A stretch of 64,000 nt of DNA. It comes from Escherichia phage vB_EcoM_JNE01. Below are positions 1 to 64,000 of this stretch, piece by piece. Positions within the stretch are counted from its first letter, which is position 1; every line of letters starts with the position of its first letter. The notes beneath the pieces are model-generated. The model was not told the DNA's origin. It saw only the letters and a program-made list of their open reading frames with translations, and did no database searches. The stretch lies in sequence record OR670491. One strand, given 5' to 3'. A program made the position numbers and the translations under genes.

Positions 1-6
1 TCGTCT

Positions 7-189
7 ATGACAGAAACGAGTATCCTTACTGATAGTAAACAATATCAGATTGATATGAACCGTATGATTGATATTCAAACGACTACAATTCCTTTGATTA
101 TCATGCGTTTACGTTCACAGTTAGGCAAAGCAGTAGATGAGAATACTGCTGATATTATTCGTAACTTAGCTTACGGTAATAAAGAATAA
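7..189 (+). CDS. hypothetical small protein (window-edge ORF)
   Basis: 60-aa ORF in track; stop at 187-189 immediately followed by a consensus promoter. Confidence 0.3.
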   Translation: MTETSILTDSKQYQIDMNRMIDIQTTTIPLIIMRLRSQLGKAVDENTADIIRNLAYGNKE

Positions 190-197
190 AATAACTG

Positions 198-226
198 TTG
201 ACAACCCTAGGTGCTGTGCGTATAAT
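198..226 (+). promoter_or_regulatory. sigma70-type promoter
   Basis: TTGACA (198-203), 17-nt spacer, TATAAT (221-226); about 45 nt upstream of ORF 274. Confidence 0.6.
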
Positions 227-273
227 GTTTATCACTGAGCAGCACTTATCTTAACTTAAATGAGGAACACATA

Positions 274-1407
274 ATGTCCGAGAAAGAAATCAACCCTAAA
301 AAATCAACTGCTAAAGCCGCTAAAACTGTACGTCGCACGACCAAAGCAAAAGGTAATACTTTTGATTCGAGTGATATCTTTGAACAGACAACTAAATCTC
401 TACCAGTACTGAAAGATGCCAAAGGCAACAGCATGTCTCTTACCGTTGAGAACATCAATACCATCGGTACTTCTGCTGGTGCTAACGTTGGTCGCCTGGC
501 AGACCAGATTATGTCTAAAGTGAACGTAACTGATGACAACTCTGAGTTTGGTCAGTCCATCACTACTATTCTGTCTCTGACCCGTGCTGTTGATATTGAC
601 AGTCTTCAGGATGATAAGTCCATCGTTGGTTGGGTACGTAAACTCTTTGTTAATGCTAAACAGAAAGTTGGCGACCAGTACAAAAACAGTAAAGAGCAGA
701 TTGATGAAATCATGAACACTCTCCAGACTGGCATTAACCGTCAACATGGTGAATGTGAGTGGCTTGATACTGCTTACAATGAAAACAAAAACTACCTTTT
801 CGAACTGCGTGATACCTTAGCAGAACTGGAAGTAGTAACCAAGTCACAAGATGAACGTCTAACTGAAATGCAAGCAGATAGCGAAACTGATACCTTCGCA
901 ATCCAAGAGCAGAAGATGATCTGTGAAGCCCTGTCTAAGCAGGAAGATAAGATTCGTCGTCTGATTATCATGTGTGAGCTAAGTGCTCCACGTCTGATGA
1001 GCATGAAGAAAGTAAACCTGAACACTGTTTCTAAGTTTGAAGATCTGAAATCTGTTGTTATTCCAGCATGGAAATCCCAACTGGCAGAGCAGTTGATTTC
1101 TGAACGTCAACGTAAAGACAATGAATTGGGTAATTTGATTGATAACGAAACTAACCGTTTGTTGGAAGTCAACTCTAAGATGGTAGCAACTAACATGCTA
1201 GATGCTGCTAAAGCAAATAACCGTGGTATTGTGGATATCAAAACATTGCGTAACGTACATAAAACTACAATCGACGGCATCGAAGCTGTACTGATTGAAG
1301 AGAAGAAAGGCAAAGAAGAACGTGAGCGTGCTAAAGTTGAGCTACTACAGCTTTCTCATGACCTCGAAAACACTCTGCGTGAAATTGCAGATAAATCTAA
1401 CAAATAA
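274..1407 (+). CDS. hypothetical coiled-coil protein (possible TelA-like; unverified)
   Basis: 377-aa ORF; GAGGA RBS upstream; E. coli-optimal codons (CGT/CTG/GAA); Lys/Glu-rich heptad-like segments. Confidence 0.6.
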   Translation: MSEKEINPKKSTAKAAKTVRRTTKAKGNTFDSSDIFEQTTKSLPVLKDAKGNSMSLTVENINTIGTSAGANVGRLADQIMSKVNVTDDNSEFGQSITTILSLTRAVDIDSLQDDKSIVGWVRKLFVNAKQKVGDQYKNSKEQIDEIMNTLQTGINRQHGECEWLDTAYNENKNYLFELRDTLAELEVVTKSQDERLTEMQADSETDTFAIQEQKMICEALSKQEDKIRRLIIMCELSAPRLMSMKKVNLNTVSKFEDLKSVVIPAWKSQLAEQLISERQRKDNELGNLIDNETNRLLEVNSKMVATNMLDAAKANNRGIVDIKTLRNVHKTTIDGIEAVLIEEKKGKEERERAKVELLQLSHDLENTLREIADKSNK

Positions 1408-1410
1408 TAG

Positions 1411-1439
1411 TTGACACTAAGGTGCGTTTCAAATATAAT
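1411..1439 (+). promoter_or_regulatory. sigma70-type promoter
   Basis: TTGACA (1411-1416), 17-nt spacer, TATAAT (1434-1439). Confidence 0.55.
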
Positions 1440-1467
1440 ACTCTTATTGAAACGCACCTTCTTTTTT
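1419..1467 (+). terminator. rho-independent terminator / palindrome enclosing the -10 box
   Basis: Perfect 14-bp inverted repeat AAGGTGCGTTTCAA / TTGAAACGCACCTT followed by a T-run; the loop contains the TATAAT. Confidence 0.5.
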
Positions 1468-1489
1468 AAATTAATGAAAGGATAAAATA

Positions 1490-2176
1490 ATGAAACGTCG
1501 TCATGTTGCAGTTGATATCGAATGTTTGGGTACACCAGAAAACTCCGGTTATGACATTATTATTCCTAACTATGCAGTTGTTATGGTTCCATCCAAACCA
1601 ACTCACAACATCACTAATTTTTTCTATGTTAAACAGCCTTACCAAGCACAGGTAAATGCTGGTTTGAAATCCGATGCTTCCGCTATGAGCTTTTGGATGA
1701 ACAAATGTGCTAAAGAGTATCCAGGTGCTTATGAAGAAGTAGCCAGTACTATGGATTTGGCAACTGCTGAAATCTACACCTCAAATGGTAAAGCGAAGAA
1801 AATCTTCCCAAATGACTTGATTGCAGAATTTTGGGATGAATTGCGTTATCATTATGGTGAAGAAGTTCCACATTCGGTATGGGGTAATGGTTGCCACTTC
1901 GATTGTAGTATCCTTGAAGCTAACCATCGCAAACTTTACGGCAAAACCGGAATGTGGAGTTACGATGCACCAGATAATGCTCGCACTATCAAACGCTTAC
2001 TGAATGATGCAGCACGCCAGGAAATGGATGAAATTGTGGCAGTACAGTTACCTAAATTTGTACAGTTCGCAGAATCCTGTGATGTTAAGGGTTTAGAGCT
2101 ACATCACCCACTGTTTGATGCTGCACGTGAAGCAATTCAGATTTCTTACTGTCTCAATAAATTGAAATTGGATTAA
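1490..2176 (+). CDS. DEDDh-type 3'-5' exonuclease (DnaQ/RNase T/DexA-like)
   Basis: Exo I-like VAVDIECLG, Exo II-like GNGCHFDCSIL, Exo III-like HPLFDAAREA; 228 aa. Confidence 0.6.
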   Translation: MKRRHVAVDIECLGTPENSGYDIIIPNYAVVMVPSKPTHNITNFFYVKQPYQAQVNAGLKSDASAMSFWMNKCAKEYPGAYEEVASTMDLATAEIYTSNGKAKKIFPNDLIAEFWDELRYHYGEEVPHSVWGNGCHFDCSILEANHRKLYGKTGMWSYDAPDNARTIKRLLNDAARQEMDEIVAVQLPKFVQFAESCDVKGLELHHPLFDAAREAIQISYCLNKLKLD

Positions 2177-2177
2177 T

Positions 2178-3275
2178 ATGATGAATTTTGTTATCTTACT
2201 TATTCCGTCTTTGATTGTTGTTCTGGTTATGAAGTACATGTACGACCACACTATCAGTACTAAAGAGTTTTTCATTCATCTTTGTTCTTGTGTCGTGGGT
2301 GCATTATTGGTTCTTTGTGTTTCATATGCAATTAACTACAGTCAGCTTCATGATGTTGAAATCCTTAATGGACATGTAACATCAAAATACAACCACACTG
2401 AGTTCTGCACACCGAGTAGTTCATGTAAGCACTATACTTGGCATAAGAAGTGTCATACCAGTTATGATAGTAAGGGTAGAACACATCGTGAGTGTGAATC
2501 ATATAAGGTCTTTGATTATTCATACGAAGTTGATTGGTACGTTGACAGTACTGTAGGTAAGTTCGAAATTGAACGAGTGAATCGTCAAGGAACAATGACT
2601 CCACCAAGATGGAGTGTAGTTAAGATTGGTGATTATGCCGCCGCAGAGCATAACTATATCAACTATCTATTTGCTGATGAGCATTCATTGTTTAGTGAAA
2701 AACAAATCACTGAAGTATACGATCCTGAATACTTAGAACGTATTCCGACTTATCCATCGATTAGTAATTATTATAAAACATACCATGTTATTAATAAAAC
2801 TAATTATGATGTATCTGGTTTGAATGAGTATTTGATTGAAGAACTAAAAACAATGGGGGAACGTAAACAAGTAAACATTCAAGTACTTGTGTATCCTTAC
2901 CTTGATGTGAACTTTGTTGATGCTACATTAGCTGCATGGCGTGGTGGTAAGAAGAACGATGTGATTATGTTCTTTGGTATTGATGGTGATGGTACAGTGA
3001 AGAAATTCGATAGTACTTCATTCGCTAAAGGTATGAATAACGAAGATCTGCATTCTCAAATGCGTATGGATTCGTTAAATGAGAAATTATCGCTTGACTT
3101 GTTGAAGGTTCAGGTGCATAATATTGATACAAAGTTCCAGAGACTATCCAATCAAGAATTTGAATATCTCTCTGTTAAAATGGAACCACGTAAGGATGTT
3201 ATGATTATCGCTTCATTCATCCTAATGCTACTGTCAATCGTAATTGGTAATTACATGAGGAAAGTTGATTTATGA
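2178..3275 (+). CDS. membrane protein with N- and C-terminal TM segments (possible TPM-like partner of LemA)
   Basis: Hydrophobic N-terminus (FVILLIPSLIVVLV) and C-terminus (VMIIASFILMLLSIVIG); overlaps next gene by 4 nt. Confidence 0.55.
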   Translation: MMNFVILLIPSLIVVLVMKYMYDHTISTKEFFIHLCSCVVGALLVLCVSYAINYSQLHDVEILNGHVTSKYNHTEFCTPSSSCKHYTWHKKCHTSYDSKGRTHRECESYKVFDYSYEVDWYVDSTVGKFEIERVNRQGTMTPPRWSVVKIGDYAAAEHNYINYLFADEHSLFSEKQITEVYDPEYLERIPTYPSISNYYKTYHVINKTNYDVSGLNEYLIEELKTMGERKQVNIQVLVYPYLDVNFVDATLAAWRGGKKNDVIMFFGIDGDGTVKKFDSTSFAKGMNNEDLHSQMRMDSLNEKLSLDLLKVQVHNIDTKFQRLSNQEFEYLSVKMEPRKDVMIIASFILMLLSIVIGNYMRKVDL

Positions 3276-3826
3276 ATACTAAAGTAATGGTACTACTGGG
3301 CTTCTTGGTTGTTGTTATGATTGGTTGTTTTGGCGTAGTAAGTATGTTTACTGGTGCTCATGACCGTGCAGTAGAGTTTGAAGGAAATATTAAGAAGTAC
3401 TATGATGCTTCCGAAAGTCAACTAAGTAATTACACACTGAAAATCCAAGAGAAAAACCAAATAGCTGATAAGTACAAAGACGCACTAAAAGATACTATTG
3501 AAGCATATTTCCGTGGACGTGAAGGTGTTGACCAGAAATTTGTAATGTCACAGATTCAGCAACAGATTCCAAATCTTGATCCTAAGATTTATCAAGAAAT
3601 GATGGTTACAATTGATGCGGGTCGTGATAAATTCAACAACCTCCAGAAAATGAAAATTGACCAGTGTACCGATTATGAAAAATTCCGTAAAGGGTTCTGG
3701 AACTCCAAACTTCTAGATACCGCCGTGTTCCCTGGTAAAGACATTGAGCATCTATGTACTGTAGTTTCTGATGTACGAACTAAGAAAGCAATGCAAACTG
3801 GTATTCAAGAAGTAATTAAACTGTAA
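3272..3826 (+). CDS. LemA-like membrane protein (tentative)
   Basis: N-terminal TM followed by a ~160-aa domain whose C-terminal half (IPNLDPKIY...AGRDKFN...YEKFRKGFW) resembles the LemA family pattern. Confidence 0.5.
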   Translation: MNTKVMVLLGFLVVVMIGCFGVVSMFTGAHDRAVEFEGNIKKYYDASESQLSNYTLKIQEKNQIADKYKDALKDTIEAYFRGREGVDQKFVMSQIQQQIPNLDPKIYQEMMVTIDAGRDKFNNLQKMKIDQCTDYEKFRKGFWNSKLLDTAVFPGKDIEHLCTVVSDVRTKKAMQTGIQEVIKL

Positions 3827-3873
3827 CTAATGTTGGGAGTTCATTGTGAACTCCCTTTACTATAGGTGAATGT

Positions 3874-4476
3874 ATGTTTTTTAAAGAAACTCTAGAAGTG
3901 TTTGATATTGTCAAAGCATTGTATTACAGTAATAATATGGTAGAATGTATCTTACCATATGAATATAGTAATGATGCTGGACACAGTTTACGCATTGAAT
4001 CGGTTAATGGTTTTCACGGATACTATCAGTTTACCAAAAAACTTTCAGTACCGGAACATACCGTTCAATCCGTTCAAAAGCCACTAGGCCAGCATGTACA
4101 CTCTATTCCCAATCCAATTACCAATACCAATAACATATCAATATCAGGTGGCATCGCGTTTAATACAGTGACTACACCACAACGCTATACTATTAAAGTT
4201 AAAGTGGATAGAAATTTACGTACTTTATTAAGTGTTGATTGGTATGAATTAAAAGGTACTGGTTATTATATTAATAGTAATGGAACGGCTGTTGCAACTG
4301 ATGGGAACTTAATCGCATCTGCATTATATCTAGGTGAATCAACTATAGTTGATGGTGTATTATATGGAAATGATTCAGCCGAAGCATTTTTGAAAGATGT
4401 AGCCAGTGATGATAAAATAAGTATTCTTTCACTTATTAATCTACGTAAGGATGCAGATGAAATATTTAAAAAATGA
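3874..4476 (+). CDS. hypothetical protein (AT-rich gene)
   Basis: 200-aa ORF; low GC, Asn/Tyr-rich. Confidence 0.5.
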   Translation: MFFKETLEVFDIVKALYYSNNMVECILPYEYSNDAGHSLRIESVNGFHGYYQFTKKLSVPEHTVQSVQKPLGQHVHSIPNPITNTNNISISGGIAFNTVTTPQRYTIKVKVDRNLRTLLSVDWYELKGTGYYINSNGTAVATDGNLIASALYLGESTIVDGVLYGNDSAEAFLKDVASDDKISILSLINLRKDADEIFKK

Positions 4477-5056
4477 TTATAAGCACCAAGAAATACTAAA
4501 AACCGTAGAACAACAAGTTAATGCGGATTTAATGAAACTTAGTAATTTTGATCTTACTATATTTCATTATCTTGAATTGGAAAACCAGTTCGATTCATTT
4601 AATATTACCGTACATCCTAATAAGATCGTTGCAAAAAGTAAATTATATTACCCAGTAAAAGTTACTGAACTGCAATATAATAGTCCTTATATTAATCATA
4701 TAAGTGCTATTGCTAATGCAAAATCTTATAATAATAATTCTTGGATATCAAACACAATACAACAATCGATGCAATCTAAAAACCAACAGACTTTCGATAC
4801 AACTGTAAAAATAAAATACGAATACATTTTTGATACAGATGGTGTTTTTATGGGGTATAGTGTATTTGAAAATCTCAATGAGATGATACACCAGGTCGTA
4901 CTTGGTAAACATAAAGTTTTCGTAGATGCAGAGTGGTATCAGTACGAGGATTTTCGAGCAGTTGCATTTCAGAAAACATTAGTACAAGATGAAGCATTCT
5001 CTCTATTATTTGTTTGTGATATTATTTCCACACTAAGAGGTGACTTATGTATTTGA
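4451..5056 (+). CDS. hypothetical protein (AT-rich gene)
   Basis: 201-aa ORF; low GC. Confidence 0.5.
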   Translation: MQMKYLKNDYKHQEILKTVEQQVNADLMKLSNFDLTIFHYLELENQFDSFNITVHPNKIVAKSKLYYPVKVTELQYNSPYINHISAIANAKSYNNNSWISNTIQQSMQSKNQQTFDTTVKIKYEYIFDTDGVFMGYSVFENLNEMIHQVVLGKHKVFVDAEWYQYEDFRAVAFQKTLVQDEAFSLLFVCDIISTLRGDLCI

Positions 5057-5394
5057 TTGTTGTAGGAATTTTTTTAGTACTTTCTATCATTGCAGTTAAA
5101 TTGGCTGCTGTAGTTCGTTCTAAGTTAGTTGTAGGTGAAGATGGTTCAGTACTGGATTTTGTTATGGACTATCCAAAAACGTGTGCTATAATTGTACTTG
5201 TATTCCAGTTGTTTGGTGCATTTACAGTACGCCATCATCTGTACAATTTATATGATTGTAGTGTTCGCTCTGCATCACAAGGTGTAGAAACAGATTACAG
5301 TTGGTACTATGAGAAGTGCCGATTCAAAAACCAACATGGTATTTGGGTTGACTTTGATAAATTACGAGGAACACCATCTGGTGAAGAAGAATAA
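5047..5394 (+). CDS. hypothetical membrane protein
   Basis: 115-aa ORF with hydrophobic N-terminus (LIVVGIFLVLSIIAV). Confidence 0.5.
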   Translation: MYLIVVGIFLVLSIIAVKLAAVVRSKLVVGEDGSVLDFVMDYPKTCAIIVLVFQLFGAFTVRHHLYNLYDCSVRSASQGVETDYSWYYEKCRFKNQHGIWVDFDKLRGTPSGEEE

Positions 5395-5876
5395 TGTTTG
5401 AATTCCCTGAAGAAGAAAAGAATTACATCGATGCTACTGATGATGGTTATCGTCACATTAACATCTATAGTAAAGCAAAAACTAAACTTGGAAGGGATCT
5501 ATCAAACTTTTCTAATCATAGCTTTAGACTAGAACCTTATGGTTGGTTCCCGTCAGTAGAGACATTCTACTTCTGGTTCTTAACAGGACAGAAGCATGAT
5601 GATCTACGTAAAGTATCAGGGGCAGCGGCGAAAGCTGCTGCTAACAAGTACATGCATGACCGTATTGAGATGACAGATGAATGTATATCTATCATCCAGG
5701 ATGCTATTTGTGCAAAGATAATGCAAAATCCAGAATTAGCTGAACGCTTACGTAAGAGTAAATTACCATTTTGTCATTACTATGTGTACGCTGGGAAAGT
5801 TGTAGATGTTTCTGGTGAGCACTCATGGTTTGTTCAGACGTTCGAAGACATTAGAACAGCATTGAGGGAATTATGA
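5394..5876 (+). CDS. hypothetical protein; possible NADAR/YbiA-like domain
   Basis: 160-aa ORF; LSNFSNHSF...YGWFPSVETFYFW segment resembles the NADAR fold signature (low certainty). Confidence 0.5.
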   Translation: MFEFPEEEKNYIDATDDGYRHINIYSKAKTKLGRDLSNFSNHSFRLEPYGWFPSVETFYFWFLTGQKHDDLRKVSGAAAKAAANKYMHDRIEMTDECISIIQDAICAKIMQNPELAERLRKSKLPFCHYYVYAGKVVDVSGEHSWFVQTFEDIRTALREL

Positions 5877-6166
5877 GTAAATTATTCAGTACAGAAGGAT
5901 GTTGGTGCTGTTTTTCGAAAAATGTAAACTACGATATGGTAATGGAGATTGTTGGTAGAAATTATATTATAAGCGATTACTCTTATAATTATGATACTCT
6001 ATCAATAGTGACGTATCAATGTATATGTAATAATTGTTGGGCTAACGGAATATATGACAAATTAGCATGTTCTACAAACGAATGGATAGTATTATGTTTT
6101 AGTGAATATGTTTCAAACAACAAAGAGTTCTTTGAAAGGAGAGTTGATGCCAGAAAAAATGTTTAA
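5873..6166 (+). CDS. hypothetical Cys-rich protein
   Basis: 97-aa ORF with CWCC / CICNNC motifs; overlaps neighbours by 4 nt. Confidence 0.4.
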   Translation: MSKLFSTEGCWCCFSKNVNYDMVMEIVGRNYIISDYSYNYDTLSIVTYQCICNNCWANGIYDKLACSTNEWIVLCFSEYVSNNKEFFERRVDARKNV

Positions 6167-6386
6167 TTCTTACAATATGGATTCACTGCTTATTCCAAGT
6201 AATGACAGTACTGTTAAGATGAACATGTATTGGATTGTTAAAAATGGAAAAGTATTTCAGCACAAGATTACCAAAGTATGGCAATGTAATTCCAATAAAA
6301 TTATTGTACAATGCATTTCTAATGAATTCCCAGATACTGAAGTGGTTTTCATGCCGTATGCATATGTGCCAAAGGAAAAATTATGA
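6147..6386 (+). CDS. hypothetical protein
   Basis: Track ORF 6102-6386 trimmed to the ATG at 6147, which follows an AAGGAG RBS. Confidence 0.4.
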   Translation: MPEKMFNSYNMDSLLIPSNDSTVKMNMYWIVKNGKVFQHKITKVWQCNSNKIIVQCISNEFPDTEVVFMPYAYVPKEKL

Positions 6387-6541
6387 AAACGATGTTGACA
6401 TTATTCTTAGTACCACTTATAATGATTGTATTGTCTATTGGTGTTCCACAAACGTATGTGGTACAATTAAATATAATTGAGATTATATTGTTCGTGGTGC
6501 ATTGTTTATTATGCCGTAGTTATGTCAAGAAGAGGACTTAA
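6383..6541 (+). CDS. small hydrophobic membrane protein (52 aa)
   Basis: ATG overlapping previous stop (ATGA); AAGGAAA RBS; strongly hydrophobic; below track size cutoff. Confidence 0.35.
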   Translation: MKTMLTLFLVPLIMIVLSIGVPQTYVVQLNIIEIILFVVHCLLCRSYVKKRT

Positions 6542-6963
6542 TGAAATACTTTAAAACACAATTGGTTGTCAGTTCTGGTAAATCGCCGTGGGAGTTCTAT
6601 GAAGTTCCAGACGATTGGGACGAAGAATATTTAAAAGATTATGTACTTGAAGTAAATCAATGGGTTTACAACGCTGAATGTTTCACGTATAATGCAGTTG
6701 AAATCACAGAAACAGATTATCGTTTCGGTGTACAGGCAGTACAGTACTACGCATCTGATAGCAAGATGCTACAAGAGAACGTATTTCCTGTAAGAGAATG
6801 GGCGATTCTGCTTGCAAATCCGAATAAACCTGTTAGAATAGGTTATCCAAATATGCATCAGGTATATCGTATGAATGACAAACGTGAATTAAGTTATCAG
6901 TACGATTACAATGCTGCTAAATTTGGAATTCTTAAACAATTTCTAAAGGCATACCCAGTATGA
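6541..6963 (+). CDS. hypothetical protein
   Basis: 140-aa ORF tiling with neighbours. Confidence 0.55.
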   Translation: MKYFKTQLVVSSGKSPWEFYEVPDDWDEEYLKDYVLEVNQWVYNAECFTYNAVEITETDYRFGVQAVQYYASDSKMLQENVFPVREWAILLANPNKPVRIGYPNMHQVYRMNDKRELSYQYDYNAAKFGILKQFLKAYPV

Positions 6964-7298
6964 AAGAAGTAGAAAGTAAAGAGTGGATTGTTCGTTGCCA
7001 CTGCCATGACAAATCTGACCATGTTATTCATATTGCACAATATGACTTGACAGATGAGCACGGTGATGATAAAATGGGTCAATGTGTTATCACAACTCGT
7101 TTAGACCCACGAGCAGGATTATTTAAAAGAGCATGGATTGCGTTGAAGTATATGTTTGGTGTTGGGTGTTATCAGTACGTTGAAACAATAATTGATGTTG
7201 ACATTCTGAAAGAAGTCGTGTTACAATTAGAAGATAAACGAACTGATGACGAAAAAAAGGATGACCGCAGTTGTCGAACTGAAGTGAAAGTTTTATGA
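6960..7298 (+). CDS. hypothetical protein
   Basis: 112-aa ORF; 4-nt overlap with neighbours. Confidence 0.5.
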   Translation: MKEVESKEWIVRCHCHDKSDHVIHIAQYDLTDEHGDDKMGQCVITTRLDPRAGLFKRAWIALKYMFGVGCYQYVETIIDVDILKEVVLQLEDKRTDDEKKDDRSCRTEVKVL

Positions 7299-7489
7299 GT
7301 ACTGAACTTTATGAAAAAAAGTACTGTACAAGTTGTCTAACAGAGTATACAATACAAGGTATGGTGATTTGCACAAAGTGTCAGTCATCAAAATCATCAA
7401 CGTTTTTAGTCGATGACCGATTTAGTGATTTGAAACAGTTCAAAGCAAATCGTGTTCTTCGTGAATTTAGCAAACTAAATAAGGAATAA
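7295..7489 (+). CDS. hypothetical protein with Zn-ribbon-like CxxC...CxxC
   Basis: CTSC...CTKC pair within 64 aa. Confidence 0.45.
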   Translation: MSTELYEKKYCTSCLTEYTIQGMVICTKCQSSKSSTFLVDDRFSDLKQFKANRVLREFSKLNKE

Positions 7490-7492
7490 TCA

Positions 7493-7921
7493 ATGAATAT
7501 CGAACAAGTAATCCGCTCTAACGCTTTCTTCTCTGCTGAATCTGGTCGTGTTATCGAAGATATCAAAATCGAAGAACTGATGATCAACGTTAAGTACAAA
7601 GAACAGAACGAAGAAATGTCCAGCAGCATCTGTGCTCTACGTGCTCCATTCCGTAGTGAAAAAGCTAAGAAGCCAGCATATGTTCTAGCGATTGCTCTTG
7701 GTTGTGTAGTGAAGAAAGCAATTGACTCCAACCAACTAAATATCAAAGTTGCTCCAATGAACGATGAAGAGAACATCAACCTGGACTTCGACGGTCAACT
7801 GTCTGAAGAAGAATTCTTCCAGCTTTCTCTGATTCATGACTTCCGTAGCATCAACTTTGACCACATTCACTTCATCGACGAAATGGTTGAATTGGTTTCT
7901 CAGTACGAAGCTGAACTGTAA
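7493..7921 (+). CDS. EE-x-FFQxS-motif family protein
   Basis: 142 aa; motif SEEEFFQLSLIHDF about 35 aa from C-terminus; E. coli-optimal codon usage; followed by strong terminator. Confidence 0.65.
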   Translation: MNIEQVIRSNAFFSAESGRVIEDIKIEELMINVKYKEQNEEMSSSICALRAPFRSEKAKKPAYVLAIALGCVVKKAIDSNQLNIKVAPMNDEENINLDFDGQLSEEEFFQLSLIHDFRSINFDHIHFIDEMVELVSQYEAEL

Positions 7922-7935
7922 TAAGTAATAAAACA

Positions 7936-7959
7936 AGCCTCCTTGAAAGGGGGCTTTTG
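7936..7959 (+). terminator. rho-independent terminator
   Basis: Hairpin AGCCTCC-TTGAAA-GGGGGCT followed by TTTT. Confidence 0.6.
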
Positions 7960-7975
7960 TCATAAGGATATGTAA

Positions 7976-8533
7976 ATGAAGTTAATAGAACAAATTCAAA
8001 CCCTATCAAATCAGATTGCAGAGTTCTTGTCTGATAAAGAAGGATTTAAAGTAGAAATCACACACCACGGTGTAGGTATTGTTGTAACTTATCCAAGTGG
8101 TGATACAATGGATTATGATGTGTATGAGCTATTGCTATACACCCTAGCAGTGCGTAAGCTCGGTAGTGATATCGAACTTAAAATCAACAAAGATGAAAAT
8201 GGTAATGAAGTTTTTGCAGTAAACACTGATGCTAAACTTGACATTCCTGCTGGATTCACTAAAATCAATGAATCATTTATTGGTTTTAAACATGATTCTA
8301 TTCAGAGTGTTTTTATTGGTCGTCAAATTGCAAACACCCAATTCCCATACACTGTTATGACATTGTATAAAAACGGCAACTGGATGCGTCAGGATTTGGT
8401 AATGGCTGAAGTACTGTATGCACTAACCCATGACCTAAGCCTTGAACTCGTTGATAGTGCATTCTGCTTTAAACGTATTCGCAAACTATCTGCTGACATT
8501 CAAGCGGAACTAAAAGAACTAAATGATAAATAA
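7976..8533 (+). CDS. hypothetical protein
   Basis: 185-aa ORF between two terminators. Confidence 0.55.
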   Translation: MKLIEQIQTLSNQIAEFLSDKEGFKVEITHHGVGIVVTYPSGDTMDYDVYELLLYTLAVRKLGSDIELKINKDENGNEVFAVNTDAKLDIPAGFTKINESFIGFKHDSIQSVFIGRQIANTQFPYTVMTLYKNGNWMRQDLVMAEVLYALTHDLSLELVDSAFCFKRIRKLSADIQAELKELNDK

Positions 8534-8650
8534 ATGTACCAGAAATGGTTAACATAATCATGTTACTTTCCTCCCTTATACAATAATGATTTGTTATTCC
8601 ACATTTTATTTTTTCATTTCTCTTTTTTCGTACAAATTCTTTTTCGTACT

Positions 8651-8672
8651 GCCCCTACTTAGGGGCATTTTT
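8651..8672 (+). terminator. rho-independent terminator
   Basis: Hairpin GCCCCTACTTAGGGGC followed by a T-run. Confidence 0.6.
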
Positions 8673-8690
8673 ATTGCCTAAAATAAAGTT

Positions 8691-8718
8691 TTGACATTTG
8701 GTGATTAGGTGATATAAT
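8691..8718 (+). promoter_or_regulatory. sigma70-type promoter
   Basis: TTGACA (8691-8696), 16-nt spacer, TATAAT (8713-8718). Confidence 0.55.
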
Positions 8719-8745
8719 ATTCATATACATCTTAGAGGATACATT

Positions 8746-9174
8746 ATGATTTTCGATTTGCATTCATTTTTTAATAAATTCAACGAAGCTGATATCCCTA
8801 CGTGGGACGTAAAAATCAATCACACTAATAAATCATTGTGGCTACATAAAGGTAATGAATCGATCCAGATGATGATTAATGATGATTATGATATCACCCG
8901 CTTCTACCACATGGAAGAAAACAAAACCTTCGTTAAGGTTGCTTTCGACATATCTGATGATAATCTGTTCATCAACGTTCTGTCAGCCGGTTCTCATGTC
9001 CTGGTTGATGCTAAAATCAAAGAGATTAGTACTATCAAAAGTGAGGAAGGATTGTTTCAACGATCTGTTATTGAAGACCTGTACAATGTAGAATACTCTG
9101 ATATTGTGAAGCTGAAGGCAATCGTGGATAGTCTTAAAGCAAAAGCAAAAGAACTCATCAAAGAGGTATACTAA
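8746..9174 (+). CDS. EE-x-FFQxS-motif family protein
   Basis: 142 aa; motif SEEGLFQRSVIEDL. Confidence 0.6.
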   Translation: MIFDLHSFFNKFNEADIPTWDVKINHTNKSLWLHKGNESIQMMINDDYDITRFYHMEENKTFVKVAFDISDDNLFINVLSAGSHVLVDAKIKEISTIKSEEGLFQRSVIEDLYNVEYSDIVKLKAIVDSLKAKAKELIKEVY

Positions 9175-9641
9175 TGAAAAGCATTCTCCAAAACTGGAAT
9201 CCAGACACAATTAGTACTGAAACTAAATCGTCTTTTGCGTTCTCTATTATTAACATTGACGTTATAGATTATCTATCTATTGATTCGATGGACGCAAAGG
9301 AATGCACACATCGTGTGTGGTATGATTATGACCAAGGCGTAGAACTGACACTTACGTATAACACAGAAGATTTGGTTCAAAGTGAACAATACAGTGTGTG
9401 CCTTGATGGTACTATTGGTATTCGAAAGCATTACTTGAATGATGATGGGAAAGTTATTTCCGAAACAATCAATATCACAGATCATGGTTTTAATGAAGAA
9501 TCTTTCTTCATGGAAAGTACTATGCAGAATTTTGGCACAATGACTTTTGAAGATTATGTACATCTTAAAATTCTATATCGCAAAGTACTGGAAGTTGTTG
9601 CCGAACTGGAAAAGGTGAACAAACATGATCAACATTCATAA
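9174..9641 (+). CDS. EE-x-FFQxS-motif family protein (variant FFMES)
   Basis: 155 aa; motif NEESFFMESTMQNF; start overlaps previous stop. Confidence 0.6.
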   Translation: MKSILQNWNPDTISTETKSSFAFSIINIDVIDYLSIDSMDAKECTHRVWYDYDQGVELTLTYNTEDLVQSEQYSVCLDGTIGIRKHYLNDDGKVISETINITDHGFNEESFFMESTMQNFGTMTFEDYVHLKILYRKVLEVVAELEKVNKHDQHS

Positions 9642-10002
9642 AGAATTGGCATTATTAAAAAAAGATTTCGATGAAAATACATTAACACTATCATTAAATG
9701 CTGGTGTAATTAAAGTTGGTGTTTCCACGTCATACCTTGTTTACCGTAAGAACAGTAAAGAGGTCTTATATCATAATGAATCTGGTATAATTTGGGTGTA
9801 TGATATGGAAAAGAATGTCATCAATTACGTTACTGATTTTTATGCACATAAAACAGTTAATTTTGATGTTACTGAAGAGGAACTATTCCAACAATCTCTG
9901 ATAGAAGCTGATGTATTAATGCCAGAGGAAATTAAAATAATCACAGATGCGGTGCAGTATGTATTTGATAGTGTTCAAGAACATGAAGGTACTGAAGGAT
10001 AG
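9625..10002 (+). CDS. EE-x-FFQxS-motif family protein
   Basis: 125 aa; motif TEEELFQQSLIEAD. Confidence 0.6.
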   Translation: MINIHKELALLKKDFDENTLTLSLNAGVIKVGVSTSYLVYRKNSKEVLYHNESGIIWVYDMEKNVINYVTDFYAHKTVNFDVTEEELFQQSLIEADVLMPEEIKIITDAVQYVFDSVQEHEGTEG

Positions 10003-10005
10003 TCC

Positions 10006-10461
10006 ATGAATAAATTACAGGTTTTTGAATATCTAACACGTACATCAATGATGGATTTACCAGAAGTAACATGTAAGAACCCAAAAGAATTAATACGAAT
10101 CTATCATATTGTTGAGGATTTACAATACAGAATCAATACTGAATATGATTATGTTACTGTGTCTGTACAAAACTTAAACTGGAGTGGTTCAGCAGCGGAA
10201 ATGTTCAACATTTCATACGATACAGCTAATGATTGTTTAAGGGTATTCATTCGAGAAAGTTCTTATTCCCATATGGATTTTACTGAAGTTCGTGAGGTTA
10301 GTAATTGCCTAACGGAAGAAGGGTTTTTCCAAGAATCATTGGTACAGAATTTAGTGTTCACTCAAGATGAATTAAAATCTGTTATTGATATTTTGGAGTA
10401 TATACAGCTAAAAGCCAGAGCGAAATACAAAATAACAGAACAGATTCCGCGAGGTATATAA
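10006..10461 (+). CDS. EE-x-FFQxS-motif family protein
   Basis: 151 aa; motif TEEGFFQESLVQNL. Confidence 0.6.
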   Translation: MNKLQVFEYLTRTSMMDLPEVTCKNPKELIRIYHIVEDLQYRINTEYDYVTVSVQNLNWSGSAAEMFNISYDTANDCLRVFIRESSYSHMDFTEVREVSNCLTEEGFFQESLVQNLVFTQDELKSVIDILEYIQLKARAKYKITEQIPRGI

Positions 10462-10908
10462 ATGTTTTTTAATCCAGTACCTTTTTTTAATTTGTTAGGT
10501 GTAACATCAATCCCAGATTTAAAGATTGGTGAAGATTATTCTAATAATTACATACTTGCCCTGGAAATTGAATCGGATGATTTCAACTGCTATGTAACAT
10601 ACGATGCAAATGAAAATTCAGTAGCGGAACTGGTATTTGTATACATATATAACGTTTATAGCGGTGATGGCACTGGGGTTAAATCAGTTGAGGTTGAATC
10701 ATATGGCATCAAAGGTTCATTGATATTGAATGAAAACAACGTCGAATTCAATCTGGATGATTACAGTACTGAAGAAGCATTGTTTCAACTTAGTACTATC
10801 CAAGATTGCTGCTTAACTTTGAAAGATATAAAAGAATTCAAAGAACAGGTTGACAGTGTATATGAGATGTTATACAATGCTTATCCTGAATTTGAGATTA
10901 GAAGATAA
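10462..10908 (+). CDS. EE-x-FFQxS-motif family protein
   Basis: 148 aa; motif TEEALFQLSTIQDC. Confidence 0.6.
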   Translation: MFFNPVPFFNLLGVTSIPDLKIGEDYSNNYILALEIESDDFNCYVTYDANENSVAELVFVYIYNVYSGDGTGVKSVEVESYGIKGSLILNENNVEFNLDDYSTEEALFQLSTIQDCCLTLKDIKEFKEQVDSVYEMLYNAYPEFEIRR

Positions 10909-10917
10909 GGTATAAAA

Positions 10918-11178
10918 ATGACTAAAGTAGTTCGCAAACGCCACATGATGAACATGGATGAATTCCGTACTTTTGACAAATATCGTACAATGTTCCGTAT
11001 GCTGTCTAAGGGCCACCCTATTGTTATTGTAACTGAAAGTTACATGTCACCAGAGATGATGTTTGGAAACTATGAAAAGGTCTTTATGCTTTATGTGAAG
11101 CGTGAACTTCTAACTATTAAAACATTAGCAGAAGCCACTGATGAAGATATGGATGGTGATAATACATTCACCATGTGA
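10918..11178 (+). CDS. hypothetical protein
   Basis: 86-aa ORF. Confidence 0.5.
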   Translation: MTKVVRKRHMMNMDEFRTFDKYRTMFRMLSKGHPIVIVTESYMSPEMMFGNYEKVFMLYVKRELLTIKTLAEATDEDMDGDNTFTM

Positions 11179-11255
11179 GGATGTTATGCAAGATAAACCG
11201 AAAGAACCACTTGACCGTGACGATGATTTCTATGATGAACGATACGGAGAGAAAG

Positions 11256-11513
11256 ATGAATGAGCATAATGCAGTACTGAAAAAGATTATGTCAGAACTT
11301 GGCAGTGAGCTTGCTGTAACTGAAGAAGAATACCAATCATGGAAGAAAGATTTCGAACAACTTCCTGAACATGATAAAGTGTTTAATCTTCTTGGCGTAA
11401 TCAGCCAGTACTTACTAAGTGCAGGTGAAAGTAAAGCAGCATCTTCAATCCTTGCATCTGCAATCATTTGTACTTCACGTTGGTGTGACGAAAAATCTCT
11501 GGATGATTTCTAA
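11256..11513 (+). CDS. hypothetical protein
   Basis: Track ORF 11175-11513 trimmed to the ATG at 11256, preceded by a GGAGAGA RBS. Confidence 0.45.
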   Translation: MNEHNAVLKKIMSELGSELAVTEEEYQSWKKDFEQLPEHDKVFNLLGVISQYLLSAGESKAASSILASAIICTSRWCDEKSLDDF

Positions 11514-11565
11514 ATACTGTGCTATAATGAATTTATAGTACAACAATATAAAAAAAGGATTTTAT

Positions 11566-13455
11566 ATGAAACCAATCAGAGTACTGTCACTTTTTAATGG
11601 AATGAGTGTGGGATACATGGCACTTCAAGATGCTGGTATCCCAGTTGAAACGTATTACTCTTCCGAAATTGATAAGTATGCTATTGCTGAATCCCAAGAG
11701 AATTTCCCTGATATTATCCAACTAGGTGACGTTACCAAGTGGAAGGATTGGGATATTGAATGGGATAAGATTGACCTCCTTATGGGAGGGTTCCCGTGTT
11801 TCCCTGAAGGAACAATGATAATGACCGACAAAGGTCACAAAGATATTAAAGACATTCAAATTGGTGACATGGTACTAACTCATACTGGTCAATATCATCC
11901 AGTATTGAGTACAGGTGTTAAAAAAGCCCCTACGCGTATTATTTCAGGGCAAGGACATTTACCTATTGAATGTACTGATAATCACCCATTTTATTCTAGA
12001 AAAATGTCGTCTAGCTGGAATAACAGCATTAGACAATATGAACGTTCCTTCACTGAACCTGAGTGGATTGAGGCACACGAATTAACATCTGAACATTTTC
12101 TTTGTAATGTTAAATCAATTGAATCAGGTAAATCAACAAAAGATGAAAAATTCTGGTATTTTATGGGCCGCTTTATGGGTGATGGATGGACTTATAAAGT
12201 AAAGCGAAATAATAGAAAGAATAGTTACCAGTATAGAGTTTTCATCTGTTGTGCACATGATGAATTTGATGAATTGATTTCATGTTTTGAAGGTATGAAC
12301 ATGAAATATAATTATGTCAAAGAAAGAACATCATATAAATTTTATATATGTTCAAAAGAACTAGTTGAATTCTGTGAACAGATGGGTAAAGGTGCATCTA
12401 ATAAGAAAGTTCATCCTAATTTATTCAATGAATGTGTACAGAACCAGAAAGCATTCATTGATGGATATTTTGACGCAGATGGTCATGTTGATAGTAATTG
12501 TTATAAATTCACAACAACATCAATAGACTGCGTATTAGGTGTCCAACAATTAATAATGAATGTTTACGGAAGACATTCCAACATAAGCCTTACAGAACCA
12601 GAAAAAACTAAAGTTATTGAAGGACGAATTGTAAACCAAAAACCGTATTATGTTTTATCATATAAAAAAGACCAACCTAAAAAAGAGGAAGCTTTTTATG
12701 AAGAAAATTATTCATGGGTTAAAGGTGTAAAAACGAGTATTTCTACTGGTGAATGGAAAACTGTATATAATTTTGAAGTTGCCGTTGACAATACTTATAC
12801 CGCAAATAACATAGTTGTTCACAATTGTCAAGCCTGGTCGGTTGCAGGTAAACAGGGTGGAATAAATGATCCAAGAGGAATGTTGTTCCATACAATGGTT
12901 GATATTTACGAGCACATCAAAAGTCTCAATCCAGACTTGAAAGTACTGTTCGAGAATGTTAAAATGAAAGACGATTTCAAGCAATACATCAACAGTATTC
13001 TTGATATGACACCAGTACTGATAAATTCCCATAATTACACGCCTCACTTCAGACAACGTTATTATTGGTACAGTTCTGATAAATTACTAACTCCACCTGC
13101 ATTAATGAATGCACCTGTGCTTCAGGACATTCTGGATGATGGTTGGTATACTGACCGTACCGCTTCGTACTGTATAGATGCCAACTACTTTAAGGGTGGT
13201 GATTGTAATCAATACTTCAATAAGTCCAGGCGACAATTGGTGTTCAAGAACCCTGATATCAATCGTCAGTACTTACTTGAGAATGGTAAAAGAAACATTG
13301 ACTACCGTCACTTAAGTGTAGTAGAATGTTGTAAATTGCAAGGTGTACCAACTGATTATTTCAAGTTATCTAGTAATACACAGGCATATAAAATGCTAGG
13401 GAACGGTTGGACAATGCCAGTCATTTCACATTTGCTTAAAGAGATATTCTTTTAA
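11566..13455 (+). CDS. DNA (cytosine-5)-methyltransferase (Dcm-like) interrupted by an in-frame intein
   Basis: Motif I LFNGMSVGY; motif IV GGFP|CQAWSVAG split by a 343-aa insertion; motif VI ENVK; motif X MLGNGWTMPV. Confidence 0.85.
   Translation: MKPIRVLSLFNGMSVGYMALQDAGIPVETYYSSEIDKYAIAESQENFPDIIQLGDVTKWKDWDIEWDKIDLLMGGFPCFPEGTMIMTDKGHKDIKDIQIGDMVLTHTGQYHPVLSTGVKKAPTRIISGQGHLPIECTDNHPFYSRKMSSSWNNSIRQYERSFTEPEWIEAHELTSEHFLCNVKSIESGKSTKDEKFWYFMGRFMGDGWTYKVKRNNRKNSYQYRVFICCAHDEFDELISCFEGMNMKYNYVKERTSYKFYICSKELVEFCEQMGKGASNKKVHPNLFNECVQNQKAFIDGYFDADGHVDSNCYKFTTTSIDCVLGVQQLIMNVYGRHSNISLTEPEKTKVIEGRIVNQKPYYVLSYKKDQPKKEEAFYEENYSWVKGVKTSISTGEWKTVYNFEVAVDNTYTANNIVVHNCQAWSVAGKQGGINDPRGMLFHTMVDIYEHIKSLNPDLKVLFENVKMKDDFKQYINSILDMTPVLINSHNYTPHFRQRYYWYSSDKLLTPPALMNAPVLQDILDDGWYTDRTASYCIDANYFKGGDCNQYFNKSRRQLVFKNPDINRQYLLENGKRNIDYRHLSVVECCKLQGVPTDYFKLSSNTQAYKMLGNGWTMPVISHLLKEIFF
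11797..12825 (+). mobile_element. intein with LAGLIDADG homing-endonuclease domain, inserted at the MTase catalytic PCQ motif
   Basis: Begins C-F-P-E-G-T-M-I-M-T-D-K-G (Hint block A); ends NIVVHN followed by +1 Cys; two LAGLIDADG-like motifs (YFMGRFMGDG, FIDGYFDADG). Confidence 0.8.
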
Positions 13456-13456
13456 T

Positions 13457-13936
13457 ATGAACTATTTCCAAGACCGTAATAAAATACAAATTGCTCGTAA
13501 TCACAGAGCGAAGAAGGAGACTTTACGTTTCAATACACATTACCCTTTCGTCGGTGACACAGTACTGTATGAATGTTATACAAAAAAGAAAGTGTTTGTT
13601 GGCTCTGGTATTGGTACGGTCTTGGATATTAAACAATATTATTCGGATAAGATGCGTGTCAAATACACCGTACAGGATAATACAACAAACGAAGTATACG
13701 AGGTTATGTACAACGTCCATGTTTATCCATTGGATACGGTTGTTCTACTTACAAGAAGAGAAAAAACTATGTTTTACAGTGGCTATGATAAACTAACTAA
13801 TCAAATTATTCCTAATACTTTAGGTAAATTTAAAACTGACACAGAACAAGCACTCGTTAGTAAACTGGGTGTGGACTGGAAAAAAGAAAATTCTTTTATT
13901 GAAATTCGTCTAGTTGAAGTTACACTAAAAGACTGA
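13457..13936 (+). CDS. hypothetical protein
   Basis: 159-aa ORF directly after the MTase stop. Confidence 0.5.
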   Translation: MNYFQDRNKIQIARNHRAKKETLRFNTHYPFVGDTVLYECYTKKKVFVGSGIGTVLDIKQYYSDKMRVKYTVQDNTTNEVYEVMYNVHVYPLDTVVLLTRREKTMFYSGYDKLTNQIIPNTLGKFKTDTEQALVSKLGVDWKKENSFIEIRLVEVTLKD

Positions 13937-13999
13937 TATAATACTATCCACGTATACAATGCGTGGATTTTTTATACCCCCAAAAAAAGGTCAAATTAA

Positions 14000-14452
14000 A
14001 TGAAAATTGATGAGTTGGTGCATTTGCTTCCAAATGTTTACAAGAATGTTTTATTCACTAAAGAACTACATAAGCAAGGTTTCTCTGTTCGCCCAGCATT
14101 ACTTGCATCATCGTATCGATATGTAACAACATATGGAACGGTAGAATTCATTTCATATGACTATGAAGTAGACCCCGATTGTTATACATTATCTATTAGT
14201 ATATACAGTGAAGAGGAAGATTCTGGTCGTGAGATTAAAAATATTTCATATGATACTGATGGACAGTTTAGTCTTGAGTACTGTGATGATAGTATAGAAG
14301 AATTCTATTTAGAAGATGTAAATCGTTTGTGTGATGATGATTTTGTGTTCCAACAATCAACACTAACACCATTGGGTAATACTAATGGTAAAACATGGGA
14401 AACCTGTTTGTATTATCTGCAAGCAATTTGCACAGCTTTTAAGGGGGTTTAA
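14000..14452 (+). CDS. EE-x-FFQxS-motif family protein (divergent)
   Basis: 150 aa; motif DDDFVFQQSTLTPL. Confidence 0.55.
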   Translation: MKIDELVHLLPNVYKNVLFTKELHKQGFSVRPALLASSYRYVTTYGTVEFISYDYEVDPDCYTLSISIYSEEEDSGREIKNISYDTDGQFSLEYCDDSIEEFYLEDVNRLCDDDFVFQQSTLTPLGNTNGKTWETCLYYLQAICTAFKGV

Positions 14453-14854
14453 ATGAGTAAGTATACAATAAAAGTAATCTATGAGACTGGTGATACCAGC
14501 AGTAGTAGCATTATCGAAGAAAACATTGACTTACAATGGGAAACCATTGAAGGTGCACGTAATGCATTGCAGGTTCTTAAAGAACACTGGGAATACACTA
14601 TTAGACGAGATAAGTGCCGTACTCGTGATGAAGTCACTGGCCTTGATAGTGAGATGCATACCAAGACTTGGTACTCACCAAGTGGAGGTGAATATCTTTT
14701 TCGAGTGGATGTGGATGGTACAATGTGTTCATGTCATGCACCCTGGGTTGGGTACTTTGAAGTATTGAATAGTGCTGAAGTGGTTCCGGTCGTTGAAGAA
14801 GTAGAGAATCCTGATAAGATCAATTTTGATGCTCTGCGTTGGAATATAAAATGA
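14453..14854 (+). CDS. hypothetical protein
   Basis: 133-aa ORF. Confidence 0.5.
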   Translation: MSKYTIKVIYETGDTSSSSIIEENIDLQWETIEGARNALQVLKEHWEYTIRRDKCRTRDEVTGLDSEMHTKTWYSPSGGEYLFRVDVDGTMCSCHAPWVGYFEVLNSAEVVPVVEEVENPDKINFDALRWNIK

Positions 14855-15279
14855 CAGTACTGAAAAATCTTGCTAAGATAAAGCACCCTGTTGTCTATGG
14901 ATTGTGGAAAAAAGTAGCAACTGATGTTCCAGACAAAACTTGGCGTGGATTAAGTCGTGTTTTAAGTAATGTTAATGACATGACATATTCAACAAAAGAT
15001 GAACTAGTCATTGACATGCGTTTCCACCCAAAACCCAAACTGAGAATCAAGTACATAATCAAGATTCGTGCAACTTCGTTTGACATTAGTATTGAAAAGT
15101 ATTATGATGGCAATTGGTGGGATGACCCAGTTACAGTAATGTCTATGCTTGAAATGAAGTATGAAAATTTCGAAGAAATGATATTTCAGCACTTGACAAC
15201 GCAACAATATATGGGTATGATAGGTACTCAAGAGTTAGAGATGATTAACGAAATTCGTGACATTTACTTCAAGGAGTAA
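14839..15279 (+). CDS. hypothetical protein, EE-x-FFQxS-like motif
   Basis: 146 aa; motif FEEMIFQHLTTQQY. Confidence 0.5.
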   Translation: MEYKMTVLKNLAKIKHPVVYGLWKKVATDVPDKTWRGLSRVLSNVNDMTYSTKDELVIDMRFHPKPKLRIKYIIKIRATSFDISIEKYYDGNWWDDPVTVMSMLEMKYENFEEMIFQHLTTQQYMGMIGTQELEMINEIRDIYFKE

Positions 15280-15281
15280 TA

Positions 15282-15425
15282 ATGCCAATACGTAACAGTA
15301 CTTCACGATTTACACTACAACAGAAAGCAGATCTTCTTAATATGGTAAACAAAGAACCGGACTATCATTATCTGGTAATTGGTGGACGTGTTGAGAAGAT
15401 CAATCTTAAAGAATGTTTAAAGTAA
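15282..15425 (+). CDS. small hypothetical protein (47 aa)
   Basis: ATG 7 nt after an AAGGAG RBS; below track size cutoff. Confidence 0.35.
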   Translation: MPIRNSTSRFTLQQKADLLNMVNKEPDYHYLVIGGRVEKINLKECLK

Positions 15426-15435
15426 GGGGTTAACA

Positions 15436-15609
15436 ATGAGCTTGTCTGAATCATGGAATCAATTTAAAGAAGAAATCGGTTATTCACCAGTTAAGATTGA
15501 AGAAATCAATCGTACTGAAAGTATCAAAGCAAGTACTAATGGTACTACGTATGACCGTTATGACCCAAAATATGGTCTTCATGAAGAAATCACCAAGGAC
15601 AAAAACTAA
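15436..15609 (+). CDS. small hypothetical protein (57 aa)
   Basis: ATG after a GGGG purine run; below track size cutoff. Confidence 0.35.
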   Translation: MSLSESWNQFKEEIGYSPVKIEEINRTESIKASTNGTTYDRYDPKYGLHEEITKDKN

Positions 15610-15752
15610 TGGTTTACACTAACATCTTTAGTGGTTTAAAACGTAAATTCGAAAATGGTGTTGGTTATGCTTCAAGTGATGGTGGTGTAACCTGGGTTAA
15701 GAACAATACACCTGAAGGTCTGATTAAGAATCTTCCTTACTATAAAGCTTGA
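15609..15752 (+). CDS. small hypothetical protein (47 aa)
   Basis: TAATG overlap with the previous ORF. Confidence 0.3.
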   Translation: MVYTNIFSGLKRKFENGVGYASSDGGVTWVKNNTPEGLIKNLPYYKA

Positions 15753-15777
15753 CATGTAAATCGGGAGTACGTATAAT
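15749..15777 (+). promoter_or_regulatory. sigma70-type promoter with the -10 box inside a palindrome
   Basis: TTGACA, 17-nt spacer, TATAAT; inverted repeat GGGAGTA / TACTCCC flanks the -10. Confidence 0.55.
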
Positions 15778-15810
15778 ACTCCCATATTAATCCAAAATGA
15801 GGTATGCAGA

Positions 15811-16368
15811 ATGGCTGGTATCGATAAAATTTGTGAATTCAGTGGTGATTATGAACCAATGGGAATGTACGAAGCAAAGCGTAACCATATTCAAGTACTG
15901 TCAAAGTACCGTAAAGAATTTCGTGGAGCAGAAGCTACTCTGTACATTTTTGAAGGTGATTTACATGAGGTAAGTCCAGGAGGTTCATATTGGAAAGCTG
16001 AACTGGATGCTATCGTTTCACAACCAACCGAAGAGGATTGGAATAGTGGCAACGGATACCGTTATGGTCTTTATGAATATGGTCGCCGTAACATTTATCA
16101 GGTATTCTTCGATAACTTAGCTGGCTATAAGAAATTTGCTAAAAAACAACGCAATTTGCGTGTTATCCCAGAATACACATATGTTCTATCCGTTCCGTCA
16201 GTCCCTGGTAAAGTGGGTGGTATTTATATTAACAATACCTTTGCAATTAGCGATGTTAAACGCCGAATGAAACGCTTAATCGGTAAAAATTTGAAGATTA
16301 AAAAAGTACAAGGTGATGCATACGATTATGCACGTAACTATCTCCAACATGTTATGGTAACAGAATGA
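15811..16368 (+). CDS. hypothetical protein
   Basis: 185-aa ORF downstream of the promoter. Confidence 0.55.
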   Translation: MAGIDKICEFSGDYEPMGMYEAKRNHIQVLSKYRKEFRGAEATLYIFEGDLHEVSPGGSYWKAELDAIVSQPTEEDWNSGNGYRYGLYEYGRRNIYQVFFDNLAGYKKFAKKQRNLRVIPEYTYVLSVPSVPGKVGGIYINNTFAISDVKRRMKRLIGKNLKIKKVQGDAYDYARNYLQHVMVTE

Positions 16369-16559
16369 ATACACTAATCTTTATTAAAGATGTAGTACTT
16401 GCATTTTTGTTAACAATCGGTCTAGTTTTGATTGGTCTTATCCCACTGATTATATATCTATTAATGGGTGGTACAGATCCAGACGCGGATTATTGTTTAC
16501 GAATTTTGGGATTTGTTATCGTTGTTTTATTGATGGGTTACGTGTGTAACAGGAAATAA
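16365..16559 (+). CDS. small membrane protein
   Basis: 64 aa, two hydrophobic segments. Confidence 0.5.
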   Translation: MNTLIFIKDVVLAFLLTIGLVLIGLIPLIIYLLMGGTDPDADYCLRILGFVIVVLLMGYVCNRK

Positions 16560-16560
16560 T

Positions 16561-17367
16561 ATGGATATAGAAGAACTAGTTCTCAGTGAGTTCCGAAAAT
16601 ACATTGCATCTTGTGACCGAAGTGTGATTCGTTCATTCAACGAATACTTATTAAAATACAATGTATTAATGTTTGTTCCTATGTTTTTAGATGACAAAAG
16701 TACAGAGGAAGATGTTCCAAAGACTTTGTATATAGCCTTCTGTCATCGTAAATTGAATATGGATGAGTACGAGCACGCCGACATATGGACGGAAACAGAT
16801 GCGAACGAAACGAATACATTTTATTTGTATTCACCTTTAGCTAATGTTGTATACACTACTGAAACTAAGGCACTCTTTATCGAATCGTCTAAGATAGAAC
16901 CCATTTATCTTGAGCCAGTACCATTCAGTACTGTTGATAAGTTTCCTAAAGTTGGTGAATCACCAGACGGCTTAATGGAGTATCTAGTACTGGATTATAT
17001 GGAGTGCGATAGGATAACTTCAGAAGTAGAGGAACTAATTACATCTACCATTAATGTATTAATGACTAAATCATTAGAAGTGTATGATATATATCAAGAT
17101 ATTCATGTAACATCAAAATGTATACCTACTGGTGAATGTACATCGGTGATTAAGTTCAATGCAGAGATCTTAGGATTCGTTCGTTGTAAAGGTTATGATT
17201 TGTACAATCGTGAAATCTATGTCTTTGATAAGACTAAATGGAATGATTTGATGCAATTAATTGTAGACAACAGTGGTGTACGTGATATAATTCATTCATC
17301 AGTTCATGTGATTGATGTTACTAAAGACTGCGATGTATATTTCAAAATACCACTTTCAAAGAAATAG
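16561..17367 (+). CDS. hypothetical protein
   Basis: 268-aa ORF. Confidence 0.55.
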   Translation: MDIEELVLSEFRKYIASCDRSVIRSFNEYLLKYNVLMFVPMFLDDKSTEEDVPKTLYIAFCHRKLNMDEYEHADIWTETDANETNTFYLYSPLANVVYTTETKALFIESSKIEPIYLEPVPFSTVDKFPKVGESPDGLMEYLVLDYMECDRITSEVEELITSTINVLMTKSLEVYDIYQDIHVTSKCIPTGECTSVIKFNAEILGFVRCKGYDLYNREIYVFDKTKWNDLMQLIVDNSGVRDIIHSSVHVIDVTKDCDVYFKIPLSKK

Positions 17368-17375
17368 GTAAACAT

Positions 17376-17648
17376 ATGAAGATTCTTGAAGTTTTACATA
17401 CTTACATGGCACAGAGTACTCTTTACATTGGTAATGAGTTCAGTCCAGATCCACTTGACATGTTAGAACGTGTTAAAGCGATTTACCCTCAACTCGCGTC
17501 AAAAGAAGCGTTCGAACGTGAGATTGTACTGAATACTGACAATAAAGTACTCGATGACCAAGTTCAACAAGATGTAATTAATCTCTTGACAAAGAACGGA
17601 TATGTAGAGTATAATCCTTGTACTGTAATCATTGACTGTGAGTTATAA
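17376..17648 (+). CDS. hypothetical protein
   Basis: 90-aa ORF. Confidence 0.5.
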   Translation: MKILEVLHTYMAQSTLYIGNEFSPDPLDMLERVKAIYPQLASKEAFEREIVLNTDNKVLDDQVQQDVINLLTKNGYVEYNPCTVIIDCEL

Positions 17649-17916
17649 TATGAGTACTAAAGCTGAAATGAAAGAACGTTTGGTTCTTCTAAAAGAAGAA
17701 CGTCGTATTGTACGTCTGGATTGGGATATTCTCAATGCTAAAGATGATCAGTCCTATGCAACATGGAGCAATGAGAAGGTTCGTAACGAGCGTTCTAAAG
17801 AAGATAACAAACAGTTCATGGCATTGTCCAAACGTCTATCTTCATTGAACAGTGAGATTCGTGGCCTTCAGCGTAACATCACTGATATTCTTCTAGATGA
17901 AATGAAGGATCTCTAA
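17632..17916 (+). CDS. hypothetical protein (coiled-coil-like)
   Basis: 94-aa ORF. Confidence 0.5.
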   Translation: MTVSYNMSTKAEMKERLVLLKEERRIVRLDWDILNAKDDQSYATWSNEKVRNERSKEDNKQFMALSKRLSSLNSEIRGLQRNITDILLDEMKDL

Positions 17917-18212
17917 TGAATAAACATGAAGTATTAGTTCTGGATGGGACATTCTTTGTCCCTACCGAAGATGCACTGAATTGTTATGACCTAATCAATA
18001 AAGTTATGGCAGCAACTAAAACATGTTGCCGTCAGACACCAGGTGAATACGAGTTCAGTCAGATGAATGGCTTTATTCGTTACCAAGAAAAAGATCATTT
18101 TGAAGTTGATAAGCAAAAAGTTATTGACATTCTGAAAAAGAACGGATATAATGAATGTATAAATAACGATACGGATTTACCAGTTGTTCGAGTTCTTTTG
18201 AAAAATACATAA
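17916..18212 (+). CDS. hypothetical protein
   Basis: 98-aa ORF. Confidence 0.5.
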   Translation: MNKHEVLVLDGTFFVPTEDALNCYDLINKVMAATKTCCRQTPGEYEFSQMNGFIRYQEKDHFEVDKQKVIDILKKNGYNECINNDTDLPVVRVLLKNT

Positions 18213-18331
18213 AAAACTCTGGACAAAACCTGAAGTACTGATATAATGTATGTCATCGGCAGATACAAAAATGCAATCCATTCCTCAATGATGAGGACTT
18301 TCATAAAAAAGAAATAAAAGGGTATTATAAA

Positions 18332-18535
18332 ATGGCTAAAGAAACTAACGCACAAGTACTAGACGTAACCGACTTCGACCGCACTGTGAACTACATCAAG
18401 TTCCAGATTTCTCAAGCTGAAGAAGCTCTGGCTGAATTCCACGGTACTGGTGCAAGGCCAATCCGCTTTGCTCATCTAATCTCTTGGAAAAAATCTCTCC
18501 AAGAAGAACTAAAACGCCTAACTCACGGCGAATAA
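18332..18535 (+). CDS. hypothetical protein (highly expressed-type codons)
   Basis: 67 aa; optimal codons; followed by terminator. Confidence 0.5.
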   Translation: MAKETNAQVLDVTDFDRTVNYIKFQISQAEEALAEFHGTGARPIRFAHLISWKKSLQEELKRLTHGE

Positions 18536-18547
18536 GTATTAACCGTC

Positions 18548-18572
18548 GCCCTGTCATATGACGGGGCTTTTT
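18548..18572 (+). terminator. rho-independent terminator
   Basis: Hairpin GCCCTGTC-ATAT-GACGGGGC followed by TTTTT. Confidence 0.6.
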
Positions 18573-18603
18573 AATCACAATCAAATCCTAAAGGTAAAAA
18601 TCA

Positions 18604-19080
18604 ATGGGTATCGAATATATGTTTCTCTTCTTCTGCTTAGGTACACTGGCAGTGATTACATCAGGGTTAGTACTGAACACTTTAATCAGTGGTTCGAAGT
18701 ACTTTGTTACATTCCAATTGCTCATGTCTGCGACTCAATATAACAAAACATCTGAAGAAACTATTTCTTTACTACTCGAAAAGGTTTCAGCAAATTTAGT
18801 GGTTGCGAGTTTGTCATCGACTGAATCCAGAATTGAGTTTATGGATATAAATACAAACGAAGTAGTTGCAGAGATTTTTATTGGTAACAAATATTATTTC
18901 TATGGTACATTACAAAAATACTATGGAAAAACAATGACTGAATTATCAAGAAAACGCCCAGCAATCAAAACACTGAAACGTATTATCAAGTTGGAAAAAC
19001 AACTACTAGGTGACCGCACCGAAAATAAAGAACCACCAGTACAAAATAATAAAAAGAAAAATGTTGTGGAGCTACAATAA
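18604..19080 (+). CDS. hypothetical membrane-anchored protein
   Basis: 158 aa; hydrophobic N-terminus. Confidence 0.5.
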   Translation: MGIEYMFLFFCLGTLAVITSGLVLNTLISGSKYFVTFQLLMSATQYNKTSEETISLLLEKVSANLVVASLSSTESRIEFMDINTNEVVAEIFIGNKYYFYGTLQKYYGKTMTELSRKRPAIKTLKRIIKLEKQLLGDRTENKEPPVQNNKKKNVVELQ

Positions 19081-19373
19081 TGACACCAGAAGAATCCAAA
19101 CGAATATTGATTGATGTTCAAGAAGGTCTACTCAATATTATGGGATTAGTAAAAGATTTACCTCAAGGTTATCAGTTTAAAGTTCGTGAAATGTTATCAT
19201 GTGCAGAGACAGTAGTTTCAATGTATAATGATATTCAGCATGGTACTATCCCTGATATCCTAACTGAAAAATCAGAGAAGATTGAAGTTTTAGAAGTACC
19301 ACCTGAAGTTAAACAAGAACCACTTCCACCACGAACTGTATTAAAAATCGAAGACTTCGATTTAGACGACTAA
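19080..19373 (+). CDS. hypothetical acidic protein
   Basis: 97-aa ORF; acidic C-terminus. Confidence 0.5.
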   Translation: MTPEESKRILIDVQEGLLNIMGLVKDLPQGYQFKVREMLSCAETVVSMYNDIQHGTIPDILTEKSEKIEVLEVPPEVKQEPLPPRTVLKIEDFDLDD

Positions 19374-19375
19374 CA

Positions 19376-19527
19376 GGAGAAATAATGAGTAATCAAACGT
19401 GTGATTTAGTACAAAAACTTTTAGAGATTCAAGCACAAGGAAAGCAGCTTGACGAAAAACGAGCCAAGATGATTGATGACCTATGTGCTTCTATCCTAGC
19501 AGTATTTGCTGATAGCAAGAAAGATTA
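19376..19527 (+). CDS. small hypothetical protein (50 aa)
   Basis: ATG after AGGAGA RBS; followed by terminator; below track size cutoff. Confidence 0.35.
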
Positions 19528-19544
19528 ATCATTATTTTAAATAG

Positions 19545-19571
19545 CCCAGTCTTAGTACTGGGTATTTTTTT
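19545..19571 (+). terminator. rho-independent terminator
   Basis: Hairpin CCCAGT-CTTAGT-ACTGGG followed by a T-run. Confidence 0.6.
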
Positions 19572-19583
19572 AGGTAAATTATC

Positions 19584-19970
19584 ATGAACAAAGAAGAGAT
19601 CACGAACCTTATTAAATCAATATATGAAGAGGTCCAGGACGCAAAGAATATTTGTCAACACAGAACAGGTTACTCAACCGTAGGTGAAGTAGAAACTTTG
19701 AAGCTTGCGTTATGGACACCTGACCATCTTAACTACGTGGATTGTATAATCCATCGACAAGACACAGGTGGTTATTACTTTATATCCAATTATAACGCAG
19801 ACAAACAATCTCATTTTTATGTGGAGTTTTATCCACATGCGTTTCATCTAGTACAATCCGAAGAGGATGAATTTCAAAAACTCACCACTATAGGAACTGA
19901 TGAGAAATGCATTCCCTTTGAACTCTATGAAAAGATGCAGTACATTACTAGTGTTATGATGGCATATTGA
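19584..19970 (+). CDS. hypothetical protein (weak EE-x-FQ motif)
   Basis: 128 aa; SEEDEFQKLTTIG. Confidence 0.5.
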   Translation: MNKEEITNLIKSIYEEVQDAKNICQHRTGYSTVGEVETLKLALWTPDHLNYVDCIIHRQDTGGYYFISNYNADKQSHFYVEFYPHAFHLVQSEEDEFQKLTTIGTDEKCIPFELYEKMQYITSVMMAY

Positions 19971-20020
19971 CTAGTACTGAAAACTGTGCTATTCTTGTGT
20001 TTTAAATAGGAGATATTTTT

Positions 20021-20524
20021 ATGCTCATTACACATGTACCTGAAAGCATTACTGAAATTCTAAACAAAGTTAATGTTAATGAATTTGAACGAACTGTAAG
20101 AAAACATGATACTTACCACTATAAGCACAAAGATGGCGAACACCAAATAAACATAGATCTTAGTTATCAAACACTAACAATTAAAATGGTAACACGTTGG
20201 AACTTTGTTCGCAAAGACAGTATTATGCTTAATTTGGATAAAGGTATTATTAGAAAATTCTTCTCTGAATCAAATGGTATCTATCCAAACAATAATAGAA
20301 TTTTAACATATCAGTACTTAACTGATGAAGCTGTACATTTCCAGGAGAGCTTAATTTGTGATAACAAGTACTTTCCTAGTATGTCTGATGTTTTGAAATT
20401 AAAAGAACTATATGACTATTACTATAATGATACTAACCTTTGGGATGAAGAAATGGAAAAACGTCAAAGGGAACGTAACAAAAATAAAGTCTGGACTGGT
20501 TCACATTGGATGACACGAAAATGA
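20021..20524 (+). CDS. EE-x-FFQxS-motif family protein (divergent)
   Basis: 167 aa; DEAVHFQESLICDN. Confidence 0.5.
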   Translation: MLITHVPESITEILNKVNVNEFERTVRKHDTYHYKHKDGEHQINIDLSYQTLTIKMVTRWNFVRKDSIMLNLDKGIIRKFFSESNGIYPNNNRILTYQYLTDEAVHFQESLICDNKYFPSMSDVLKLKELYDYYYNDTNLWDEEMEKRQRERNKNKVWTGSHWMTRK

Positions 20525-20934
20525 ATCAATGCTACGAAATTAATGTAACAAAACCTGAAACAAGCACTTTGGAAGCGTTGGAAGACACATTAACAGTACT
20601 ACAATCTCCTGACAAAGAAACATCATTAGTAACCATTGAATACAAGGATTGTACGGTTGATGCTGGGAAACATCCAGAGTGGAAAGCACACCAATATTAC
20701 TCAATATACATTCGCTATGAAAATTTCATAACTGATATGGCCTACGCAGAGGACTATCTGTTACTGGAGAATCATTTTGTATTCAAACAAAAAGAATACA
20801 TGTATTGTACTCCTGAATATCTCGAAGAAGAAGAATTTCAGTATTCTTTGGTGCAGGATGAAGTTGAGTACAACAAAGTATTAGTACTGTCAAAAATACA
20901 TAAAATACTAAAGGATAAATATGTCACACAGTGA
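20506..20934 (+). CDS. EE-x-FFQxS-motif family protein
   Basis: 142 aa; EEEEFQYSLVQDE. Confidence 0.55.
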   Translation: MDDTKMNQCYEINVTKPETSTLEALEDTLTVLQSPDKETSLVTIEYKDCTVDAGKHPEWKAHQYYSIYIRYENFITDMAYAEDYLLLENHFVFKQKEYMYCTPEYLEEEEFQYSLVQDEVEYNKVLVLSKIHKILKDKYVTQ

Positions 20935-21091
20935 ATGGATGTACTTTATGAAACAAAAATATGCACCGCCTTTAAACGAAAGTATTAGCTACATTCACTG
21001 GAATGTAATCAAAAACCCTTCGTTATATAAACGATATTTCGTAGAACCAAATACTGGTTGGTTTTTAATGGAACTTATTTTTAGGGATTAA
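20921..21091 (+). CDS. MTHEEW-family micro-protein (56 aa)
   Basis: MSHSEWMYF...; below track size cutoff. Confidence 0.4.
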   Translation: MSHSEWMYFMKQKYAPPLNESISYIHWNVIKNPSLYKRYFVEPNTGWFLMELIFRD

Positions 21092-21093
21092 TC

Positions 21094-21255
21094 ATGACAC
21101 ATGAAATTTGGTTAAACTTAATGGCACACGATTTAAAACGAAGTATTAAACACTGGGATCTATATCTGATGATGACTATCAATTCACCTGTGTACTATAA
21201 ATCTGTACTAGATGCTTCGGCCCTTACTTTCATTGCAATTTCTATGAGTAGATAA
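21094..21255 (+). CDS. MTHEEW-family micro-protein (53 aa)
   Basis: MTHEIWLNL... Confidence 0.4.
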   Translation: MTHEIWLNLMAHDLKRSIKHWDLYLMMTINSPVYYKSVLDASALTFIAISMSR

Positions 21256-21256
21256 T

Positions 21257-21421
21257 ATGTCATACGATGAATGGTTTGGTATGTGTCTCAAGAGATATTA
21301 CGGAGACATATACTATTTTGAGAATTTCATTTATAATTGTTTACGAAATAAAGATGAATACTATTCTAATATAGTTGTAAATGACGATTTCAGTACTTAC
21401 ATAGGTATATGTTTATCATGA
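21257..21421 (+). CDS. MTHEEW-family micro-protein (54 aa)
   Basis: MSYDEWFGM... Confidence 0.4.
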   Translation: MSYDEWFGMCLKRYYGDIYYFENFIYNCLRNKDEYYSNIVVNDDFSTYIGICLS

Positions 21422-21429
21422 GGTAACTA

Positions 21430-21615
21430 ATGACATATCAAGACTGGATTGAACGAATGGACAGAATCTTTGCCAATGACGTTTTTTATTTCAGAACAGG
21501 GGGTCTGGATAAAAGCATCAAAGACGATACTCTGTTTACCAGATGTATCATTGACTATCTGGATTGTTATGGTACAATGTATGGTATTGCCCGTACTACG
21601 GATAAAGATGAATGA
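21430..21615 (+). CDS. MTHEEW-family micro-protein (61 aa)
   Basis: MTYQDWIERM...; in ORF track. Confidence 0.45.
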   Translation: MTYQDWIERMDRIFANDVFYFRTGGLDKSIKDDTLFTRCIIDYLDCYGTMYGIARTTDKDE

Positions 21616-21785
21616 CACATAAAGAATGGTTGGTACAAACTAAACACTCGGTTATACCAGGTATGAAATTTTGGAATGAACAGTTGATGCACTTCGTAAG
21701 TAATAAAGTGTATTACGATGCATTCTTTGGAAAACATGCTACAATTGAGGTTCATGTGTATTATGCTATTGCATTTAGTGATTAA
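21612..21785 (+). CDS. MTHEEW-family micro-protein (57 aa)
   Basis: MTHKEWLVQ...; ATGA overlap with previous. Confidence 0.4.
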   Translation: MTHKEWLVQTKHSVIPGMKFWNEQLMHFVSNKVYYDAFFGKHATIEVHVYYAIAFSD

Positions 21786-21788
21786 TTT

Positions 21789-21953
21789 ATGAAATATGAC
21801 CATTTAAAATACTATGCTGATAGAATAAATTATTATCCCTTTTATATAAGAAGCTTAGATGCATTAATATCAAAAAAAGTTGTATATAAACGATCTCAAG
21901 CTGATCTAACCAATATAGCATTCATTCTTGCAGTACTGTCTAAAATGGGATAA
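21789..21953 (+). CDS. small hypothetical protein (54 aa), same array
   Basis: MKYDHLKYY... Confidence 0.3.
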   Translation: MKYDHLKYYADRINYYPFYIRSLDALISKKVVYKRSQADLTNIAFILAVLSKMG

Positions 21954-21978
21954 TGTTAAATTAGGATGAATACAAAAT

Positions 21979-22170
21979 ATGACACATGAACAATGGATGA
22001 AACAATTCAGTGAGGATTATAAAGCTGCCATATCCTTTTATGGAAAAAGATTCAACTATCTTTTTTGTAGTGAATATCATTATAGAAATATAGTTCTTTA
22101 TGAACAAACAGAAGGTGAAAAAGCTGCCGACCATTGGGTTGTAATGTACATCCTTGCTATGTCAAAATAA
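21979..22170 (+). CDS. MTHEEW-family micro-protein (63 aa)
   Basis: MTHEQWMKQF...; in ORF track. Confidence 0.45.
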   Translation: MTHEQWMKQFSEDYKAAISFYGKRFNYLFCSEYHYRNIVLYEQTEGEKAADHWVVMYILAMSK

Positions 22171-22195
22171 CACAAAAAATATTTTAATAAATATA

Positions 22196-22223
22196 TAGAC
22201 AATAGCGTTATATGAGATATAAT
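22196..22223 (+). promoter_or_regulatory. sigma70-type promoter upstream of tRNA-Leu
   Basis: TAGACA, 16-nt spacer, TATAAT (22218-22223). Confidence 0.5.
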
Positions 22224-22281
22224 GTTTGTCGTGAAGGAGAAAAGCATGATCGATGAATTCGACGGCTTTTAAATAATACAT

Positions 22282-22849
<568 letters not shown>

Positions 22850-22881
22850 TACTGATAAATATTAATGAAAGGTATAGAGAA

Positions 22882-23079
22882 ATGACTAAATCCGAACTTC
22901 TGGCTTTATTAGAAAATTATCCAGATGATGCATGTATTGAAGTAGTTCACACTGCACAACATTTTGACATTGAAGATGTTGTACGATACAATGACAAAGG
23001 TGTGATGATTATGGAACTATGTATCGGTGCTTTGAAAACTGTGCCAGAATCAACTAAACGAAAATCCCAAAAGGAATAA
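22882..23079 (+). CDS. hypothetical protein
   Basis: 65-aa ORF. Confidence 0.45.
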   Translation: MTKSELLALLENYPDDACIEVVHTAQHFDIEDVVRYNDKGVMIMELCIGALKTVPESTKRKSQKE

Positions 23080-23085
23080 AATATT

Positions 23086-23319
23086 ATGGAAACTAATACA
23101 ATTTTAGATGTAGTAAACAGTGTTAATACTGGTGACTTTGTTCACATTCTTTTATCCAACATCCGCGTTAAGGGTATTGTTGAAAGTGTTGATTCTGAAG
23201 TTCTAACTATTGTTGAAGTTGATCCATACGACAATAATAAATCAGTTCGTCTGTGCATTGATGTTTCCAAAATTGTAGCACTCGGTACAGAAATTATTAC
23301 TGAAGAAACTAATCTATAA
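23086..23319 (+). CDS. hypothetical protein
   Basis: 77-aa ORF. Confidence 0.45.
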   Translation: METNTILDVVNSVNTGDFVHILLSNIRVKGIVESVDSEVLTIVEVDPYDNNKSVRLCIDVSKIVALGTEIITEETNL

Positions 23320-23330
23320 AACGACAATAA

Positions 23331-23407
<77 letters not shown>

Positions 23408-23460
23408 CTTAAGAGGATTTAATATGTTTAAAGATGAACGTCCAGATTTGTAAATAATCA

Positions 23461-23489
23461 TTGACTAAATAATCCAGTACTGATAAAAT
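23461..23489 (+). promoter_or_regulatory. promoter with CAGTACTG spacer motif, upstream of tRNA-Ser
   Basis: TTGACT, 17-nt spacer containing CAGTACTG, TAAAAT. Confidence 0.5.
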
Positions 23490-23495
23490 AAATTT

Positions 23496-23582
<87 letters not shown>

Positions 23583-23589
23583 TCAATAT

Positions 23590-23671
<82 letters not shown>

Positions 23672-23692
23672 ATTTTAATTTAAGGTGTATCC

Positions 23693-23857
23693 ATGACGCA
23701 TGAAGAATGGATGAATGATATTAATTTTAGATATTCGGGTATCGGTAGTTGGCGAAAATATCATTGGGAAATTATATCAGACCCAGCAGAATACGATAAA
23801 CTTATAAACCATGAAGTATATCCGTGGTTCTTTATTGAAATAATGGTACGAATATGA
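23693..23857 (+). CDS. MTHEEW-family micro-protein (54 aa)
   Basis: MTHEEWMNDINFRYSG...; first of three tandem copies. Confidence 0.45.
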   Translation: MTHEEWMNDINFRYSGIGSWRKYHWEIISDPAEYDKLINHEVYPWFFIEIMVRI

Positions 23858-24018
23858 CGCATGAAGAATGGATGAATGACATTAATTTTAGATATTCGGG
23901 TTTCGGTAAATGGCTAAAGTATCATTGGGAATTTATTACTGATCCTCAAATGTACGATAAACTTATAAATGATCAAGCATATGAAATTTACTTATTTGAA
24001 ATACTGGTCAGAACATGA
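23854..24018 (+). CDS. MTHEEW-family micro-protein (54 aa)
   Basis: Near-identical N-terminus to previous; ATGA overlap. Confidence 0.45.
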   Translation: MTHEEWMNDINFRYSGFGKWLKYHWEFITDPQMYDKLINDQAYEIYLFEILVRT

Positions 24019-24179
24019 CGCATGAAGAATGGATGAGAAAACAAAAGCTAACATGGAATCCTTATTGTTACCAGTTAGACCCAAGAATGTGGGATGTGAT
24101 ACGTATTAAATGTATGTACAAATCATTTCTTGGTGATATAATGGATGTTGAAGTACTGATGAATTTAGTACATCGATAA
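24015..24179 (+). CDS. MTHEEW-family micro-protein (54 aa)
   Basis: MTHEEWMRKQKL...; ATGA overlap. Confidence 0.45.
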   Translation: MTHEEWMRKQKLTWNPYCYQLDPRMWDVIRIKCMYKSFLGDIMDVEVLMNLVHR

Positions 24180-24209
24180 TAAAAATCTTATTTAAATGGG
24201 ATTGATATC

Positions 24210-24571
<362 letters not shown>

Positions 24572-24575
<4 letters not shown>

Positions 24576-24600
24576 CTAAATAGTTCAGTACTGATAAAAT
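24572..24600 (+). promoter_or_regulatory. promoter with CAGTACTG spacer motif
   Basis: TTGACT-AAATAGTTCAGTACTGA-TAAAAT. Confidence 0.5.
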
Positions 24601-24757
24601 GGTAAGGCGTGGAAATATGTTTACAGTAGTTACATAGTAGCCTGTACGCCCCACGTCAAGGTAGCCGAAAGGCAAGTTAAAAAGGGTGGTTATAAAGCTG
24701 AATTAACAGCGGCGTTTAAAAGCGTCACCATCCATTTTTTTAATTAAAGTTGGTGAT

Positions 24758-25259
<502 letters not shown>

Positions 25260-25264
25260 AAATC

Positions 25265-25354
25265 GGTCCCGTTGCCTAGCGTCCGAAGGCAGCCGACTCA
25301 TAATCGGTCACAGTTAATGACACGCCACTGGTTAGAATCCAGTCGGGACCACCA
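25265..25354 (+). tRNA. type II (long variable arm) tRNA with CAT anticodon; identity unclear
   Basis: Acceptor GGTCCCG/CGGGACC; anticodon arm GCCGA-CTCATAA-TCGGT; 18-nt variable region; atypical T-loop TTAGAAT; CCA encoded. Confidence 0.55.
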
Positions 25355-25358
25355 ATTA

Positions 25359-25431
25359 GACTCTGTAGTTCAGTTGGTAGAACGCTTCACTCATAATGAA
25401 GAAGTCGCTGGTTCAATCCCAGTACTGACCA
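25359..25431 (+). tRNA. tRNA-Met(CAT)-like; 3' acceptor strand not complementary (possible pseudogene)
   Basis: Canonical D-arm and anticodon arm CTTCA-CTCATAA-TGAAG, T-loop TTCAATC, but 5' GACTCTG does not pair with 3' ACTGACC; 3' end abuts the low-GC minus-strand gene. Confidence 0.45.
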
Positions 25432-25439
25432 CAAAAAAA

Positions 25440-27137
<1,698 letters not shown>

Positions 27138-27207
27138 AATATTCTCCTGAATTTTCTAAAAGTTATAATAATATTTAGTTACAATATTTATGATATAGAT
27201 TAAAAAG

Positions 27208-27236
27208 TTGAAATGTGTTCAAAAATGTGGTATAAT
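27208..27236 (+). promoter_or_regulatory. sigma70-type promoter
   Basis: TTGAAA, 17-nt spacer, TATAAT with upstream TG. Confidence 0.45.
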
Positions 27237-27242
27237 ACCTCT

Positions 27243-27486
<244 letters not shown>

Positions 27487-27514
27487 CTTTTTAATTTAAA
27501 AGTACTTTACTGTA

Positions 27515-28084
27515 GTGTTTAGTATCGTATATTGTAATCAAAAGGATATAATAAAACTCATGGAGAGAGTTGAAGAATGGCGTGATGTTGTTGGTTATGA
27601 AGACCATTTCCAAGTTAGTAACAAAGGTAGAATTTACAGCAAAAGAACAAATAAAATTTTAGTTCAAGGTACTAATAAAAAAGGTTATAAAGTATTAAGT
27701 ACTAGAATTGGTGGAAGAACTGGAGTATGTAAGTGTTTTAGGGTTCATATTTTAGTGGCTCAAGCATTTATATCAAATCCACATAATAAGCCCATTGTAA
27801 ACCATAAAGATGGCAATAAACAAAACAACGAAGACTGGAATTTAGAATGGTCTACATATAGTGAGAATACTAATCATGCTTATAAAAATGGTTTAACAAT
27901 ACCATTAAAAGGAACTGAACAAGTTCAATCCAAATTAACCGAAGATGATGTTAGATACATACGTTCAGTGTATAAACCATATGATAAAACATATGGTGCA
28001 TCTATGTTAGCAAAACAATTTGGTGTACATCATAGTTTAATATCGGATATAGCATCACATAAATCATGGAAGCATGTTAAGTAA
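27515..28084 (+). CDS. HNH homing endonuclease
   Basis: N-terminal motif EEWRDVVGYEDHFQVSNKGRIYS; HNH motif HILVAQAF...NHKDGNKQNN; low GC. Confidence 0.8.
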   Translation: MFSIVYCNQKDIIKLMERVEEWRDVVGYEDHFQVSNKGRIYSKRTNKILVQGTNKKGYKVLSTRIGGRTGVCKCFRVHILVAQAFISNPHNKPIVNHKDGNKQNNEDWNLEWSTYSENTNHAYKNGLTIPLKGTEQVQSKLTEDDVRYIRSVYKPYDKTYGASMLAKQFGVHHSLISDIASHKSWKHVK

Positions 28085-28103
28085 TAAAAAAACAGTACTG
28101 AAC

Positions 28104-28135
<32 letters not shown>

Positions 28136-28146
28136 CAAACATATTC

Positions 28147-28222
28147 GGCCCTGTATACAATCCAGGAATGTACTCTGCTCATAACAGATGTAAGGTCGGG
28201 GCAGCACCGACCAGGGCCACCA
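28147..28222 (+). tRNA. tRNA-like gene with CAT anticodon and non-canonical T-loop
   Basis: Acceptor GGCCCTG/CAGGGCC + A + CCA; anticodon hairpin TCTG-CTCATAA-CAGA; T-arm GTCGG-GGCAGCA-CCGAC (not TTCRANY). Confidence 0.4.
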
Positions 28223-28382
28223 ATTTTGGACACATTAATCTTCGATGGTAATGCTGGTTAATATCTTACGGCTGTAAAATGCAATACATTACATATTGCT
28301 TCAGGTACAGAGATATAAAGATTAATTAATAAGGTATCCTTATTTTGTCCAATCCTTAATAACTAGAAATGGTGGGAAAGAA

Positions 28383-28829
28383 ATGAAAGGTGTTTCAATT
28401 TTTTACGATTACCATGAACAAGGTTTACCACATCAGATTGCTGGAATCTATTCTACGTCTGATAAAACCGAAGAAGAGATGCGTACTGAATTATTGTCGC
28501 TAATTGGTGAGAGAAGTTTCCATGAACGTGATCAACCAATTTTCATTAACCACACACATTTGTATGCAAAAAGTTTGCTAGGTGAAGAACTTGATAAAAA
28601 GGTGGAATACACTTTGAAACAGTTCTTCCCAATCGCACTTGATGTAGTTGGTTTCAAATCATCGGATTTCAAGTTCATGTACTATGATGTTGAAGCATAT
28701 GAGTTCGCTTGGAACAATCGTTATCATAAACAATTACACCAATATCGTTTAGAACTTCAACATGAAGCGGCTGAAGCATATAAAGCAAAACGAGCAGCAC
28801 AGAAGCTTGAAGGTAACGTACAGAAATGA
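28383..28829 (+). CDS. hypothetical protein
   Basis: 148-aa ORF. Confidence 0.5.
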   Translation: MKGVSIFYDYHEQGLPHQIAGIYSTSDKTEEEMRTELLSLIGERSFHERDQPIFINHTHLYAKSLLGEELDKKVEYTLKQFFPIALDVVGFKSSDFKFMYYDVEAYEFAWNNRYHKQLHQYRLELQHEAAEAYKAKRAAQKLEGNVQK

Positions 28830-29128
28830 TAGAATCTATCTTATGTGTACTGTTGCCAATTTTAGTAGTTGCTTTGATATGTCTTTATTATGGTTACAGT
28901 ACTGTAATTGATAAAAAGCAAGTTTACGTCATTACATTCAGTACTACACATATTGAGTTTGGTAATGTACATACCGGTATCACTTATATTGCATATCGTT
29001 GTAAGTACTTCCATAAGTTCAAATCTTATGATATGATCTATTACTGTGATGAATCCAACGTGAACCGTTATATTGACATAAACGATGAATCAAAAAAATC
29101 GTTTTACAGTTTTAAAGAATTAAAATAA
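28826..29128 (+). CDS. hypothetical membrane protein
   Basis: 100 aa; hydrophobic N-terminus. Confidence 0.5.
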   Translation: MIESILCVLLPILVVALICLYYGYSTVIDKKQVYVITFSTTHIEFGNVHTGITYIAYRCKYFHKFKSYDMIYYCDESNVNRYIDINDESKKSFYSFKELK

Positions 29129-29208
29129 ATGTAGACGGATGTATTCAGTACTGAATCACCAGGGGAGGTTGTAATTCCCGATTCAGTAGCTTTTTAAGCG
29201 GTTTCGTG

Positions 29209-29255
<47 letters not shown>

Positions 29256-29256
29256 G

Positions 29257-29309
<53 letters not shown>

Positions 29310-29327
29310 CGAGGTACTCCGGTATGC

Positions 29328-29360
<33 letters not shown>

Positions 29361-29468
29361 AATATTGTTGCAACAGTATTCAGTACTACTTTTTAATTGA
29401 CACAACTTTGAATGAGGTGTATTATGTTCCAAGAAGAAAACTGGGGTTTTTAACATAAAGGGGAATGT

Positions 29469-29576
29469 ATGAAAGTGAGTAAAGAAACGGCTAAACAGCT
29501 TGAAGAACTTTGTTCAGCACAACCTATGCCTACACTTGCTTTAATCAAGTTAATGCGTCGAAATAAGCAAAAATAA
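29469..29576 (+). CDS. small hypothetical protein (35 aa)
   Basis: ATG after AAAGGGGAA RBS; below track size cutoff. Confidence 0.25.
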   Translation: MKVSKETAKQLEELCSAQPMPTLALIKLMRRNKQK

Positions 29577-29659
29577 AAATGATAAATAATACAGTAAGAT
29601 GACCTCCCCTCAATACGAAAGAGTATGGAGACTTGTTGGTTATCTTACTTCTTAAATTA

Positions 29660-29732
29660 GCCTTCTTAACTCAGTTGGTAGAGTAATCGCCTTGTAAGCG
29701 ATAAGTCATCCGTTCAAGTCGGATAGAGGGCA
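29660..29732 (+). tRNA. tRNA-Thr (anticodon TGT)
   Basis: Acceptor GCCTTCT/AGAGGGC; D-arm ACTC-AGTTGGTAG-AGT; anticodon arm ATCGC-CTTGTAA-GCGAT; T-arm ATCCG-TTCAAGT-CGGAT. Confidence 0.8.
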
Positions 29733-29734
29733 CA

Positions 29735-29816
<82 letters not shown>

Positions 29817-29828
29817 TAAAGGTGAACA

Positions 29829-30260
29829 ATGAAAATGAACATTGTAAAATTTGTTGATTATGTATTACAAAACGAAACATGGTCACTACACGATGTACAA
29901 GTAGAAGACGTTGGTGAAGTGCGTGTTTTTTGCTATGATCCAGAATTGAATGAAATCACTGATTTGAGTAAATGTTTTAATATTTTTATGGCTTATGAAC
30001 TCAATAAGAAGTTTTATTCAATTGATATGTATTTGAACACTGTTACATTTAGAATTTCTGAATATGATAATTTTAATGAAGATTATTATATTGATGAAAG
30101 CATTGAATTTAATGTAGATGATATAGACACTGAAGAAAAATTCTTTCAGTACTCTCTTGTTAATGACACATTGGGCTTGACATTTGATGACGTTAAAGCT
30201 ATACTTAAAGTTCAGAAATTGATTCCTGAAGATGTCCAAAATCCCTTACGTGAAGAATAA
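29829..30260 (+). CDS. EE-x-FFQxS-motif family protein
   Basis: 143 aa; TEEKFFQYSLVNDT. Confidence 0.6.
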   Translation: MKMNIVKFVDYVLQNETWSLHDVQVEDVGEVRVFCYDPELNEITDLSKCFNIFMAYELNKKFYSIDMYLNTVTFRISEYDNFNEDYYIDESIEFNVDDIDTEEKFFQYSLVNDTLGLTFDDVKAILKVQKLIPEDVQNPLREE

Positions 30261-30273
30261 TCTGGAGATATAA

Positions 30274-30468
30274 ATGTTTTTGAATTTACTAACTGTGTTT
30301 GGACGTACCTTACTATTAGCAGTAATTCATACACCTGGTATCACGAAGTTAGTTTCTTATAAGTTCAAAGAAGATTTACATAATGGTACTGAAAAGTATC
30401 TTCGTAAATTGAATAAAGATTTAGGTGTTAAAGAAACAACACCATTCAAGAAGTATAGTGACGATTAA
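30274..30468 (+). CDS. hypothetical protein
   Basis: 64-aa ORF. Confidence 0.4.
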   Translation: MFLNLLTVFGRTLLLAVIHTPGITKLVSYKFKEDLHNGTEKYLRKLNKDLGVKETTPFKKYSDD

Positions 30469-30675
30469 AATATATTACCGAATAATTCAGTACTGGATAT
30501 GCTGTACTGATAGCTTCTAGCCAGTACTGGATTCCTCCTTTTTCACTAGAAGCTGTCACTTATTCATACGTTTGTTACCCTCATAGCACTCGTTGTTTCA
30601 AAAGGTATCTTATTACCCCCCTCTCGTAAGATACTTGAATTTAGTAGTTGACTTTTCAACTTCTTATATGTTATA

Positions 30676-30712
30676 CTTAGGCTGAATCAAATGATTCGGC
30701 CTTTTTCTTTTT
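30676..30712 (+). terminator. rho-independent terminator
   Basis: Hairpin GGCTGAATC-AAA-TGATTCGGCC followed by TTTTTCTTTTTT; lies just upstream of the RBS for the next gene. Confidence 0.5.
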
Positions 30713-30726
30713 TAGGAGTGCTTTTA

Positions 30727-31149
30727 ATGAATTTCAGTACTACAAAAGAAGCGATAGCACATGCAACAGTTTCTATGTGTAAAGCCATTGCAGATGGAAA
30801 TTTTAACAAGGATATATACTACCAATTAAACGAACAACAAGTTGATATTAATTGTTATAATGAAAACGGTATGTGTACTTCATACGATAAAGCCAGTAAT
30901 ATCTTCTTTATGATCCGAGAGTTACCAAATGAACAATTATGTAAGTTCTATGCTGAAATTGATATGTATAAGAACTATATTAATTTCCAATTCTTGGATA
31001 TAGATCTATTTCGATTGGATATCACTTCTGATATGTTAAACCTAACAGAAGAAATGTTTTTCCAAATGAGCTTAGTTTACGATTTTAAGTACTTCGAATA
31101 TGAAACATTACGTAAGATATTTCAAGTAGCGGGGACTCTACATGAATAA
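30727..31149 (+). CDS. EE-x-FFQxS-motif family protein
   Basis: Track ORF trimmed to the ATG after a TAGGAG RBS; motif TEEMFFQMSLVYDF. Confidence 0.55.
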   Translation: MNFSTTKEAIAHATVSMCKAIADGNFNKDIYYQLNEQQVDINCYNENGMCTSYDKASNIFFMIRELPNEQLCKFYAEIDMYKNYINFQFLDIDLFRLDITSDMLNLTEEMFFQMSLVYDFKYFEYETLRKIFQVAGTLHE

Positions 31150-31561
31150 TAAGATTCTCAAGAAAATTTTAGATAGGACTGATATCTTCATTAAAGGTAG
31201 TGATGAAAATTACAACGTTCTGCATGATGGTGATATCGATACGCACATCTCATCTTATCTAAACAACTACCGTTGTAGTGTAAGTTATTGTAATAATATA
31301 GTTTTCGTAACAACATCTGAAACATTAGGATCGATTGGTTGGATTGACATTTTGGAGGATGGATTCACTTATGAAAATGAAGTCCTGGATTATACACTTG
31401 AATTCTACGACATTCAGGACTATAATTTAACAGAAGATGTGTACTTCCAGTTGAGTACTATCTATGATTTTGATATCATCGAATTTGAAGATTTGAAGAG
31501 AATCTTTAAGATTTGTGATTTTTTAAAAGGGAACCGAAATGAATCGACAATCGTTGCCTAA
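31142..31561 (+). CDS. EE-x-FFQxS-motif family protein
   Basis: 139 aa; TEDVYFQLSTIYDF. Confidence 0.6.
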   Translation: MNNKILKKILDRTDIFIKGSDENYNVLHDGDIDTHISSYLNNYRCSVSYCNNIVFVTTSETLGSIGWIDILEDGFTYENEVLDYTLEFYDIQDYNLTEDVYFQLSTIYDFDIIEFEDLKRIFKICDFLKGNRNESTIVA

Positions 31562-31982
31562 AGAGCATGAGGACAACATCCTAAAGCGTTTGGATGAGAT
31601 CACCAACACCCCATTAAGTGTTCTGGAAGCGAACTACGATGCCAAATTCAAGCAGTTCTTGTTCAACAATAGTGAATGGTGGTACAGTACTCCAGAATTG
31701 GTTTGTGCTGTTAATGTGGGCGTAGGTGAGTATGAGTATGCTATTCACTATAACCAGAAGAACATAAGCATCATTGTTGATGAAATTGCAGAGTCTGATA
31801 AATGGCGTGATGATAACAGTATCTTAAGTATGGCTTTGAATTACAAAAATGATTCTGAATACTTTCAAGATAGTACTATCAAAGAGATTGAAGTATCTTA
31901 TAATGTAATAGAAAAGATGCGTGAATTTTGTTTGTACATACTAAAAGTGACAGAGGATCTCCAATGCAAGCATCCGAGATGA
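31539..31982 (+). CDS. EE-x-FFQxS-motif family protein (divergent)
   Basis: 147 aa; DSEYFQDSTIKEI. Confidence 0.55.
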   Translation: MNRQSLPKEHEDNILKRLDEITNTPLSVLEANYDAKFKQFLFNNSEWWYSTPELVCAVNVGVGEYEYAIHYNQKNISIIVDEIAESDKWRDDNSILSMALNYKNDSEYFQDSTIKEIEVSYNVIEKMREFCLYILKVTEDLQCKHPR

Positions 31983-32398
31983 GAAAACTGATTGAGAAAG
32001 AACATGGTAGTGTTGAGAATTTGGCTACAAAGATCATTGAAAGCCTTAAATTTGATGAATACCATAAGAGACTTGCACACAATGTTATTGGTGTTTCAAA
32101 AAGAGCCACCATTCTATATTTTCCTCGTTTACAAGAATATAACTTAGAATCAAACACAGATGGAACATTCTTTCAGGTGTACCGAAAAGAAGGTGAAGAC
32201 CGTGTAAGAATGTCATTACAACTTCCCGCCTCTTACACATACAGAGTTAATGATATTGAAGAGTCATGCAAGACTGAAGAAGAATTCTTTCAGGTTAGTT
32301 TGTTTCATGACTTGATCTTTTCTTATGAGTTCTTTAAAGAAGTCGAGTACTTGTTTAACTTGGCTGCCGAAAAACTGAAAAAAGATATGGAAAATTGA
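31964..32398 (+). CDS. EE-x-FFQxS-motif family protein
   Basis: Track ORF trimmed to the ATG after a GAGGA RBS; TEEEFFQVSLFHDL. Confidence 0.55.
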   Translation: MQASEMRKLIEKEHGSVENLATKIIESLKFDEYHKRLAHNVIGVSKRATILYFPRLQEYNLESNTDGTFFQVYRKEGEDRVRMSLQLPASYTYRVNDIEESCKTEEEFFQVSLFHDLIFSYEFFKEVEYLFNLAAEKLKKDMEN

Positions 32399-32399
32399 G

Positions 32400-32807
32400 A
32401 TGTTTTGTCTAACTGATGATATAATTAAAGAAGTTGTAGATATACTGAATAACCCTGGTACATTCACTAAATCCACTGAGTTGATTACTGAATTTCGTGA
32501 TGGGTGCTCTTATTACACAAACAATAACAGTACATGCGTGAGTCTTAACCTATCGGATGGGACTGGGGCGTTAATGCACCGTTACAGTACTCCGTTAGAT
32601 GGTGTACAATTTTCTTTTTCATTGATTGATAAAGAGTACAGTCTATTCTGTGATGATTATGAGAGTCTCAATGACCTGTATCTTGATTCTAAAATGTACT
32701 TCTCCGAAGAAGAACACTTCATGGATAGTACAGTTGAAAATCTAACAATTCCTTACACTATTATGGAAGAATTCAATACATTTTGCAGGAACTACGCAAA
32801 TGCATGA
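32400..32807 (+). CDS. EE-x-FFQxS-motif family protein (variant HFMDS)
   Basis: 135 aa; SEEEHFMDSTVENL. Confidence 0.55.
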   Translation: MFCLTDDIIKEVVDILNNPGTFTKSTELITEFRDGCSYYTNNNSTCVSLNLSDGTGALMHRYSTPLDGVQFSFSLIDKEYSLFCDDYESLNDLYLDSKMYFSEEEHFMDSTVENLTIPYTIMEEFNTFCRNYANA

Positions 32808-33267
32808 CTTATATGAAGATATTAATGATGTTATTGATGTAGCATTATGGACTGTTTTCGAATACAGAACAGAAAACAAACACTGGTCTAATTGGTATAC
32901 TAATGATAACCAAAAACTACTGCTAGGTCATGGTAATACCGTTGAGTGTCTTGCATTCACTCGTCATGGGGCAAGTGATGATATAAGGGATTGTTTTAAT
33001 ATACAAATATCACTACTTGGACAAGGTGTGTTGTATAAGATTGATGTTTATCATGATCGTTTATTTGTAGTGTCTGGTAGTGCTACCCGCATTGTATTAG
33101 GTTATGACATGAACCCAAGTGAAGCGGATTTGTTTATTGGTGATTTCGATAAAGACATTGATTGTGCAAGATACTTTCAATTAAGTACTTTGTATAGTTT
33201 ATGTAATATTAGTCATCGTGGATTAAAGAAGTTACAAAGTATTGCACGAAATTTAAATTCTGAATAA
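32800..33267 (+). CDS. EE-x-FFQxS-motif family protein (divergent)
   Basis: 155 aa; CARYFQLSTLYSL. Confidence 0.55.
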   Translation: MHDLYEDINDVIDVALWTVFEYRTENKHWSNWYTNDNQKLLLGHGNTVECLAFTRHGASDDIRDCFNIQISLLGQGVLYKIDVYHDRLFVVSGSATRIVLGYDMNPSEADLFIGDFDKDIDCARYFQLSTLYSLCNISHRGLKKLQSIARNLNSE

Positions 33268-33279
33268 CAGGAGAATATT

Positions 33280-33726
33280 ATGAGTTTTAATGGTAACATT
33301 GCAAAAGTACTTATTGTGTTTGAAAACTGTGAGTCCTTTTATGTTGAACAAAAAGACATTCTATGGATGCACATTGGTGATATTAAAACTAAAGTGTTTC
33401 GCTATTCTAATGTACTTAGTATCGAAAATGTAGCTGGACAGTTTGGAATTGCACTACGCAAAGAAATTGAAACCGAATTTTGGGGAAATCAAACATTACT
33501 TAATCGTTTGGATATGCGTGATGTTACGAACATTACTCTATATGACGTTAACAATGAGAGCGTCTCTTATGTTGTTGAGTGGGCTGATTATAGCGATCAA
33601 CAAACGTCAATCAATCAACGTACTTTCGTGACACCCGATGGCAATGTTGTATTCGTCAGTACTACATCTGCTTTAGTGGATGTTGATGTTGAACGTATTG
33701 ATTTCAACGCTCAGTACATGTCTTGA
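33280..33726 (+). CDS. hypothetical protein
   Basis: 148-aa ORF. Confidence 0.5.
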   Translation: MSFNGNIAKVLIVFENCESFYVEQKDILWMHIGDIKTKVFRYSNVLSIENVAGQFGIALRKEIETEFWGNQTLLNRLDMRDVTNITLYDVNNESVSYVVEWADYSDQQTSINQRTFVTPDGNVVFVSTTSALVDVDVERIDFNAQYMS

Positions 33727-33751
33727 CAACAGTATGTGCACGCTGTATAAT
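33723..33751 (+). promoter_or_regulatory. sigma70-type promoter with palindrome around the -10
   Basis: TTGACA, 17-nt spacer, TATAAT; inverted repeat ATGTGCAC / GTGCACAT. Confidence 0.55.
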
Positions 33752-33782
33752 GTGCACATATTAACTTAATGGGTATTTAAAA

Positions 33783-34211
33783 ATGAGTACAGTAAAAATC
33801 AATGTACACTTTCTTGATTCATGGAAAGATGTTTGTACTGGTGTTAGTGAAGTAGAATACAGTACTGAAACTATCCACGCGGAAGATAAATGGCAAGCTG
33901 AATCACAGTTAGAAAAACTAAAAGAAACAGTAGGAACATCAGTTTCTGCTGGAACTGAGCATACACGTAAAATCATTGGTATTGATGAAATTGCACAGGT
34001 TCAGGTATTCTTGACGAACGAACAAATGATGAAGTTCATTCTTGACAACAATGTGGAACTTGCATTGGATGGTTCAGTATGGCAGAAAACTGACGGTACA
34101 AAAGTACGAGTGAAGTACCGTGTTACCATCAATGGAACTGCTATGTGTGGCATGGATTTGGAAGATGCAATCAATTACTACGTAAACAACATAAGAGGAA
34201 AAAAATGCTAA
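33783..34211 (+). CDS. hypothetical protein
   Basis: 142-aa ORF. Confidence 0.5.
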   Translation: MSTVKINVHFLDSWKDVCTGVSEVEYSTETIHAEDKWQAESQLEKLKETVGTSVSAGTEHTRKIIGIDEIAQVQVFLTNEQMMKFILDNNVELALDGSVWQKTDGTKVRVKYRVTINGTAMCGMDLEDAINYYVNNIRGKKC

Positions 34212-34567
34212 CAGTTATATTGTGTACCTTGATGTGTTGTGTTACAATTATCATATGCCGATTGATCAATAACGCCTCTTTGGAAAAAGCATTTGAGCAT
34301 GAGAGAAATCTTAAAGAGTTGGAGAACCCATCACCAATTAAGAAACAAAAGTCTCCATATTCATTACGTAGGGTGTTGCATTCCAAATCAAAAAAATGGG
34401 GATATTGTCTTTTGGAGGGTGGTGGCATCTACACATCAGTTGATGGATACTACGAAGTGAATTATGATATCAAAGAAGCAATTGAGCTTTTGTGGACTAT
34501 GGAGGATTTAGGTAATTATGAGCGTACTAAGTTTGAATTCTTACAAGATGATCCAGGAACTTCATGA
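34205..34567 (+). CDS. hypothetical membrane protein
   Basis: Track ORF trimmed to the ATG after an AGAGGA RBS; N-terminal TM. Confidence 0.45.
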   Translation: MLTVILCTLMCCVTIIICRLINNASLEKAFEHERNLKELENPSPIKKQKSPYSLRRVLHSKSKKWGYCLLEGGGIYTSVDGYYEVNYDIKEAIELLWTMEDLGNYERTKFEFLQDDPGTS

Positions 34568-34718
34568 AAAACATGCTATAATTGTAGATGTAGAAAAGCA
34601 GGAAGTTGTGATGAAGAAGAAAGCCTATCAGATTCTGGATAACTTCCGCTCTAAAGCATTCATCATGAAGTTGTGTGCTGACGAGCATTTAGTAGGAAGA
34701 TTTTTATACAAGGAGTAA
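34518..34718 (+). CDS. hypothetical protein
   Basis: 66-aa ORF; start uncertain. Confidence 0.35.
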   Translation: MSVLSLNSYKMIQELHEKHAIIVDVEKQEVVMKKKAYQILDNFRSKAFIMKLCADEHLVGRFLYKE

Positions 34719-34724
34719 CACAAC

Positions 34725-35066
34725 ATGAACATGAGTAAAACTATTCAGTACTTGAGTTCAAATTTCAGCAAAATTATCACCAGAGGTGGAATGATTGTCC
34801 ACCCTGAAACTGATGAAATGTATATTGTCCGTTTCGATGCAAGTTCTTATGATCAAGTACTTGTGGTTTCTAAGATGGTAGGGTATAATGAAGTTATTCA
34901 ATTCTGTTGTACAGAATTTGGAATCTACATTAAAGATTCGGATACTAACACAATTTCACATTATTTTTATCACACGTTGATGGGTACTAAAGACTTTGGT
35001 CTTAAATTCGATGATTTAGTACAATGTCACTATATGTTCAAAACCTACCCAGCATCTGGGAACTAA
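34725..35066 (+). CDS. hypothetical protein
   Basis: 113-aa ORF. Confidence 0.5.
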   Translation: MNMSKTIQYLSSNFSKIITRGGMIVHPETDEMYIVRFDASSYDQVLVVSKMVGYNEVIQFCCTEFGIYIKDSDTNTISHYFYHTLMGTKDFGLKFDDLVQCHYMFKTYPASGN

Positions 35067-35078
35067 GGAGTTACAAAT

Positions 35079-35927
35079 ATGTCTAACATTTTCTTCAAAT
35101 CCGTTTCTTTCAATAAAGCTGCTTACTCTTACTCTTATGTAGAAGGACGAGTACTGAACATTGTTGTTGATGGTGTACCACTATCTGTCCATTTTCAATC
35201 AAACGCTGAAGCCATTGACGGACTAAAAGAACTTACTGACCTTTTGAATGGCGAACGTGCGACCAATCAAGACACAGTGAAAACAAATCCACTTGACGAC
35301 CTCGTTAACAAAATGAAAAGTGGTAAAGTACTGAATATCTTGAACGAATGTAATGAAAAACTAAGCGGTGTTCTGGAACGTACAAAAGACACTGTAAGTG
35401 ATAAAGTAAGTGACGCAGCTTACCGTCACATTACCAGTGCAATTGAAGAACGTGCACGTCAACTATTCACTGACGTTGAAGACCGTCTTAAAGATTTAAA
35501 AGATAATCTACCTGATATTGAAGACGTTCTTAACCAGGCATTTAGCACTGAAGAACAACCAAAACAAGAACAAGAACAACCTAAACCAAAACCAACTGTT
35601 AAGACTAAACGTAGCTTCGGTACAGTTGAAGATGTATTTGGTTTTGAAGTAACTTCAACTAAAGAAGTTAAGAAAGAAGCAGTGGATACTTCTGAAGTTC
35701 TAATTGGTGATATGCGTCCATCTGAACTACGTGCAGCAATCGATGTATTTGTAAATGATATTACCAGTACTGAACGTGCACAATCCATGTTCAATAGTAT
35801 CATTTCTAACTTCGATAAAGAAACTGCCGATGAAGCGATGCAAGCATTCAAAGAACTAATCTACAATGTTGCAATCCAACATGAAGATAAAACACTAGAA
35901 CAAGTTCTACGTGAAAACTTCCAATAA
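35079..35927 (+). CDS. hypothetical protein (optimal codons, Lys/Glu/Pro-rich linker)
   Basis: 282 aa; AAGGAG RBS; followed by bidirectional terminator. Confidence 0.55.
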   Translation: MSNIFFKSVSFNKAAYSYSYVEGRVLNIVVDGVPLSVHFQSNAEAIDGLKELTDLLNGERATNQDTVKTNPLDDLVNKMKSGKVLNILNECNEKLSGVLERTKDTVSDKVSDAAYRHITSAIEERARQLFTDVEDRLKDLKDNLPDIEDVLNQAFSTEEQPKQEQEQPKPKPTVKTKRSFGTVEDVFGFEVTSTKEVKKEAVDTSEVLIGDMRPSELRAAIDVFVNDITSTERAQSMFNSIISNFDKETADEAMQAFKELIYNVAIQHEDKTLEQVLRENFQ

Positions 35928-35935
35928 TTGAAAAA

Positions 35936-35964
35936 GAAAAAGCCTCCATATGGAGGCTTTTTTA
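35936..35964. terminator. bidirectional rho-independent terminator
   Basis: Hairpin AGCCTCCA-TA-TGGAGGCT flanked by A-run and T-run; separates convergent genes. Confidence 0.65.
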
Positions 35965-37122
35965 TTATGCAGTATAACCAACAATGACGATGGATGAATC
36001 AAACGGCTCTACAGATCGTACTGTAACGTTGTCATCAGCATCTAGTTCAATCTCACATAGTACTGTATGATTCATATCATCATATACTTGTACTTGTGGA
36101 TATAACTTACCATGTGTTGCTTTAGGTATACTTAGTGTATACATCATTTCAGAATCAACTACCCAATCACTTGAAAGTATTTCATCGAAGTAAGGTGTAG
36201 TCTGGATTGTTTTACCAATTACGCTCAAAGAGATTGGTTCATTATCACTTTGATATACAGTGATATTACCACTTGCATCTACATTGATATCAACACCAAT
36301 GAGAAAATCATTTGCGTTGTAAGCTTGTAGTACTAGATGATCGCCACGGTCATGCACGACTTCAGGTAGGACCGCTTTATATAGCCCATCACTTACGAAA
36401 TCAAACTGTGCCAGTGCGATGTTCGTCACAAATCCAATATCCTCACCTGATTCCAACACGTCAAACTCAACTGTTTTAGTATTGTATATATCGGAAGTAA
36501 GTATTACAGTTCCCTTACCTTGTTGTGTAATAGCATCAACAGGAATGCTAAACACGTCATCGATAATTTCAGTAGTAAAGTATTCAGTACCGTCAGGTAG
36601 GATTACTGTGATTTTCATACCAGTAGTATCAATCACTTCACCTGCGTTAAACAAGCGACCACCAACCAAATCGTCACCAACAAACACTGGGAACATAATG
36701 ATGTTATCAATGTCATGGTCTACAATCCCACATTCAGGGACGTACATATCATATAGAGTGGTTGAGCTACCTAGAATTGTTTTATGTAAGAGGAACTTAT
36801 AAACGAACCCGTTTGGATCAGTACTAAGATTTTGTTCAGTATGGCCTCGAATGAAGAAAGAGTTTTTCTTAATTTCACTGAGTAGTTGATCATTGGTTTT
36901 ATTGTAGTTAAGCTGATACCCATTCGTATCAGTTGTTGTTAGTTGTACTTTGCGATAGATAACGTTAGTTTTTGGATCTAGAATATCGTATAGTCTGTGG
37001 CTTCGTTGACGATAGATTCTCATGTTCTTGAGCTTCGTACCATCTTGTAAATACACACCATCAACAATATACCCACATTCACCAAACTTATAACGTCCAG
37101 CAGCAGCAATTGACCTTGACAT
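35965..37122 (-). CDS. hypothetical protein (minus strand); possible fibre/adhesin-like beta-rich protein
   Basis: Track ORF 35965-37182 trimmed to the ATG after a GGAGGGAG RBS; about 385 aa. Confidence 0.5.
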   Translation of the reverse strand: MSRSIAAAGRYKFGECGYIVDGVYLQDGTKLKNMRIYRQRSHRLYDILDPKTNVIYRKVQLTTTDTNGYQLNYNKTNDQLLSEIKKNSFFIRGHTEQNLSTDPNGFVYKFLLHKTILGSSTTLYDMYVPECGIVDHDIDNIIMFPVFVGDDLVGGRLFNAGEVIDTTGMKITVILPDGTEYFTTEIIDDVFSIPVDAITQQGKGTVILTSDIYNTKTVEFDVLESGEDIGFVTNIALAQFDFVSDGLYKAVLPEVVHDRGDHLVLQAYNANDFLIGVDINVDASGNITVYQSDNEPISLSVIGKTIQTTPYFDEILSSDWVVDSEMMYTLSIPKATHGKLYPQVQVYDDMNHTVLCEIELDADDNVTVRSVEPFDSSIVIVGYTA

Positions 37123-37238
37123 TACTCCCTCCATTGGTATAATAATTATAACGTATTTATTCCAGTTCATAAAAAATAGCACTTGACCACTAGTGATATT
37201 TGTTGTATTATTACGTGGAATATTGATAAGGGGATACC

Positions 37239-37823
37239 ATGAGTGTTTTAGAAAAACGTCTAGTAATCAGAGACAACAAAATGATTGTTAAGCTAAACAA
37301 AGATGAGGCTGATTCTTTTCTGGCTAAGGCCATTGAGAAATCAGAGAGATACAAAGTACTAGCACCGGATAACAAATCTCCATATGGTTTTAACCACATA
37401 CATGGTCACTTTGTTGGTATGGTATGTGAGCACGCGTCATTCGTTCTTTTTAATGAAATCGAAAATTCAACGGGTATTAAACTCAACATTGACCCTGCAT
37501 TCCAAAGTGATGGTCGTGATGGTGAATGTGATATTCTTGTTAACAACCTACGTATTGAAGTAAAAGGTATTAAGTACAAATCATGGAAAGACTTCGGTCC
37601 ATGTGTTAGTACTCGACAATTGAAAAATATTCAGAAAAAAGCTGACGTGGTTCTATGGGTATTGTATAATGAGAAAAAGCAGGAGTTCTCATTTGAAGGA
37701 TTCAACTACGTCAAGGACATTAGTTCAGTACCAGTAGTATTGACAGGTGTACCAGGCCGTGTTATGATTGAGAACCATCCAGTACTAAGTATCATTAAAC
37801 CATTACAGGAGCTACCACTATGA
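37239..37823 (+). CDS. hypothetical protein; possible PD-(D/E)xK nuclease-like core
   Basis: 194 aa; D-x(n)-ECDIL...EVKG arrangement reminiscent of the PD-(D/E)xK motif (weak). Confidence 0.5.
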   Translation: MSVLEKRLVIRDNKMIVKLNKDEADSFLAKAIEKSERYKVLAPDNKSPYGFNHIHGHFVGMVCEHASFVLFNEIENSTGIKLNIDPAFQSDGRDGECDILVNNLRIEVKGIKYKSWKDFGPCVSTRQLKNIQKKADVVLWVLYNEKKQEFSFEGFNYVKDISSVPVVLTGVPGRVMIENHPVLSIIKPLQELPL

Positions 37824-38050
37824 TTTGTGCAAACGTTTTTCAGGATACTGGTGACGAGTACAATACTAAACTTGGGTTTTTATCTTTCCCTGTTCTACCA
37901 CCCATCGGTGCAACATTAAATCTCACGATTAACGGACATGAAACTTATTTTAAAGTCATTGATATTGAGTACTGTGCTAAGTTGTACGAACGTATTCACG
38001 AATTGGCAATTCCAGTAGATATTGATATCATCGTTAAAGAGGATATTTAA
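37820..38050 (+). CDS. hypothetical protein
   Basis: 76-aa ORF; 4-nt overlap. Confidence 0.45.
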   Translation: MICANVFQDTGDEYNTKLGFLSFPVLPPIGATLNLTINGHETYFKVIDIEYCAKLYERIHELAIPVDIDIIVKEDI

Positions 38051-38560
38051 ATGTTTAAAAACTTTCTAGCTATTGCAGCAGTTGTTTTTCTGGTGAGTGC
38101 AGTTAGCAATCCTGTTTATGCTTCAGTTACTGAAGACACTACACCTACGCAGAAGATTAAAACTATCGGCACTGGAAAACAGCCACCTAAACGCAGTGCT
38201 GACGAGTATATCCCTGAGATGAGGGAGAACGCCAGACAGACTCGTGCTTTGCGTCAGAGCCGTGAAGATGCGTTATTCAGCCCTGAACAGCAACGTCTTC
38301 GTAAAAGCAAAGGTCATAAGTGGGATGTAGTGAAATCCCCATCATTCTGTGCTGGATATGCAAAAGTGAAGATGGAACAACACAACAACCAGTACTACCA
38401 GGATATGATTACATTCTATGATGCACGTATCTCGGATACAGATATGATGTCGGGAACTGTAGATCGTGAAAAGTTCCTTGCTGGCTATGACATGATTGAT
38501 GATAACAAAATCATGGAATGTGTTGAAGTATATGAGAAGTACAGAGGATTTGACGAATGA
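38051..38560 (+). CDS. secreted protein (signal peptide)
   Basis: N-terminal hydrophobic core with A-x-A-like site (PVYASV). Confidence 0.5.
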   Translation: MFKNFLAIAAVVFLVSAVSNPVYASVTEDTTPTQKIKTIGTGKQPPKRSADEYIPEMRENARQTRALRQSREDALFSPEQQRLRKSKGHKWDVVKSPSFCAGYAKVKMEQHNNQYYQDMITFYDARISDTDMMSGTVDREKFLAGYDMIDDNKIMECVEVYEKYRGFDE

Positions 38561-39021
38561 TTTATCTCGTATTACTTTTTTCACCTTTAATATTCTTTGT
38601 TGTGTACAATATTATTATTGACACACGAAACTTCAAGTACACAGTAATTATCTGTAAGAACGAGGGATGGTCTAACTTCCTTAGAGTTCTCTGGGAATCT
38701 TACTTCATTGATAAAAGATTCGTGAGGTGTCCTGAATTTGATAAGTGGGAGTATAGTAACGCTAAACTATCATCTATTGAGTACATACTTAGACATTACT
38801 TGAGTTCAACTAAAGGTGTTACATTCGAGAAAGCATACCCTTATGATAGGTCGTATGTAAAATATCGTTTGGAATATCAAGATAAACTTGTTAAACTAGA
38901 GATGTACCACAAGGGTGTGTTTTGCTATGTATTTGACTATCTGGTGATCCCACCTTACCATGCACGATTGATTGAAGCAGCAATTAAAAAGAATGATAAA
39001 AATATTCTTGACATACTTTAA
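38557..39021 (+). CDS. hypothetical membrane-anchored protein
   Basis: 154 aa; hydrophobic N-terminus. Confidence 0.5.
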   Translation: MIYLVLLFSPLIFFVVYNIIIDTRNFKYTVIICKNEGWSNFLRVLWESYFIDKRFVRCPEFDKWEYSNAKLSSIEYILRHYLSSTKGVTFEKAYPYDRSYVKYRLEYQDKLVKLEMYHKGVFCYVFDYLVIPPYHARLIEAAIKKNDKNILDIL

Positions 39022-39069
39022 ATAACCCAGTATACTAATCTCATAACGTAATCACTAGAGGATATAAAG

Positions 39070-39558
39070 ATGGACGTATTAGCTACCCAATTCAAACGTA
39101 ATGCAGAACTTCGTGAAGGTTACATGAGTATTAGTGAAGTTGTTGAGAACAATTTTAAACAATACATCTTTAACTCGGCTATCAAGATTAAGCCTACTAA
39201 AGAATCACCAGACCGTAGCTTTACCAAATGGATCGCTTACTGGGAAGAATCCCCGATTGCAATCGAGATGACTGTAATTACTACAGTACTGGAAACTGGT
39301 TACGTTAAGGCAACCATCGTTGATAAGAAAGTGCGTACCTTAGAAGAAGTGGGTGAGTATCCTGCACGTAACTCTAAAGTATTTGGCTATCTGGTTGATT
39401 CTAAGTTTAAACTAGAAAAAGATGTCCGTGCATATGTGATGGATAAAGTACAGCAACTTTCTGACACACAACAACAATCACCTGCACCTGTTTCAAAAAG
39501 CGAAGCTGTGGACCAAGCAGCGATTGAACAAATCAAAAAGGCATGGGGTCTGAAATAA
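39070..39558 (+). CDS. hypothetical protein
   Basis: 162-aa ORF. Confidence 0.5.
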   Translation: MDVLATQFKRNAELREGYMSISEVVENNFKQYIFNSAIKIKPTKESPDRSFTKWIAYWEESPIAIEMTVITTVLETGYVKATIVDKKVRTLEEVGEYPARNSKVFGYLVDSKFKLEKDVRAYVMDKVQQLSDTQQQSPAPVSKSEAVDQAAIEQIKKAWGLK

Positions 39559-39968
39559 TGTTCAGTTCACAAAACATTAAGTACATCTTCTTGTTTGGTA
39601 TTCTGTCATGGGTTATTCTTCCAGTACTAGATGTACTGGGAGTACCATCCGATAATAAAATTAATGAAATTTTCGGTTTATCATCTGCGTTTTTTGCTTT
39701 CGGTGTATTAGGTCTTGGTATATATATGGTTTTTGAGGGTTATGGTGATAAAGATGACCGACGCAGATTTTTCATGTTCATGTTTGGTAAGATGCATTAT
39801 AATTTCATCTTTACATTTAGTCTGATTCCGTGTATCATATATGCAGTGTGTTATGAATACTACGACTACGCAGGTTGGGGTCTTGAAGTGTTCTTGATTT
39901 TAGAATACATCAGGACTAAACAAAATGAATATGCATATTTGTATGCTATGATGAAAGTGAAGGAATGA
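39558..39968 (+). CDS. hypothetical multi-pass membrane protein
   Basis: Track ORF trimmed to the ATG overlapping the previous stop (TAATG). Confidence 0.45.
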   Translation: MFSSQNIKYIFLFGILSWVILPVLDVLGVPSDNKINEIFGLSSAFFAFGVLGLGIYMVFEGYGDKDDRRRFFMFMFGKMHYNFIFTFSLIPCIIYAVCYEYYDYAGWGLEVFLILEYIRTKQNEYAYLYAMMKVKE

Positions 39969-39972
39969 TAAA

Positions 39973-40416
39973 ATGTATTCAAAAAATAAAACATTGTTTA
40001 TTGTTTATATTATTATTATCATTGATGCAATTAGTAATTACCTCACACTCAATAACATTGAAACATTTATCAATCCGATATGGTTCTGTATAAATCTTGG
40101 AGCACTTGCAGTATTCTCAGCGATTGCATTACTGGGATTGATTGCAGTGTATCTGATTGGTTTGAACGAAAATGACAGAGTTGATTTTGTTAAGGAATAC
40201 GGAACGAAATCATTATCAAAATTCGTTTGGGTTCTTCCATTATGTTTGCTTATAGTGTATGATGTTCAAATGCATTTATATGAATCAGCCGTAATTTTAA
40301 CACCTATCATGCTTATATATAACGCTTTCGTTAATGAGCACAGGTTAGCCATTAAAGAACACTTCATACGAATGGCTAAGATGGGAACCACTCAATTGAA
40401 TGAACAAGAGGATTGA
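39973..40416 (+). CDS. hypothetical multi-pass membrane protein
   Basis: 147 aa; several hydrophobic segments. Confidence 0.5.
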   Translation: MYSKNKTLFIVYIIIIIDAISNYLTLNNIETFINPIWFCINLGALAVFSAIALLGLIAVYLIGLNENDRVDFVKEYGTKSLSKFVWVLPLCLLIVYDVQMHLYESAVILTPIMLIYNAFVNEHRLAIKEHFIRMAKMGTTQLNEQED

Positions 40417-40420
40417 ACTA

Positions 40421-40672
40421 ATGAACGTTGAACGTGTCCAAGAATTAGCAGCAGCATTACAGGCGAACGAAAACCAATGTCAAGAACTGCGTGATACTAT
40501 TAAAGTCGAGTACGCACGCTTACAGGGTCTTCTCCAGGAATCTAACTGGGTAGTAACCAAAGGTATCGAAGCAATCTATAAAGATATTGAATCCCTTTTC
40601 AACAAGAAGTCTAAGTTTGAATCCGATTCTTACAACAAACGTAAAGAACTAAATTCAGTACTGGGTGTCTAA
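40421..40672 (+). CDS. hypothetical protein
   Basis: Track ORF trimmed to the ATG after an AAGAGGA RBS. Confidence 0.45.
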   Translation: MNVERVQELAAALQANENQCQELRDTIKVEYARLQGLLQESNWVVTKGIEAIYKDIESLFNKKSKFESDSYNKRKELNSVLGV

Positions 40673-40750
40673 AAAAAAAAGTACTTGACCAATTGAATAT
40701 CATGGAGTACATTGTGCTCCTACTTTAATGAAAAGCCAAAAGGAAATAAA

Positions 40751-41011
40751 ATGAAATCTATTCTCGTTGCAGTTAACCTGGTTGCTTCCCCATCTTTCAA
40801 CTTCAAAAAAGTTGTTGCTGACAATCTGAAGAACATCTGCCCTAATGCTGAATTGACTTTCTGTGTATTCGATTCCGAGAAACTAACAACTGTTGATCTA
40901 AACTATCTCTTGAACGATGTACAAAGTATTTCTGGTGAAAGTAACTTCAATGTAGTTCAGGAAGTTGCAGACGAGTATGATGATACTTTGGTTATTTCGG
41001 AGAATTTCTAA
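40751..41011 (+). CDS. hypothetical protein; first gene of the sigma-factor operon
   Basis: Track ORF trimmed to the ATG after an AAAGGAAA RBS; 86 aa. Confidence 0.45.
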   Translation: MKSILVAVNLVASPSFNFKKVVADNLKNICPNAELTFCVFDSEKLTTVDLNYLLNDVQSISGESNFNVVQEVADEYDDTLVISENF

Positions 41012-41016
41012 ATCCA

Positions 41017-41436
41017 ATGCGAAGAATCATACAGTACTTAATCAGGAAATTATTTCGTTATGAAACGATAGAATATAAAGCTAATCTTGCATACCAAATT
41101 TACATAGCATTGTGTACTGGTGATTACGCTGTGTTGAATAAGTACTGTGCTTCTAAAGCAACTATTGATATAATGGCACTTCGTCTGTACGAGTGCCAGT
41201 TCTTTAGATACAATCATTATCAGTACAGATATGATGAAAAAGATTTCAATAGCATTGATATGCTAACGAAATTATGTAATAATAAAAAGAATATTCACAT
41301 ATCAGAATTCACCGCATTGTATTTTTATCTCAAGAGTTCATTATATATTAACTCTATGAAGAGATTCGATACTCGTGTTAATGCATTTGAAGGTAAAGAA
41401 TATGAGATATATGATAAATTTTTAGATAAGGTGTAA
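41017..41436 (+). CDS. hypothetical protein
   Basis: 139-aa ORF. Confidence 0.5.
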   Translation: MRRIIQYLIRKLFRYETIEYKANLAYQIYIALCTGDYAVLNKYCASKATIDIMALRLYECQFFRYNHYQYRYDEKDFNSIDMLTKLCNNKKNIHISEFTALYFYLKSSLYINSMKRFDTRVNAFEGKEYEIYDKFLDKV

Positions 41437-41437
41437 T

Positions 41438-41935
41438 ATGACTACTGTTTATATTGATAAGCGTTTAGGCGTATTAATGACTGATTCAAGGGTGACAAGT
41501 ACTCGCCCACGAATTTTTTTGGGTATCTTCCCATTAAAAGAAAAAAACCACTACGGTGTTGTTTCACAGAAAACCTTGTATGTTCATGACCGTCTCTTCA
41601 GTGCAGCAGGATCAGTTTCTGAAATTGACAAAGTACTGAATTATTTAATTACTGGTGAAAAGGTAATTCCTTCCAAAAAGCTATCGTGCCATTGTGTGTT
41701 GTTATCTAAGGACTATTGTATTCATTTTGTCCTAGTAGACGGTAAGTTCGTTAAGAAGTTAGTTTTTCTACACAAGGACTACACGTTTTTTATGGGTAGT
41801 GGTGGTGAATATATGATTGACGCAGCTTGTCATGAGGACTATAGTACTCTCCAAGCTAAAGTACTGGATACTTTTATGAAAGTAAAAAATCATGATTGTT
41901 TCAGTGATGATAATATTAATGTATATCGTTTTTGA
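41438..41935 (+). CDS. HslV/ClpQ-like Ntn-hydrolase peptidase (proteasome beta-type), tentative
   Basis: N-terminal Met-Thr-Thr; TDSRVT (cf. HslV GDGQAT); Lys at ~33; AAGS; GSGG motif at ~120; 165 aa. Confidence 0.45.
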   Translation: MTTVYIDKRLGVLMTDSRVTSTRPRIFLGIFPLKEKNHYGVVSQKTLYVHDRLFSAAGSVSEIDKVLNYLITGEKVIPSKKLSCHCVLLSKDYCIHFVLVDGKFVKKLVFLHKDYTFFMGSGGEYMIDAACHEDYSTLQAKVLDTFMKVKNHDCFSDDNINVYRF

Positions 41936-41957
41936 TTTTTTTCATTAGGAGCCGTAA

Positions 41958-42920
41958 TTGAAAAAGCTAGATCTAAATGCAATTGCTGATGAAGTACTGG
42001 ATGAATGTTTTGCTAGTGAAGAAGTCAACGTATTAGAGGCAATTGATGCCGTTGAAGAAGAACATGATGACCACAAGTTCGAGAAGCCTAACACTGGTAT
42101 CAGTTTGACTCGTCCTAAAGGTGTAACGAATGAAATGCTCATCCAGGAAGTACGTGATGGCATTAACGTTGAAAAGAACATTGATCTTCTGGTACGTTAC
42201 AACTACCCAATGATTGTTAGTACTGCTCGTAAATGTACATGTTTCATCCCATTTGAAGATAAGATTTCATATGGTGTTGAAGGTTTAATGCGAGCGATTC
42301 ATACATTCGATCCTACCAAGAACGTTAAGTTCATTACCTATGCAACAACAACAGTGTATATGACAATCTATAACGAAAGTGCAGACGCTAACTACCTAGT
42401 GCACTTCCCACGTTATATGAGTGTTAACAACATTTATGTGAAACGTTGTGTAGAAGCGTACCAAAAGAAATATGGTAGGTTCCCAACTCCAGAGATGGTC
42501 GCTGAAGAGACTGGTATTGAGATTCAACACGTTAAGAATTGTCTAACCTACACCAATACTTATATGGCATTGGATATGAAATTGAGTACTGATTCAGAAA
42601 GTACCTTGTCTGACATTGTTACTACAGTTGATCCTGATTACAACTTAGGTGCAGAAACTATCAGTATCCCACTGGTACAAAGTATTGCAGATATGATGCA
42701 TAATCTATCTGAAAAAGACCGTGAGTTGATTGAACGTGTACATGGTATTGGTTCAGCACAAGAACCAGAAACGCTACGAGAAATCATTGAGAGCGGTTTT
42801 GAAGATGAGAAGGGTAAAGTCATTACTGCTCGTTCTTCCTTGCACCGTAAGTACTCTGACGCAATGGAACGCCTACGTAAGATGGTGAAGTCCAGAGGTT
42901 ATGAGTTCGAAGATTTTTAA
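41958..42920 (+). CDS. sigma70-family RNA polymerase sigma factor
   Basis: Region 2: GLMRAIHTFDPTKNVKFITYATTTVYMTI...FPRYM; region 4: LSEKDRELIERVHGIG...ETLREI...ARSSLHRKYSDAMERLR; apparent TTG start after GGAG. Confidence 0.7.
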   Translation: MKKLDLNAIADEVLDECFASEEVNVLEAIDAVEEEHDDHKFEKPNTGISLTRPKGVTNEMLIQEVRDGINVEKNIDLLVRYNYPMIVSTARKCTCFIPFEDKISYGVEGLMRAIHTFDPTKNVKFITYATTTVYMTIYNESADANYLVHFPRYMSVNNIYVKRCVEAYQKKYGRFPTPEMVAEETGIEIQHVKNCLTYTNTYMALDMKLSTDSESTLSDIVTTVDPDYNLGAETISIPLVQSIADMMHNLSEKDRELIERVHGIGSAQEPETLREIIESGFEDEKGKVITARSSLHRKYSDAMERLRKMVKSRGYEFEDF

Positions 42921-42927
42921 GATTAAA

Positions 42928-42954
42928 GGGTTGACTTCGGTCAACCCTTTTTTT
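42928..42954 (+). terminator. PeSL-like terminator hairpin
   Basis: GGGTTGAC-TTCG-GTCAACCC followed by a T-run. Confidence 0.65.
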
Positions 42955-43439
42955 ATGGGACAAATTCGTAAATGGTGATACAATGATCTATGCACAACCA
43001 CAATGACAGTACTTGTACTGATAATCTTCCCTAATTCACTTGAAAACGTAAAGGATAGATGAGCTTTTCATTGTAGCGAACAGCAAAAGAAACCCGTTAG
43101 ATGTGGGCATAGTTTGAACCCCTCACGGCAATGCGGCTGTATAAAGAACCACGTTAGGATGGCTGGTGGTTCCTCGATAGACATATAAGGATAACACCTT
43201 ACGAATTATCTAAGGGAGAGTTATCAGATTTTGTACAATATAGTTGCGTCCAAAATTTGAGTACTCACATTAAGTATTTGATTGCATAGATACTTAATGA
43301 AGATACACTATGTTTAAAAGTGTAGACCGTCATATGAAACTGAAGTAGAGAGAAACAGGATGATCCGCTTTCGTGCTCTTTAAGAGTAATCTTCAATGCA
43401 ATAGCTCTGATACCATCAGCGTCAAATTCCCCTCTGTGT

Positions 43440-43447
43440 GGGGGGGG
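43440..43447. repeat. G8 homopolymer tract in a long non-coding region
   Basis: GTGTGGGGGGGGAAG read directly from sequence. Confidence 0.5.
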
Positions 43448-43558
43448 AAGAAAAATCCCTTTCTCAAATCCCGTCAATATTATAAAGTCCTTGACAGTTA
43501 TTATACATTCGCGTAAGATACGTAGTATCAGAAGCGAACAGACATCTCGAAGAGATGG

Positions 43559-43792
43559 ATGATTAACATTAAGGAACATCTAATGAATTCAACAATCTTC
43601 TTAGTAGCAGCTCTTTCAATGCAAAGCGGTGTACAAATCACTCCAATGAATTCCATGAATCAATGTATTTCTGTTCGTGATAGTACCTACGAACAGGTCA
43701 ATAAAAATATCTGGATGTCTATTGACAAAGAACAGATGTGGTGTTATAACAGTAATACAAAAGTTAAACTGTTTGTTGGTGAGAAAGAATAA
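43559..43792 (+). CDS. hypothetical protein
   Basis: 77-aa ORF. Confidence 0.45.
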   Translation: MINIKEHLMNSTIFLVAALSMQSGVQITPMNSMNQCISVRDSTYEQVNKNIWMSIDKEQMWCYNSNTKVKLFVGEKE

Positions 43793-43795
43793 TAG

Positions 43796-43824
43796 TTGAC
43801 ACGTAAGAAGTTCTAGAGTATAAT
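43796..43824 (+). promoter_or_regulatory. sigma70-type promoter
   Basis: TTGACA, 17-nt spacer, TATAAT. Confidence 0.55.
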
Positions 43825-43874
43825 TTCTACATTGAGTACTGAACTAAATCATTAATTAATCAAGAGGGTTTATC

Positions 43875-44060
43875 ATGCAAGTTATCGTTCTTATCGTTGG
43901 TATCGTACTGGGTGTTTATGGTCATTCCTGGATGCAGGAGAAGTTTCCTAATACTCGTCCAGACTTCTGTAGCACTACGGTGAGTTCTGAACTATCTAAA
44001 GATAGCAAAGATAGCATTGGTACTAAACTGGATAAAGTACTGAACGTAATTAACGAGTGA
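43875..44060 (+). CDS. small membrane protein
   Basis: 61 aa; hydrophobic N-terminus. Confidence 0.45.
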   Translation: MQVIVLIVGIVLGVYGHSWMQEKFPNTRPDFCSTTVSSELSKDSKDSIGTKLDKVLNVINE

Positions 44061-44071
44061 GGTAAGTTGTA

Positions 44072-44359
44072 ATGTTTATTCCTAATAATTCTAAAATTGG
44101 AACACAAGTACAACTTCTAGAAGATGTAAGTACTTGCAGTGGTACTTTCACTAAAGGTCACATCTTAACTATCACAGGTGAAACCGAGCGTGGTTATGAT
44201 TTGGAAGATGCTGATGGTAATCGTATCTTAGAAGCAGGGTTTAGTCGTTTTGTTGAAGTGGATAGTACTGACCAGAAAGAAACAGAAGGTCATTGTTTTG
44301 ATTACCAAGAAGTCAACTCAAAATGTATCTGTGGTGAAATTTATAGTAAATGGGATTGA
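44072..44359 (+). CDS. hypothetical protein
   Basis: 95-aa ORF. Confidence 0.5.
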   Translation: MFIPNNSKIGTQVQLLEDVSTCSGTFTKGHILTITGETERGYDLEDADGNRILEAGFSRFVEVDSTDQKETEGHCFDYQEVNSKCICGEIYSKWD

Positions 44360-44429
44360 CATAGTATAGAAATACTATATAATGTTTATATCAAATGAAA
44401 TTCACTTTAACCAACGATAGGAAAATATT

Positions 44430-44708
44430 ATGTCTTTAACCAAAGAAGAACGTGACCTTATTGAAAAAGCAATCTGGTTTTATGCAAATGAAAGCCAGTG
44501 CAGTGATGAAGAAGCACGTGAACTGTGCAACCACCTTAGACAGAAACAAGAACTGAAAGTGTATCGTATACGTGCTGTGGATGATGGGGATCGTATTGTT
44601 CTAGCGGAAACAAAAGAAGAAGCAGAACAAATCTTCACTGATAATAACGAAAATCCACATTACATGGAAGAAGTCTGTGAAGTGAAAAAAGGTACTTATA
44701 TCGATTGA
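44430..44708 (+). CDS. hypothetical protein
   Basis: 92 aa; TTGACA-17-TATAAT promoter about 40 nt upstream. Confidence 0.5.
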   Translation: MSLTKEERDLIEKAIWFYANESQCSDEEARELCNHLRQKQELKVYRIRAVDDGDRIVLAETKEEAEQIFTDNNENPHYMEEVCEVKKGTYID

Positions 44709-44826
44709 CAGTACTGAATAATAGCAGTATAATGTTTATATCAAAGGGAATGCAGTGAAAGGAAAGACAGCATAATCGTACTCGTCACTGCGTTTCCACC
44801 CTTTTAAATTAAATGAGGAATTAATT

Positions 44827-45135
44827 ATGTTTCAAACTAACACTCAAGGTTTTGTAATCATCGATCTGAATAAAAACAGCGGTCATTGGATGAAACCTAC
44901 TGACGCATGTATGCAGTTTGATTTCTTAGGTTATAAAATCAGTGTAAGCACTGGTGGTTCAGTACTGCGTGGTGGTTGTATCGTTGAACATCTCGTCACT
45001 GATCCTGAAGGCCGCGAATACGAAATCGCAGGTTCAGTACAAGATGCTATCATGTTCGTGTGTCAGCGTGAAATGAATGGCAGTAACAGCAACGCACTGA
45101 CAAACGCATTATCACAAGAAGTGGAGGTTCGTTAA
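44827..45135 (+). CDS. hypothetical protein
   Basis: 102-aa ORF. Confidence 0.5.
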   Translation: MFQTNTQGFVIIDLNKNSGHWMKPTDACMQFDFLGYKISVSTGGSVLRGGCIVEHLVTDPEGREYEIAGSVQDAIMFVCQREMNGSNSNALTNALSQEVEVR

Positions 45136-45380
45136 TGAAATATATTGTTTTAGTAGTAATGGCGTTTTTACTGAGTGCTTGTGATGCAAGTACGAAAGAC
45201 CGAACCAGTGAATTCCTTCTCCCTACTGAGTTAAAGGATGCTGGGTGTAAGATTTACCGTATGCGTCAGGAAGGTGATGGTGCAACTTTGTACACAGTTT
45301 ACTGCCCTAATGCTAATACCAGTACATCTTTCCGTACAGGAAAGACAACCGTACATGCATCTGTCATCAATGGTGAATAA
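45135..45380 (+). CDS. small lipoprotein
   Basis: Signal peptide with lipobox LLSAC; about 60-aa mature protein with two further Cys. Confidence 0.55.
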   Translation: MKYIVLVVMAFLLSACDASTKDRTSEFLLPTELKDAGCKIYRMRQEGDGATLYTVYCPNANTSTSFRTGKTTVHASVINGE

Positions 45381-45381
45381 C

Positions 45382-45747
45382 ATGGGATTGGACACAACTA
45401 AAGCCCAAGAACTACATAAGCGAGCAATGGATGAAGAGTTTTTAGCAAACATTCGCTATAAGATGGAGAAGCTATATCGTAGTGCTGAAATCTTAGAAGA
45501 CAAAAAACCTTCCATGACTACAAAATATTTCAATATCACTAACGACATTTGTTATAGTCCAGGTGAAATTTGGATTGAGTGGGAGTCTTGGACAGGGGAT
45601 ATTCTTCGTGTGCAAGGTTATTGTGTTCAATACGCTTTCGACGGTAATTCTAAATCACTGAAGGTACTATGTACTAATACGAATGATGTAGTGGATGTCA
45701 ACTTACATTGTATTAAATGGGTTGACTTTGGAGATGTAGATGAATAA
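45382..45747 (+). CDS. hypothetical protein
   Basis: Track ORF 45238-45747 trimmed to the first ATG after the previous stop. Confidence 0.4.
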   Translation: MGLDTTKAQELHKRAMDEEFLANIRYKMEKLYRSAEILEDKKPSMTTKYFNITNDICYSPGEIWIEWESWTGDILRVQGYCVQYAFDGNSKSLKVLCTNTNDVVDVNLHCIKWVDFGDVDE

Positions 45748-46000
45748 AATTAAATTCATTGTACTTATGGTTCTCATGTGTGTTTCACTCACTGGGTGTG
45801 ATGAAGACCTTTCAGCTAAAACATTAGCTCGCTGGAACTGTAAGATGACTGGTGAGAAGTTCAAAACAGTCGAAAGTGTTTGTGTTGGTGAAGGTAGAAG
45901 CCGCTGCGACAAAATGGTTGACCATGAAGTGGAATTGTTTGTATATGATTGTCCAACAAAGGGTCGAGTACTGAGTAAAAGTGAGTTAATTTATAATTGA
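45740..46000 (+). CDS. small lipoprotein
   Basis: Signal peptide with lipobox SLTGC; Cys-rich mature part. Confidence 0.55.
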   Translation: MNKIKFIVLMVLMCVSLTGCDEDLSAKTLARWNCKMTGEKFKTVESVCVGEGRSRCDKMVDHEVELFVYDCPTKGRVLSKSELIYN

Positions 46001-46056
46001 CAGTACACCACAAAAGGGATACAATGTATCCCTACTTTAATCGAAGAGGCTAACAA

Positions 46057-46266
46057 ATGACTACTAATGAAATGCTGAAAGCAATCTGGGATAAAGGTTA
46101 TGAACTGAAAGTAACCAGTACTGAGATTCGCGTATTCAAGACTGAGTACTGTGAATATCTGGATTTAGATACTTATAACAGTATTGTCGTTGAGCAACAC
46201 AAAGGCAATGTTACTGAAAGTATTGATTCAGTACTTAAACGTTCTTTAGCTATCGTTGGTGCTTAA
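46057..46266 (+). CDS. hypothetical protein
   Basis: 69-aa ORF. Confidence 0.45.
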   Translation: MTTNEMLKAIWDKGYELKVTSTEIRVFKTEYCEYLDLDTYNSIVVEQHKGNVTESIDSVLKRSLAIVGA

Positions 46267-46373
46267 AATGAATTCAGATTTACAGAAGATGATTGGATTT
46301 GGTATTTCTGTGTTTTTTGTTATGATTTCTTTTGCAATTTTCATCCCTAAACTATTTCATTAAGAGGTGTATT

Positions 46374-46568
46374 ATGATTTCTTTATATGTTGCTGTTATG
46401 CTCACTCATGGACAAATCGACCGCACCGTAGGTAAAGGTGTTTACACTACAGCAGATGAATGTTACACTGCTACTGCTTGGCCTCAAGATGAAGGTTCAA
46501 GTAATGAATTCAAATGTCTCAAAGTTAAAGGTGACTTTGTTAATCTTAAGGTTGTTGAGGCCAAATAA
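46374..46568 (+). CDS. small secreted/membrane protein
   Basis: Track ORF trimmed to the ATG after an AAGAGG RBS. Confidence 0.4.
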   Translation: MISLYVAVMLTHGQIDRTVGKGVYTTADECYTATAWPQDEGSSNEFKCLKVKGDFVNLKVVEAK

Positions 46569-47068
46569 TGGATATAAACGATTTACTATCGATAGTTTCA
46601 AGACCATGTAAACACTCTTTTGATAGTCATTCCTTTAATTACACAGACAAGATTCAAGTAGTCACCGAGGAATGTTATGGAGTAACAACTATACAGATTT
46701 TGGATAACTATAGTAATAGTTTATGTTATATATACTTGACAAACCGCAGTGATGAACTTAAAAAAACCGAAATTGTATTATTTGGCAAACAGTGTTCAGA
46801 CACGCGTGATATTGAGATACTTTATTATCCTGGAAAATCTACACGCGAAATTGTTTATGACATGTACGCACTAGATGATAACTTTGTTATTGATTACAGT
46901 ACTGAAGAAAAGGTTTTTCAACAAAGTTTAGTACACAACTTTGTGTTGGGTGATCCTGGTATTCCAAAGATTTTTAAAATTCTCGATTCAATTACAGTGG
47001 ATTTTGAATTTCATATGTGCATACGTTCTGAATACTTGGATGATTTTGTGGAGATTTTCGGTTTATGA
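46568..47068 (+). CDS. EE-x-FFQxS-motif family protein
   Basis: 166 aa; TEEKVFQQSLVHNF. Confidence 0.55.
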   Translation: MDINDLLSIVSRPCKHSFDSHSFNYTDKIQVVTEECYGVTTIQILDNYSNSLCYIYLTNRSDELKKTEIVLFGKQCSDTRDIEILYYPGKSTREIVYDMYALDDNFVIDYSTEEKVFQQSLVHNFVLGDPGIPKIFKILDSITVDFEFHMCIRSEYLDDFVEIFGL

Positions 47069-47286
47069 AACGATTTTACATCAACTATCTGTGTGTATCC
47101 GAATTCAATAACGTAAGAGGTCACACAATCGAAAAGCAATCTATGGATGTATATGTTCGTGCTGAAAGTCCTACACATGCATTGTTTAAACTTATCAGTG
47201 AAGTCACCAAGTACAATACTCCCAAAACCCAACGCTACATTGGTGCTTTGTATGATATCAATGAAGTTCCAGGGTGTGATATATAA
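47065..47286 (+). CDS. hypothetical protein
   Basis: 73-aa ORF. Confidence 0.45.
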   Translation: MKRFYINYLCVSEFNNVRGHTIEKQSMDVYVRAESPTHALFKLISEVTKYNTPKTQRYIGALYDINEVPGCDI

Positions 47287-47354
47287 AAAGTACTTGACTT
47301 GGATTAGAAATCTATATATAATATATACATATTAATCGAAATGGAAAATAAATC

Positions 47355-48029
47355 ATGTTGGCTAATCTTCAGTACTTTGTAACTTCTCCGTGGGATGAAC
47401 GTGGTGTTGAACTGAACCACAAAGAAACAAGTTTTGATGACATTGGTGTAGGTACATACATCTCTGCAAATTACGACCGTAACCATCCATTTTGGGAAAA
47501 GTTTAAAGATAATGAAAGTAATCGTGTTATGTCATTATTTCAACTTAAACAACCAGGGATTGTAGCTGGTTATAATGAAGAAGACATGATCAATGTATTC
47601 ACTAACTATAAGGTAGTTGAAGAATTCCCGTGGATTAATAAACACAACGGCAATGCTTATAGTTCAGATGATTATCGTGAAATGGTCACAAATGATGATG
47701 CAATTACGTTACCAAGTGGACGTCCAGTTCCATCATCAACAAATTGTATGTCTTCTTATGGTACGGCTGATAATCTTCAGCAAATCCTGAAGAAGTATAA
47801 GCGTGTTCTGGATTCAGAAGACGAGTTAGTACTGTGTATTCATCCTGTGTACAAATCCGAACAACCAGAAAGTGGTGGCTGGCGTTGGCATAAGAATGGT
47901 ACATATATTGGTAACAAAAGAAGTAAACGTGGATATGAATACCTGGCTGATGAACCTGATATTGAAGTAGTAATCGGCTTTAAATTTCTTAAAGTACAGA
48001 GGAAAGACAATGCTTTATCTAATTCTTAG
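47355..48029 (+). CDS. hypothetical protein
   Basis: 224-aa ORF. Confidence 0.55.
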   Translation: MLANLQYFVTSPWDERGVELNHKETSFDDIGVGTYISANYDRNHPFWEKFKDNESNRVMSLFQLKQPGIVAGYNEEDMINVFTNYKVVEEFPWINKHNGNAYSSDDYREMVTNDDAITLPSGRPVPSSTNCMSSYGTADNLQQILKKYKRVLDSEDELVLCIHPVYKSEQPESGGWRWHKNGTYIGNKRSKRGYEYLADEPDIEVVIGFKFLKVQRKDNALSNS

Positions 48030-48252
48030 TTTTGTGGTTGCAATCGTTTTTATGTTTTACCCAACCTTCGTAGCACTGGTTGTACAGAAAAGCTACCGTA
48101 CTATTGGCATCATCATGGTACTGAATATTGCACTTGCTCTAGTGTCTATGCTTGTAGTAGTATCATCGCTGGCGTGGGTTGATATCATTACATTTTGGTT
48201 ATTTGTGTTTTCTTATTTGATGATTGTTGAAGTCAAACCTATTGACTTATAA
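48010..48252 (+). CDS. small membrane protein
   Basis: 80 aa; two hydrophobic segments. Confidence 0.45.
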   Translation: MLYLILSFVVAIVFMFYPTFVALVVQKSYRTIGIIMVLNIALALVSMLVVVSSLAWVDIITFWLFVFSYLMIVEVKPIDL

Positions 48253-48300
48253 GTTACTTCTGATATAATAACTTTACATTAACTGATATGAGGTATTAAA

Positions 48301-48633
48301 ATGTTAGCACTTATTTCTTCTATTCCGGCTATGGTACTCGTTTGGATTATTGTTTTTTATATGTTTTCATCTGCTAAAACGAAAGAAAAGATGGAAGACT
48401 TGTTCTTGTTGGATACAACTGTAGTTGAAGTATTCTTCTGGGTAGTAGTCATCGGAACTGTTGTAATGATTCTGAACTTTGTATTACCACTTGGAATCGC
48501 TCACAACATTCTGTCCCTTGTTGAATATTTTATTGCAATCATTTGGTTCATGCAATGTCTGTTTGCTGGTAAGGTTGGAATCTGGTTTACGTTGGTGAAA
48601 GAAAAGATTAGTACGCTTACTAAAACTAAGTAA
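48301..48633 (+). CDS. membrane protein
   Basis: 110 aa; three hydrophobic segments. Confidence 0.5.
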   Translation: MLALISSIPAMVLVWIIVFYMFSSAKTKEKMEDLFLLDTTVVEVFFWVVVIGTVVMILNFVLPLGIAHNILSLVEYFIAIIWFMQCLFAGKVGIWFTLVKEKISTLTKTK

Positions 48634-48705
48634 TATTCTCAAAAATGTTAAATACTTCTGTACAAAGTAATGTTCAGAAGTATTTTTACTTTTATTGAGG
48701 GTATC

Positions 48706-49068
48706 ATGAAATATGTAATAATAACTATAACTTTTTTAATTGGATTGATTTCTAGTTCAGCCAATGCAGTAGTTGGTGAAGAACTAGATTGTATGGGGAA
48801 TGATGGGATATGGCATGTACTTACAAATGACCCACAAAATGGAACTAATATTGTAGTTGACGGTGATGTTTATAGGTTCAGAAACGAAAGTACAATAGGT
48901 AACAAAAAAGTCTCGACATATAAAAATGATGCTGATATAATAGCTAACGTAATCTTGATTGTAGATCCAAAGACAAGGGATGGAGATATCTATATTGTAA
49001 TATATAGAGATTCTTCGAATAAACGCGATGAGGATATAGATAAGCTTAATCTACATTGCGAATTTTAA
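48706..49068 (+). CDS. secreted protein, paralogue of 49453
   Basis: Track ORF trimmed to the ATG after a GAGGG RBS; signal peptide; Cys near both termini. Confidence 0.5.
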   Translation: MKYVIITITFLIGLISSSANAVVGEELDCMGNDGIWHVLTNDPQNGTNIVVDGDVYRFRNESTIGNKKVSTYKNDADIIANVILIVDPKTRDGDIYIVIYRDSSNKRDEDIDKLNLHCEF

Positions 49069-49079
49069 ACGAGGTTCTT

Positions 49080-49448
49080 ATGTTAAACACGGTTCTTCAG
49101 TACATCTTAAGCATTCCATTTATTCTTAGCAGTCTTGTATCTGTAGCATCAATACTTTTTAGTATCTTTTCAGTAATGTACTGTGTATATACTAAAAAAT
49201 ATACATTCATCAATAAGGTAAACTCCTTATTTGAAACTGATAGTGTACCGTATTGTGTGTGGTCTTTTAGTGCAGCGGGAATTTTTGCAACATTCCTTCT
49301 TTACTGCCTGGATATTATTGACAGAAGTTATGTTCTAATTAGCATTGGGGTAGGATTATATTCATCGTGTTGGTACTTGATTTATGTTGTAGACTCGTGG
49401 TATACTGCATATCAGCAGTACACGATTAATAAACAATATTCCAAGTGA
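49080..49448 (+). CDS. membrane protein
   Basis: Track ORF trimmed to the ATG after a GAGG RBS; multiple hydrophobic segments. Confidence 0.45.
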   Translation: MLNTVLQYILSIPFILSSLVSVASILFSIFSVMYCVYTKKYTFINKVNSLFETDSVPYCVWSFSAAGIFATFLLYCLDIIDRSYVLISIGVGLYSSCWYLIYVVDSWYTAYQQYTINKQYSK

Positions 49449-49452
49449 GGAT

Positions 49453-49812
49453 ATGACCATGAAAGTATTTTTATTCTTTATCTGTATGATTTTTTGTGCT
49501 GTACAAGCTCATGCGGAACCACTGGCAAAGATGTTTTGTTCAGAGGGTGAAGTACAGCACATCTATCAAGGTGATTCTGATGACCACGATATCATTTACA
49601 TTGATGGATCGATTTATAACTTTGTAAAAGAACATACAGTTGGTGATGTAAGTTTTACCGAGTACGCATCGAATGTAGATAAGAATGAGTTAGCGTTTAT
49701 CCAGGTTAACTTAGAAGAAGATGCTGATGAAGTACAAGATGTTAAATTGGTTCTAATGCGTAAAGGTGCAGGTACTACAGAGTTTGGTGGCTCCTGTGTG
49801 TTTGATGCATAG
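49453..49812 (+). CDS. secreted protein, paralogue of 48706
   Basis: Signal peptide (...CAVQAHA); shared D-G-x-(V/I)-Y-x-F core and Cys pair with 48706. Confidence 0.5.
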   Translation: MTMKVFLFFICMIFCAVQAHAEPLAKMFCSEGEVQHIYQGDSDDHDIIYIDGSIYNFVKEHTVGDVSFTEYASNVDKNELAFIQVNLEEDADEVQDVKLVLMRKGAGTTEFGGSCVFDA

Positions 49813-49826
49813 TCGGGAGATAAAAT

Positions 49827-50018
49827 ATGTTGATTTATCAAGGTGATGGTATTCGTGTATTGCAGCATCCATTCCTTCAAGTCTTCGATGTACAGAAGTT
49901 TCAAGAAGGTGATGATCCAAGAACATATGGACGTAAACATGATTACTTCACAGTAAAGCAATGTACAAGTATTGAAGAAGTTCGTTCATTAGTGAAAGAA
50001 CTAGAAAATAATGGTTGA
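49827..50018 (+). CDS. hypothetical protein
   Basis: 63-aa ORF; followed by PeSL. Confidence 0.45.
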   Translation: MLIYQGDGIRVLQHPFLQVFDVQKFQEGDDPRTYGRKHDYFTVKQCTSIEEVRSLVKELENNG

Positions 50019-50043
50019 CTTCGGTCAACCTTTTTTGTATACT
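50013..50043 (+). promoter_or_regulatory. PeSL-like terminator-promoter cassette
   Basis: Hairpin GGTTGAC-TTCG-GTCAACC + T-run; TTGACT in stem, 17-nt spacer, TATACT. Confidence 0.6.
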
Positions 50044-50073
50044 TAATTCATATTAATTGATGAGGGTATTGCG

Positions 50074-50520
50074 ATGCTGGTATATCGTTTTGAATTAGGC
50101 TTTAGTTATGTAGAAGAAAACTTATATCCAGTGAGATCAATTGGACCGTTCGCACGTTACTATTCACAATACAGTACTGACAACGGGTTTGACCGTTTGC
50201 GTTTAGGAACACCACACGAATTGCAACCTGAACCAGAAAAGGATGGCATTCATTGCATCAAGCACGGTTGGGCTTTTGGCTGTGCATCAATTAAAGACCT
50301 TATTCGTTTCTTCGCTAATGACTTAGGTCGTTTGCATCGTTCCGGCTTTCAGGTTTTTGTATATGAAGTTCCTGATAATCATGTTGATGTTGGTGGTCAC
50401 CAGGTTCAGTACTACGTAGGTAGTGCTAATTTAGTACGCATCATGGGTGTACGTGAAATGAAGCAAGAATACCGCCAGATGAAAGAGGTTGAAGATGCAA
50501 AAAACGCTGTACACGTTTAA
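50074..50520 (+). CDS. hypothetical protein
   Basis: 148-aa ORF. Confidence 0.5.
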   Translation: MLVYRFELGFSYVEENLYPVRSIGPFARYYSQYSTDNGFDRLRLGTPHELQPEPEKDGIHCIKHGWAFGCASIKDLIRFFANDLGRLHRSGFQVFVYEVPDNHVDVGGHQVQYYVGSANLVRIMGVREMKQEYRQMKEVEDAKNAVHV

Positions 50521-50854
50521 GAAGTGGTACACATTCACTTTACCTGGTGACAAATACTTTGACCAACAGGATGATGAATATTACAAAAAAGAAACTCTCA
50601 AATTACTGAAGATGGCTAAACAAGCCCTTTCTGTATACAACAGTTCTTTAAACGTAGCCTATGAGCATTACCGAATCACGGCAAAGATTGATGAAGAAGA
50701 TGGTGAACTTTCATTCTTTGAATACGATATTGTATACTTTGGTTACACCGATGATGAAGACCCAATCAACGTTGATAAGATACGACTTGACCTCACCGCT
50801 ATATCTGTTATACTTAAACAACTGGCTGAGATGTGTGGCTTAATTGAAACATAA
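50495..50854 (+). CDS. hypothetical protein
   Basis: Track ORF trimmed to the second ATG, after an AGAGG RBS. Confidence 0.45.
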   Translation: MQKTLYTFKKWYTFTLPGDKYFDQQDDEYYKKETLKLLKMAKQALSVYNSSLNVAYEHYRITAKIDEEDGELSFFEYDIVYFGYTDDEDPINVDKIRLDLTAISVILKQLAEMCGLIET

Positions 50855-50866
50855 TAGAGGAACACT

Positions 50867-51133
50867 ATGAAACTTAAAATTGAATACAGTGGTTTCTGTA
50901 TGCGTAAAAATACTGAATTTGTAAACCGCACTAAAGGTTCAGAACTCTTTTTTAAAGAGATGCAAATTCCTTATGTAATTGAGACAGTTGGAGATCGTGA
51001 AGTACTGTCCTATGAAGAATACACTAAAGTAGATGTACCGTGGTATTCTGAGCACATGTATATGGACATGGCAGAACGTTACAATTGCGAATTTATTATT
51101 AAACCAAAAACTATCACAATCAAATTTAACTAA
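50867..51133 (+). CDS. hypothetical protein
   Basis: 88-aa ORF. Confidence 0.5.
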   Translation: MKLKIEYSGFCMRKNTEFVNRTKGSELFFKEMQIPYVIETVGDREVLSYEEYTKVDVPWYSEHMYMDMAERYNCEFIIKPKTITIKFN

Positions 51134-51144
51134 GGTAAAATAAA

Positions 51145-51438
51145 ATGATCAGTGCTTCAGTGAATGCCAATATTGTTTCAGATGTAAATTTAATTAAAGA
51201 ATGCACAGATAATGATACTCGTGATCTTTATATTAACAACGTCATTGAGCAATATGGAAACATGGGTGTTATGGAGTTCGTCCGCTTAAACGGTGAACTA
51301 ATCAAGAATAAGATTCGTCTTAAACTTGCGGTTCATCCAAAGGCGTGGGCATTCACAATGAAGTACGCAGAAGATATGTTAGAGCTACGCCGCAGTACTG
51401 TTTACGAACGTTTACATAATGGCACATTAGAGGGTTAA
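51145..51438 (+). CDS. hypothetical protein
   Basis: 97-aa ORF. Confidence 0.5.
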   Translation: MISASVNANIVSDVNLIKECTDNDTRDLYINNVIEQYGNMGVMEFVRLNGELIKNKIRLKLAVHPKAWAFTMKYAEDMLELRRSTVYERLHNGTLEG

Positions 51439-51439
51439 T

Positions 51440-51685
51440 ATGAAAAAGATTGCATTGGGATTGGCTTTTCTTGCATTGAGTGCTTCTTCGTTTGCAGGGC
51501 AAGCAGAATATGATCAACCACGTTCTGTGAAGTGTGTAGATTTGCGTGGGGGAATTATATCTTATGATGAACATGAAGTACGACGTGCTAAAATTGATAG
51601 TGATGGAACAACGGTAATACTGAAGGATGGAAAATTCATTCAATTCAGTCCAGCAGTTCAATGTATCACGGTTTTGCAAGAATAA
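51440..51685 (+). CDS. small secreted protein
   Basis: Signal peptide (...SASSFAGQ); two Cys in mature part. Confidence 0.5.
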   Translation: MKKIALGLAFLALSASSFAGQAEYDQPRSVKCVDLRGGIISYDEHEVRRAKIDSDGTTVILKDGKFIQFSPAVQCITVLQE

Positions 51686-51764
51686 AAGCTTTATTGATCT
51701 ATATCAATTTTCATTACCAAAATGTAAATATTAATGAGTAAAATATATTTTCATGGAGGTTTAT

Positions 51765-52001
51765 ATGGAAGTTGTTATTATAATATGTGCATTTATTTCT
51801 TTGATAGTAATGTTATCTCCAACTTTTATTGCACACAAATTGAAGAACAATAATGCTGAAGCAATAACATACGTTAACATTTGTTGTGTAATGACATATG
51901 GAATACTGTTGTTCTTTACTGAATTTACTTTTATTCCTATAGTTGTATGTTCATCAATGTTCATATGGTTATTCTTACTGTATGAATCTATTAAAAAATA
52001 A
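51765..52001 (+). CDS. small membrane protein
   Basis: Track ORF trimmed to the ATG after a GGAGG RBS. Confidence 0.45.
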   Translation: MEVVIIICAFISLIVMLSPTFIAHKLKNNNAEAITYVNICCVMTYGILLFFTEFTFIPIVVCSSMFIWLFLLYESIKK

Positions 52002-52010
52002 TCAATAACT

Positions 52011-52043
52011 GGGTTGACCGAAGTCAACCCTTTGTTGTATAGT
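52011..52043 (+). promoter_or_regulatory. PeSL-like cassette (inverted loop CGAA)
   Basis: Hairpin GGGTTGAC-CGAA-GTCAACCC; TTGACC -35 and TATAGT -10. Confidence 0.5.
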
Positions 52044-52052
52044 GAGGTTCTT

Positions 52053-52625
52053 ATGAATCGTAAAGGCCGCTTCAAAGTATCAAAGAAAAATAAGAGTTCC
52101 AAATTTAAGCCCATTGTTATATCCGTGAAAAGTAAGCCTGAATTAACTGCTCTTAGTCATAAGATTGTTTCACCTAAGATTAAAGTATCTTACATTAATT
52201 CGTTAAAATTCCAAAAGGTAAAACCACAAGACCAACTCATTTCACTTATATTTGAACGTAATGATTTTGAGATATCAGTCGATGATTATAGAGGCTATAA
52301 TGCTGGCTTCATTAATGTAACTTGTAATAAAGAACTAACTGCGTTAGAAAATTTGACATGTATAATAAATCTTGATAAAGGGGTGGTGACGTACCAATTT
52401 GTACATTTAACCAATATCAATAATGGTATGGGTGTGCAATCCAGAATAATAGTACCTACATGTGATGAGACTAGTTTAGCGAAGCTCAATGAAGAAGAAT
52501 ATTTTCAAGAAAGTATTGTAACTGAGCATTTGGATGTTATAATAGAAACCTACAAAGAATGCGTATGGGTTTTGAACGCAATCAAACCTAAATTATGTTT
52601 AATGAATATAGTTCGTGATTTGTAA
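52053..52625 (+). CDS. EE-x-FFQxS-motif family protein
   Basis: Track ORF trimmed to the ATG after a GAGG RBS; NEEEYFQESIVTEH. Confidence 0.5.
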   Translation: MNRKGRFKVSKKNKSSKFKPIVISVKSKPELTALSHKIVSPKIKVSYINSLKFQKVKPQDQLISLIFERNDFEISVDDYRGYNAGFINVTCNKELTALENLTCIINLDKGVVTYQFVHLTNINNGMGVQSRIIVPTCDETSLAKLNEEEYFQESIVTEHLDVIIETYKECVWVLNAIKPKLCLMNIVRDL

Positions 52626-52637
52626 ATTGGAGAGAAA

Positions 52638-53081
52638 ATGAGTTGGATACATGTTAATCATTCAGTACTGAACGAAATTGATATCTTTGCTTTCGTCAAC
52701 CTTAAGGATGATACTGTCCTTCGTGGACGTTTGTTCACTACACACGAAGGAGTTAAAGGTATTGCACTGATGGATACAAATGGTGCAGTATATGCTTCAC
52801 AGGAGCTACCTGCGTGGACGTATAGCAGTACTGAAGAGAATGTATTCGCAGAAGTAATGAAAGGCTTAGAGGCTCTGCCTGGTGGCGATATCCAGAACAT
52901 CGTATTCAATATTGAACGCGGTAATTACTCACCAGAACATCTAAGTGCATTAGCTATGAGAGCATTGAAGTCAGCTATAGTCACACCTAAGTGTGTGATT
53001 CTGAAGTATGTTCCTGACTTATCGTTAAGTGCACAAGATATGGAATCATTCATTTTTACATCTGAACTGAAACAATATTGA
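52638..53081 (+). CDS. hypothetical protein
   Basis: 147-aa ORF. Confidence 0.5.
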   Translation: MSWIHVNHSVLNEIDIFAFVNLKDDTVLRGRLFTTHEGVKGIALMDTNGAVYASQELPAWTYSSTEENVFAEVMKGLEALPGGDIQNIVFNIERGNYSPEHLSALAMRALKSAIVTPKCVILKYVPDLSLSAQDMESFIFTSELKQY

Positions 53082-53180
53082 ACAAATTTCAGTTAAGTGA
53101 TATAATTACAATGAGTTAATAAGAACAGAACTCATTTGTTATAAATACAAATGTAATTTATCTCTTTAAGGAGTATTGAA

Positions 53181-53564
53181 ATGGTTGATAAATGGAACAA
53201 GAAAGATCCATCACACGATGTGGATATTTCAGGTCTTGACAATGAGCACAAGCATAAGTATCTAGATTCACTAGGTCTACTAAAGCCTGACCAAAGTCTA
53301 TCTCATGACCGCCCTTCACGTGAAAAGGCATTCAGCCTTGAATCCTTGGGTCATGAATTGAATCGTGTATTTGAAGATCACCCAATCTATGTTCGTGATA
53401 TTATTGAAAAGCTTAAAGTAACTCCTAAAGAGCACTTTAAAGCAACAGTACATGCGGCGTTCCGCTCTTTGCACGAAGCACTAAAGAAAACTCATAACCT
53501 ACGTAAGATTCATGATGATATCGTGAAAGCTATCGAAGGTGAGAAACATAAGTTCAAGAAATAA
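53181..53564 (+). CDS. hypothetical basic protein with LxSLGLL motif
   Basis: 127 aa; KYLDSLGLLKP shared with ORF 54152. Confidence 0.5.
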   Translation: MVDKWNKKDPSHDVDISGLDNEHKHKYLDSLGLLKPDQSLSHDRPSREKAFSLESLGHELNRVFEDHPIYVRDIIEKLKVTPKEHFKATVHAAFRSLHEALKKTHNLRKIHDDIVKAIEGEKHKFKK

Positions 53565-53607
53565 ACACTAAGGTTGACTTCGGTCAGCATTTTTTATTGA
53601 TTTAGTA

Positions 53608-53636
53608 TTGACACTATTAAAAGAAATGAATATAAT
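53608..53636 (+). promoter_or_regulatory. sigma70-type promoter
   Basis: TTGACA, 17-nt spacer, TATAAT; just after a PeSL-like hairpin at 53572-53595. Confidence 0.5.
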
Positions 53637-53678
53637 ATCAATCAAGACGTAGATAAACCTAACTTAATGAGGATGTGT

Positions 53679-53972
53679 ATGAAAATTATTATTGCGTTGT
53701 TAGTATGTATATCATTTCAAGTATTATCTGCCCCACAATTAGTATGTACAATTACCCGAACTGATGGACAGACTATGACATTCAATACGAATGAATTGTT
53801 TGGAAGATCAAGTACTGAAACGGAAACCACATATCAATATCACCGACTTGATGTTGGTAATAATGTATCTACGCAAACAGACATGACCATCGATAAAATC
53901 ACACTTAAGGGTCGAATTATTGCTGAGAGAAGTGGTGTTCCAGCTTTATCGGCAACAGTAGACTGCAACTAA
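53679..53972 (+). CDS. small secreted protein
   Basis: Track ORF trimmed to the ATG after a GAGGA RBS; signal peptide; Cys pair. Confidence 0.5.
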   Translation: MKIIIALLVCISFQVLSAPQLVCTITRTDGQTMTFNTNELFGRSSTETETTYQYHRLDVGNNVSTQTDMTIDKITLKGRIIAERSGVPALSATVDCN

Positions 53973-54151
53973 GGAACAGGTATGTATTTATATATCGCAA
54001 TTTCAAGTATTGTCTTTGTTGTTATCGTTACTGGATGGTTTGGGTATCTAATGTTAAGTACAAAATAGGTTGACTTCGGTCAGCCTTTTCTTTATACTAT
54101 AAATATAGTCATAGAGAATAAACCAATATGAAATCTATGGAGAGAAATCAA

Positions 54152-55972
54152 ATGCCAGGTCAATTTACTGATAAAAATGGTGGTAATATGGCTGGTCACT
54201 CTGACCGTTGGAGTGATGCTAACCGCCGTAAGAATAGTTATCAAGCAGGACAAGGTTCACGTGGTTCACGTAATCAAGGGACAGGTTTAGCTGGTAAGGC
54301 AAACGCAGAAGCAGGTGAAGTTAAGAGTACTGAGAACATGACTGAGCTAGAAAAGCTACGTTATGTTAACTCATTAGGTCTTCTTAACGCAACACAGAAA
54401 CAACGCCTTGCTGATATGGAACGTGCTGAGAAAGAACAAGCAGTTCCTAAAGAAGAACCAAAACCAGAAGCTCCTAAAGCAGCTAACCCTGTTAAAGAGT
54501 TATCTGATAACTTAGGTAAGATCTTTGCTAACAAACCACAGTTGATTCAGGGTATTGTCAAAGCACTACAGGCAGTTCCTAAAGAAGAACTCAAAGGTAA
54601 AGCACAAGCTGTACTTGATGCAATGAAAGGTAATAAGAGCACTGAACCTACTGAAGTATTCAGTACTATCATGCGTGCACTGGAAGGTAAACAGAAATCC
54701 TTACCACAAAAGACCGATCAAAAACCAAGCAAACCTAGTGGAAGAATGTCTGAAGACGAATTCCGTGAAGTAAATGATTACTTAGGTGCTAAGTTTGTGA
54801 ACGATATTATCAATCAAGCTAAACAATATACAGACTTAGAGAAAGCACTGTACATTATTGATATGGCAATTGAAAATGTAGATGATGTAAATGATTCTCG
54901 TGCAGTTCGTATGTCAATGTCAAGTGCTGCTGATGACCTCACATCAATGGGATTAACGCTCAAGGATGAAGACGAAAATAATGATATTGAGTTTGATGAA
55001 CACTCACACGATGATGTTAATCTGGAAAGTATTCTTAAAACTTTTGATAGTATTGGCAAAGCAGACCGTGCTAATGCACAGCAAGTCAAGAATGTACTAG
55101 CTAAACTTGAAAACCGTTTAGAAGGTAAAGACGATAAGATTCAATTAGTACATGATGCTATCAAATCAGCATTAGATTCTTATGCACCTGGTGAGAAGTC
55201 TCGATTCATCACTGCTATGAATGCTGCATTCAATACTATGAAAAAGTATGAAGCTGAACATGGTGAGAAAGTATCAAAAGATGGTTACTTAGTTCGTGAT
55301 GATGAAGAAGGGGCAGTTGACCAGAAAGATGCTGAAACATCTCATGATGATTTACCTGATACTGTTGATATGGATGGTTACATTCATCGTCCTGAAATGG
55401 GAGAGTTTGGTTCTGACAAAGAAGGATTTGAACATGCAATGGCAGTGTACAAAGCTCTCGTGAACAATCCAGATTATGCCAACCGATTTGTAGATGAGTT
55501 TGATAGTGCATGGAACAACTACAAAGACAAAGGTTATGACTTCCCTGCTGAGGCAGCATTCTTTGAACTTGGTAAACTTTTAGCTAAACATGGAATTGAT
55601 GTAGGTTCTAAAGATGGTACTGATACTGATGGCATGGAAGCAGAATTGGCTAAAGATCGTGAAATGAACGACAACTCCATTCATGAACTCCAGAAGCTAA
55701 TGATGTGGATATCCGATATTGGTAAAAAAGCTGGTGCTGATAATAAGAGTATCAACAAAAACATTAGTTGGATTAAAAGTAATGTTGGTAAAAATGCTCG
55801 TAAACTACAAAAAGCATGGACTGATTTAGTAAATGGTGCTGATGATGTTGACATTGAATCACCAGAAGCATACGAATATGCATTAACTACTCTTGATAAT
55901 TCCTTTAAAGATTACGATAACGGTAACGTAACTCATTGGGAAAAGGATATCATGAACAAATACGGTAAATGA
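54152..55972 (+). CDS. large hypothetical protein (about 606 aa), charged and low-complexity
   Basis: Track ORF trimmed to the ATG after a GGAGAG RBS; optimal codons; flanked by PeSL cassettes; shares YVNSLGLL motif with ORF 53181. Confidence 0.55.
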   Translation: MPGQFTDKNGGNMAGHSDRWSDANRRKNSYQAGQGSRGSRNQGTGLAGKANAEAGEVKSTENMTELEKLRYVNSLGLLNATQKQRLADMERAEKEQAVPKEEPKPEAPKAANPVKELSDNLGKIFANKPQLIQGIVKALQAVPKEELKGKAQAVLDAMKGNKSTEPTEVFSTIMRALEGKQKSLPQKTDQKPSKPSGRMSEDEFREVNDYLGAKFVNDIINQAKQYTDLEKALYIIDMAIENVDDVNDSRAVRMSMSSAADDLTSMGLTLKDEDENNDIEFDEHSHDDVNLESILKTFDSIGKADRANAQQVKNVLAKLENRLEGKDDKIQLVHDAIKSALDSYAPGEKSRFITAMNAAFNTMKKYEAEHGEKVSKDGYLVRDDEEGAVDQKDAETSHDDLPDTVDMDGYIHRPEMGEFGSDKEGFEHAMAVYKALVNNPDYANRFVDEFDSAWNNYKDKGYDFPAEAAFFELGKLLAKHGIDVGSKDGTDTDGMEAELAKDREMNDNSIHELQKLMMWISDIGKKAGADNKSINKNISWIKSNVGKNARKLQKAWTDLVNGADDVDIESPEAYEYALTTLDNSFKDYDNGNVTHWEKDIMNKYGK

Positions 55973-55981
55973 TAAAGAAAA

Positions 55982-56014
55982 GGGTTGACTTCGGTCAGCC
56001 CTTTTTGCTATAAT
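55982..56014 (+). promoter_or_regulatory. PeSL-like terminator-promoter cassette
   Basis: GGGTTGAC-TTCG-GTCAGCCC + TTTTT; TTGACT in stem; TGCTATAAT extended -10. Confidence 0.65.
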
Positions 56015-56042
56015 CATTTCATCAACTCAAGAGGAAACAAAA

Positions 56043-56450
56043 ATGAAAAAGACTATTTTAAGCGTAATCGGTGCAGTACTGTTCATGGTAACTTCAGTTG
56101 CTTCTGCTGCAACAGTAGAAGAGATCTTTAATAACAACCTACCTACTCAAGAAGAGATGGGTATTAAGAAGTGTGACCTTTCCCGTTACATCATTTTGGG
56201 ATCACAACTGGTTCCTGATGGTAAGGTTAAAAATCGTGTTAATCTGGTTGAAGATGGTAACACCTTCAGTTTTGAATATGGCGTAGCACCAACCTCCGGT
56301 TCTATGGATAACGTTGATGAAAACACTGGTTCCACCTGGAGTACTAACAAAGGTGATGTGTTCCATCGTATGCGTGAAGGTGGTAAACTGAAATATGTTT
56401 ACGAAAGCCCATTCATCAAACGCGTGTATATTATGACCAACTGCCATTGA
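56043..56450 (+). CDS. secreted protein
   Basis: Signal peptide (...TSVASAAT); Cys near both ends of the mature part. Confidence 0.55.
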   Translation: MKKTILSVIGAVLFMVTSVASAATVEEIFNNNLPTQEEMGIKKCDLSRYIILGSQLVPDGKVKNRVNLVEDGNTFSFEYGVAPTSGSMDNVDENTGSTWSTNKGDVFHRMREGGKLKYVYESPFIKRVYIMTNCH

Positions 56451-56501
56451 CAGATACATTTCAGTACTGTATAATACCTACATCAACCAGAGGATATGAC
56501 A

Positions 56502-56786
56502 ATGAATGTATTAGCCAATCTTGTAGGACAGATGCGTTATAACGAAATCATCACTGATGTTTCTGAACTCACTGAATCAAAAAGCTACATCCACTTAGAT
56601 GAACTAATCATCAAGTACGGAGAGATTGGTGTCAATGAGCTTATTGTTTTTATGATTGAAACTCACAAGTTGAAGTACTTTAAGCTGAACTCTGAACCGT
56701 ATGCAGAACCTAATCTTTATTACAGTTATTACTTGAAGTACAAAGATGAATTCAATAGTATTTTTAGTAAACTATTACTTGCATAG
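56502..56786 (+). CDS. hypothetical protein
   Basis: Track ORF trimmed to the ATG 9 nt after an AGAGGA RBS. Confidence 0.45.
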   Translation: MNVLANLVGQMRYNEIITDVSELTESKSYIHLDELIIKYGEIGVNELIVFMIETHKLKYFKLNSEPYAEPNLYYSYYLKYKDEFNSIFSKLLLA

Positions 56787-56795
56787 GATAACAAT

Positions 56796-57128
56796 ATGAA
56801 TTTTGAATTGATTAATAAAATATCATTCTGTTTCATGTGTTTAATACAATTGTATTTGACACTTGGATATATACTTAGATTTTTTAAGTACAAAAGTATA
56901 TATAAACGCTTTTATGATGATGCACCTATCTTCGATTTACTGTTCATCGGTAATGCGTTTTCTATAGGAGAAATTCTGGTTGATGGCATTGACCCTGCTC
57001 AACCACAGTTAGTTAGTATCTTACTTGGACTAATTGTATCATGTGTTGGTATATTCCCATTGGTGTGGTCATTCTTTCACTTCGTTGGGTGGCTTGATAA
57101 AATACGTAATAATTTACCGGAGCGATAA
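56796..57128 (+). CDS. small membrane protein, paralogue family of three
   Basis: Two TM segments; C-terminal ...RNNLPER. Confidence 0.5.
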   Translation: MNFELINKISFCFMCLIQLYLTLGYILRFFKYKSIYKRFYDDAPIFDLLFIGNAFSIGEILVDGIDPAQPQLVSILLGLIVSCVGIFPLVWSFFHFVGWLDKIRNNLPER

Positions 57129-57463
57129 TGCAAACAGTAAACACATTAAGTTTTATCATTTGTACTGTGTCTGTATTTTATATGGTACTGTGTTATGTTT
57201 TGTGGTTTTTCAAATTTGAAAGCATTTTAGAACGTGTTTATAGGCTGGACTTAGAAGATGAGATTGGTATAACAGTACTCACTGTTCTAGGTTTTGTCTG
57301 TGGTGCGTCTATCCTGTTGGATATGTACATGAAACTACCCATTGATGCCCCACATCCTCCAGTAATCACCAGTTCAATTGTAATTGGTATTGTAGGTTTC
57401 CAGGGATTGATTAGTCTGTTTTCCTCAATAGCTACATATAGAGATAAGCTACCAAAGAGGTAA
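57128..57463 (+). CDS. small membrane protein, paralogue
   Basis: Same architecture; C-terminal ...RDKLPKR. Confidence 0.5.
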   Translation: MQTVNTLSFIICTVSVFYMVLCYVLWFFKFESILERVYRLDLEDEIGITVLTVLGFVCGASILLDMYMKLPIDAPHPPVITSSIVIGIVGFQGLISLFSSIATYRDKLPKR

Positions 57464-57465
57464 AA

Positions 57466-57819
57466 ATGTCGGATAAGTACTACTTTACGGGTAAGAAATG
57501 TGAACCATACGTTTTGGATTACAAGGAGCAGGAACAACCTAAACCGAAAAAGAAAGCGAAGAAGGAAGTAGTGAAGAAACAAAAACCACTGGTTAAAGGA
57601 TTGAAACTTAAACCTTTCCAAAAACTGGACTTTGACACTTACAGAAAGATTTATTTGGATTTGACGTGTAACATTAGCTTTGATGTTAATGCGATGAACA
57701 GGAAGTATAACCTGAAGGGTAGTTTCAATTTTTATTATGACTTAAAGAATGATGATCTTGAATCTTACCATGAGTGGTATAACGTTATGAATAACCACGT
57801 CGATGACAATAACCCATAG
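57466..57819 (+). CDS. hypothetical basic protein
   Basis: 117 aa; Lys-rich segment. Confidence 0.5.
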   Translation: MSDKYYFTGKKCEPYVLDYKEQEQPKPKKKAKKEVVKKQKPLVKGLKLKPFQKLDFDTYRKIYLDLTCNISFDVNAMNRKYNLKGSFNFYYDLKNDDLESYHEWYNVMNNHVDDNNP

Positions 57820-57827
57820 GTGAATAT

Positions 57828-58178
57828 ATGATTGAAATTATCGGAACGATCAGTTTTGTGTCATGTGTATTGTTCTGCACTTACATGATAATTGGACACA
57901 TTTTGTATTTCTTCAATTACATTACTGTGTTTAAAAAATTCTACTTCGAAAAGAGTGGATTTTTGTTTTACATTTGTGATTTTTTCACATGGGTGTCAAT
58001 GGGTGCAGTTATAATGGATATTATGTTTAGTGAAGATGTTTCTAAGGTAGGGTTCGGAATGACGCTTCTACCATTTGCACTATTCGTTACCCTTGTAGCT
58101 TTGTTCTTGATAGTGTTATCAAGTAATTTTATATCAGAGAAATTAAACAAGGCTAGAGAAAACTTCCCAATGCGATAA
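57828..58178 (+). CDS. small membrane protein, paralogue
   Basis: Same architecture as 56796 and 57128; C-terminal ...RENFPMR. Confidence 0.5.
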   Translation: MIEIIGTISFVSCVLFCTYMIIGHILYFFNYITVFKKFYFEKSGFLFYICDFFTWVSMGAVIMDIMFSEDVSKVGFGMTLLPFALFVTLVALFLIVLSSNFISEKLNKARENFPMR

Positions 58179-58189
58179 AGGAGTATACT

Positions 58190-58468
58190 ATGTTCGCACT
58201 ACGTAATAAAAAGACTCACCAAATCGTGGATTATGAATGGGTTTGCTATTACAATACTGGCAGCACTGATATGATTCTGTGCCATGATGGTGAAGAACCA
58301 TTTGTAACCAAACGTCGTGAAACACTCGAAGAGATCATCGAAGAATACAATACCAATGTAAATGCTGAAAATGGTCCTTATGGCGATGGCCTACGTGTAG
58401 AGTTACCAGATGCGTATGAAACTGGTAACATGGATTCTTACGAGATTGTAGAACTGGTGGTTAAGTAA
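58190..58468 (+). CDS. hypothetical protein
   Basis: 92-aa ORF. Confidence 0.5.
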   Translation: MFALRNKKTHQIVDYEWVCYYNTGSTDMILCHDGEEPFVTKRRETLEEIIEEYNTNVNAENGPYGDGLRVELPDAYETGNMDSYEIVELVVK

Positions 58469-58845
58469 TGCGTGTAATGTATAAAGTAACTGAGCTAAAC
58501 AAGCGTCTGCTTAAGATTTCTATGTTTGAGGATAAAGAATCTCTCTATAACTTTAAACGTGCTGTAGAGGCTGCTACGCATCTACAGAAGCTTAAGGATA
58601 AAGGATGTATCATTCTTGAAAACAATTCAGTACTGGAAGGTAACTTCAGTGTAGCCTTTGATGAAGCAGAAGATGGAACACTTTCTATGCCACGTTTGGG
58701 TACTGGTGACATGACAGTGTGGATTGGCTTTACTATGGGAAACAAGAAAGGAACTGTATACGTTGATGAAGAAGAGTTGAAAGATAGCTTCAAAAACTTA
58801 TCGTACATCGAACCACAATACTCTCATAAACTAAGTTTATTTTGA
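58468..58845 (+). CDS. hypothetical protein
   Basis: 125-aa ORF. Confidence 0.5.
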   Translation: MRVMYKVTELNKRLLKISMFEDKESLYNFKRAVEAATHLQKLKDKGCIILENNSVLEGNFSVAFDEAEDGTLSMPRLGTGDMTVWIGFTMGNKKGTVYVDEEELKDSFKNLSYIEPQYSHKLSLF

Positions 58846-58921
58846 GTTGACAATAAAGTTCAGTACTGTATAATGTTTATCAAGGGGATGAACTTCTCAT
58901 CCCCACAATCGAGGAATTGTC

Positions 58922-59476
58922 ATGATTACTTTTAAGAAAACTGCTAACCACATCCATGAGATCTACATTAACGGTCACAAAGCTGGCCTTCTTCGTTTAC
59001 TCGCCCATCATCCGAATATTACCGTATCTGATAATGAACCTAAAGATTGGCGTGTATTTTTCTTTGGAAAGTACAGTGATTTTCAAGTATCAAACCTGAA
59101 GAACATTCGTTCAGTATGCACGTTAACTGAAATTAAAGAAAAGTTAACCAAAGCATTGAAAACTAATCCAGATAGTGTTCTTCCACCTGATAACTTTGTA
59201 GAGAAAGGATATGCCTTAGCTCATTTCAAAGATGGTACTATTCAATCTATCAGTACTGAATATGAATATCAATGGACTGAGTACTTCACTTATGGATCGC
59301 GTAATACATTGATGGCTTCACGTAGTAAATTGGAAGAAGTACTGACTCGTATGAATGAACGCGAGCGTCAATTTTATGACAAACCAGAAATGTGGAGTTC
59401 AACTTACATTGACCGTATTGACTATGTTATTATGACTCCAATATTTGACACTGCTTACTATGATTCTTTGAAATAA
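58922..59476 (+). CDS. hypothetical protein
   Basis: 184 aa; TTGACA-N17-TATAAT promoter about 60 nt upstream. Confidence 0.55.
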   Translation: MITFKKTANHIHEIYINGHKAGLLRLLAHHPNITVSDNEPKDWRVFFFGKYSDFQVSNLKNIRSVCTLTEIKEKLTKALKTNPDSVLPPDNFVEKGYALAHFKDGTIQSISTEYEYQWTEYFTYGSRNTLMASRSKLEEVLTRMNERERQFYDKPEMWSSTYIDRIDYVIMTPIFDTAYYDSLK

Positions 59477-59487
59477 GGATAACTTAT

Positions 59488-59664
59488 ATGAAACTACGTA
59501 CTCGTAATCGACTGATGGATGCACTGTACCATGAACAGCTTTCACTGAATGAAGTGAAGCGTCAGTTAATGTACACATATCTGTTACCCGCTCGCATTGC
59601 AAAACAACGTGCTAAAGAATTGCTGAAAGAAGCAATCGAGTACTGGGAATCTGATTCGTACTAA
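59488..59664 (+). CDS. small hypothetical protein (58 aa)
   Basis: ATG after an AAGGA RBS; below track size cutoff. Confidence 0.35.
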   Translation: MKLRTRNRLMDALYHEQLSLNEVKRQLMYTYLLPARIAKQRAKELLKEAIEYWESDSY

Positions 59665-59692
59665 TTGTCACGTTAATTAAGTGAGGCGATAA

Positions 59693-59944
59693 ATGAAAAT
59701 TTTATTAGTTCTAATACTACTAATTGTTTTACCATTTACGTTAGTATCCCCTGAACTTGCATGGAATGTGTTTGTGTACTTACTATGTACTATTGTAGTA
59801 AATGGTATCTTGTTCTTAGTTCTATTCATAAATGGAATAGGACACGGTGGAGGATGGACCAGAACTGCTGATATTGTACATAAAACCACTATGTCTTTAT
59901 TTGTAGTGTGGAATTTATTCTGGACTTGGTTTGTGTTCTTCTAA
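59693..59944 (+). CDS. small membrane protein
   Basis: 83 aa; three hydrophobic segments. Confidence 0.5.
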   Translation: MKILLVLILLIVLPFTLVSPELAWNVFVYLLCTIVVNGILFLVLFINGIGHGGGWTRTADIVHKTTMSLFVVWNLFWTWFVFF

Positions 59945-59953
59945 TTAAAAAAT

Positions 59954-60325
59954 ATGAATATAGATTTGAAAGGTGCAACCCGAACTGTCATACTCATTGG
60001 GGAATATGCTATCAAGATTCCAACCTTTAAAAGTTGGAAGCTATTCTTAACAGGGATGATAGCTAACCTCAATGAACGTTCTTGGATGCAGTACTCCAAA
60101 CGTAGTGACAGTGGTATATGTCCTACTTTGTGGTCATCTATGACTGGTCTGATAACAGTACAGAAGCGATGTAAACCAGTACATCACCGAGGATTGTTTT
60201 GGGTGGAGTTGTGTGCGTTAGCATCGAAATCAGAGTTGAGTACTGACTTCTTTTATTCAGATGCGAAGCCAGAAAACTTTGGGTATCTGAATGGTAAGTT
60301 AGTTAAACTTGATTACGGAGATTAA
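59954..60325 (+). CDS. protein-kinase-like mini-ORF (N-lobe plus catalytic-loop motifs only)
   Basis: GEYAIKIP (beta3 Lys-like), YSDAKPENF (catalytic-loop-like), C-terminal DYGD (DFG-like); 123 aa. Confidence 0.45.
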   Translation: MNIDLKGATRTVILIGEYAIKIPTFKSWKLFLTGMIANLNERSWMQYSKRSDSGICPTLWSSMTGLITVQKRCKPVHHRGLFWVELCALASKSELSTDFFYSDAKPENFGYLNGKLVKLDYGD

Positions 60326-60326
60326 T

Positions 60327-60596
60327 ATGTACGCATTATATAATAAAGAAAAGAAACGATTCGCTAAGGTTGAAATTTTTATTGATACATTTGATATGTT
60401 AGAGTATTGTATCATCACTGATACTTATGAAGCATTGTATTACGTTCTTGATGACGTATCAGTACTGCAACGATTACTTGAGCGTTCAAAAAGTACATGC
60501 CAGGGTATCCATGATGGTTCATCTTATGAAACACCTGATTGTCCACACGGTCAACTCGATGGGTATGAGATTGTTAAGTTGGGAATTATTGAGTAA
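60327..60596 (+). CDS. hypothetical protein
   Basis: Track ORF trimmed to the ATG after a GGAG RBS, 2 nt after the kinase-like stop. Confidence 0.45.
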   Translation: MYALYNKEKKRFAKVEIFIDTFDMLEYCIITDTYEALYYVLDDVSVLQRLLERSKSTCQGIHDGSSYETPDCPHGQLDGYEIVKLGIIE

Positions 60597-60661
60597 AAGG
60601 TATTGACACAGTTCCCATTTAACAGTATTATGTATGTACACCAACTAATGAGGAATCTGAA

Positions 60662-61021
60662 ATGGCATCTTTAACTGAAATCACTGAACTTAATCCACTG
60701 GCAATTAGTACTGTTCAACGCACCAAGACGTTTTACTTCCGTCCAGCAGAAGGTTGGAAGCGTGGCGTGAATGGTGATTATCGTGAACTGGAAGATAATC
60801 TCGTGGGACGTGTTAATTCAGAACTTAATGTTTATGAAGGTGTTAAGGTTGTACGTTCACATTCTCGTTATTTTGAATACTACATTGAGTCTTCATCAGT
60901 GAATGAAAACAGTTCATTTTCTGTTGACAATACTGATACACTGCGTAATGCAGTATCTATTCTATGTAACATTGCAGAAGAGATGGGATTAACTATCGTA
61001 ACGATTGGTGAGTTAGCATGA
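60662..61021 (+). CDS. hypothetical protein
   Basis: 119-aa ORF. Confidence 0.5.
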   Translation: MASLTEITELNPLAISTVQRTKTFYFRPAEGWKRGVNGDYRELEDNLVGRVNSELNVYEGVKVVRSHSRYFEYYIESSSVNENSSFSVDNTDTLRNAVSILCNIAEEMGLTIVTIGELA

Positions 61022-61158
61022 TTAAAACTTTTATTCTTACAATGGTATTTGGTTCTTATGGTGCTGGTGTGCACCAGTAACTAAGAAATAAAAAAAGGTT
61101 GACAGTAGTCATCCCTTTCTATATAATTAATACATCTTAAGCGAACGAGGATTTACAA

Positions 61159-61575
61159 ATGAATGCAACTCTGAATGGTAAAAATATCAACGTAGCTACT
61201 ATTGCTGCAATTCTGCTAAACAATCGTGAAGTAACTATTGACTTACCACTTACAACTAAAACTGGTATTCTCATTACACGAAATGAATCACACTTCGTTG
61301 GTTACAAAAAGCAAGATGTTATTTCCGTTTGTTTTTATGAATCAGACGGCATCGACGACGAAGTAACTAGTACTGAATACTTCAATACCGACATGATTGA
61401 ATCAGCATCTAAAGCTGCACTTGAGCGTCATGCAAGTGAAGATCCAACTGAAGCATCCAACTTCAGTGTTTCATTTGAAAACACTTTCATCAAAATTGAT
61501 GAAAATGTTATTGATTTTGAAATGGCTGATATCAGTCCGATGGATCTCAATGGCCTTCCAACTGTTAAAGGATAA
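61159..61575 (+). CDS. hypothetical protein
   Basis: 138-aa ORF. Confidence 0.5.
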   Translation: MNATLNGKNINVATIAAILLNNREVTIDLPLTTKTGILITRNESHFVGYKKQDVISVCFYESDGIDDEVTSTEYFNTDMIESASKAALERHASEDPTEASNFSVSFENTFIKIDENVIDFEMADISPMDLNGLPTVKG

Positions 61576-61580
61576 TACAA

Positions 61581-62000
61581 ATGAAATGTCCAATCTGTGA
61601 AAAACAATTGAATGTTGGATCAATTCCTTTCCTTTGGATGGATCGCTACGGTGATAAATGCGTTGCCAGGACTGAATGCTGTGGTCATGCAGTAACAATG
61701 CGTAAGGTTTCAACCTATACAGCAGACCCGTATGTTGGTGAGCGAAGCGAAGATGATTGGGGTACAGAGTTTACTCCTTTGAAGTCTAAAATCCAAGCAC
61801 AAGTAAACGATGAACTTTATGATTCAGTACTGATGCACTTGAAGAACAACGAACTGAGAGAAGCACTTGATGTTATTCGTTCTATTAAGAACCCTTTAAC
61901 AGCAGCTTGGGTGACTCATCAAGTACTGGAATATTTGGATACACCTAGCCAAAAACAAACGCGTAACTGGCTCATTAACGCATTGTATAGTGGAGTATAA
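61581..62000 (+). CDS. hypothetical protein with CxxC...CC motif
   Basis: 139 aa; N-terminal CPICEK...TECCGH. Confidence 0.5.
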   Translation: MKCPICEKQLNVGSIPFLWMDRYGDKCVARTECCGHAVTMRKVSTYTADPYVGERSEDDWGTEFTPLKSKIQAQVNDELYDSVLMHLKNNELREALDVIRSIKNPLTAAWVTHQVLEYLDTPSQKQTRNWLINALYSGV

Positions 62001-62145
62001 GAGTAGTTGTAATCGAAGCTGTAATTTATATGTTGAGGTAGTTCAAATGAAAGTTATGTTTGTATACAACGAATTTGAAGAATGCAAAGGTTGTGGTTTG
62101 CCGAACTATCTTTGTTCCTGTCATGGTGAGTATTTCTGAAATAAA

Positions 62146-62178
62146 GGGTTGACTTCGGTCAGCCCTTTTTGCTATAAT
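62146..62178 (+). promoter_or_regulatory. PeSL-like terminator-promoter cassette upstream of denV
   Basis: GGGTTGAC-TTCG-GTCAGCCC + TTTTT; TTGACT -35; TGCTATAAT. Confidence 0.65.
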
Positions 62179-62206
62179 ACTTTCATCAAGACGAGAGGAT
62201 GAAAAC

Positions 62207-62722
62207 ATGACACGCATTAACTTAGTACACGTTAAAGAACTTGCTGACCAACATCTGATGGCTGAATACCGTGAACTCCCACGCGTGTTTGGTGCTGTAC
62301 AAAAACATGTTCAAGCACGTAAACGTGTCCGTGATTTCAAAATTAACAGTACTTACCTGTTAGGTTCAGGTCATGTAACATTCTTCTACGACAAGTTACT
62401 TTACTTACAGAAGCGACATATTGATATTGTCAACGAATGTTTGCGTCGTGGTATGAAGATTCAAAACACTGAAGTAAACGATATCAGTGGGTTCCCTGCT
62501 GAGTTTTGTAATGATTACGTACCATCGGAGTCAGAGATTAAAACATCGCGTGAGCGTTTGATTGAGAAGCTCCAGATGAAGCCTAAGTGGTATAAATTTA
62601 CTGATGTTGAATGTCCACAGTACGTTAAAGATATGCAGAACGTAAGTAGTAAGATCGAATCTAGTACTGATATGTTCGACGAAATTGAAGAACAAATCAA
62701 AGATGAAATGAATAATTATTAA
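62207..62722 (+). CDS. denV: endonuclease V (pyrimidine-dimer DNA glycosylase/AP lyase), T4 DenV homologue
   Basis: [30 protein letters not shown]...KRVRDFKI...[10 protein letters not shown] matches T4 endonuclease V nearly residue for residue over the N-terminal 70 aa. Confidence 0.9.
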
Positions 62723-62760
62723 AGGAAAGGATTGACTTCGGTCACACAAAGGAACATAAC

Positions 62761-62955
62761 ATGTTATTACTATATTCAAAGCGTTTCTGGATTTCTTTCA
62801 TTGTACTTTCGCTAATCGGCTTCGGTGTGAGTATAATCTTTTCGTGGGATGAATTGGGTACATGGTATTATGAAGTTCCGTGGTACATGAAGATAGCTCC
62901 TTGTTACGCGGCATTGTTCGTGTCCTTCCTTATTGTTGTCTTCAGTGAGGATTAG
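62761..62955 (+). CDS. small membrane protein
   Basis: 64 aa; two hydrophobic segments. Confidence 0.45.
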   Translation: MLLLYSKRFWISFIVLSLIGFGVSIIFSWDELGTWYYEVPWYMKIAPCYAALFVSFLIVVFSED

Positions 62956-63037
62956 TTGATGTAGTGGCTGATAAATCACATGAATTACTAAGGGTACGTT
63001 GGCCTCATCTTAATGAGAAGAAATAAACATTTTAAAG

Positions 63038-63069
63038 GGTTGACTTCTGTCAGCCCTTTTTGCTATAAT
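63038..63069 (+). promoter_or_regulatory. PeSL-like terminator-promoter cassette
   Basis: GGGTTGAC-TTCT-GTCAGCCC + TTTTT; TGCTATAAT. Confidence 0.6.
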
Positions 63070-63095
63070 TATTTCATTAACTAAAGAGGTAATAC

Positions 63096-63329
63096 ATGAA
63101 ACTATCTTTTATACGTTTAGCAGAATTCTTCGGTACTGATATCATTACTTTACAACAAATTGCAGACAATACTTCATTAAGTACACAAGAAGTACTTGAC
63201 TTGGATGTAATTAAGTGCGATAATACTTCCATCGATTACAAAGAAGGTCTTGTCGAAAAAGATAAGATTCAGGCTAAGATTAATGGTGCTGGACGGGTTC
63301 AGTACTGGAAAGGAGTTTTAAGTAAATGA
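63096..63329 (+). CDS. hypothetical protein
   Basis: 77-aa ORF. Confidence 0.5.
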   Translation: MKLSFIRLAEFFGTDIITLQQIADNTSLSTQEVLDLDVIKCDNTSIDYKEGLVEKDKIQAKINGAGRVQYWKGVLSK

Positions 63330-64000
63330 AAATTTATATTGATAAATTTGGAACGACTTATGAATATTATGATTATACACATTATAATTCATATATACAA
63401 AAAAATCATAACCAAATGTCACCTTATTTGCATTATGAAGATTTAATGGAACTATTCTCTAAAAATGTAAATTCTATTAAATTTATTGGTTTTAAAGATG
63501 CAACATGGAAAAGTTCACATACGCATGTGTATTTTGAATATGATAATATGGTATATGAACATTCAATATCAAATATCAAAACAAAATTCGCTGATCATAG
63601 ACATAAACCAGGTAGAATATGTAGAACCTTGGAACAAATTATAAATGAGTCCATTTATATATTTAAAAAATATGATAAATTTAATTTTCATAGCAGTGCA
63701 TCATTTAATGGAGCACGAACTATAATCAATTATACAATTGAAGGACGTGAAAGAATATTTTCTATATCATTCAATTCATTAATAAAAGATTTTAAAGGGG
63801 GAAGCCCATGTTATTCATATGAAGAAGTAGAAAATATATCTATAAAAAAATTAAATGAACATAATTTGAGATTTATCTCAATTAGTAAATTTAATGGTGT
63901 GTTTAGTTGTATTGAATATGAACAACCAACACAGAAAGGAAAAAAATATGTTGATTTTAATATATTAATCTATAATGAATGGAAAGGTAATCTACCGAAT
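63327..64000 (+). CDS. hypothetical protein, 3'-partial (runs off window); very AT-rich gene
   Basis: ATG at 63327; open frame with no stop to window end (at least 224 codons); Asn/Tyr/Ile/Lys-rich; not in the track because it is unterminated. Confidence 0.45.

What the first reader, a model, noticed from the sequence alone, without database searches (positions are those of the whole stretch)
56796..58178. Three tandem paralogous two-TM membrane proteins with a conserved C-terminal basic tail
ORFs 56796, 57128 and 57828 (about 110 aa each) share architecture and C-terminal motifs (RNNLPER, RDKLPKR, RENFPMR); they are interrupted by one unrelated basic protein (57466). Tandem paralogues like this may form hetero-oligomeric membrane complexes (for example holin-, antiholin- or exclusion-like), but no function is assignable.
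Basis: seen in the sequence. Interest (0 to 1): 0.4.

Follow-up and report, generated by a model that had tools for sequence, protein, structure and literature searches.

The report
Early three-helix membrane protein paralogues
Three neighbouring genes of a giant E. coli phage encode diverged copies of one small inner-membrane protein of unknown function. The family is confined to this group of giant phages, is probably made early in infection, and sits in a fast-changing gene island.

Summary
ORFs 56796-57128 (A), 57128-57463 (B) and 57828-58178 (C) are true paralogues: BLASTP E values are 5e-8, 8e-12 and 3e-6, and Smith-Waterman z-scores against shuffles are 8-15. ORF 57466-57819 (X) is an unrelated basic orphan. 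The proteins have three predicted membrane helices, not two, with the N-terminus outside and the C-terminus in the cytoplasm.

The window comes from an Asteriusvirus-type (RaK2-like) jumbo coliphage, closest to phage Turkey5. The family (phrog_19285) has only 11 representatives among 1.84 billion proteins and no Pfam, NCBIfam, PADLOC, PDB or fold match.

- **Expression:** the genes lie in a seven-gene operon behind a perfect sigma-70 consensus promoter, with no T4-type late motif.
- **Position:** the reported lysis genes map elsewhere in related genomes.
- **Variability:** the genes sit in a 2.4-kb hypervariable island whose left edge is a PeSL-like terminator/promoter element.
- **Copy number:** relatives carry 1, 2 or 3 copies in different combinations.
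- **Wider family:** a second, distantly related array of about eight genes lies just beyond the window in relatives.

Purifying selection (dN/dS 0.08-0.84, mostly 0.14-0.31) shows the genes are functional. My best guess, at low confidence, is early inner-membrane conflict proteins that act independently, such as superinfection exclusion. A holin complex is unlikely.

The parts
55975..56014 (+). PeSL-like composite element at the left edge of the variable island: a terminator hairpin (GGGTTGAC-TTCG-GTCAGCCC plus a T-run) that contains the -35 hexamer TTGACT, followed by TATAAT
   Evidence: Sequence read. Promoter scan scores 11/12. The core GTTGACTTCGGTCAGC occurs 8 times in the window against 0.01 expected. 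DNA similarity to BF17, 121Q and A4 breaks here.
56043..56450 (+). 135-aa secreted (periplasmic) protein, part of the variable island
   Evidence: N-terminal signal peptide MKKTILSVIGAVLFMVTSVASA|A and two invariant cysteines, C44 and C134. Only 42-56% identical to the 121Q and BF17 orthologues. No family or PDB match. The single-sequence AF2 model is poor, pLDDT 50.8.
56447..56475 (+). Perfect sigma-70 consensus promoter (TTGACA-17-TATAAT) for the operon
   Evidence: 16 perfect matches in the window, all on the + strand, against 0.13 expected.
56496..56786 (+). First gene of the operon: 96-aa soluble protein, phrog_37917, function unknown
   Evidence: Precedes the family in every Asteriusvirus locus examined; 55-60% identical to the 121Q, BF17 and A4 orthologues.
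56796..57128 (+). Paralogue A (110 aa, three TM helices, subfamily 1)
   Evidence: Closest relatives are 121Q gp207-type proteins (37-42%) and A4_217.
57128..57463 (+). Paralogue B (111 aa, three TM helices); its start overlaps A's stop codon (TAATG)
   Evidence: Closest relative is P0009; K64-1 gp349 and the slot-3 proteins are more distant.
57466..57819 (+). X: unrelated 117-aa basic, lysine-rich soluble orphan inserted in the array
   Evidence: z of about 0 against A, B and C. Found only in Turkey5 and near-identical metagenome copies. Window versus Turkey5 shows 6 synonymous and 1 non-synonymous change, so it is a real coding gene.
57828..58178 (+). Paralogue C (116 aa, three TM helices, a subfamily absent from the 121Q clade)
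   Evidence: Closest relatives are metagenomic P0004 and P0012 at 35-38%.
58190..58468 (+). 92-aa operon gene (phrog_8563), at the right-hand part of the variable island
   Evidence: Only 30-34% identical to the 121Q and BF17 orthologues.
58468..58845 (+). 125-aa last gene of the operon (phrog_7672); conservation resumes here
   Evidence: 78-79% identical to 121Q and BF17. DNA similarity resumes at about 58436-58456.
58847..58874 (+). Next perfect sigma-70 promoter, which starts the following transcription unit; shares a 22-nt sequence (91% identical) with the promoter at 56454-56475
   Evidence: repeat D4. A4 similarity resumes at 58862.

Best explanation
What is shown or predicted:
- A, B and C are three anciently diverged members of a protein family specific to RaK2-like jumbo phages.
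- Each is about 110 aa, with three predicted inner-membrane helices, the N-terminus outside and the C-terminus in the cytoplasm.
- The parts facing the cytoplasm are conserved: TM1, the loop-1 motif FF[KR][YF]x[TS]Φxx[RK]ΦY, and the extreme C-terminal R-x-x-Φ-P-x-[RK].
- The TM2-loop-TM3 hairpin is variable.
- The genes are under purifying selection.
- They sit in a hypervariable island bounded on the left by a PeSL-like element, and different phages carry different combinations of 1-3 subfamily members.

What is inferred:
- They are made early by host sigma-70 RNA polymerase, as part of a seven-gene operon.
- Each paralogue works on its own, or as a homo-oligomer, rather than as an obligate A-B-C complex.
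- The conserved cytoplasmic face supplies a common activity or partner, and the variable hairpin supplies target specificity in the membrane or periplasm.
- The committed functional guess is that they are envelope-conflict factors of the T4 Imm type. In that reading they occlude or alter inner-membrane routes used by superinfecting phages, so a set of paralogues widens the range of competitors excluded.
For: - **Paralogy and family limits:**
- **Topology:**
- **Region-wise conservation** (15 non-redundant members): TM1 0.32, loop 1 0.36 and C-tail 0.36 mean pairwise identity, against TM2 0.18, loop 2 0.12 and TM3 0.14.
- **Early expression:** the perfect promoter at 56447-56475 is one of 16 in the window, against 0.13 expected by chance. 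There is no TATAAATA late motif downstream of 54105. In the relative CBB, RpoD-like promoters mark the presumed early region of short ORFs (PMC5259590).
- **Island:** amino-acid identity to 121Q and BF17 is 23-58% inside 56043-58468 and 78-100% downstream. DNA similarity breaks at about 56040 and resumes at about 58440.
- **Selection:** dS is 0.33-1.1 in the island against about 0.1 outside in comparisons with 121Q. dN/dS is 0.08-0.84, mostly 0.14-0.31. Window-versus-Turkey5 changes are mostly synonymous.
- **Independent modules:** single copies in the fetched island stretch of A4, K64-1 and L010, two in L012, three elsewhere, and different subfamily combinations.
- **Multigene family:** a second array of about eight related three-TM genes exists in Turkey5, 121Q and EJP2.
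- **Precedent (own knowledge):** the characterised early envelope proteins of T4 (Imm, Sp, RI) all deal with secondary infection. PeSL-bounded cassettes are held to carry adaptive accessory genes (PMC4122927).
Against: - There is no experimental datum and no homology to any characterised exclusion protein. Pfam, which to my knowledge includes a T4 Imm model (Imm_superinfect), gives nothing at E <= 1.
- The functional assignment rests only on timing, location, variability and analogy. Several other roles for early membrane proteins fit these equally well.
- Early timing is inferred from promoter consensus, not measured.
- The high divergence is accompanied by high dS and dN/dS below 1. It therefore reflects old alleles and recombination, not demonstrated positive selection.
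- A strictly conserved cytoplasmic C-terminal motif is not a known feature of exclusion proteins, and it remains unexplained.
- The link to the second array rests on weak profile scores (12-18 bits with the uniterated model).
Confidence: 0.3

Rival explanations
1. They are modulators of host inner-membrane proteins, used for host takeover or anti-defence. Each paralogue would bind and inhibit or re-tune a different host membrane protein, such as a transporter, a divisome component, or a membrane-anchored abortive-infection or defence effector. The conserved cytoplasmic motifs would recruit a common factor, for example a protease.
For: The timing, membrane location, variability and multigene arguments are the same as for the best explanation. 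The conserved cytoplasmic loop-1 and C-terminal motifs suggest a shared intracellular partner. Cells infected with Asteriusvirus phage Sharanji filament and bulge before lysis, so some phage product blocks division (PMC11895373). CBB authors interpret the homologous region as early host-takeover genes.
Against: There is no match in PADLOC or any characterised anti-defence family. No target is known. Nothing distinguishes this rival from the exclusion hypothesis in silico.
Confidence: 0.25
2. This is the first reader's lead: the three proteins assemble into a hetero-oligomeric holin/antiholin-type complex that controls lysis timing.
For: The size (about 110 aa), three TM helices with N-out/C-in topology and a charged cytoplasmic C-tail match the general description of class I holins (own knowledge; topology). 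The genes are tightly linked, with A-B translational coupling. The RaK2-like endolysin has an N-terminal TM domain and no firmly identified holin (PMC5259590).
Against: - The operon has a perfect sigma-70 early-type promoter and no late motif, whereas the neighbouring virion gene has TATAAATA at 54098-54105.
- It is not adjacent to the endolysin (121Q gp532) or to the annotated holin candidate (fEgEco12 Gp406c, a weak T4 T-like match).
- No Pfam model of any kind, holin families included, matches at or near its gathering score; the only hits are sub-threshold and unrelated to holins.
- Copy number varies from 1 to 3, and about 8 further paralogues exist.
- An early-made holin would risk premature lysis in a phage for which lysis was observed at about 70 min.
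Confidence: 0.08
3. They are subunits of a phage-specific oligomeric channel or membrane-remodelling assembly (viroporin-like). Such an assembly would adjust ion balance, proton-motive force or membrane structure for the long jumbo-phage cycle, with paralogues as interchangeable subunits.
For: TM2 carries conserved acidic residues at its outer end (the D/E column). There are many paralogues with a common fold. A weak sub-threshold resemblance to three-TM Mrp antiporter subunit F was seen (NCBIfam E 0.0037, 17.9 bits against a cutoff of 95).
Confidence: 0.1

Closest known systems
phrog_19285 / phrog_19454 (uncharacterised PHROG families; 121Q gp207-209 and gp224-225)
   Same: Direct sequence membership. 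A, B and C hit phrog_19285 at E 1.8e-19, 5.5e-6 and 6e-4. A also touches phrog_19454 at E 0.006. 121Q gp208 and gp209 hit phrog_19285, and gp224 and gp225 hit phrog_19454.
   Different: The window's copies are only 17-42% identical to the 121Q-clade orthologues. C belongs to a subfamily not present in that clade. The array is interrupted by orphan gene X.
T4 Imm (superinfection immunity protein)
   Same: A small inner-membrane protein of a virulent myovirus, expressed early and non-essential, located in a plastic genome region (own knowledge for T4; here).
   Different: There is no sequence similarity: no Pfam match at E <= 1, where to my knowledge Pfam includes an Imm model (Imm_superinfect). 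This family has three TM helices rather than the two predicted for Imm, is multi-copy, and has a conserved C-terminal motif. An exclusion activity has not been tested.
Class I holins (lambda S105 type)
   Same: About 100-110 aa, three TM helices, N-out/C-in, with a charged cytoplasmic C-terminal tail (holin definition from own knowledge).
   Different: Early-type promoter, not next to an endolysin or spanin, no Pfam holin match, and many paralogues per genome.
PeSL-bounded cassettes of hyperplastic regions in T4-like phages (Arbiol 2010, PMC2839356; Comeau 2014, PMC4122927)
   Same: The variable island starts at a composite terminator hairpin plus near-consensus sigma-70 promoter, repeated 8 times in the window. 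Content differs between close relatives.
   Different: PeSLs were described for T4-like phages. Here they appear in a RaK2-like jumbo phage, and the same element sequence also hits Vibrio, Aeromonas, Erwinia, Serratia and Pectobacterium phages. Recombination at the element is inferred, not shown.

Membership tests
phrog_19285 (uncharacterised phage protein family) | Significant full-length match to the family profile | tested here: met
   A E 1.8e-19, B 5.5e-6, C 6e-4, all full length. A family HMM recovers the 121Q, BF17, Turkey3, TH47, ph0011 and A4 orthologues.
Class I holin | Small protein with three TM helices, N-out/C-in, and a charged cytoplasmic C-terminus | tested here: met
   Hydropathy and K+R distribution in 14 members; AF2 helices. 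This is prediction only.
Class I holin | Gene in a lysis cassette next to an endolysin or spanin | tested here: not met
   The neighbours are a virion protein, a secreted protein and small hypothetical proteins. The endolysin is 121Q gp532 and the annotated holin candidate is fEgEco12 Gp406c at 246.8 kb.
Class I holin | Late expression | tested here: not met
   A perfect sigma-70 promoter lies at 56447-56475, and no TATAAATA occurs downstream of 54105. This is inferred from motifs, not measured.
Class I holin | Sequence match to a curated holin family | tested here: not met
   No Pfam or NCBIfam family at or near its cutoff.
Class I holin | Triggered lethal hole formation; complements a holin-null phage | not testable with these tools
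   Needs expression and complementation experiments.
T4 Imm-type superinfection immunity | Sequence homology to Imm | tested here: not met
   No Pfam hit at E <= 1. That Pfam includes an Imm model (Imm_superinfect) is my own knowledge, not a tool result.
T4 Imm-type superinfection immunity | Early-expressed small inner-membrane protein | tested here: met
   Promoter and topology predictions. Both are inferred.
T4 Imm-type superinfection immunity | Blocks DNA entry of superinfecting phage | not testable with these tools
   Needs plating-efficiency and DNA-injection assays.
PeSL-bounded hyperplastic cassette | Composite terminator stem-loop overlapping an early sigma-70-type promoter, repeated in the genome, at indel or replacement boundaries between relatives | tested here: met
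   Element at 55975-56014. Eight copies of its core against 0.01 expected. Similarity to BF17, 121Q and A4 breaks at this element. Definition taken from PMC4122927.

The most novel reading that the evidence does not exclude
RaK2-like jumbo phages may carry a combinatorial repertoire of at least 11 early three-TM inner-membrane proteins in two arrays. These proteins would share a cytoplasmic 'handle' (the loop-1 motif and the C-terminal R-x-x-Φ-P-x-R) and differ in a variable TM2-TM3 hairpin. Together they would form a new, modular envelope-level system in which each paralogue neutralises a different inner-membrane target, either an entry route of a competing phage or a host defence or transport protein. 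Cassettes would be exchanged between phages at PeSL-like elements.
Probability: 0.2. Interest if true: 0.6.

Novelty: new member of a known kind. Interest (0 to 1): 0.33.

Why it matters
About 80-90% of jumbo-phage genes have no known function, and the early region is thought to hold host-takeover and conflict genes. This family is a well-defined candidate for experiments:
- It is confined to RaK2-like phages.
- It is under purifying selection.
- It is present in one to three copies at a recombination hot spot.
- It is probably related to a second eight-gene array.
- It has a sharply conserved C-terminal motif that could be used as a handle to find its partner.

If it proves to be an exclusion or anti-defence repertoire, it would explain part of the genome inflation of these phages. 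It would also bear on cocktail design, because therapeutic Asteriusvirus phages might exclude other phages in the cocktail. If it has no such role, it is one more uncharacterised membrane-protein family.

Tried and rejected
**Family and structure searches that found nothing**
- Pfam, NCBIfam and PADLOC scans of A, B, C, X and the operon neighbours gave nothing above cutoffs. The only hits were noise-level: SLAC1 17 bits, DUF1422 12.8 bits, MnhF-like 17.9 bits against a cutoff of 95.
- A profile search of PDB sequences found nothing better than E 1.6.
- The AF2 model of A searched against BFVD and PDB with Foldseek found nothing at E <= 0.001.
- The afdb50 library was unavailable.

**Searches for more relatives**
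- The word-indexed search of 5.8 billion proteins found only near-identical copies for A and X.
- The full HMMER scan of 1.84 billion representatives found just 11 family members.

**Other checks on the locus**
- The secreted neighbour 56043 was tested as a possible Sp/RI-like clue. It has no PDB profile hit, and the single-sequence AF2 model was too poor (pLDDT 50.8) to search.
- No DNA-level repeats link the paralogues, so this is not a recent duplication.
- No tRNA or Rfam element lies in the tested stretch around the locus: tRNA 50000-64000, Rfam 54000-61000.
- The minus-strand ORF 57238-57621 was dismissed. The whole region is + strand coding, with synonymous-biased substitutions in the + frames.

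**Literature**
- I found no description of this family and no Asteriusvirus transcriptome in the papers searched.
- One literature query was too loose and returned nothing useful.

**Ideas rejected**
- X as a degenerate family member: rejected, z of about 0.
- A, B and C as simple orthologues of 121Q gp207, gp208 and gp209: rejected. Only A pairs with gp207. B is nearest to P0009, with K64-1 gp349 and the slot-3 proteins more distant. C is nearest to P0004 and P0012.
Full report
**Source and setting.** The window is from an Asteriusvirus-type (RaK2-like) jumbo coliphage. Window 55900-59500 is 94% identical over its full length to Escherichia phage Turkey5. It matches 121Q, PBECO4, BF17, Sharanji and others over only about 31% of its length. 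The whole 64-kb window is + strand coding with small, tightly packed genes. It carries 16 perfect TTGACA-N16-18-TATAAT promoters, all on the + strand, against 0.13 expected by chance. In the related phage CBB, the same kind of region is interpreted as the early, host-takeover region; it has RpoD-like promoters, short hypothetical ORFs and the phage sigma factor (PMC5259590).

**The observation.** ORFs A (56796-57128, 110 aa), B (57128-57463, 111 aa), X (57466-57819, 117 aa) and C (57828-58178, 116 aa) exist as described. Each has a Shine-Dalgarno-like sequence, and A's stop overlaps B's start as TAATG.
- A, B and C are homologous beyond composition. BLASTP gives E 5e-8 (A/B), 8e-12 (A/C) and 3e-6 (B/C).
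- Smith-Waterman z-scores against 1000 shuffles are 12.5, 14.8 and 8.0. X scores z of about 0 against all three.
- All three hit phrog_19285, a family of unknown function.
- The reported C-terminal motifs are correct. Across the family they generalise to R-x-x-[LIMF]-P-x-[RK] at the very C-terminus.
- The 'two-TM' description is wrong. Every one of 14 members has three hydrophobic peaks. AlphaFold2 of A (10-sequence alignment, mean pLDDT 72.6) gives helices 3-29, 33-40, 43-64 and 71-105.
- Lys+Arg counts are 0-1 in the N-terminus, 2-5 in loop 1, 0-2 in loop 2 and 3-7 in the C-tail. By the positive-inside rule this means N-out/C-in, with loop 1 and the C-terminal motif both cytoplasmic.

**How wide the family is.**
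- tblastn with A finds it in 35 phage records, all Asteriusvirus-like phages of E. coli or Salmonella.
- A profile of A, B and C scanned against 1.84 billion representative proteins finds only 11 proteins at E <= 0.001.
- One of those proteins (P0009) links the family to Klebsiella RaK2-like phages (Muenster, K64-1, RaK2). There a single copy, K64-1 gp349, ends in IRNKLPQR. It sits in the syntenic position between the homologue of the virion protein 54128 and the homologue of 58922.
- There are no matches in Pfam, NCBIfam, PADLOC, PDB sequences, BFVD or PDB folds.

**Copy number and combinations.**
- 121Q (gp207-209), BF17, Turkey3, TH47 and ph0011 have three adjacent copies without X.
- Phage A4 has one copy.
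- Metagenomic contig L010 is a more distant relative with partly conserved gene order and has one copy. Contig L012 has two, just upstream of denV.
- Best-hit analysis shows at least four subfamilies. A groups with 121Q gp207 and A4_217. B is nearest to P0009, with K64-1 gp349 and the slot-3 proteins more distant. C groups with P0004 and P0012 and has no partner in the 121Q clade. 121Q gp208 and P0007 form a type absent from the window.
- ph0011 combines a TH47-like slot 1 (96%) with BF17-like slots 2 and 3 (98% and 93%).
- These patterns argue that each paralogue is a self-sufficient module rather than a subunit of an obligate heterotrimer.

**A wider multigene family.**
- Just beyond the window's end (about 0.9 kb in Turkey5), relatives carry a second tandem array of about eight three-TM proteins of 100-125 aa. 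These are Turkey5 L015 1392-4159, 121Q gp224-232 (with gp228/229 split) and EJP2 EJP02_486-493.
- The array-1 HMM, built without any of these proteins, gives weak hits to several of them. An iterated profile recruits only array members and none of the other membrane ORFs in the window.
- Independently, A has a weak hit to phrog_19454, which is the family of 121Q gp224 and gp225.
- The link is therefore probable but rests on weak scores.
- I could not check whether the genome that supplied this window has the second array.

**Transcription unit.**
- A perfect promoter at 56447-56475 precedes ORF 56496, and the next one is at 58847-58874. The scan found no intrinsic-terminator-like site between 56475 and 58847.
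- The inferred operon is 56496 (96 aa), A, B, X, C, 58190 (92 aa) and 58468 (125 aa).
- The T4-type late motif TATAAATA is absent downstream of 54105. It does occur at 54098-54105, 23 nt before the virion structural gene 54128 (phrog_20398). Late genes in this window thus appear to carry a late signal, and the membrane-protein operon does not.

**A hypervariable island.**
- Against 121Q and BF17, amino-acid identity is 42-56% for the secreted protein 56043, 55-58% for 56496, 23-41% for A, B and C, and 30-34% for 58190.
- It then rises to 78-79% for 58468 and 87-100% for the next five genes.
- At the DNA level, similarity stops at about 56040 and resumes at about 58440. For A4 it resumes at 58862, at the promoter.
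- The left boundary is a composite element: AAGGGTTGACTTCGGTCAGCCCTTTTTGCTATAAT. It is a terminator hairpin that embeds the -35 hexamer, followed by a -10.
- The core of this element occurs 8 times in the window against 0.01 expected. It also gives short megablast hits in Vibrio, Aeromonas, Erwinia, Serratia, Pectobacterium and Klebsiella phages.
- This is the architecture of the PeSL elements proposed to mediate cassette shuffling in the hyperplastic regions of T4-like phages (PMC2839356; PMC4122927).
- Among 121Q-clade orthologues, comparisons with 121Q give dS of 0.33-1.1 within the island and about 0.1 for the genes downstream. dN/dS is 0.08-0.84, mostly 0.14-0.31.
- Between the window and Turkey5, substitutions in A, B, X and C are 6:2, 5:3, 6:1 and 1:0 synonymous to non-synonymous.
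- The genes are therefore functional and under purifying selection. The island's divergence reflects old alleles exchanged by recombination. Positive selection was not demonstrated.

**Anatomy of conservation.** Across 15 non-redundant members, mean pairwise identity is 0.32 (N-terminus plus TM1), 0.36 (loop 1) and 0.36 (C-tail). It is only 0.18 (TM2), 0.12 (loop 2) and 0.14 (TM3). The cytoplasmic face and TM1 are the constant part, and the TM2-loop-TM3 hairpin facing the periplasm is the variable part.

**Interpretation.**
- *Shown:* this is a real, narrow, selected family of small proteins, present in variable copy number at a recombination hot spot.
- *Predicted:* each protein has three TM helices, so the family is membrane-embedded.
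- *Inferred:* early expression; independent action of paralogues; a common cytoplasmic partner or activity with variable membrane or periplasmic specificity.
- *Committed guess (confidence about 0.3):* these are envelope-conflict proteins with an Imm-like role, meaning superinfection exclusion at the inner membrane.
- The grounds for the guess are timing, location, variability, multiplicity, and the T4 precedent that the characterised early envelope proteins deal with secondary infection (own knowledge).
- A nearly equal rival (0.25) is modulation of host inner-membrane proteins for takeover or anti-defence. Sharanji-infected cells filament.
- The holin/antiholin reading (0.08) fits the topology. 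It conflicts with the early-type promoter, with the distant location of the endolysin (121Q gp532) and of the weak T-like holin candidate, and with the number of paralogues.
- A channel or remodelling assembly (0.1) has only sub-threshold support.

**Neighbours.**
- ORF 56043 encodes a 135-aa protein with a Sec-type signal peptide and two invariant cysteines, so it is probably periplasmic and disulfide-bonded. It varies with the island and is missing from A4 and ph0011. No function could be assigned.
- X is a lysine-rich soluble orphan present only in this lineage.

**Verdict.** This is a genuine but uncharacterised phage membrane-protein family. It is catalogued only as hypothetical proteins or unannotated PHROGs, and it is not described in the literature I could search. 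It is a sound experimental lead of moderate interest, not a demonstrably new kind of system.

Noticed in passing
window 55975-56014; core copies at 42930, 50014, 52013(-), 53573, 54069, 55984, 62148, 63039: A PeSL-like composite terminator-hairpin/early-promoter element (GTTGACTTCGGTCAGC core) occurs 8 times against 0.01 expected. The same 40-60-nt element gives megablast hits in Vibrio, Aeromonas 65, Erwinia, Serratia BF, Pectobacterium CBB and Klebsiella K64-1 phages.
   Followed up: partly
whole window, + strand (198, 1411, 6395, 8691, 15749, 17586, 18124, 33723, 37116, 43796, 44356, 44705, 53608, 56447, 58847, 61099): Sixteen perfect TTGACA-N16-18-TATAAT promoters, all on the + strand, against 0.13 expected. 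They mark the window as an early-type region transcribed by host sigma-70 polymerase.
   Followed up: partly
window 54098-54105 and 54128-55972: The T4-type late promoter motif TATAAATA lies 23 nt upstream of a virion structural protein gene (phrog_20398) embedded in the early region. The central part of that protein is variable: 614 aa here against about 495 aa in 121Q.
   Followed up: partly
Outside the window: Turkey5 L015 1392-4159; 121Q L016 2624-5405 (gp224-232); EJP2 L014 3452-6152: A second tandem array of about eight three-TM proteins of 100-125 aa lies about 0.9 kb beyond the window end in relatives. It is distantly related to A, B and C (iterated HMM; phrog_19454 link). 121Q gp228/gp229 look like one split member.
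   Followed up: partly
window 39543-39968, 39973-40416, 48010-48252, 48301-48633, 49056-49448, 51753-52001, 59693-59944, 62761-62955: Many other small + strand ORFs have 2-3 hydrophobic segments and were not recognised by the family HMM. The early region is unusually rich in small membrane proteins. The pair 39543/39973 shows weak similarity (E 0.003).
   Followed up: partly
window 58190-58468 and 60309-60596: Two small soluble proteins share a C-terminal motif (D-x-YEIV-x-L; BLASTP E 3e-4 over 24 aa). They may be distant paralogues. Relatives of both occur in L010 and K64-1.
   Followed up: partly
window 56043-56450: A secreted 135-aa protein with a signal peptide and two invariant cysteines (C44, C134) belongs to the same variable island. 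It is absent from phages A4 and ph0011, and no homologue of known function was found.
   Followed up: partly
window 56454-56475 and 58853-58874: The two promoters that bracket the operon share a 22-nt sequence (91% identical, TTCAGTACTGTATAAT core). This is a possible substrate for cassette exchange (repeat D4).
   Followed up: no

Follow-up and report, generated by a model that had tools for sequence, protein, structure and literature searches.

The 64,000-nucleotide stretch of the Escherichia phage vB_EcoM_JNE01 genome analyzed here (OR670491; hereafter the window) carries a 123-codon open reading frame (ORF) whose product combines VAIK-, catalytic-loop- and DFG-like motifs, exactly as the original prediction described. 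The first of these lies in GEYAIKIP (residues 16–23, with the K21 codon at 60014–60016) and the second in YSDAKPENF (residues 101–109); E41 falls within the segment ANLNE, and the protein ends in DYGD, followed by a TAA stop at 60323–60325. We refer to this gene as the mini-kinase. Its elements and those of the surrounding region are as follows.

58847..58874, + strand: σ70 promoter, TTGACA-16-TATAAT, 12/12 consensus positions, in an intergenic gap at the head of a five-ORF unit (58922–60596)
59954..60325, + strand: mini-kinase gene, 123 aa plus stop; predicted protein-kinase-like fold with Hanks subdomains I–VII only; phrog_4301
59972..59983, + strand: glycine-loop equivalent G7-A-T9-R10, between β1 and β2 (from alignments; strands from models)
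60005..60022, + strand: β3 strand Y-A-I-K21-I-P with the VAIK-type Lys; K21 in 157/157 ungapped representatives
60074..60076, + strand: αC-helix Glu E41 (helix 28–43, from models), presumed salt-bridge partner of K21; E41 in 158/158 representatives
60260..60277, + strand: catalytic loop D103-A-K105-P-E-N108, subdomain VIb; in register with HSDLKPAN of TTK
60311..60319, + strand: DFG-equivalent D120-Y-G122, metal binding, with one residue left before the stop; D120 in 155/155 representatives
60327..60596, + strand: downstream ORF, 89 aa, phrog_8563; GGAG at 60317–60320; no kinase or Pfam match
60603..60631, + strand: σ70-like promoter, 11/12, marking the end of the five-ORF unit
61099–61127, + strand: σ70 consensus promoter, 12/12, in an intergenic gap
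62149–62178, + strand: σ70-like promoter, 11/12, in an intergenic gap
62207–62722: endonuclease V (denV)

Translated in all six frames, the window contains a single instance of the pattern [AVIL][AVILM]K...E...D.K..N(10-14)D[FYWLM]G, and none appeared in 200 trinucleotide shuffles; its catalytic-loop and DFG part alone was found in one of 200 shuffles. The motifs are therefore real and beyond chance, a conclusion confirmed above all by their conservation across the family, which is decisive. The codons for PTFKSWK also contain a perfect hairpin with a 7-bp stem, TTCCAAC-CTTTAAAA-GTTGGAA (60018–60039), that was flagged by a terminator scan; as no clean T-run forms its tail, the hairpin is probably there by chance.

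The mini-kinase is the fourth of the five ORFs in 58922–60596, the other four belonging to PHROGs without known function. Promoter-like sites are not more numerous overall than expected by chance; the perfect ones are placed at gene starts. Judged from the position of its promoter and the perfect consensus match, the unit looks like an early-type one driven by host RNA polymerase (RNAP), and the four promoters in + strand gaps suggest several short early units in succession, each transcribed by host RNAP. Upstream of the mini-kinase runs a set of three paralogous predicted membrane proteins of ~110–116 aa (56796–57128, 57128–57463 and 57828–58178), which share a similar basic tail, "...LP(E/K)R / FPMR"; a homologous pair in phage 121Q clusters with them.

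The phage is a jumbo coliphage of the 121Q/PBECO4-like type. Escherichia jumbo phages of the genus Asteriusvirus (A4, 121Q, PBECO4, phAPEC6 and G17) encode "hypothetical proteins" that are 93–96% identical to the mini-kinase, the 121Q counterpart being gene 215 (gp215). In 121Q, endonuclease V lies 67 nt past the phrog_8563 ORF (121Q segment 4644–4710). Relative to that phage, 60597–62206 of the window is a ~1.6-kb insertion with three to four extra ORFs (60662–61021, phrog_32140; 61159–61575; 61581–62000; possibly 61990–62139), and the promoters at 60603 and 61099 fall inside it.

Structure prediction for the mini-kinase returned a kinase fold. AlphaFold2 gave a confident model with a pLDDT of 88.3 and a pTM of 0.78 from 14 sequences, and another, likewise confident and of the same topology, from 108 sequences (pLDDT 93.4, pTM 0.82). 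The modeled strands are β1 (residues 2–4), β2 (10–15), β3 (18–23), β4 (58–61), β5 (68–71), β7 (109–112) and β8 (115–118), and the helices are αC (28–43), αE (79–92) and a short helix at 97–101. On these models, the predicted structure is a protein-kinase fold comprising Hanks subdomains I–VII and nothing else: a whole N-lobe (β1–β5 and αC), then αE, the catalytic loop, β7–β8 and the DFG-type motif, with no activation segment and no αF–αI. Three structural features of the PKL/ePK superfamily are represented, namely an N-lobe built of a five-stranded antiparallel sheet plus αC with a β3 Lys/αC Glu pair, an acid-x-Lys-x-x-Asn loop, and a DFG-type Asp after β8. What a canonical Hanks domain has and this model lacks is subdomains VIII–XI (activation segment/APE, αF, αG–αI). 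Foldseek searches with the model found Hanks kinases such as TTK/Mps1 and PknB as the best structural matches (TTK, E = 6e-4), and its neighbors in BFVD are phage proteins of 117–273 aa followed by annotated viral Ser/Thr kinases.

No kinase family matched the ORF in a Pfam scan at E values up to 10, and scans against NCBIfam and PADLOC returned no match. Among 108 family members, none matched Pkinase, RIO1, Kdo or APH in Pfam, with scattered chance matches only. Searches of PDB sequences with phmmer and with the family profile yielded nothing significant; the best, a sub-threshold profile match to human TTK (E = 0.71), aligns D-x-K-P-x-N-F...(I/L)-D-[FY]-G in register and with identical N108-to-D120 spacing. 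One family member has a weak match to the ABC1-kinase family of Pfam (E = 4e-4) over the same region as the TTK alignment. The original prediction had named three outcomes that would count against it: no kinase-family HMM hit (Pkinase, RIO, Kdo, APH), an unrelated fold, and loss of the motifs in homologues. Only the first came about; the predicted fold is that of a kinase, and in homologues the three motifs persist, as does the αC Glu. Its suggestion of a minimal kinase-like protein is supported by both of these results. The narrower suggestion of a RIO- or Kdo-like protein is not borne out, given the lack of an HMM match and a D-x-K-P-E-N loop of the Ser/Thr ePK type.

The mini-kinase matches phrog_4301 (E = 6.7e-43; residues 2–122 against profile columns 40–167 of 225), a PHROG without functional annotation whose profile also spans variable extensions at both termini that the window protein lacks. 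A word-indexed search found 14 homologues, 13 of them full length (alignment A1), and all 13 are 118–127 aa long and end one residue past DYG. An exhaustive profile search of 1.84 billion representatives yielded 1208 clusters (at 50% identity) with E ≤ 1e-3, 644 of them with E ≤ 1e-10. Nearly all of the 1208 are 110–135 aa long, with a match that reaches the last profile position and an end 0–3 residues past DYG. In an HMM alignment of 158 retrieved representatives (sharing at most ~50% mutual identity) together with the window protein, at most three residues follow DYG in 131 of the 159 sequences. A Pfam scan of the rare longer members for fused domains found none recognizable; the proteins of Ralstonia phage RP12 (209 aa) and Klebsiella phage Miami (139 aa) consist of the same core with short, non-conserved tails in which neither a Pfam domain nor a C-lobe motif was found. 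A much longer candidate, the 1073-aa metagenomic protein P0035 (E = 1e-26 against the family profile), was rejected as a repeat artifact made up of ~16 tandem ~66-aa repeats, and shows that summed multi-domain scores can mislead. The 123-aa protein is intact by itself and belongs to a large family of phage proteins that retain the ATP-binding half and every catalytic motif of a protein kinase and whose natural end comes right after the DFG-type motif.

Viewed locally, the region invites the idea of a broken gene: the stop comes one residue past DYG, and the next ORF begins 1 nt on in another frame. The original prediction raised a split or frameshifted kinase or a programmed frameshift, and it looked to homologues for a fused full-length version; in the programmed case, the kinase would be completed by ORF 60327–60596. 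No such fusion was found, longer members having the domain-less tails already described. The same ~120-aa length and stop recur in hundreds of diverged homologues, across more than 1000 diverged clusters, and in every other lineage the genes downstream of the mini-kinase differ. The phrog_8563 ORF is itself lineage restricted, with 33 records, all from Asteriusvirus-type coliphages or Salmonella relatives, against 104 for the kinase-like ORF; it gives no kinase signal, and it has a paralogue ~2 kb upstream (58190–58468) that adjoins no kinase-like gene. Its distribution and paralogy exclude this ORF as a C-lobe. No slippery run is present at the junction, GAT TAA T ATG. We regard the broken-gene reading as effectively refuted, with next to no probability left to a mutational split or to programmed frameshifting. 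The downstream ATG (60327) lies one base past the mini-kinase stop in a different frame, and its GGAG falls inside the DYG codons of the mini-kinase, an arrangement that suggests translational coupling of the downstream ORF to the mini-kinase. Both phrog_8563 ORFs share the C-terminal sequence D-[GS]-Y-E-I-V-[KE]-L.

Sequence conservation within the family points to a selected active site. R10, K21, E41 and D120 are invariant wherever covered among the 158 representatives, and K21 is also invariant in a broad alignment, A2. G7 is present in 153 of 155 representatives and T/S9 is nearly invariant; positions conserved in at least 90% are G7, V12, P23, G34, N38, G65, G110 and Y121. The catalytic-loop acid and Lys are retained in nearly all of these diverged sequences. 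The loop takes either of two coupled forms, D-x-K-x-x-N (80 sequences) and E-x-K-x-x-S (47), with mixed cases numbering only 6, and it switches state ~9 times on a rough NJ tree. In one third of the family, Glu replaces the catalytic Asp, an unusual substitution for an active ePK. In PKA, the paired residues, D166 and N171, adjoin each other at the γ-phosphate/Mg site. We take the coupled exchange of D/N and E/S, which would keep the catalytic geometry and is not expected from decay, to indicate selection on the loop as a probable functional site.

Judged by the hosts of the phages that carry it, the family extends over Escherichia, Salmonella, Klebsiella, Erwinia, Serratia, Aeromonas, Pseudomonas, Ralstonia and Rhizobium, and one member comes from a contig assigned to a Bacteroidales MAG. 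The carriers include jumbo, T-even (JS10, vB_Eco_EL, PaulHMueller), rV5-like, FelixO1-like and N4-like phages as well as small siphoviruses. Copies of at least 70% identity are found in three unrelated coliphage families, represented by the N4-like phi G17, the T-even vB_Eco_EL and the rV5-like A5-4. This pattern points to horizontal exchange within host range and indicates that transfer among phages sharing E. coli as a host was probably recent. A Salmonella copy resides in a lambdoid prophage between an Rz-type lysis gene and nu1, the classical moron slot. A scan of genome contigs with one peptide pattern found no relative, and presence in cellular genomes rests on this prophage example.

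The gene sits in arrays of small, unannotated accessory genes without a consistent functional theme. Across 21 independent locus lineages, no protein family encoded within 3 kb is common to more than two, and the mini-kinase itself clusters in 19 of the 21 by the same BLASTP criterion. The mini-kinase stands alone, with no conserved neighbor across these lineages. Individual neighborhoods are varied. In the T-even phage JS10, RNA ligase 2 (RnlB) lies immediately downstream (JS10 segment 2977–4354), in a single lineage; the RNA-repair lead that this adjacency offered was abandoned when it did not recur in other lineages. A tRNA cluster adjoins the gene in a single lineage, a metagenomic phage (segments 3159–3524 and 8933–9295) has a gene of the Tad2-like (anti-Thoeris sponge) family ~1.5 kb upstream, and DUF4326 genes lie nearby in two unrelated phages (in one at segment 477–929). 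None of these four settings recurs across lineages (at most 2 of 21).

The mini-kinase shares with Hanks Ser/Thr kinases such as TTK/Mps1 and PknB a common N-lobe architecture, the β3 Lys, the αC Glu, a D-x-K-P-x-N loop and a DFG-type Asp, and its N-to-D spacing equals that of TTK. It differs from Hanks kinases in its length (~120 versus ~260 aa), in having neither αD nor subdomains VIII–XI, in its single-Gly G-x-T-R loop with an invariant Arg, and in falling below every sequence-model threshold. The reduced bacterial effector kinases OspG/NleH, SteC and HopBF1 are 170–220-aa domains that keep αF (and, in SteC, αG), whereas the mini-kinase family stops earlier and has no αF-containing C-lobe; the similarity to them is structural only, with no sequence relationship. 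ArkI/Ark1 (AQ578 family) and Bud32/RIO are, like the mini-kinase, small ePK-superfamily proteins without some C-lobe subdomains. RIO and Bud32 have loops of their own, and the mini-kinase matches neither the HMMs nor the loops of the RIO, Bud32 and Kdo groups. ArkI, a 216-aa protein with HGQ and DFE motifs, illustrates that such folds can act on RNA (PMC9095486).

T7 gp0.7 (T7K), which is phage encoded, early and of kinase fold, offers a functional analogy to the mini-kinase in its proposed host-takeover or anti-defense role (PMC13645617). The two families differ: T7K has a DPV motif rather than DFG, and a fuller domain (PMC13645617), whereas the mini-kinase has DYG. We propose that the mini-kinase may be functionally like T7 gp0.7 and evolutionarily separate from it. 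A further candidate relative, gp205 of 121Q (224 aa, annotated "protein kinase"), was discarded after BLASTP found no significant similarity to the mini-kinase (E = 2.6); from its TDPL motif and annotation, we take gp205 to be a putative jumbo-phage kinase of the T7K type. Its gene (121Q segment 183–857) lies 3.8 kb upstream of the mini-kinase in 121Q. No trace of a gp205-type gene was found in the window, where the ~54000–58500 region was compared (best tblastn E = 3.6); whether this second kinase is present varies among close relatives within Asteriusvirus.

Computation shows the fold, the natural stop after DYG, the invariance of the ATP/Mg residues and the stand-alone nature of the gene. 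The reading that we favor, on a modest balance of probability, is that the mini-kinase is an autonomous miniature enzyme that transfers phosphate from ATP to a host target and probably needs a partner or self-association. In this proposed mechanism, the protein would be synthesized early from a host-RNAP promoter; Mg-ATP would be held between K21/E41, the G-x-T-R loop and D120, and the γ-phosphate would be transferred by D103/K105/N108. The outcome would be modification of a host target, most probably at a Ser/Thr of a protein, for takeover or counter-defense; a protein acceptor is the first choice because the D-x-K-P-E-N loop is a Ser/Thr protein-kinase signature. With no substrate-binding lobe of its own, the protein would probably have its acceptor site completed in trans by the target, a partner protein or self-association; OspG, as noted in a study of SteC, requires E2~Ub (PMC13395416).

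Against an active enzyme stand the absence of any significant Pfam, NCBIfam or PDB sequence model and the single Gly of the glycine loop. The main caveat on activity comes from published work: the smallest characterized kinases keep αF. The minimal active domain of SteC is reported to be 210–429 with its reduced C-lobe essential, and SteC 202–375, a fragment of extent similar to the mini-kinase that ends shortly past the DFG-equivalent, is reported to be catalytically inactive (PMC13395416). TkArkI likewise retains subdomains IX and XI (PMC9095486).

The reported inactivity of that SteC fragment (PMC13395416), along with the absence from the mini-kinase models of the αF–αI scaffold that organizes an active ePK core, lends weight to a different account, in which the protein is a non-catalytic nucleotide-binding or pseudokinase-like module: a sensor, a nucleotide-signal sponge, or a decoy or inhibitor docking on a host protein. 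D103E and N108S in one third of members point the same way, as does the one relative that, within an array of accessory genes, has a Tad2-like sponge gene ~1.5 kb away. In a typical pseudokinase, the Lys or at least one residue of the catalytic loop or the DFG motif has been lost; in the mini-kinase family, K21, E41 and D120 are invariant, the loop acid and Lys persist in nearly all of the 158 representatives, and the coupled change from D/N to E/S fits a kept catalytic geometry, not decay. We consider a non-catalytic module unlikely on this evidence, although it is the rival that we weigh most heavily. Less probable again is an active kinase with a non-protein acceptor, such as the ends or riboses of RNA or DNA, or a small molecule, for instance a metabolite or a signaling nucleotide. 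The RnlB and tRNA adjacencies are not recurrent across the 21 lineages, and the catalytic loops of APH, RIO and ArkI differ from D-x-K-P-E-N. The latter is a signature of Ser/Thr protein kinases, ArkI having HGQ (PMC9095486), and a protein that ends at DYG has no basic surface or RNA-binding helix like α7 of ArkI. Returning to the phosphotransferase that we favor, its boldest form would make the mini-kinase the smallest autonomous protein kinase domain in nature (~120 aa, subdomains I–VII), competent without αF–αI, serving as an early takeover or anti-defense effector in many phage lineages and having its substrate site completed in trans; we advance this tentatively, as a possibility short of even likelihood.

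The kinase resemblance has already been touched by annotation pipelines: automated "protein kinase domain" labels exist for Erwinia phage pEa_SNUABM_5 and in the UniProt name of the RP12 protein. A literature search found no description of the mini-kinase family, of phrog_4301 or of a DFG-terminated architecture. A study of the T7 kinase that surveyed the BASEL phages for kinases reported only T7K homologues and an unrelated P1 kinase (PMC13645617); at least one phage of that collection carries a mini-kinase. On its predicted fold, this would be the smallest kinase-like domain that we found described. If the family proves active, it would define how small the kinase fold can be, and ATP binding and phosphotransfer would be possible without an αF-centered C-lobe, which bears on models of core assembly around αF-anchored spines and on kinase origins. 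An active family would also constitute a second, widespread and so far unrecognized class of phage kinase beside T7 gp0.7, spanning T-even, rV5-like, FelixO1-like, N4-like, jumbo and lambdoid phages. Protein engineering could, in addition, make use of an ATP-binding scaffold of 120 aa. If inactive, the mini-kinase would still represent a conserved, mobile nucleotide-binding module in the conflict between phages and their hosts.
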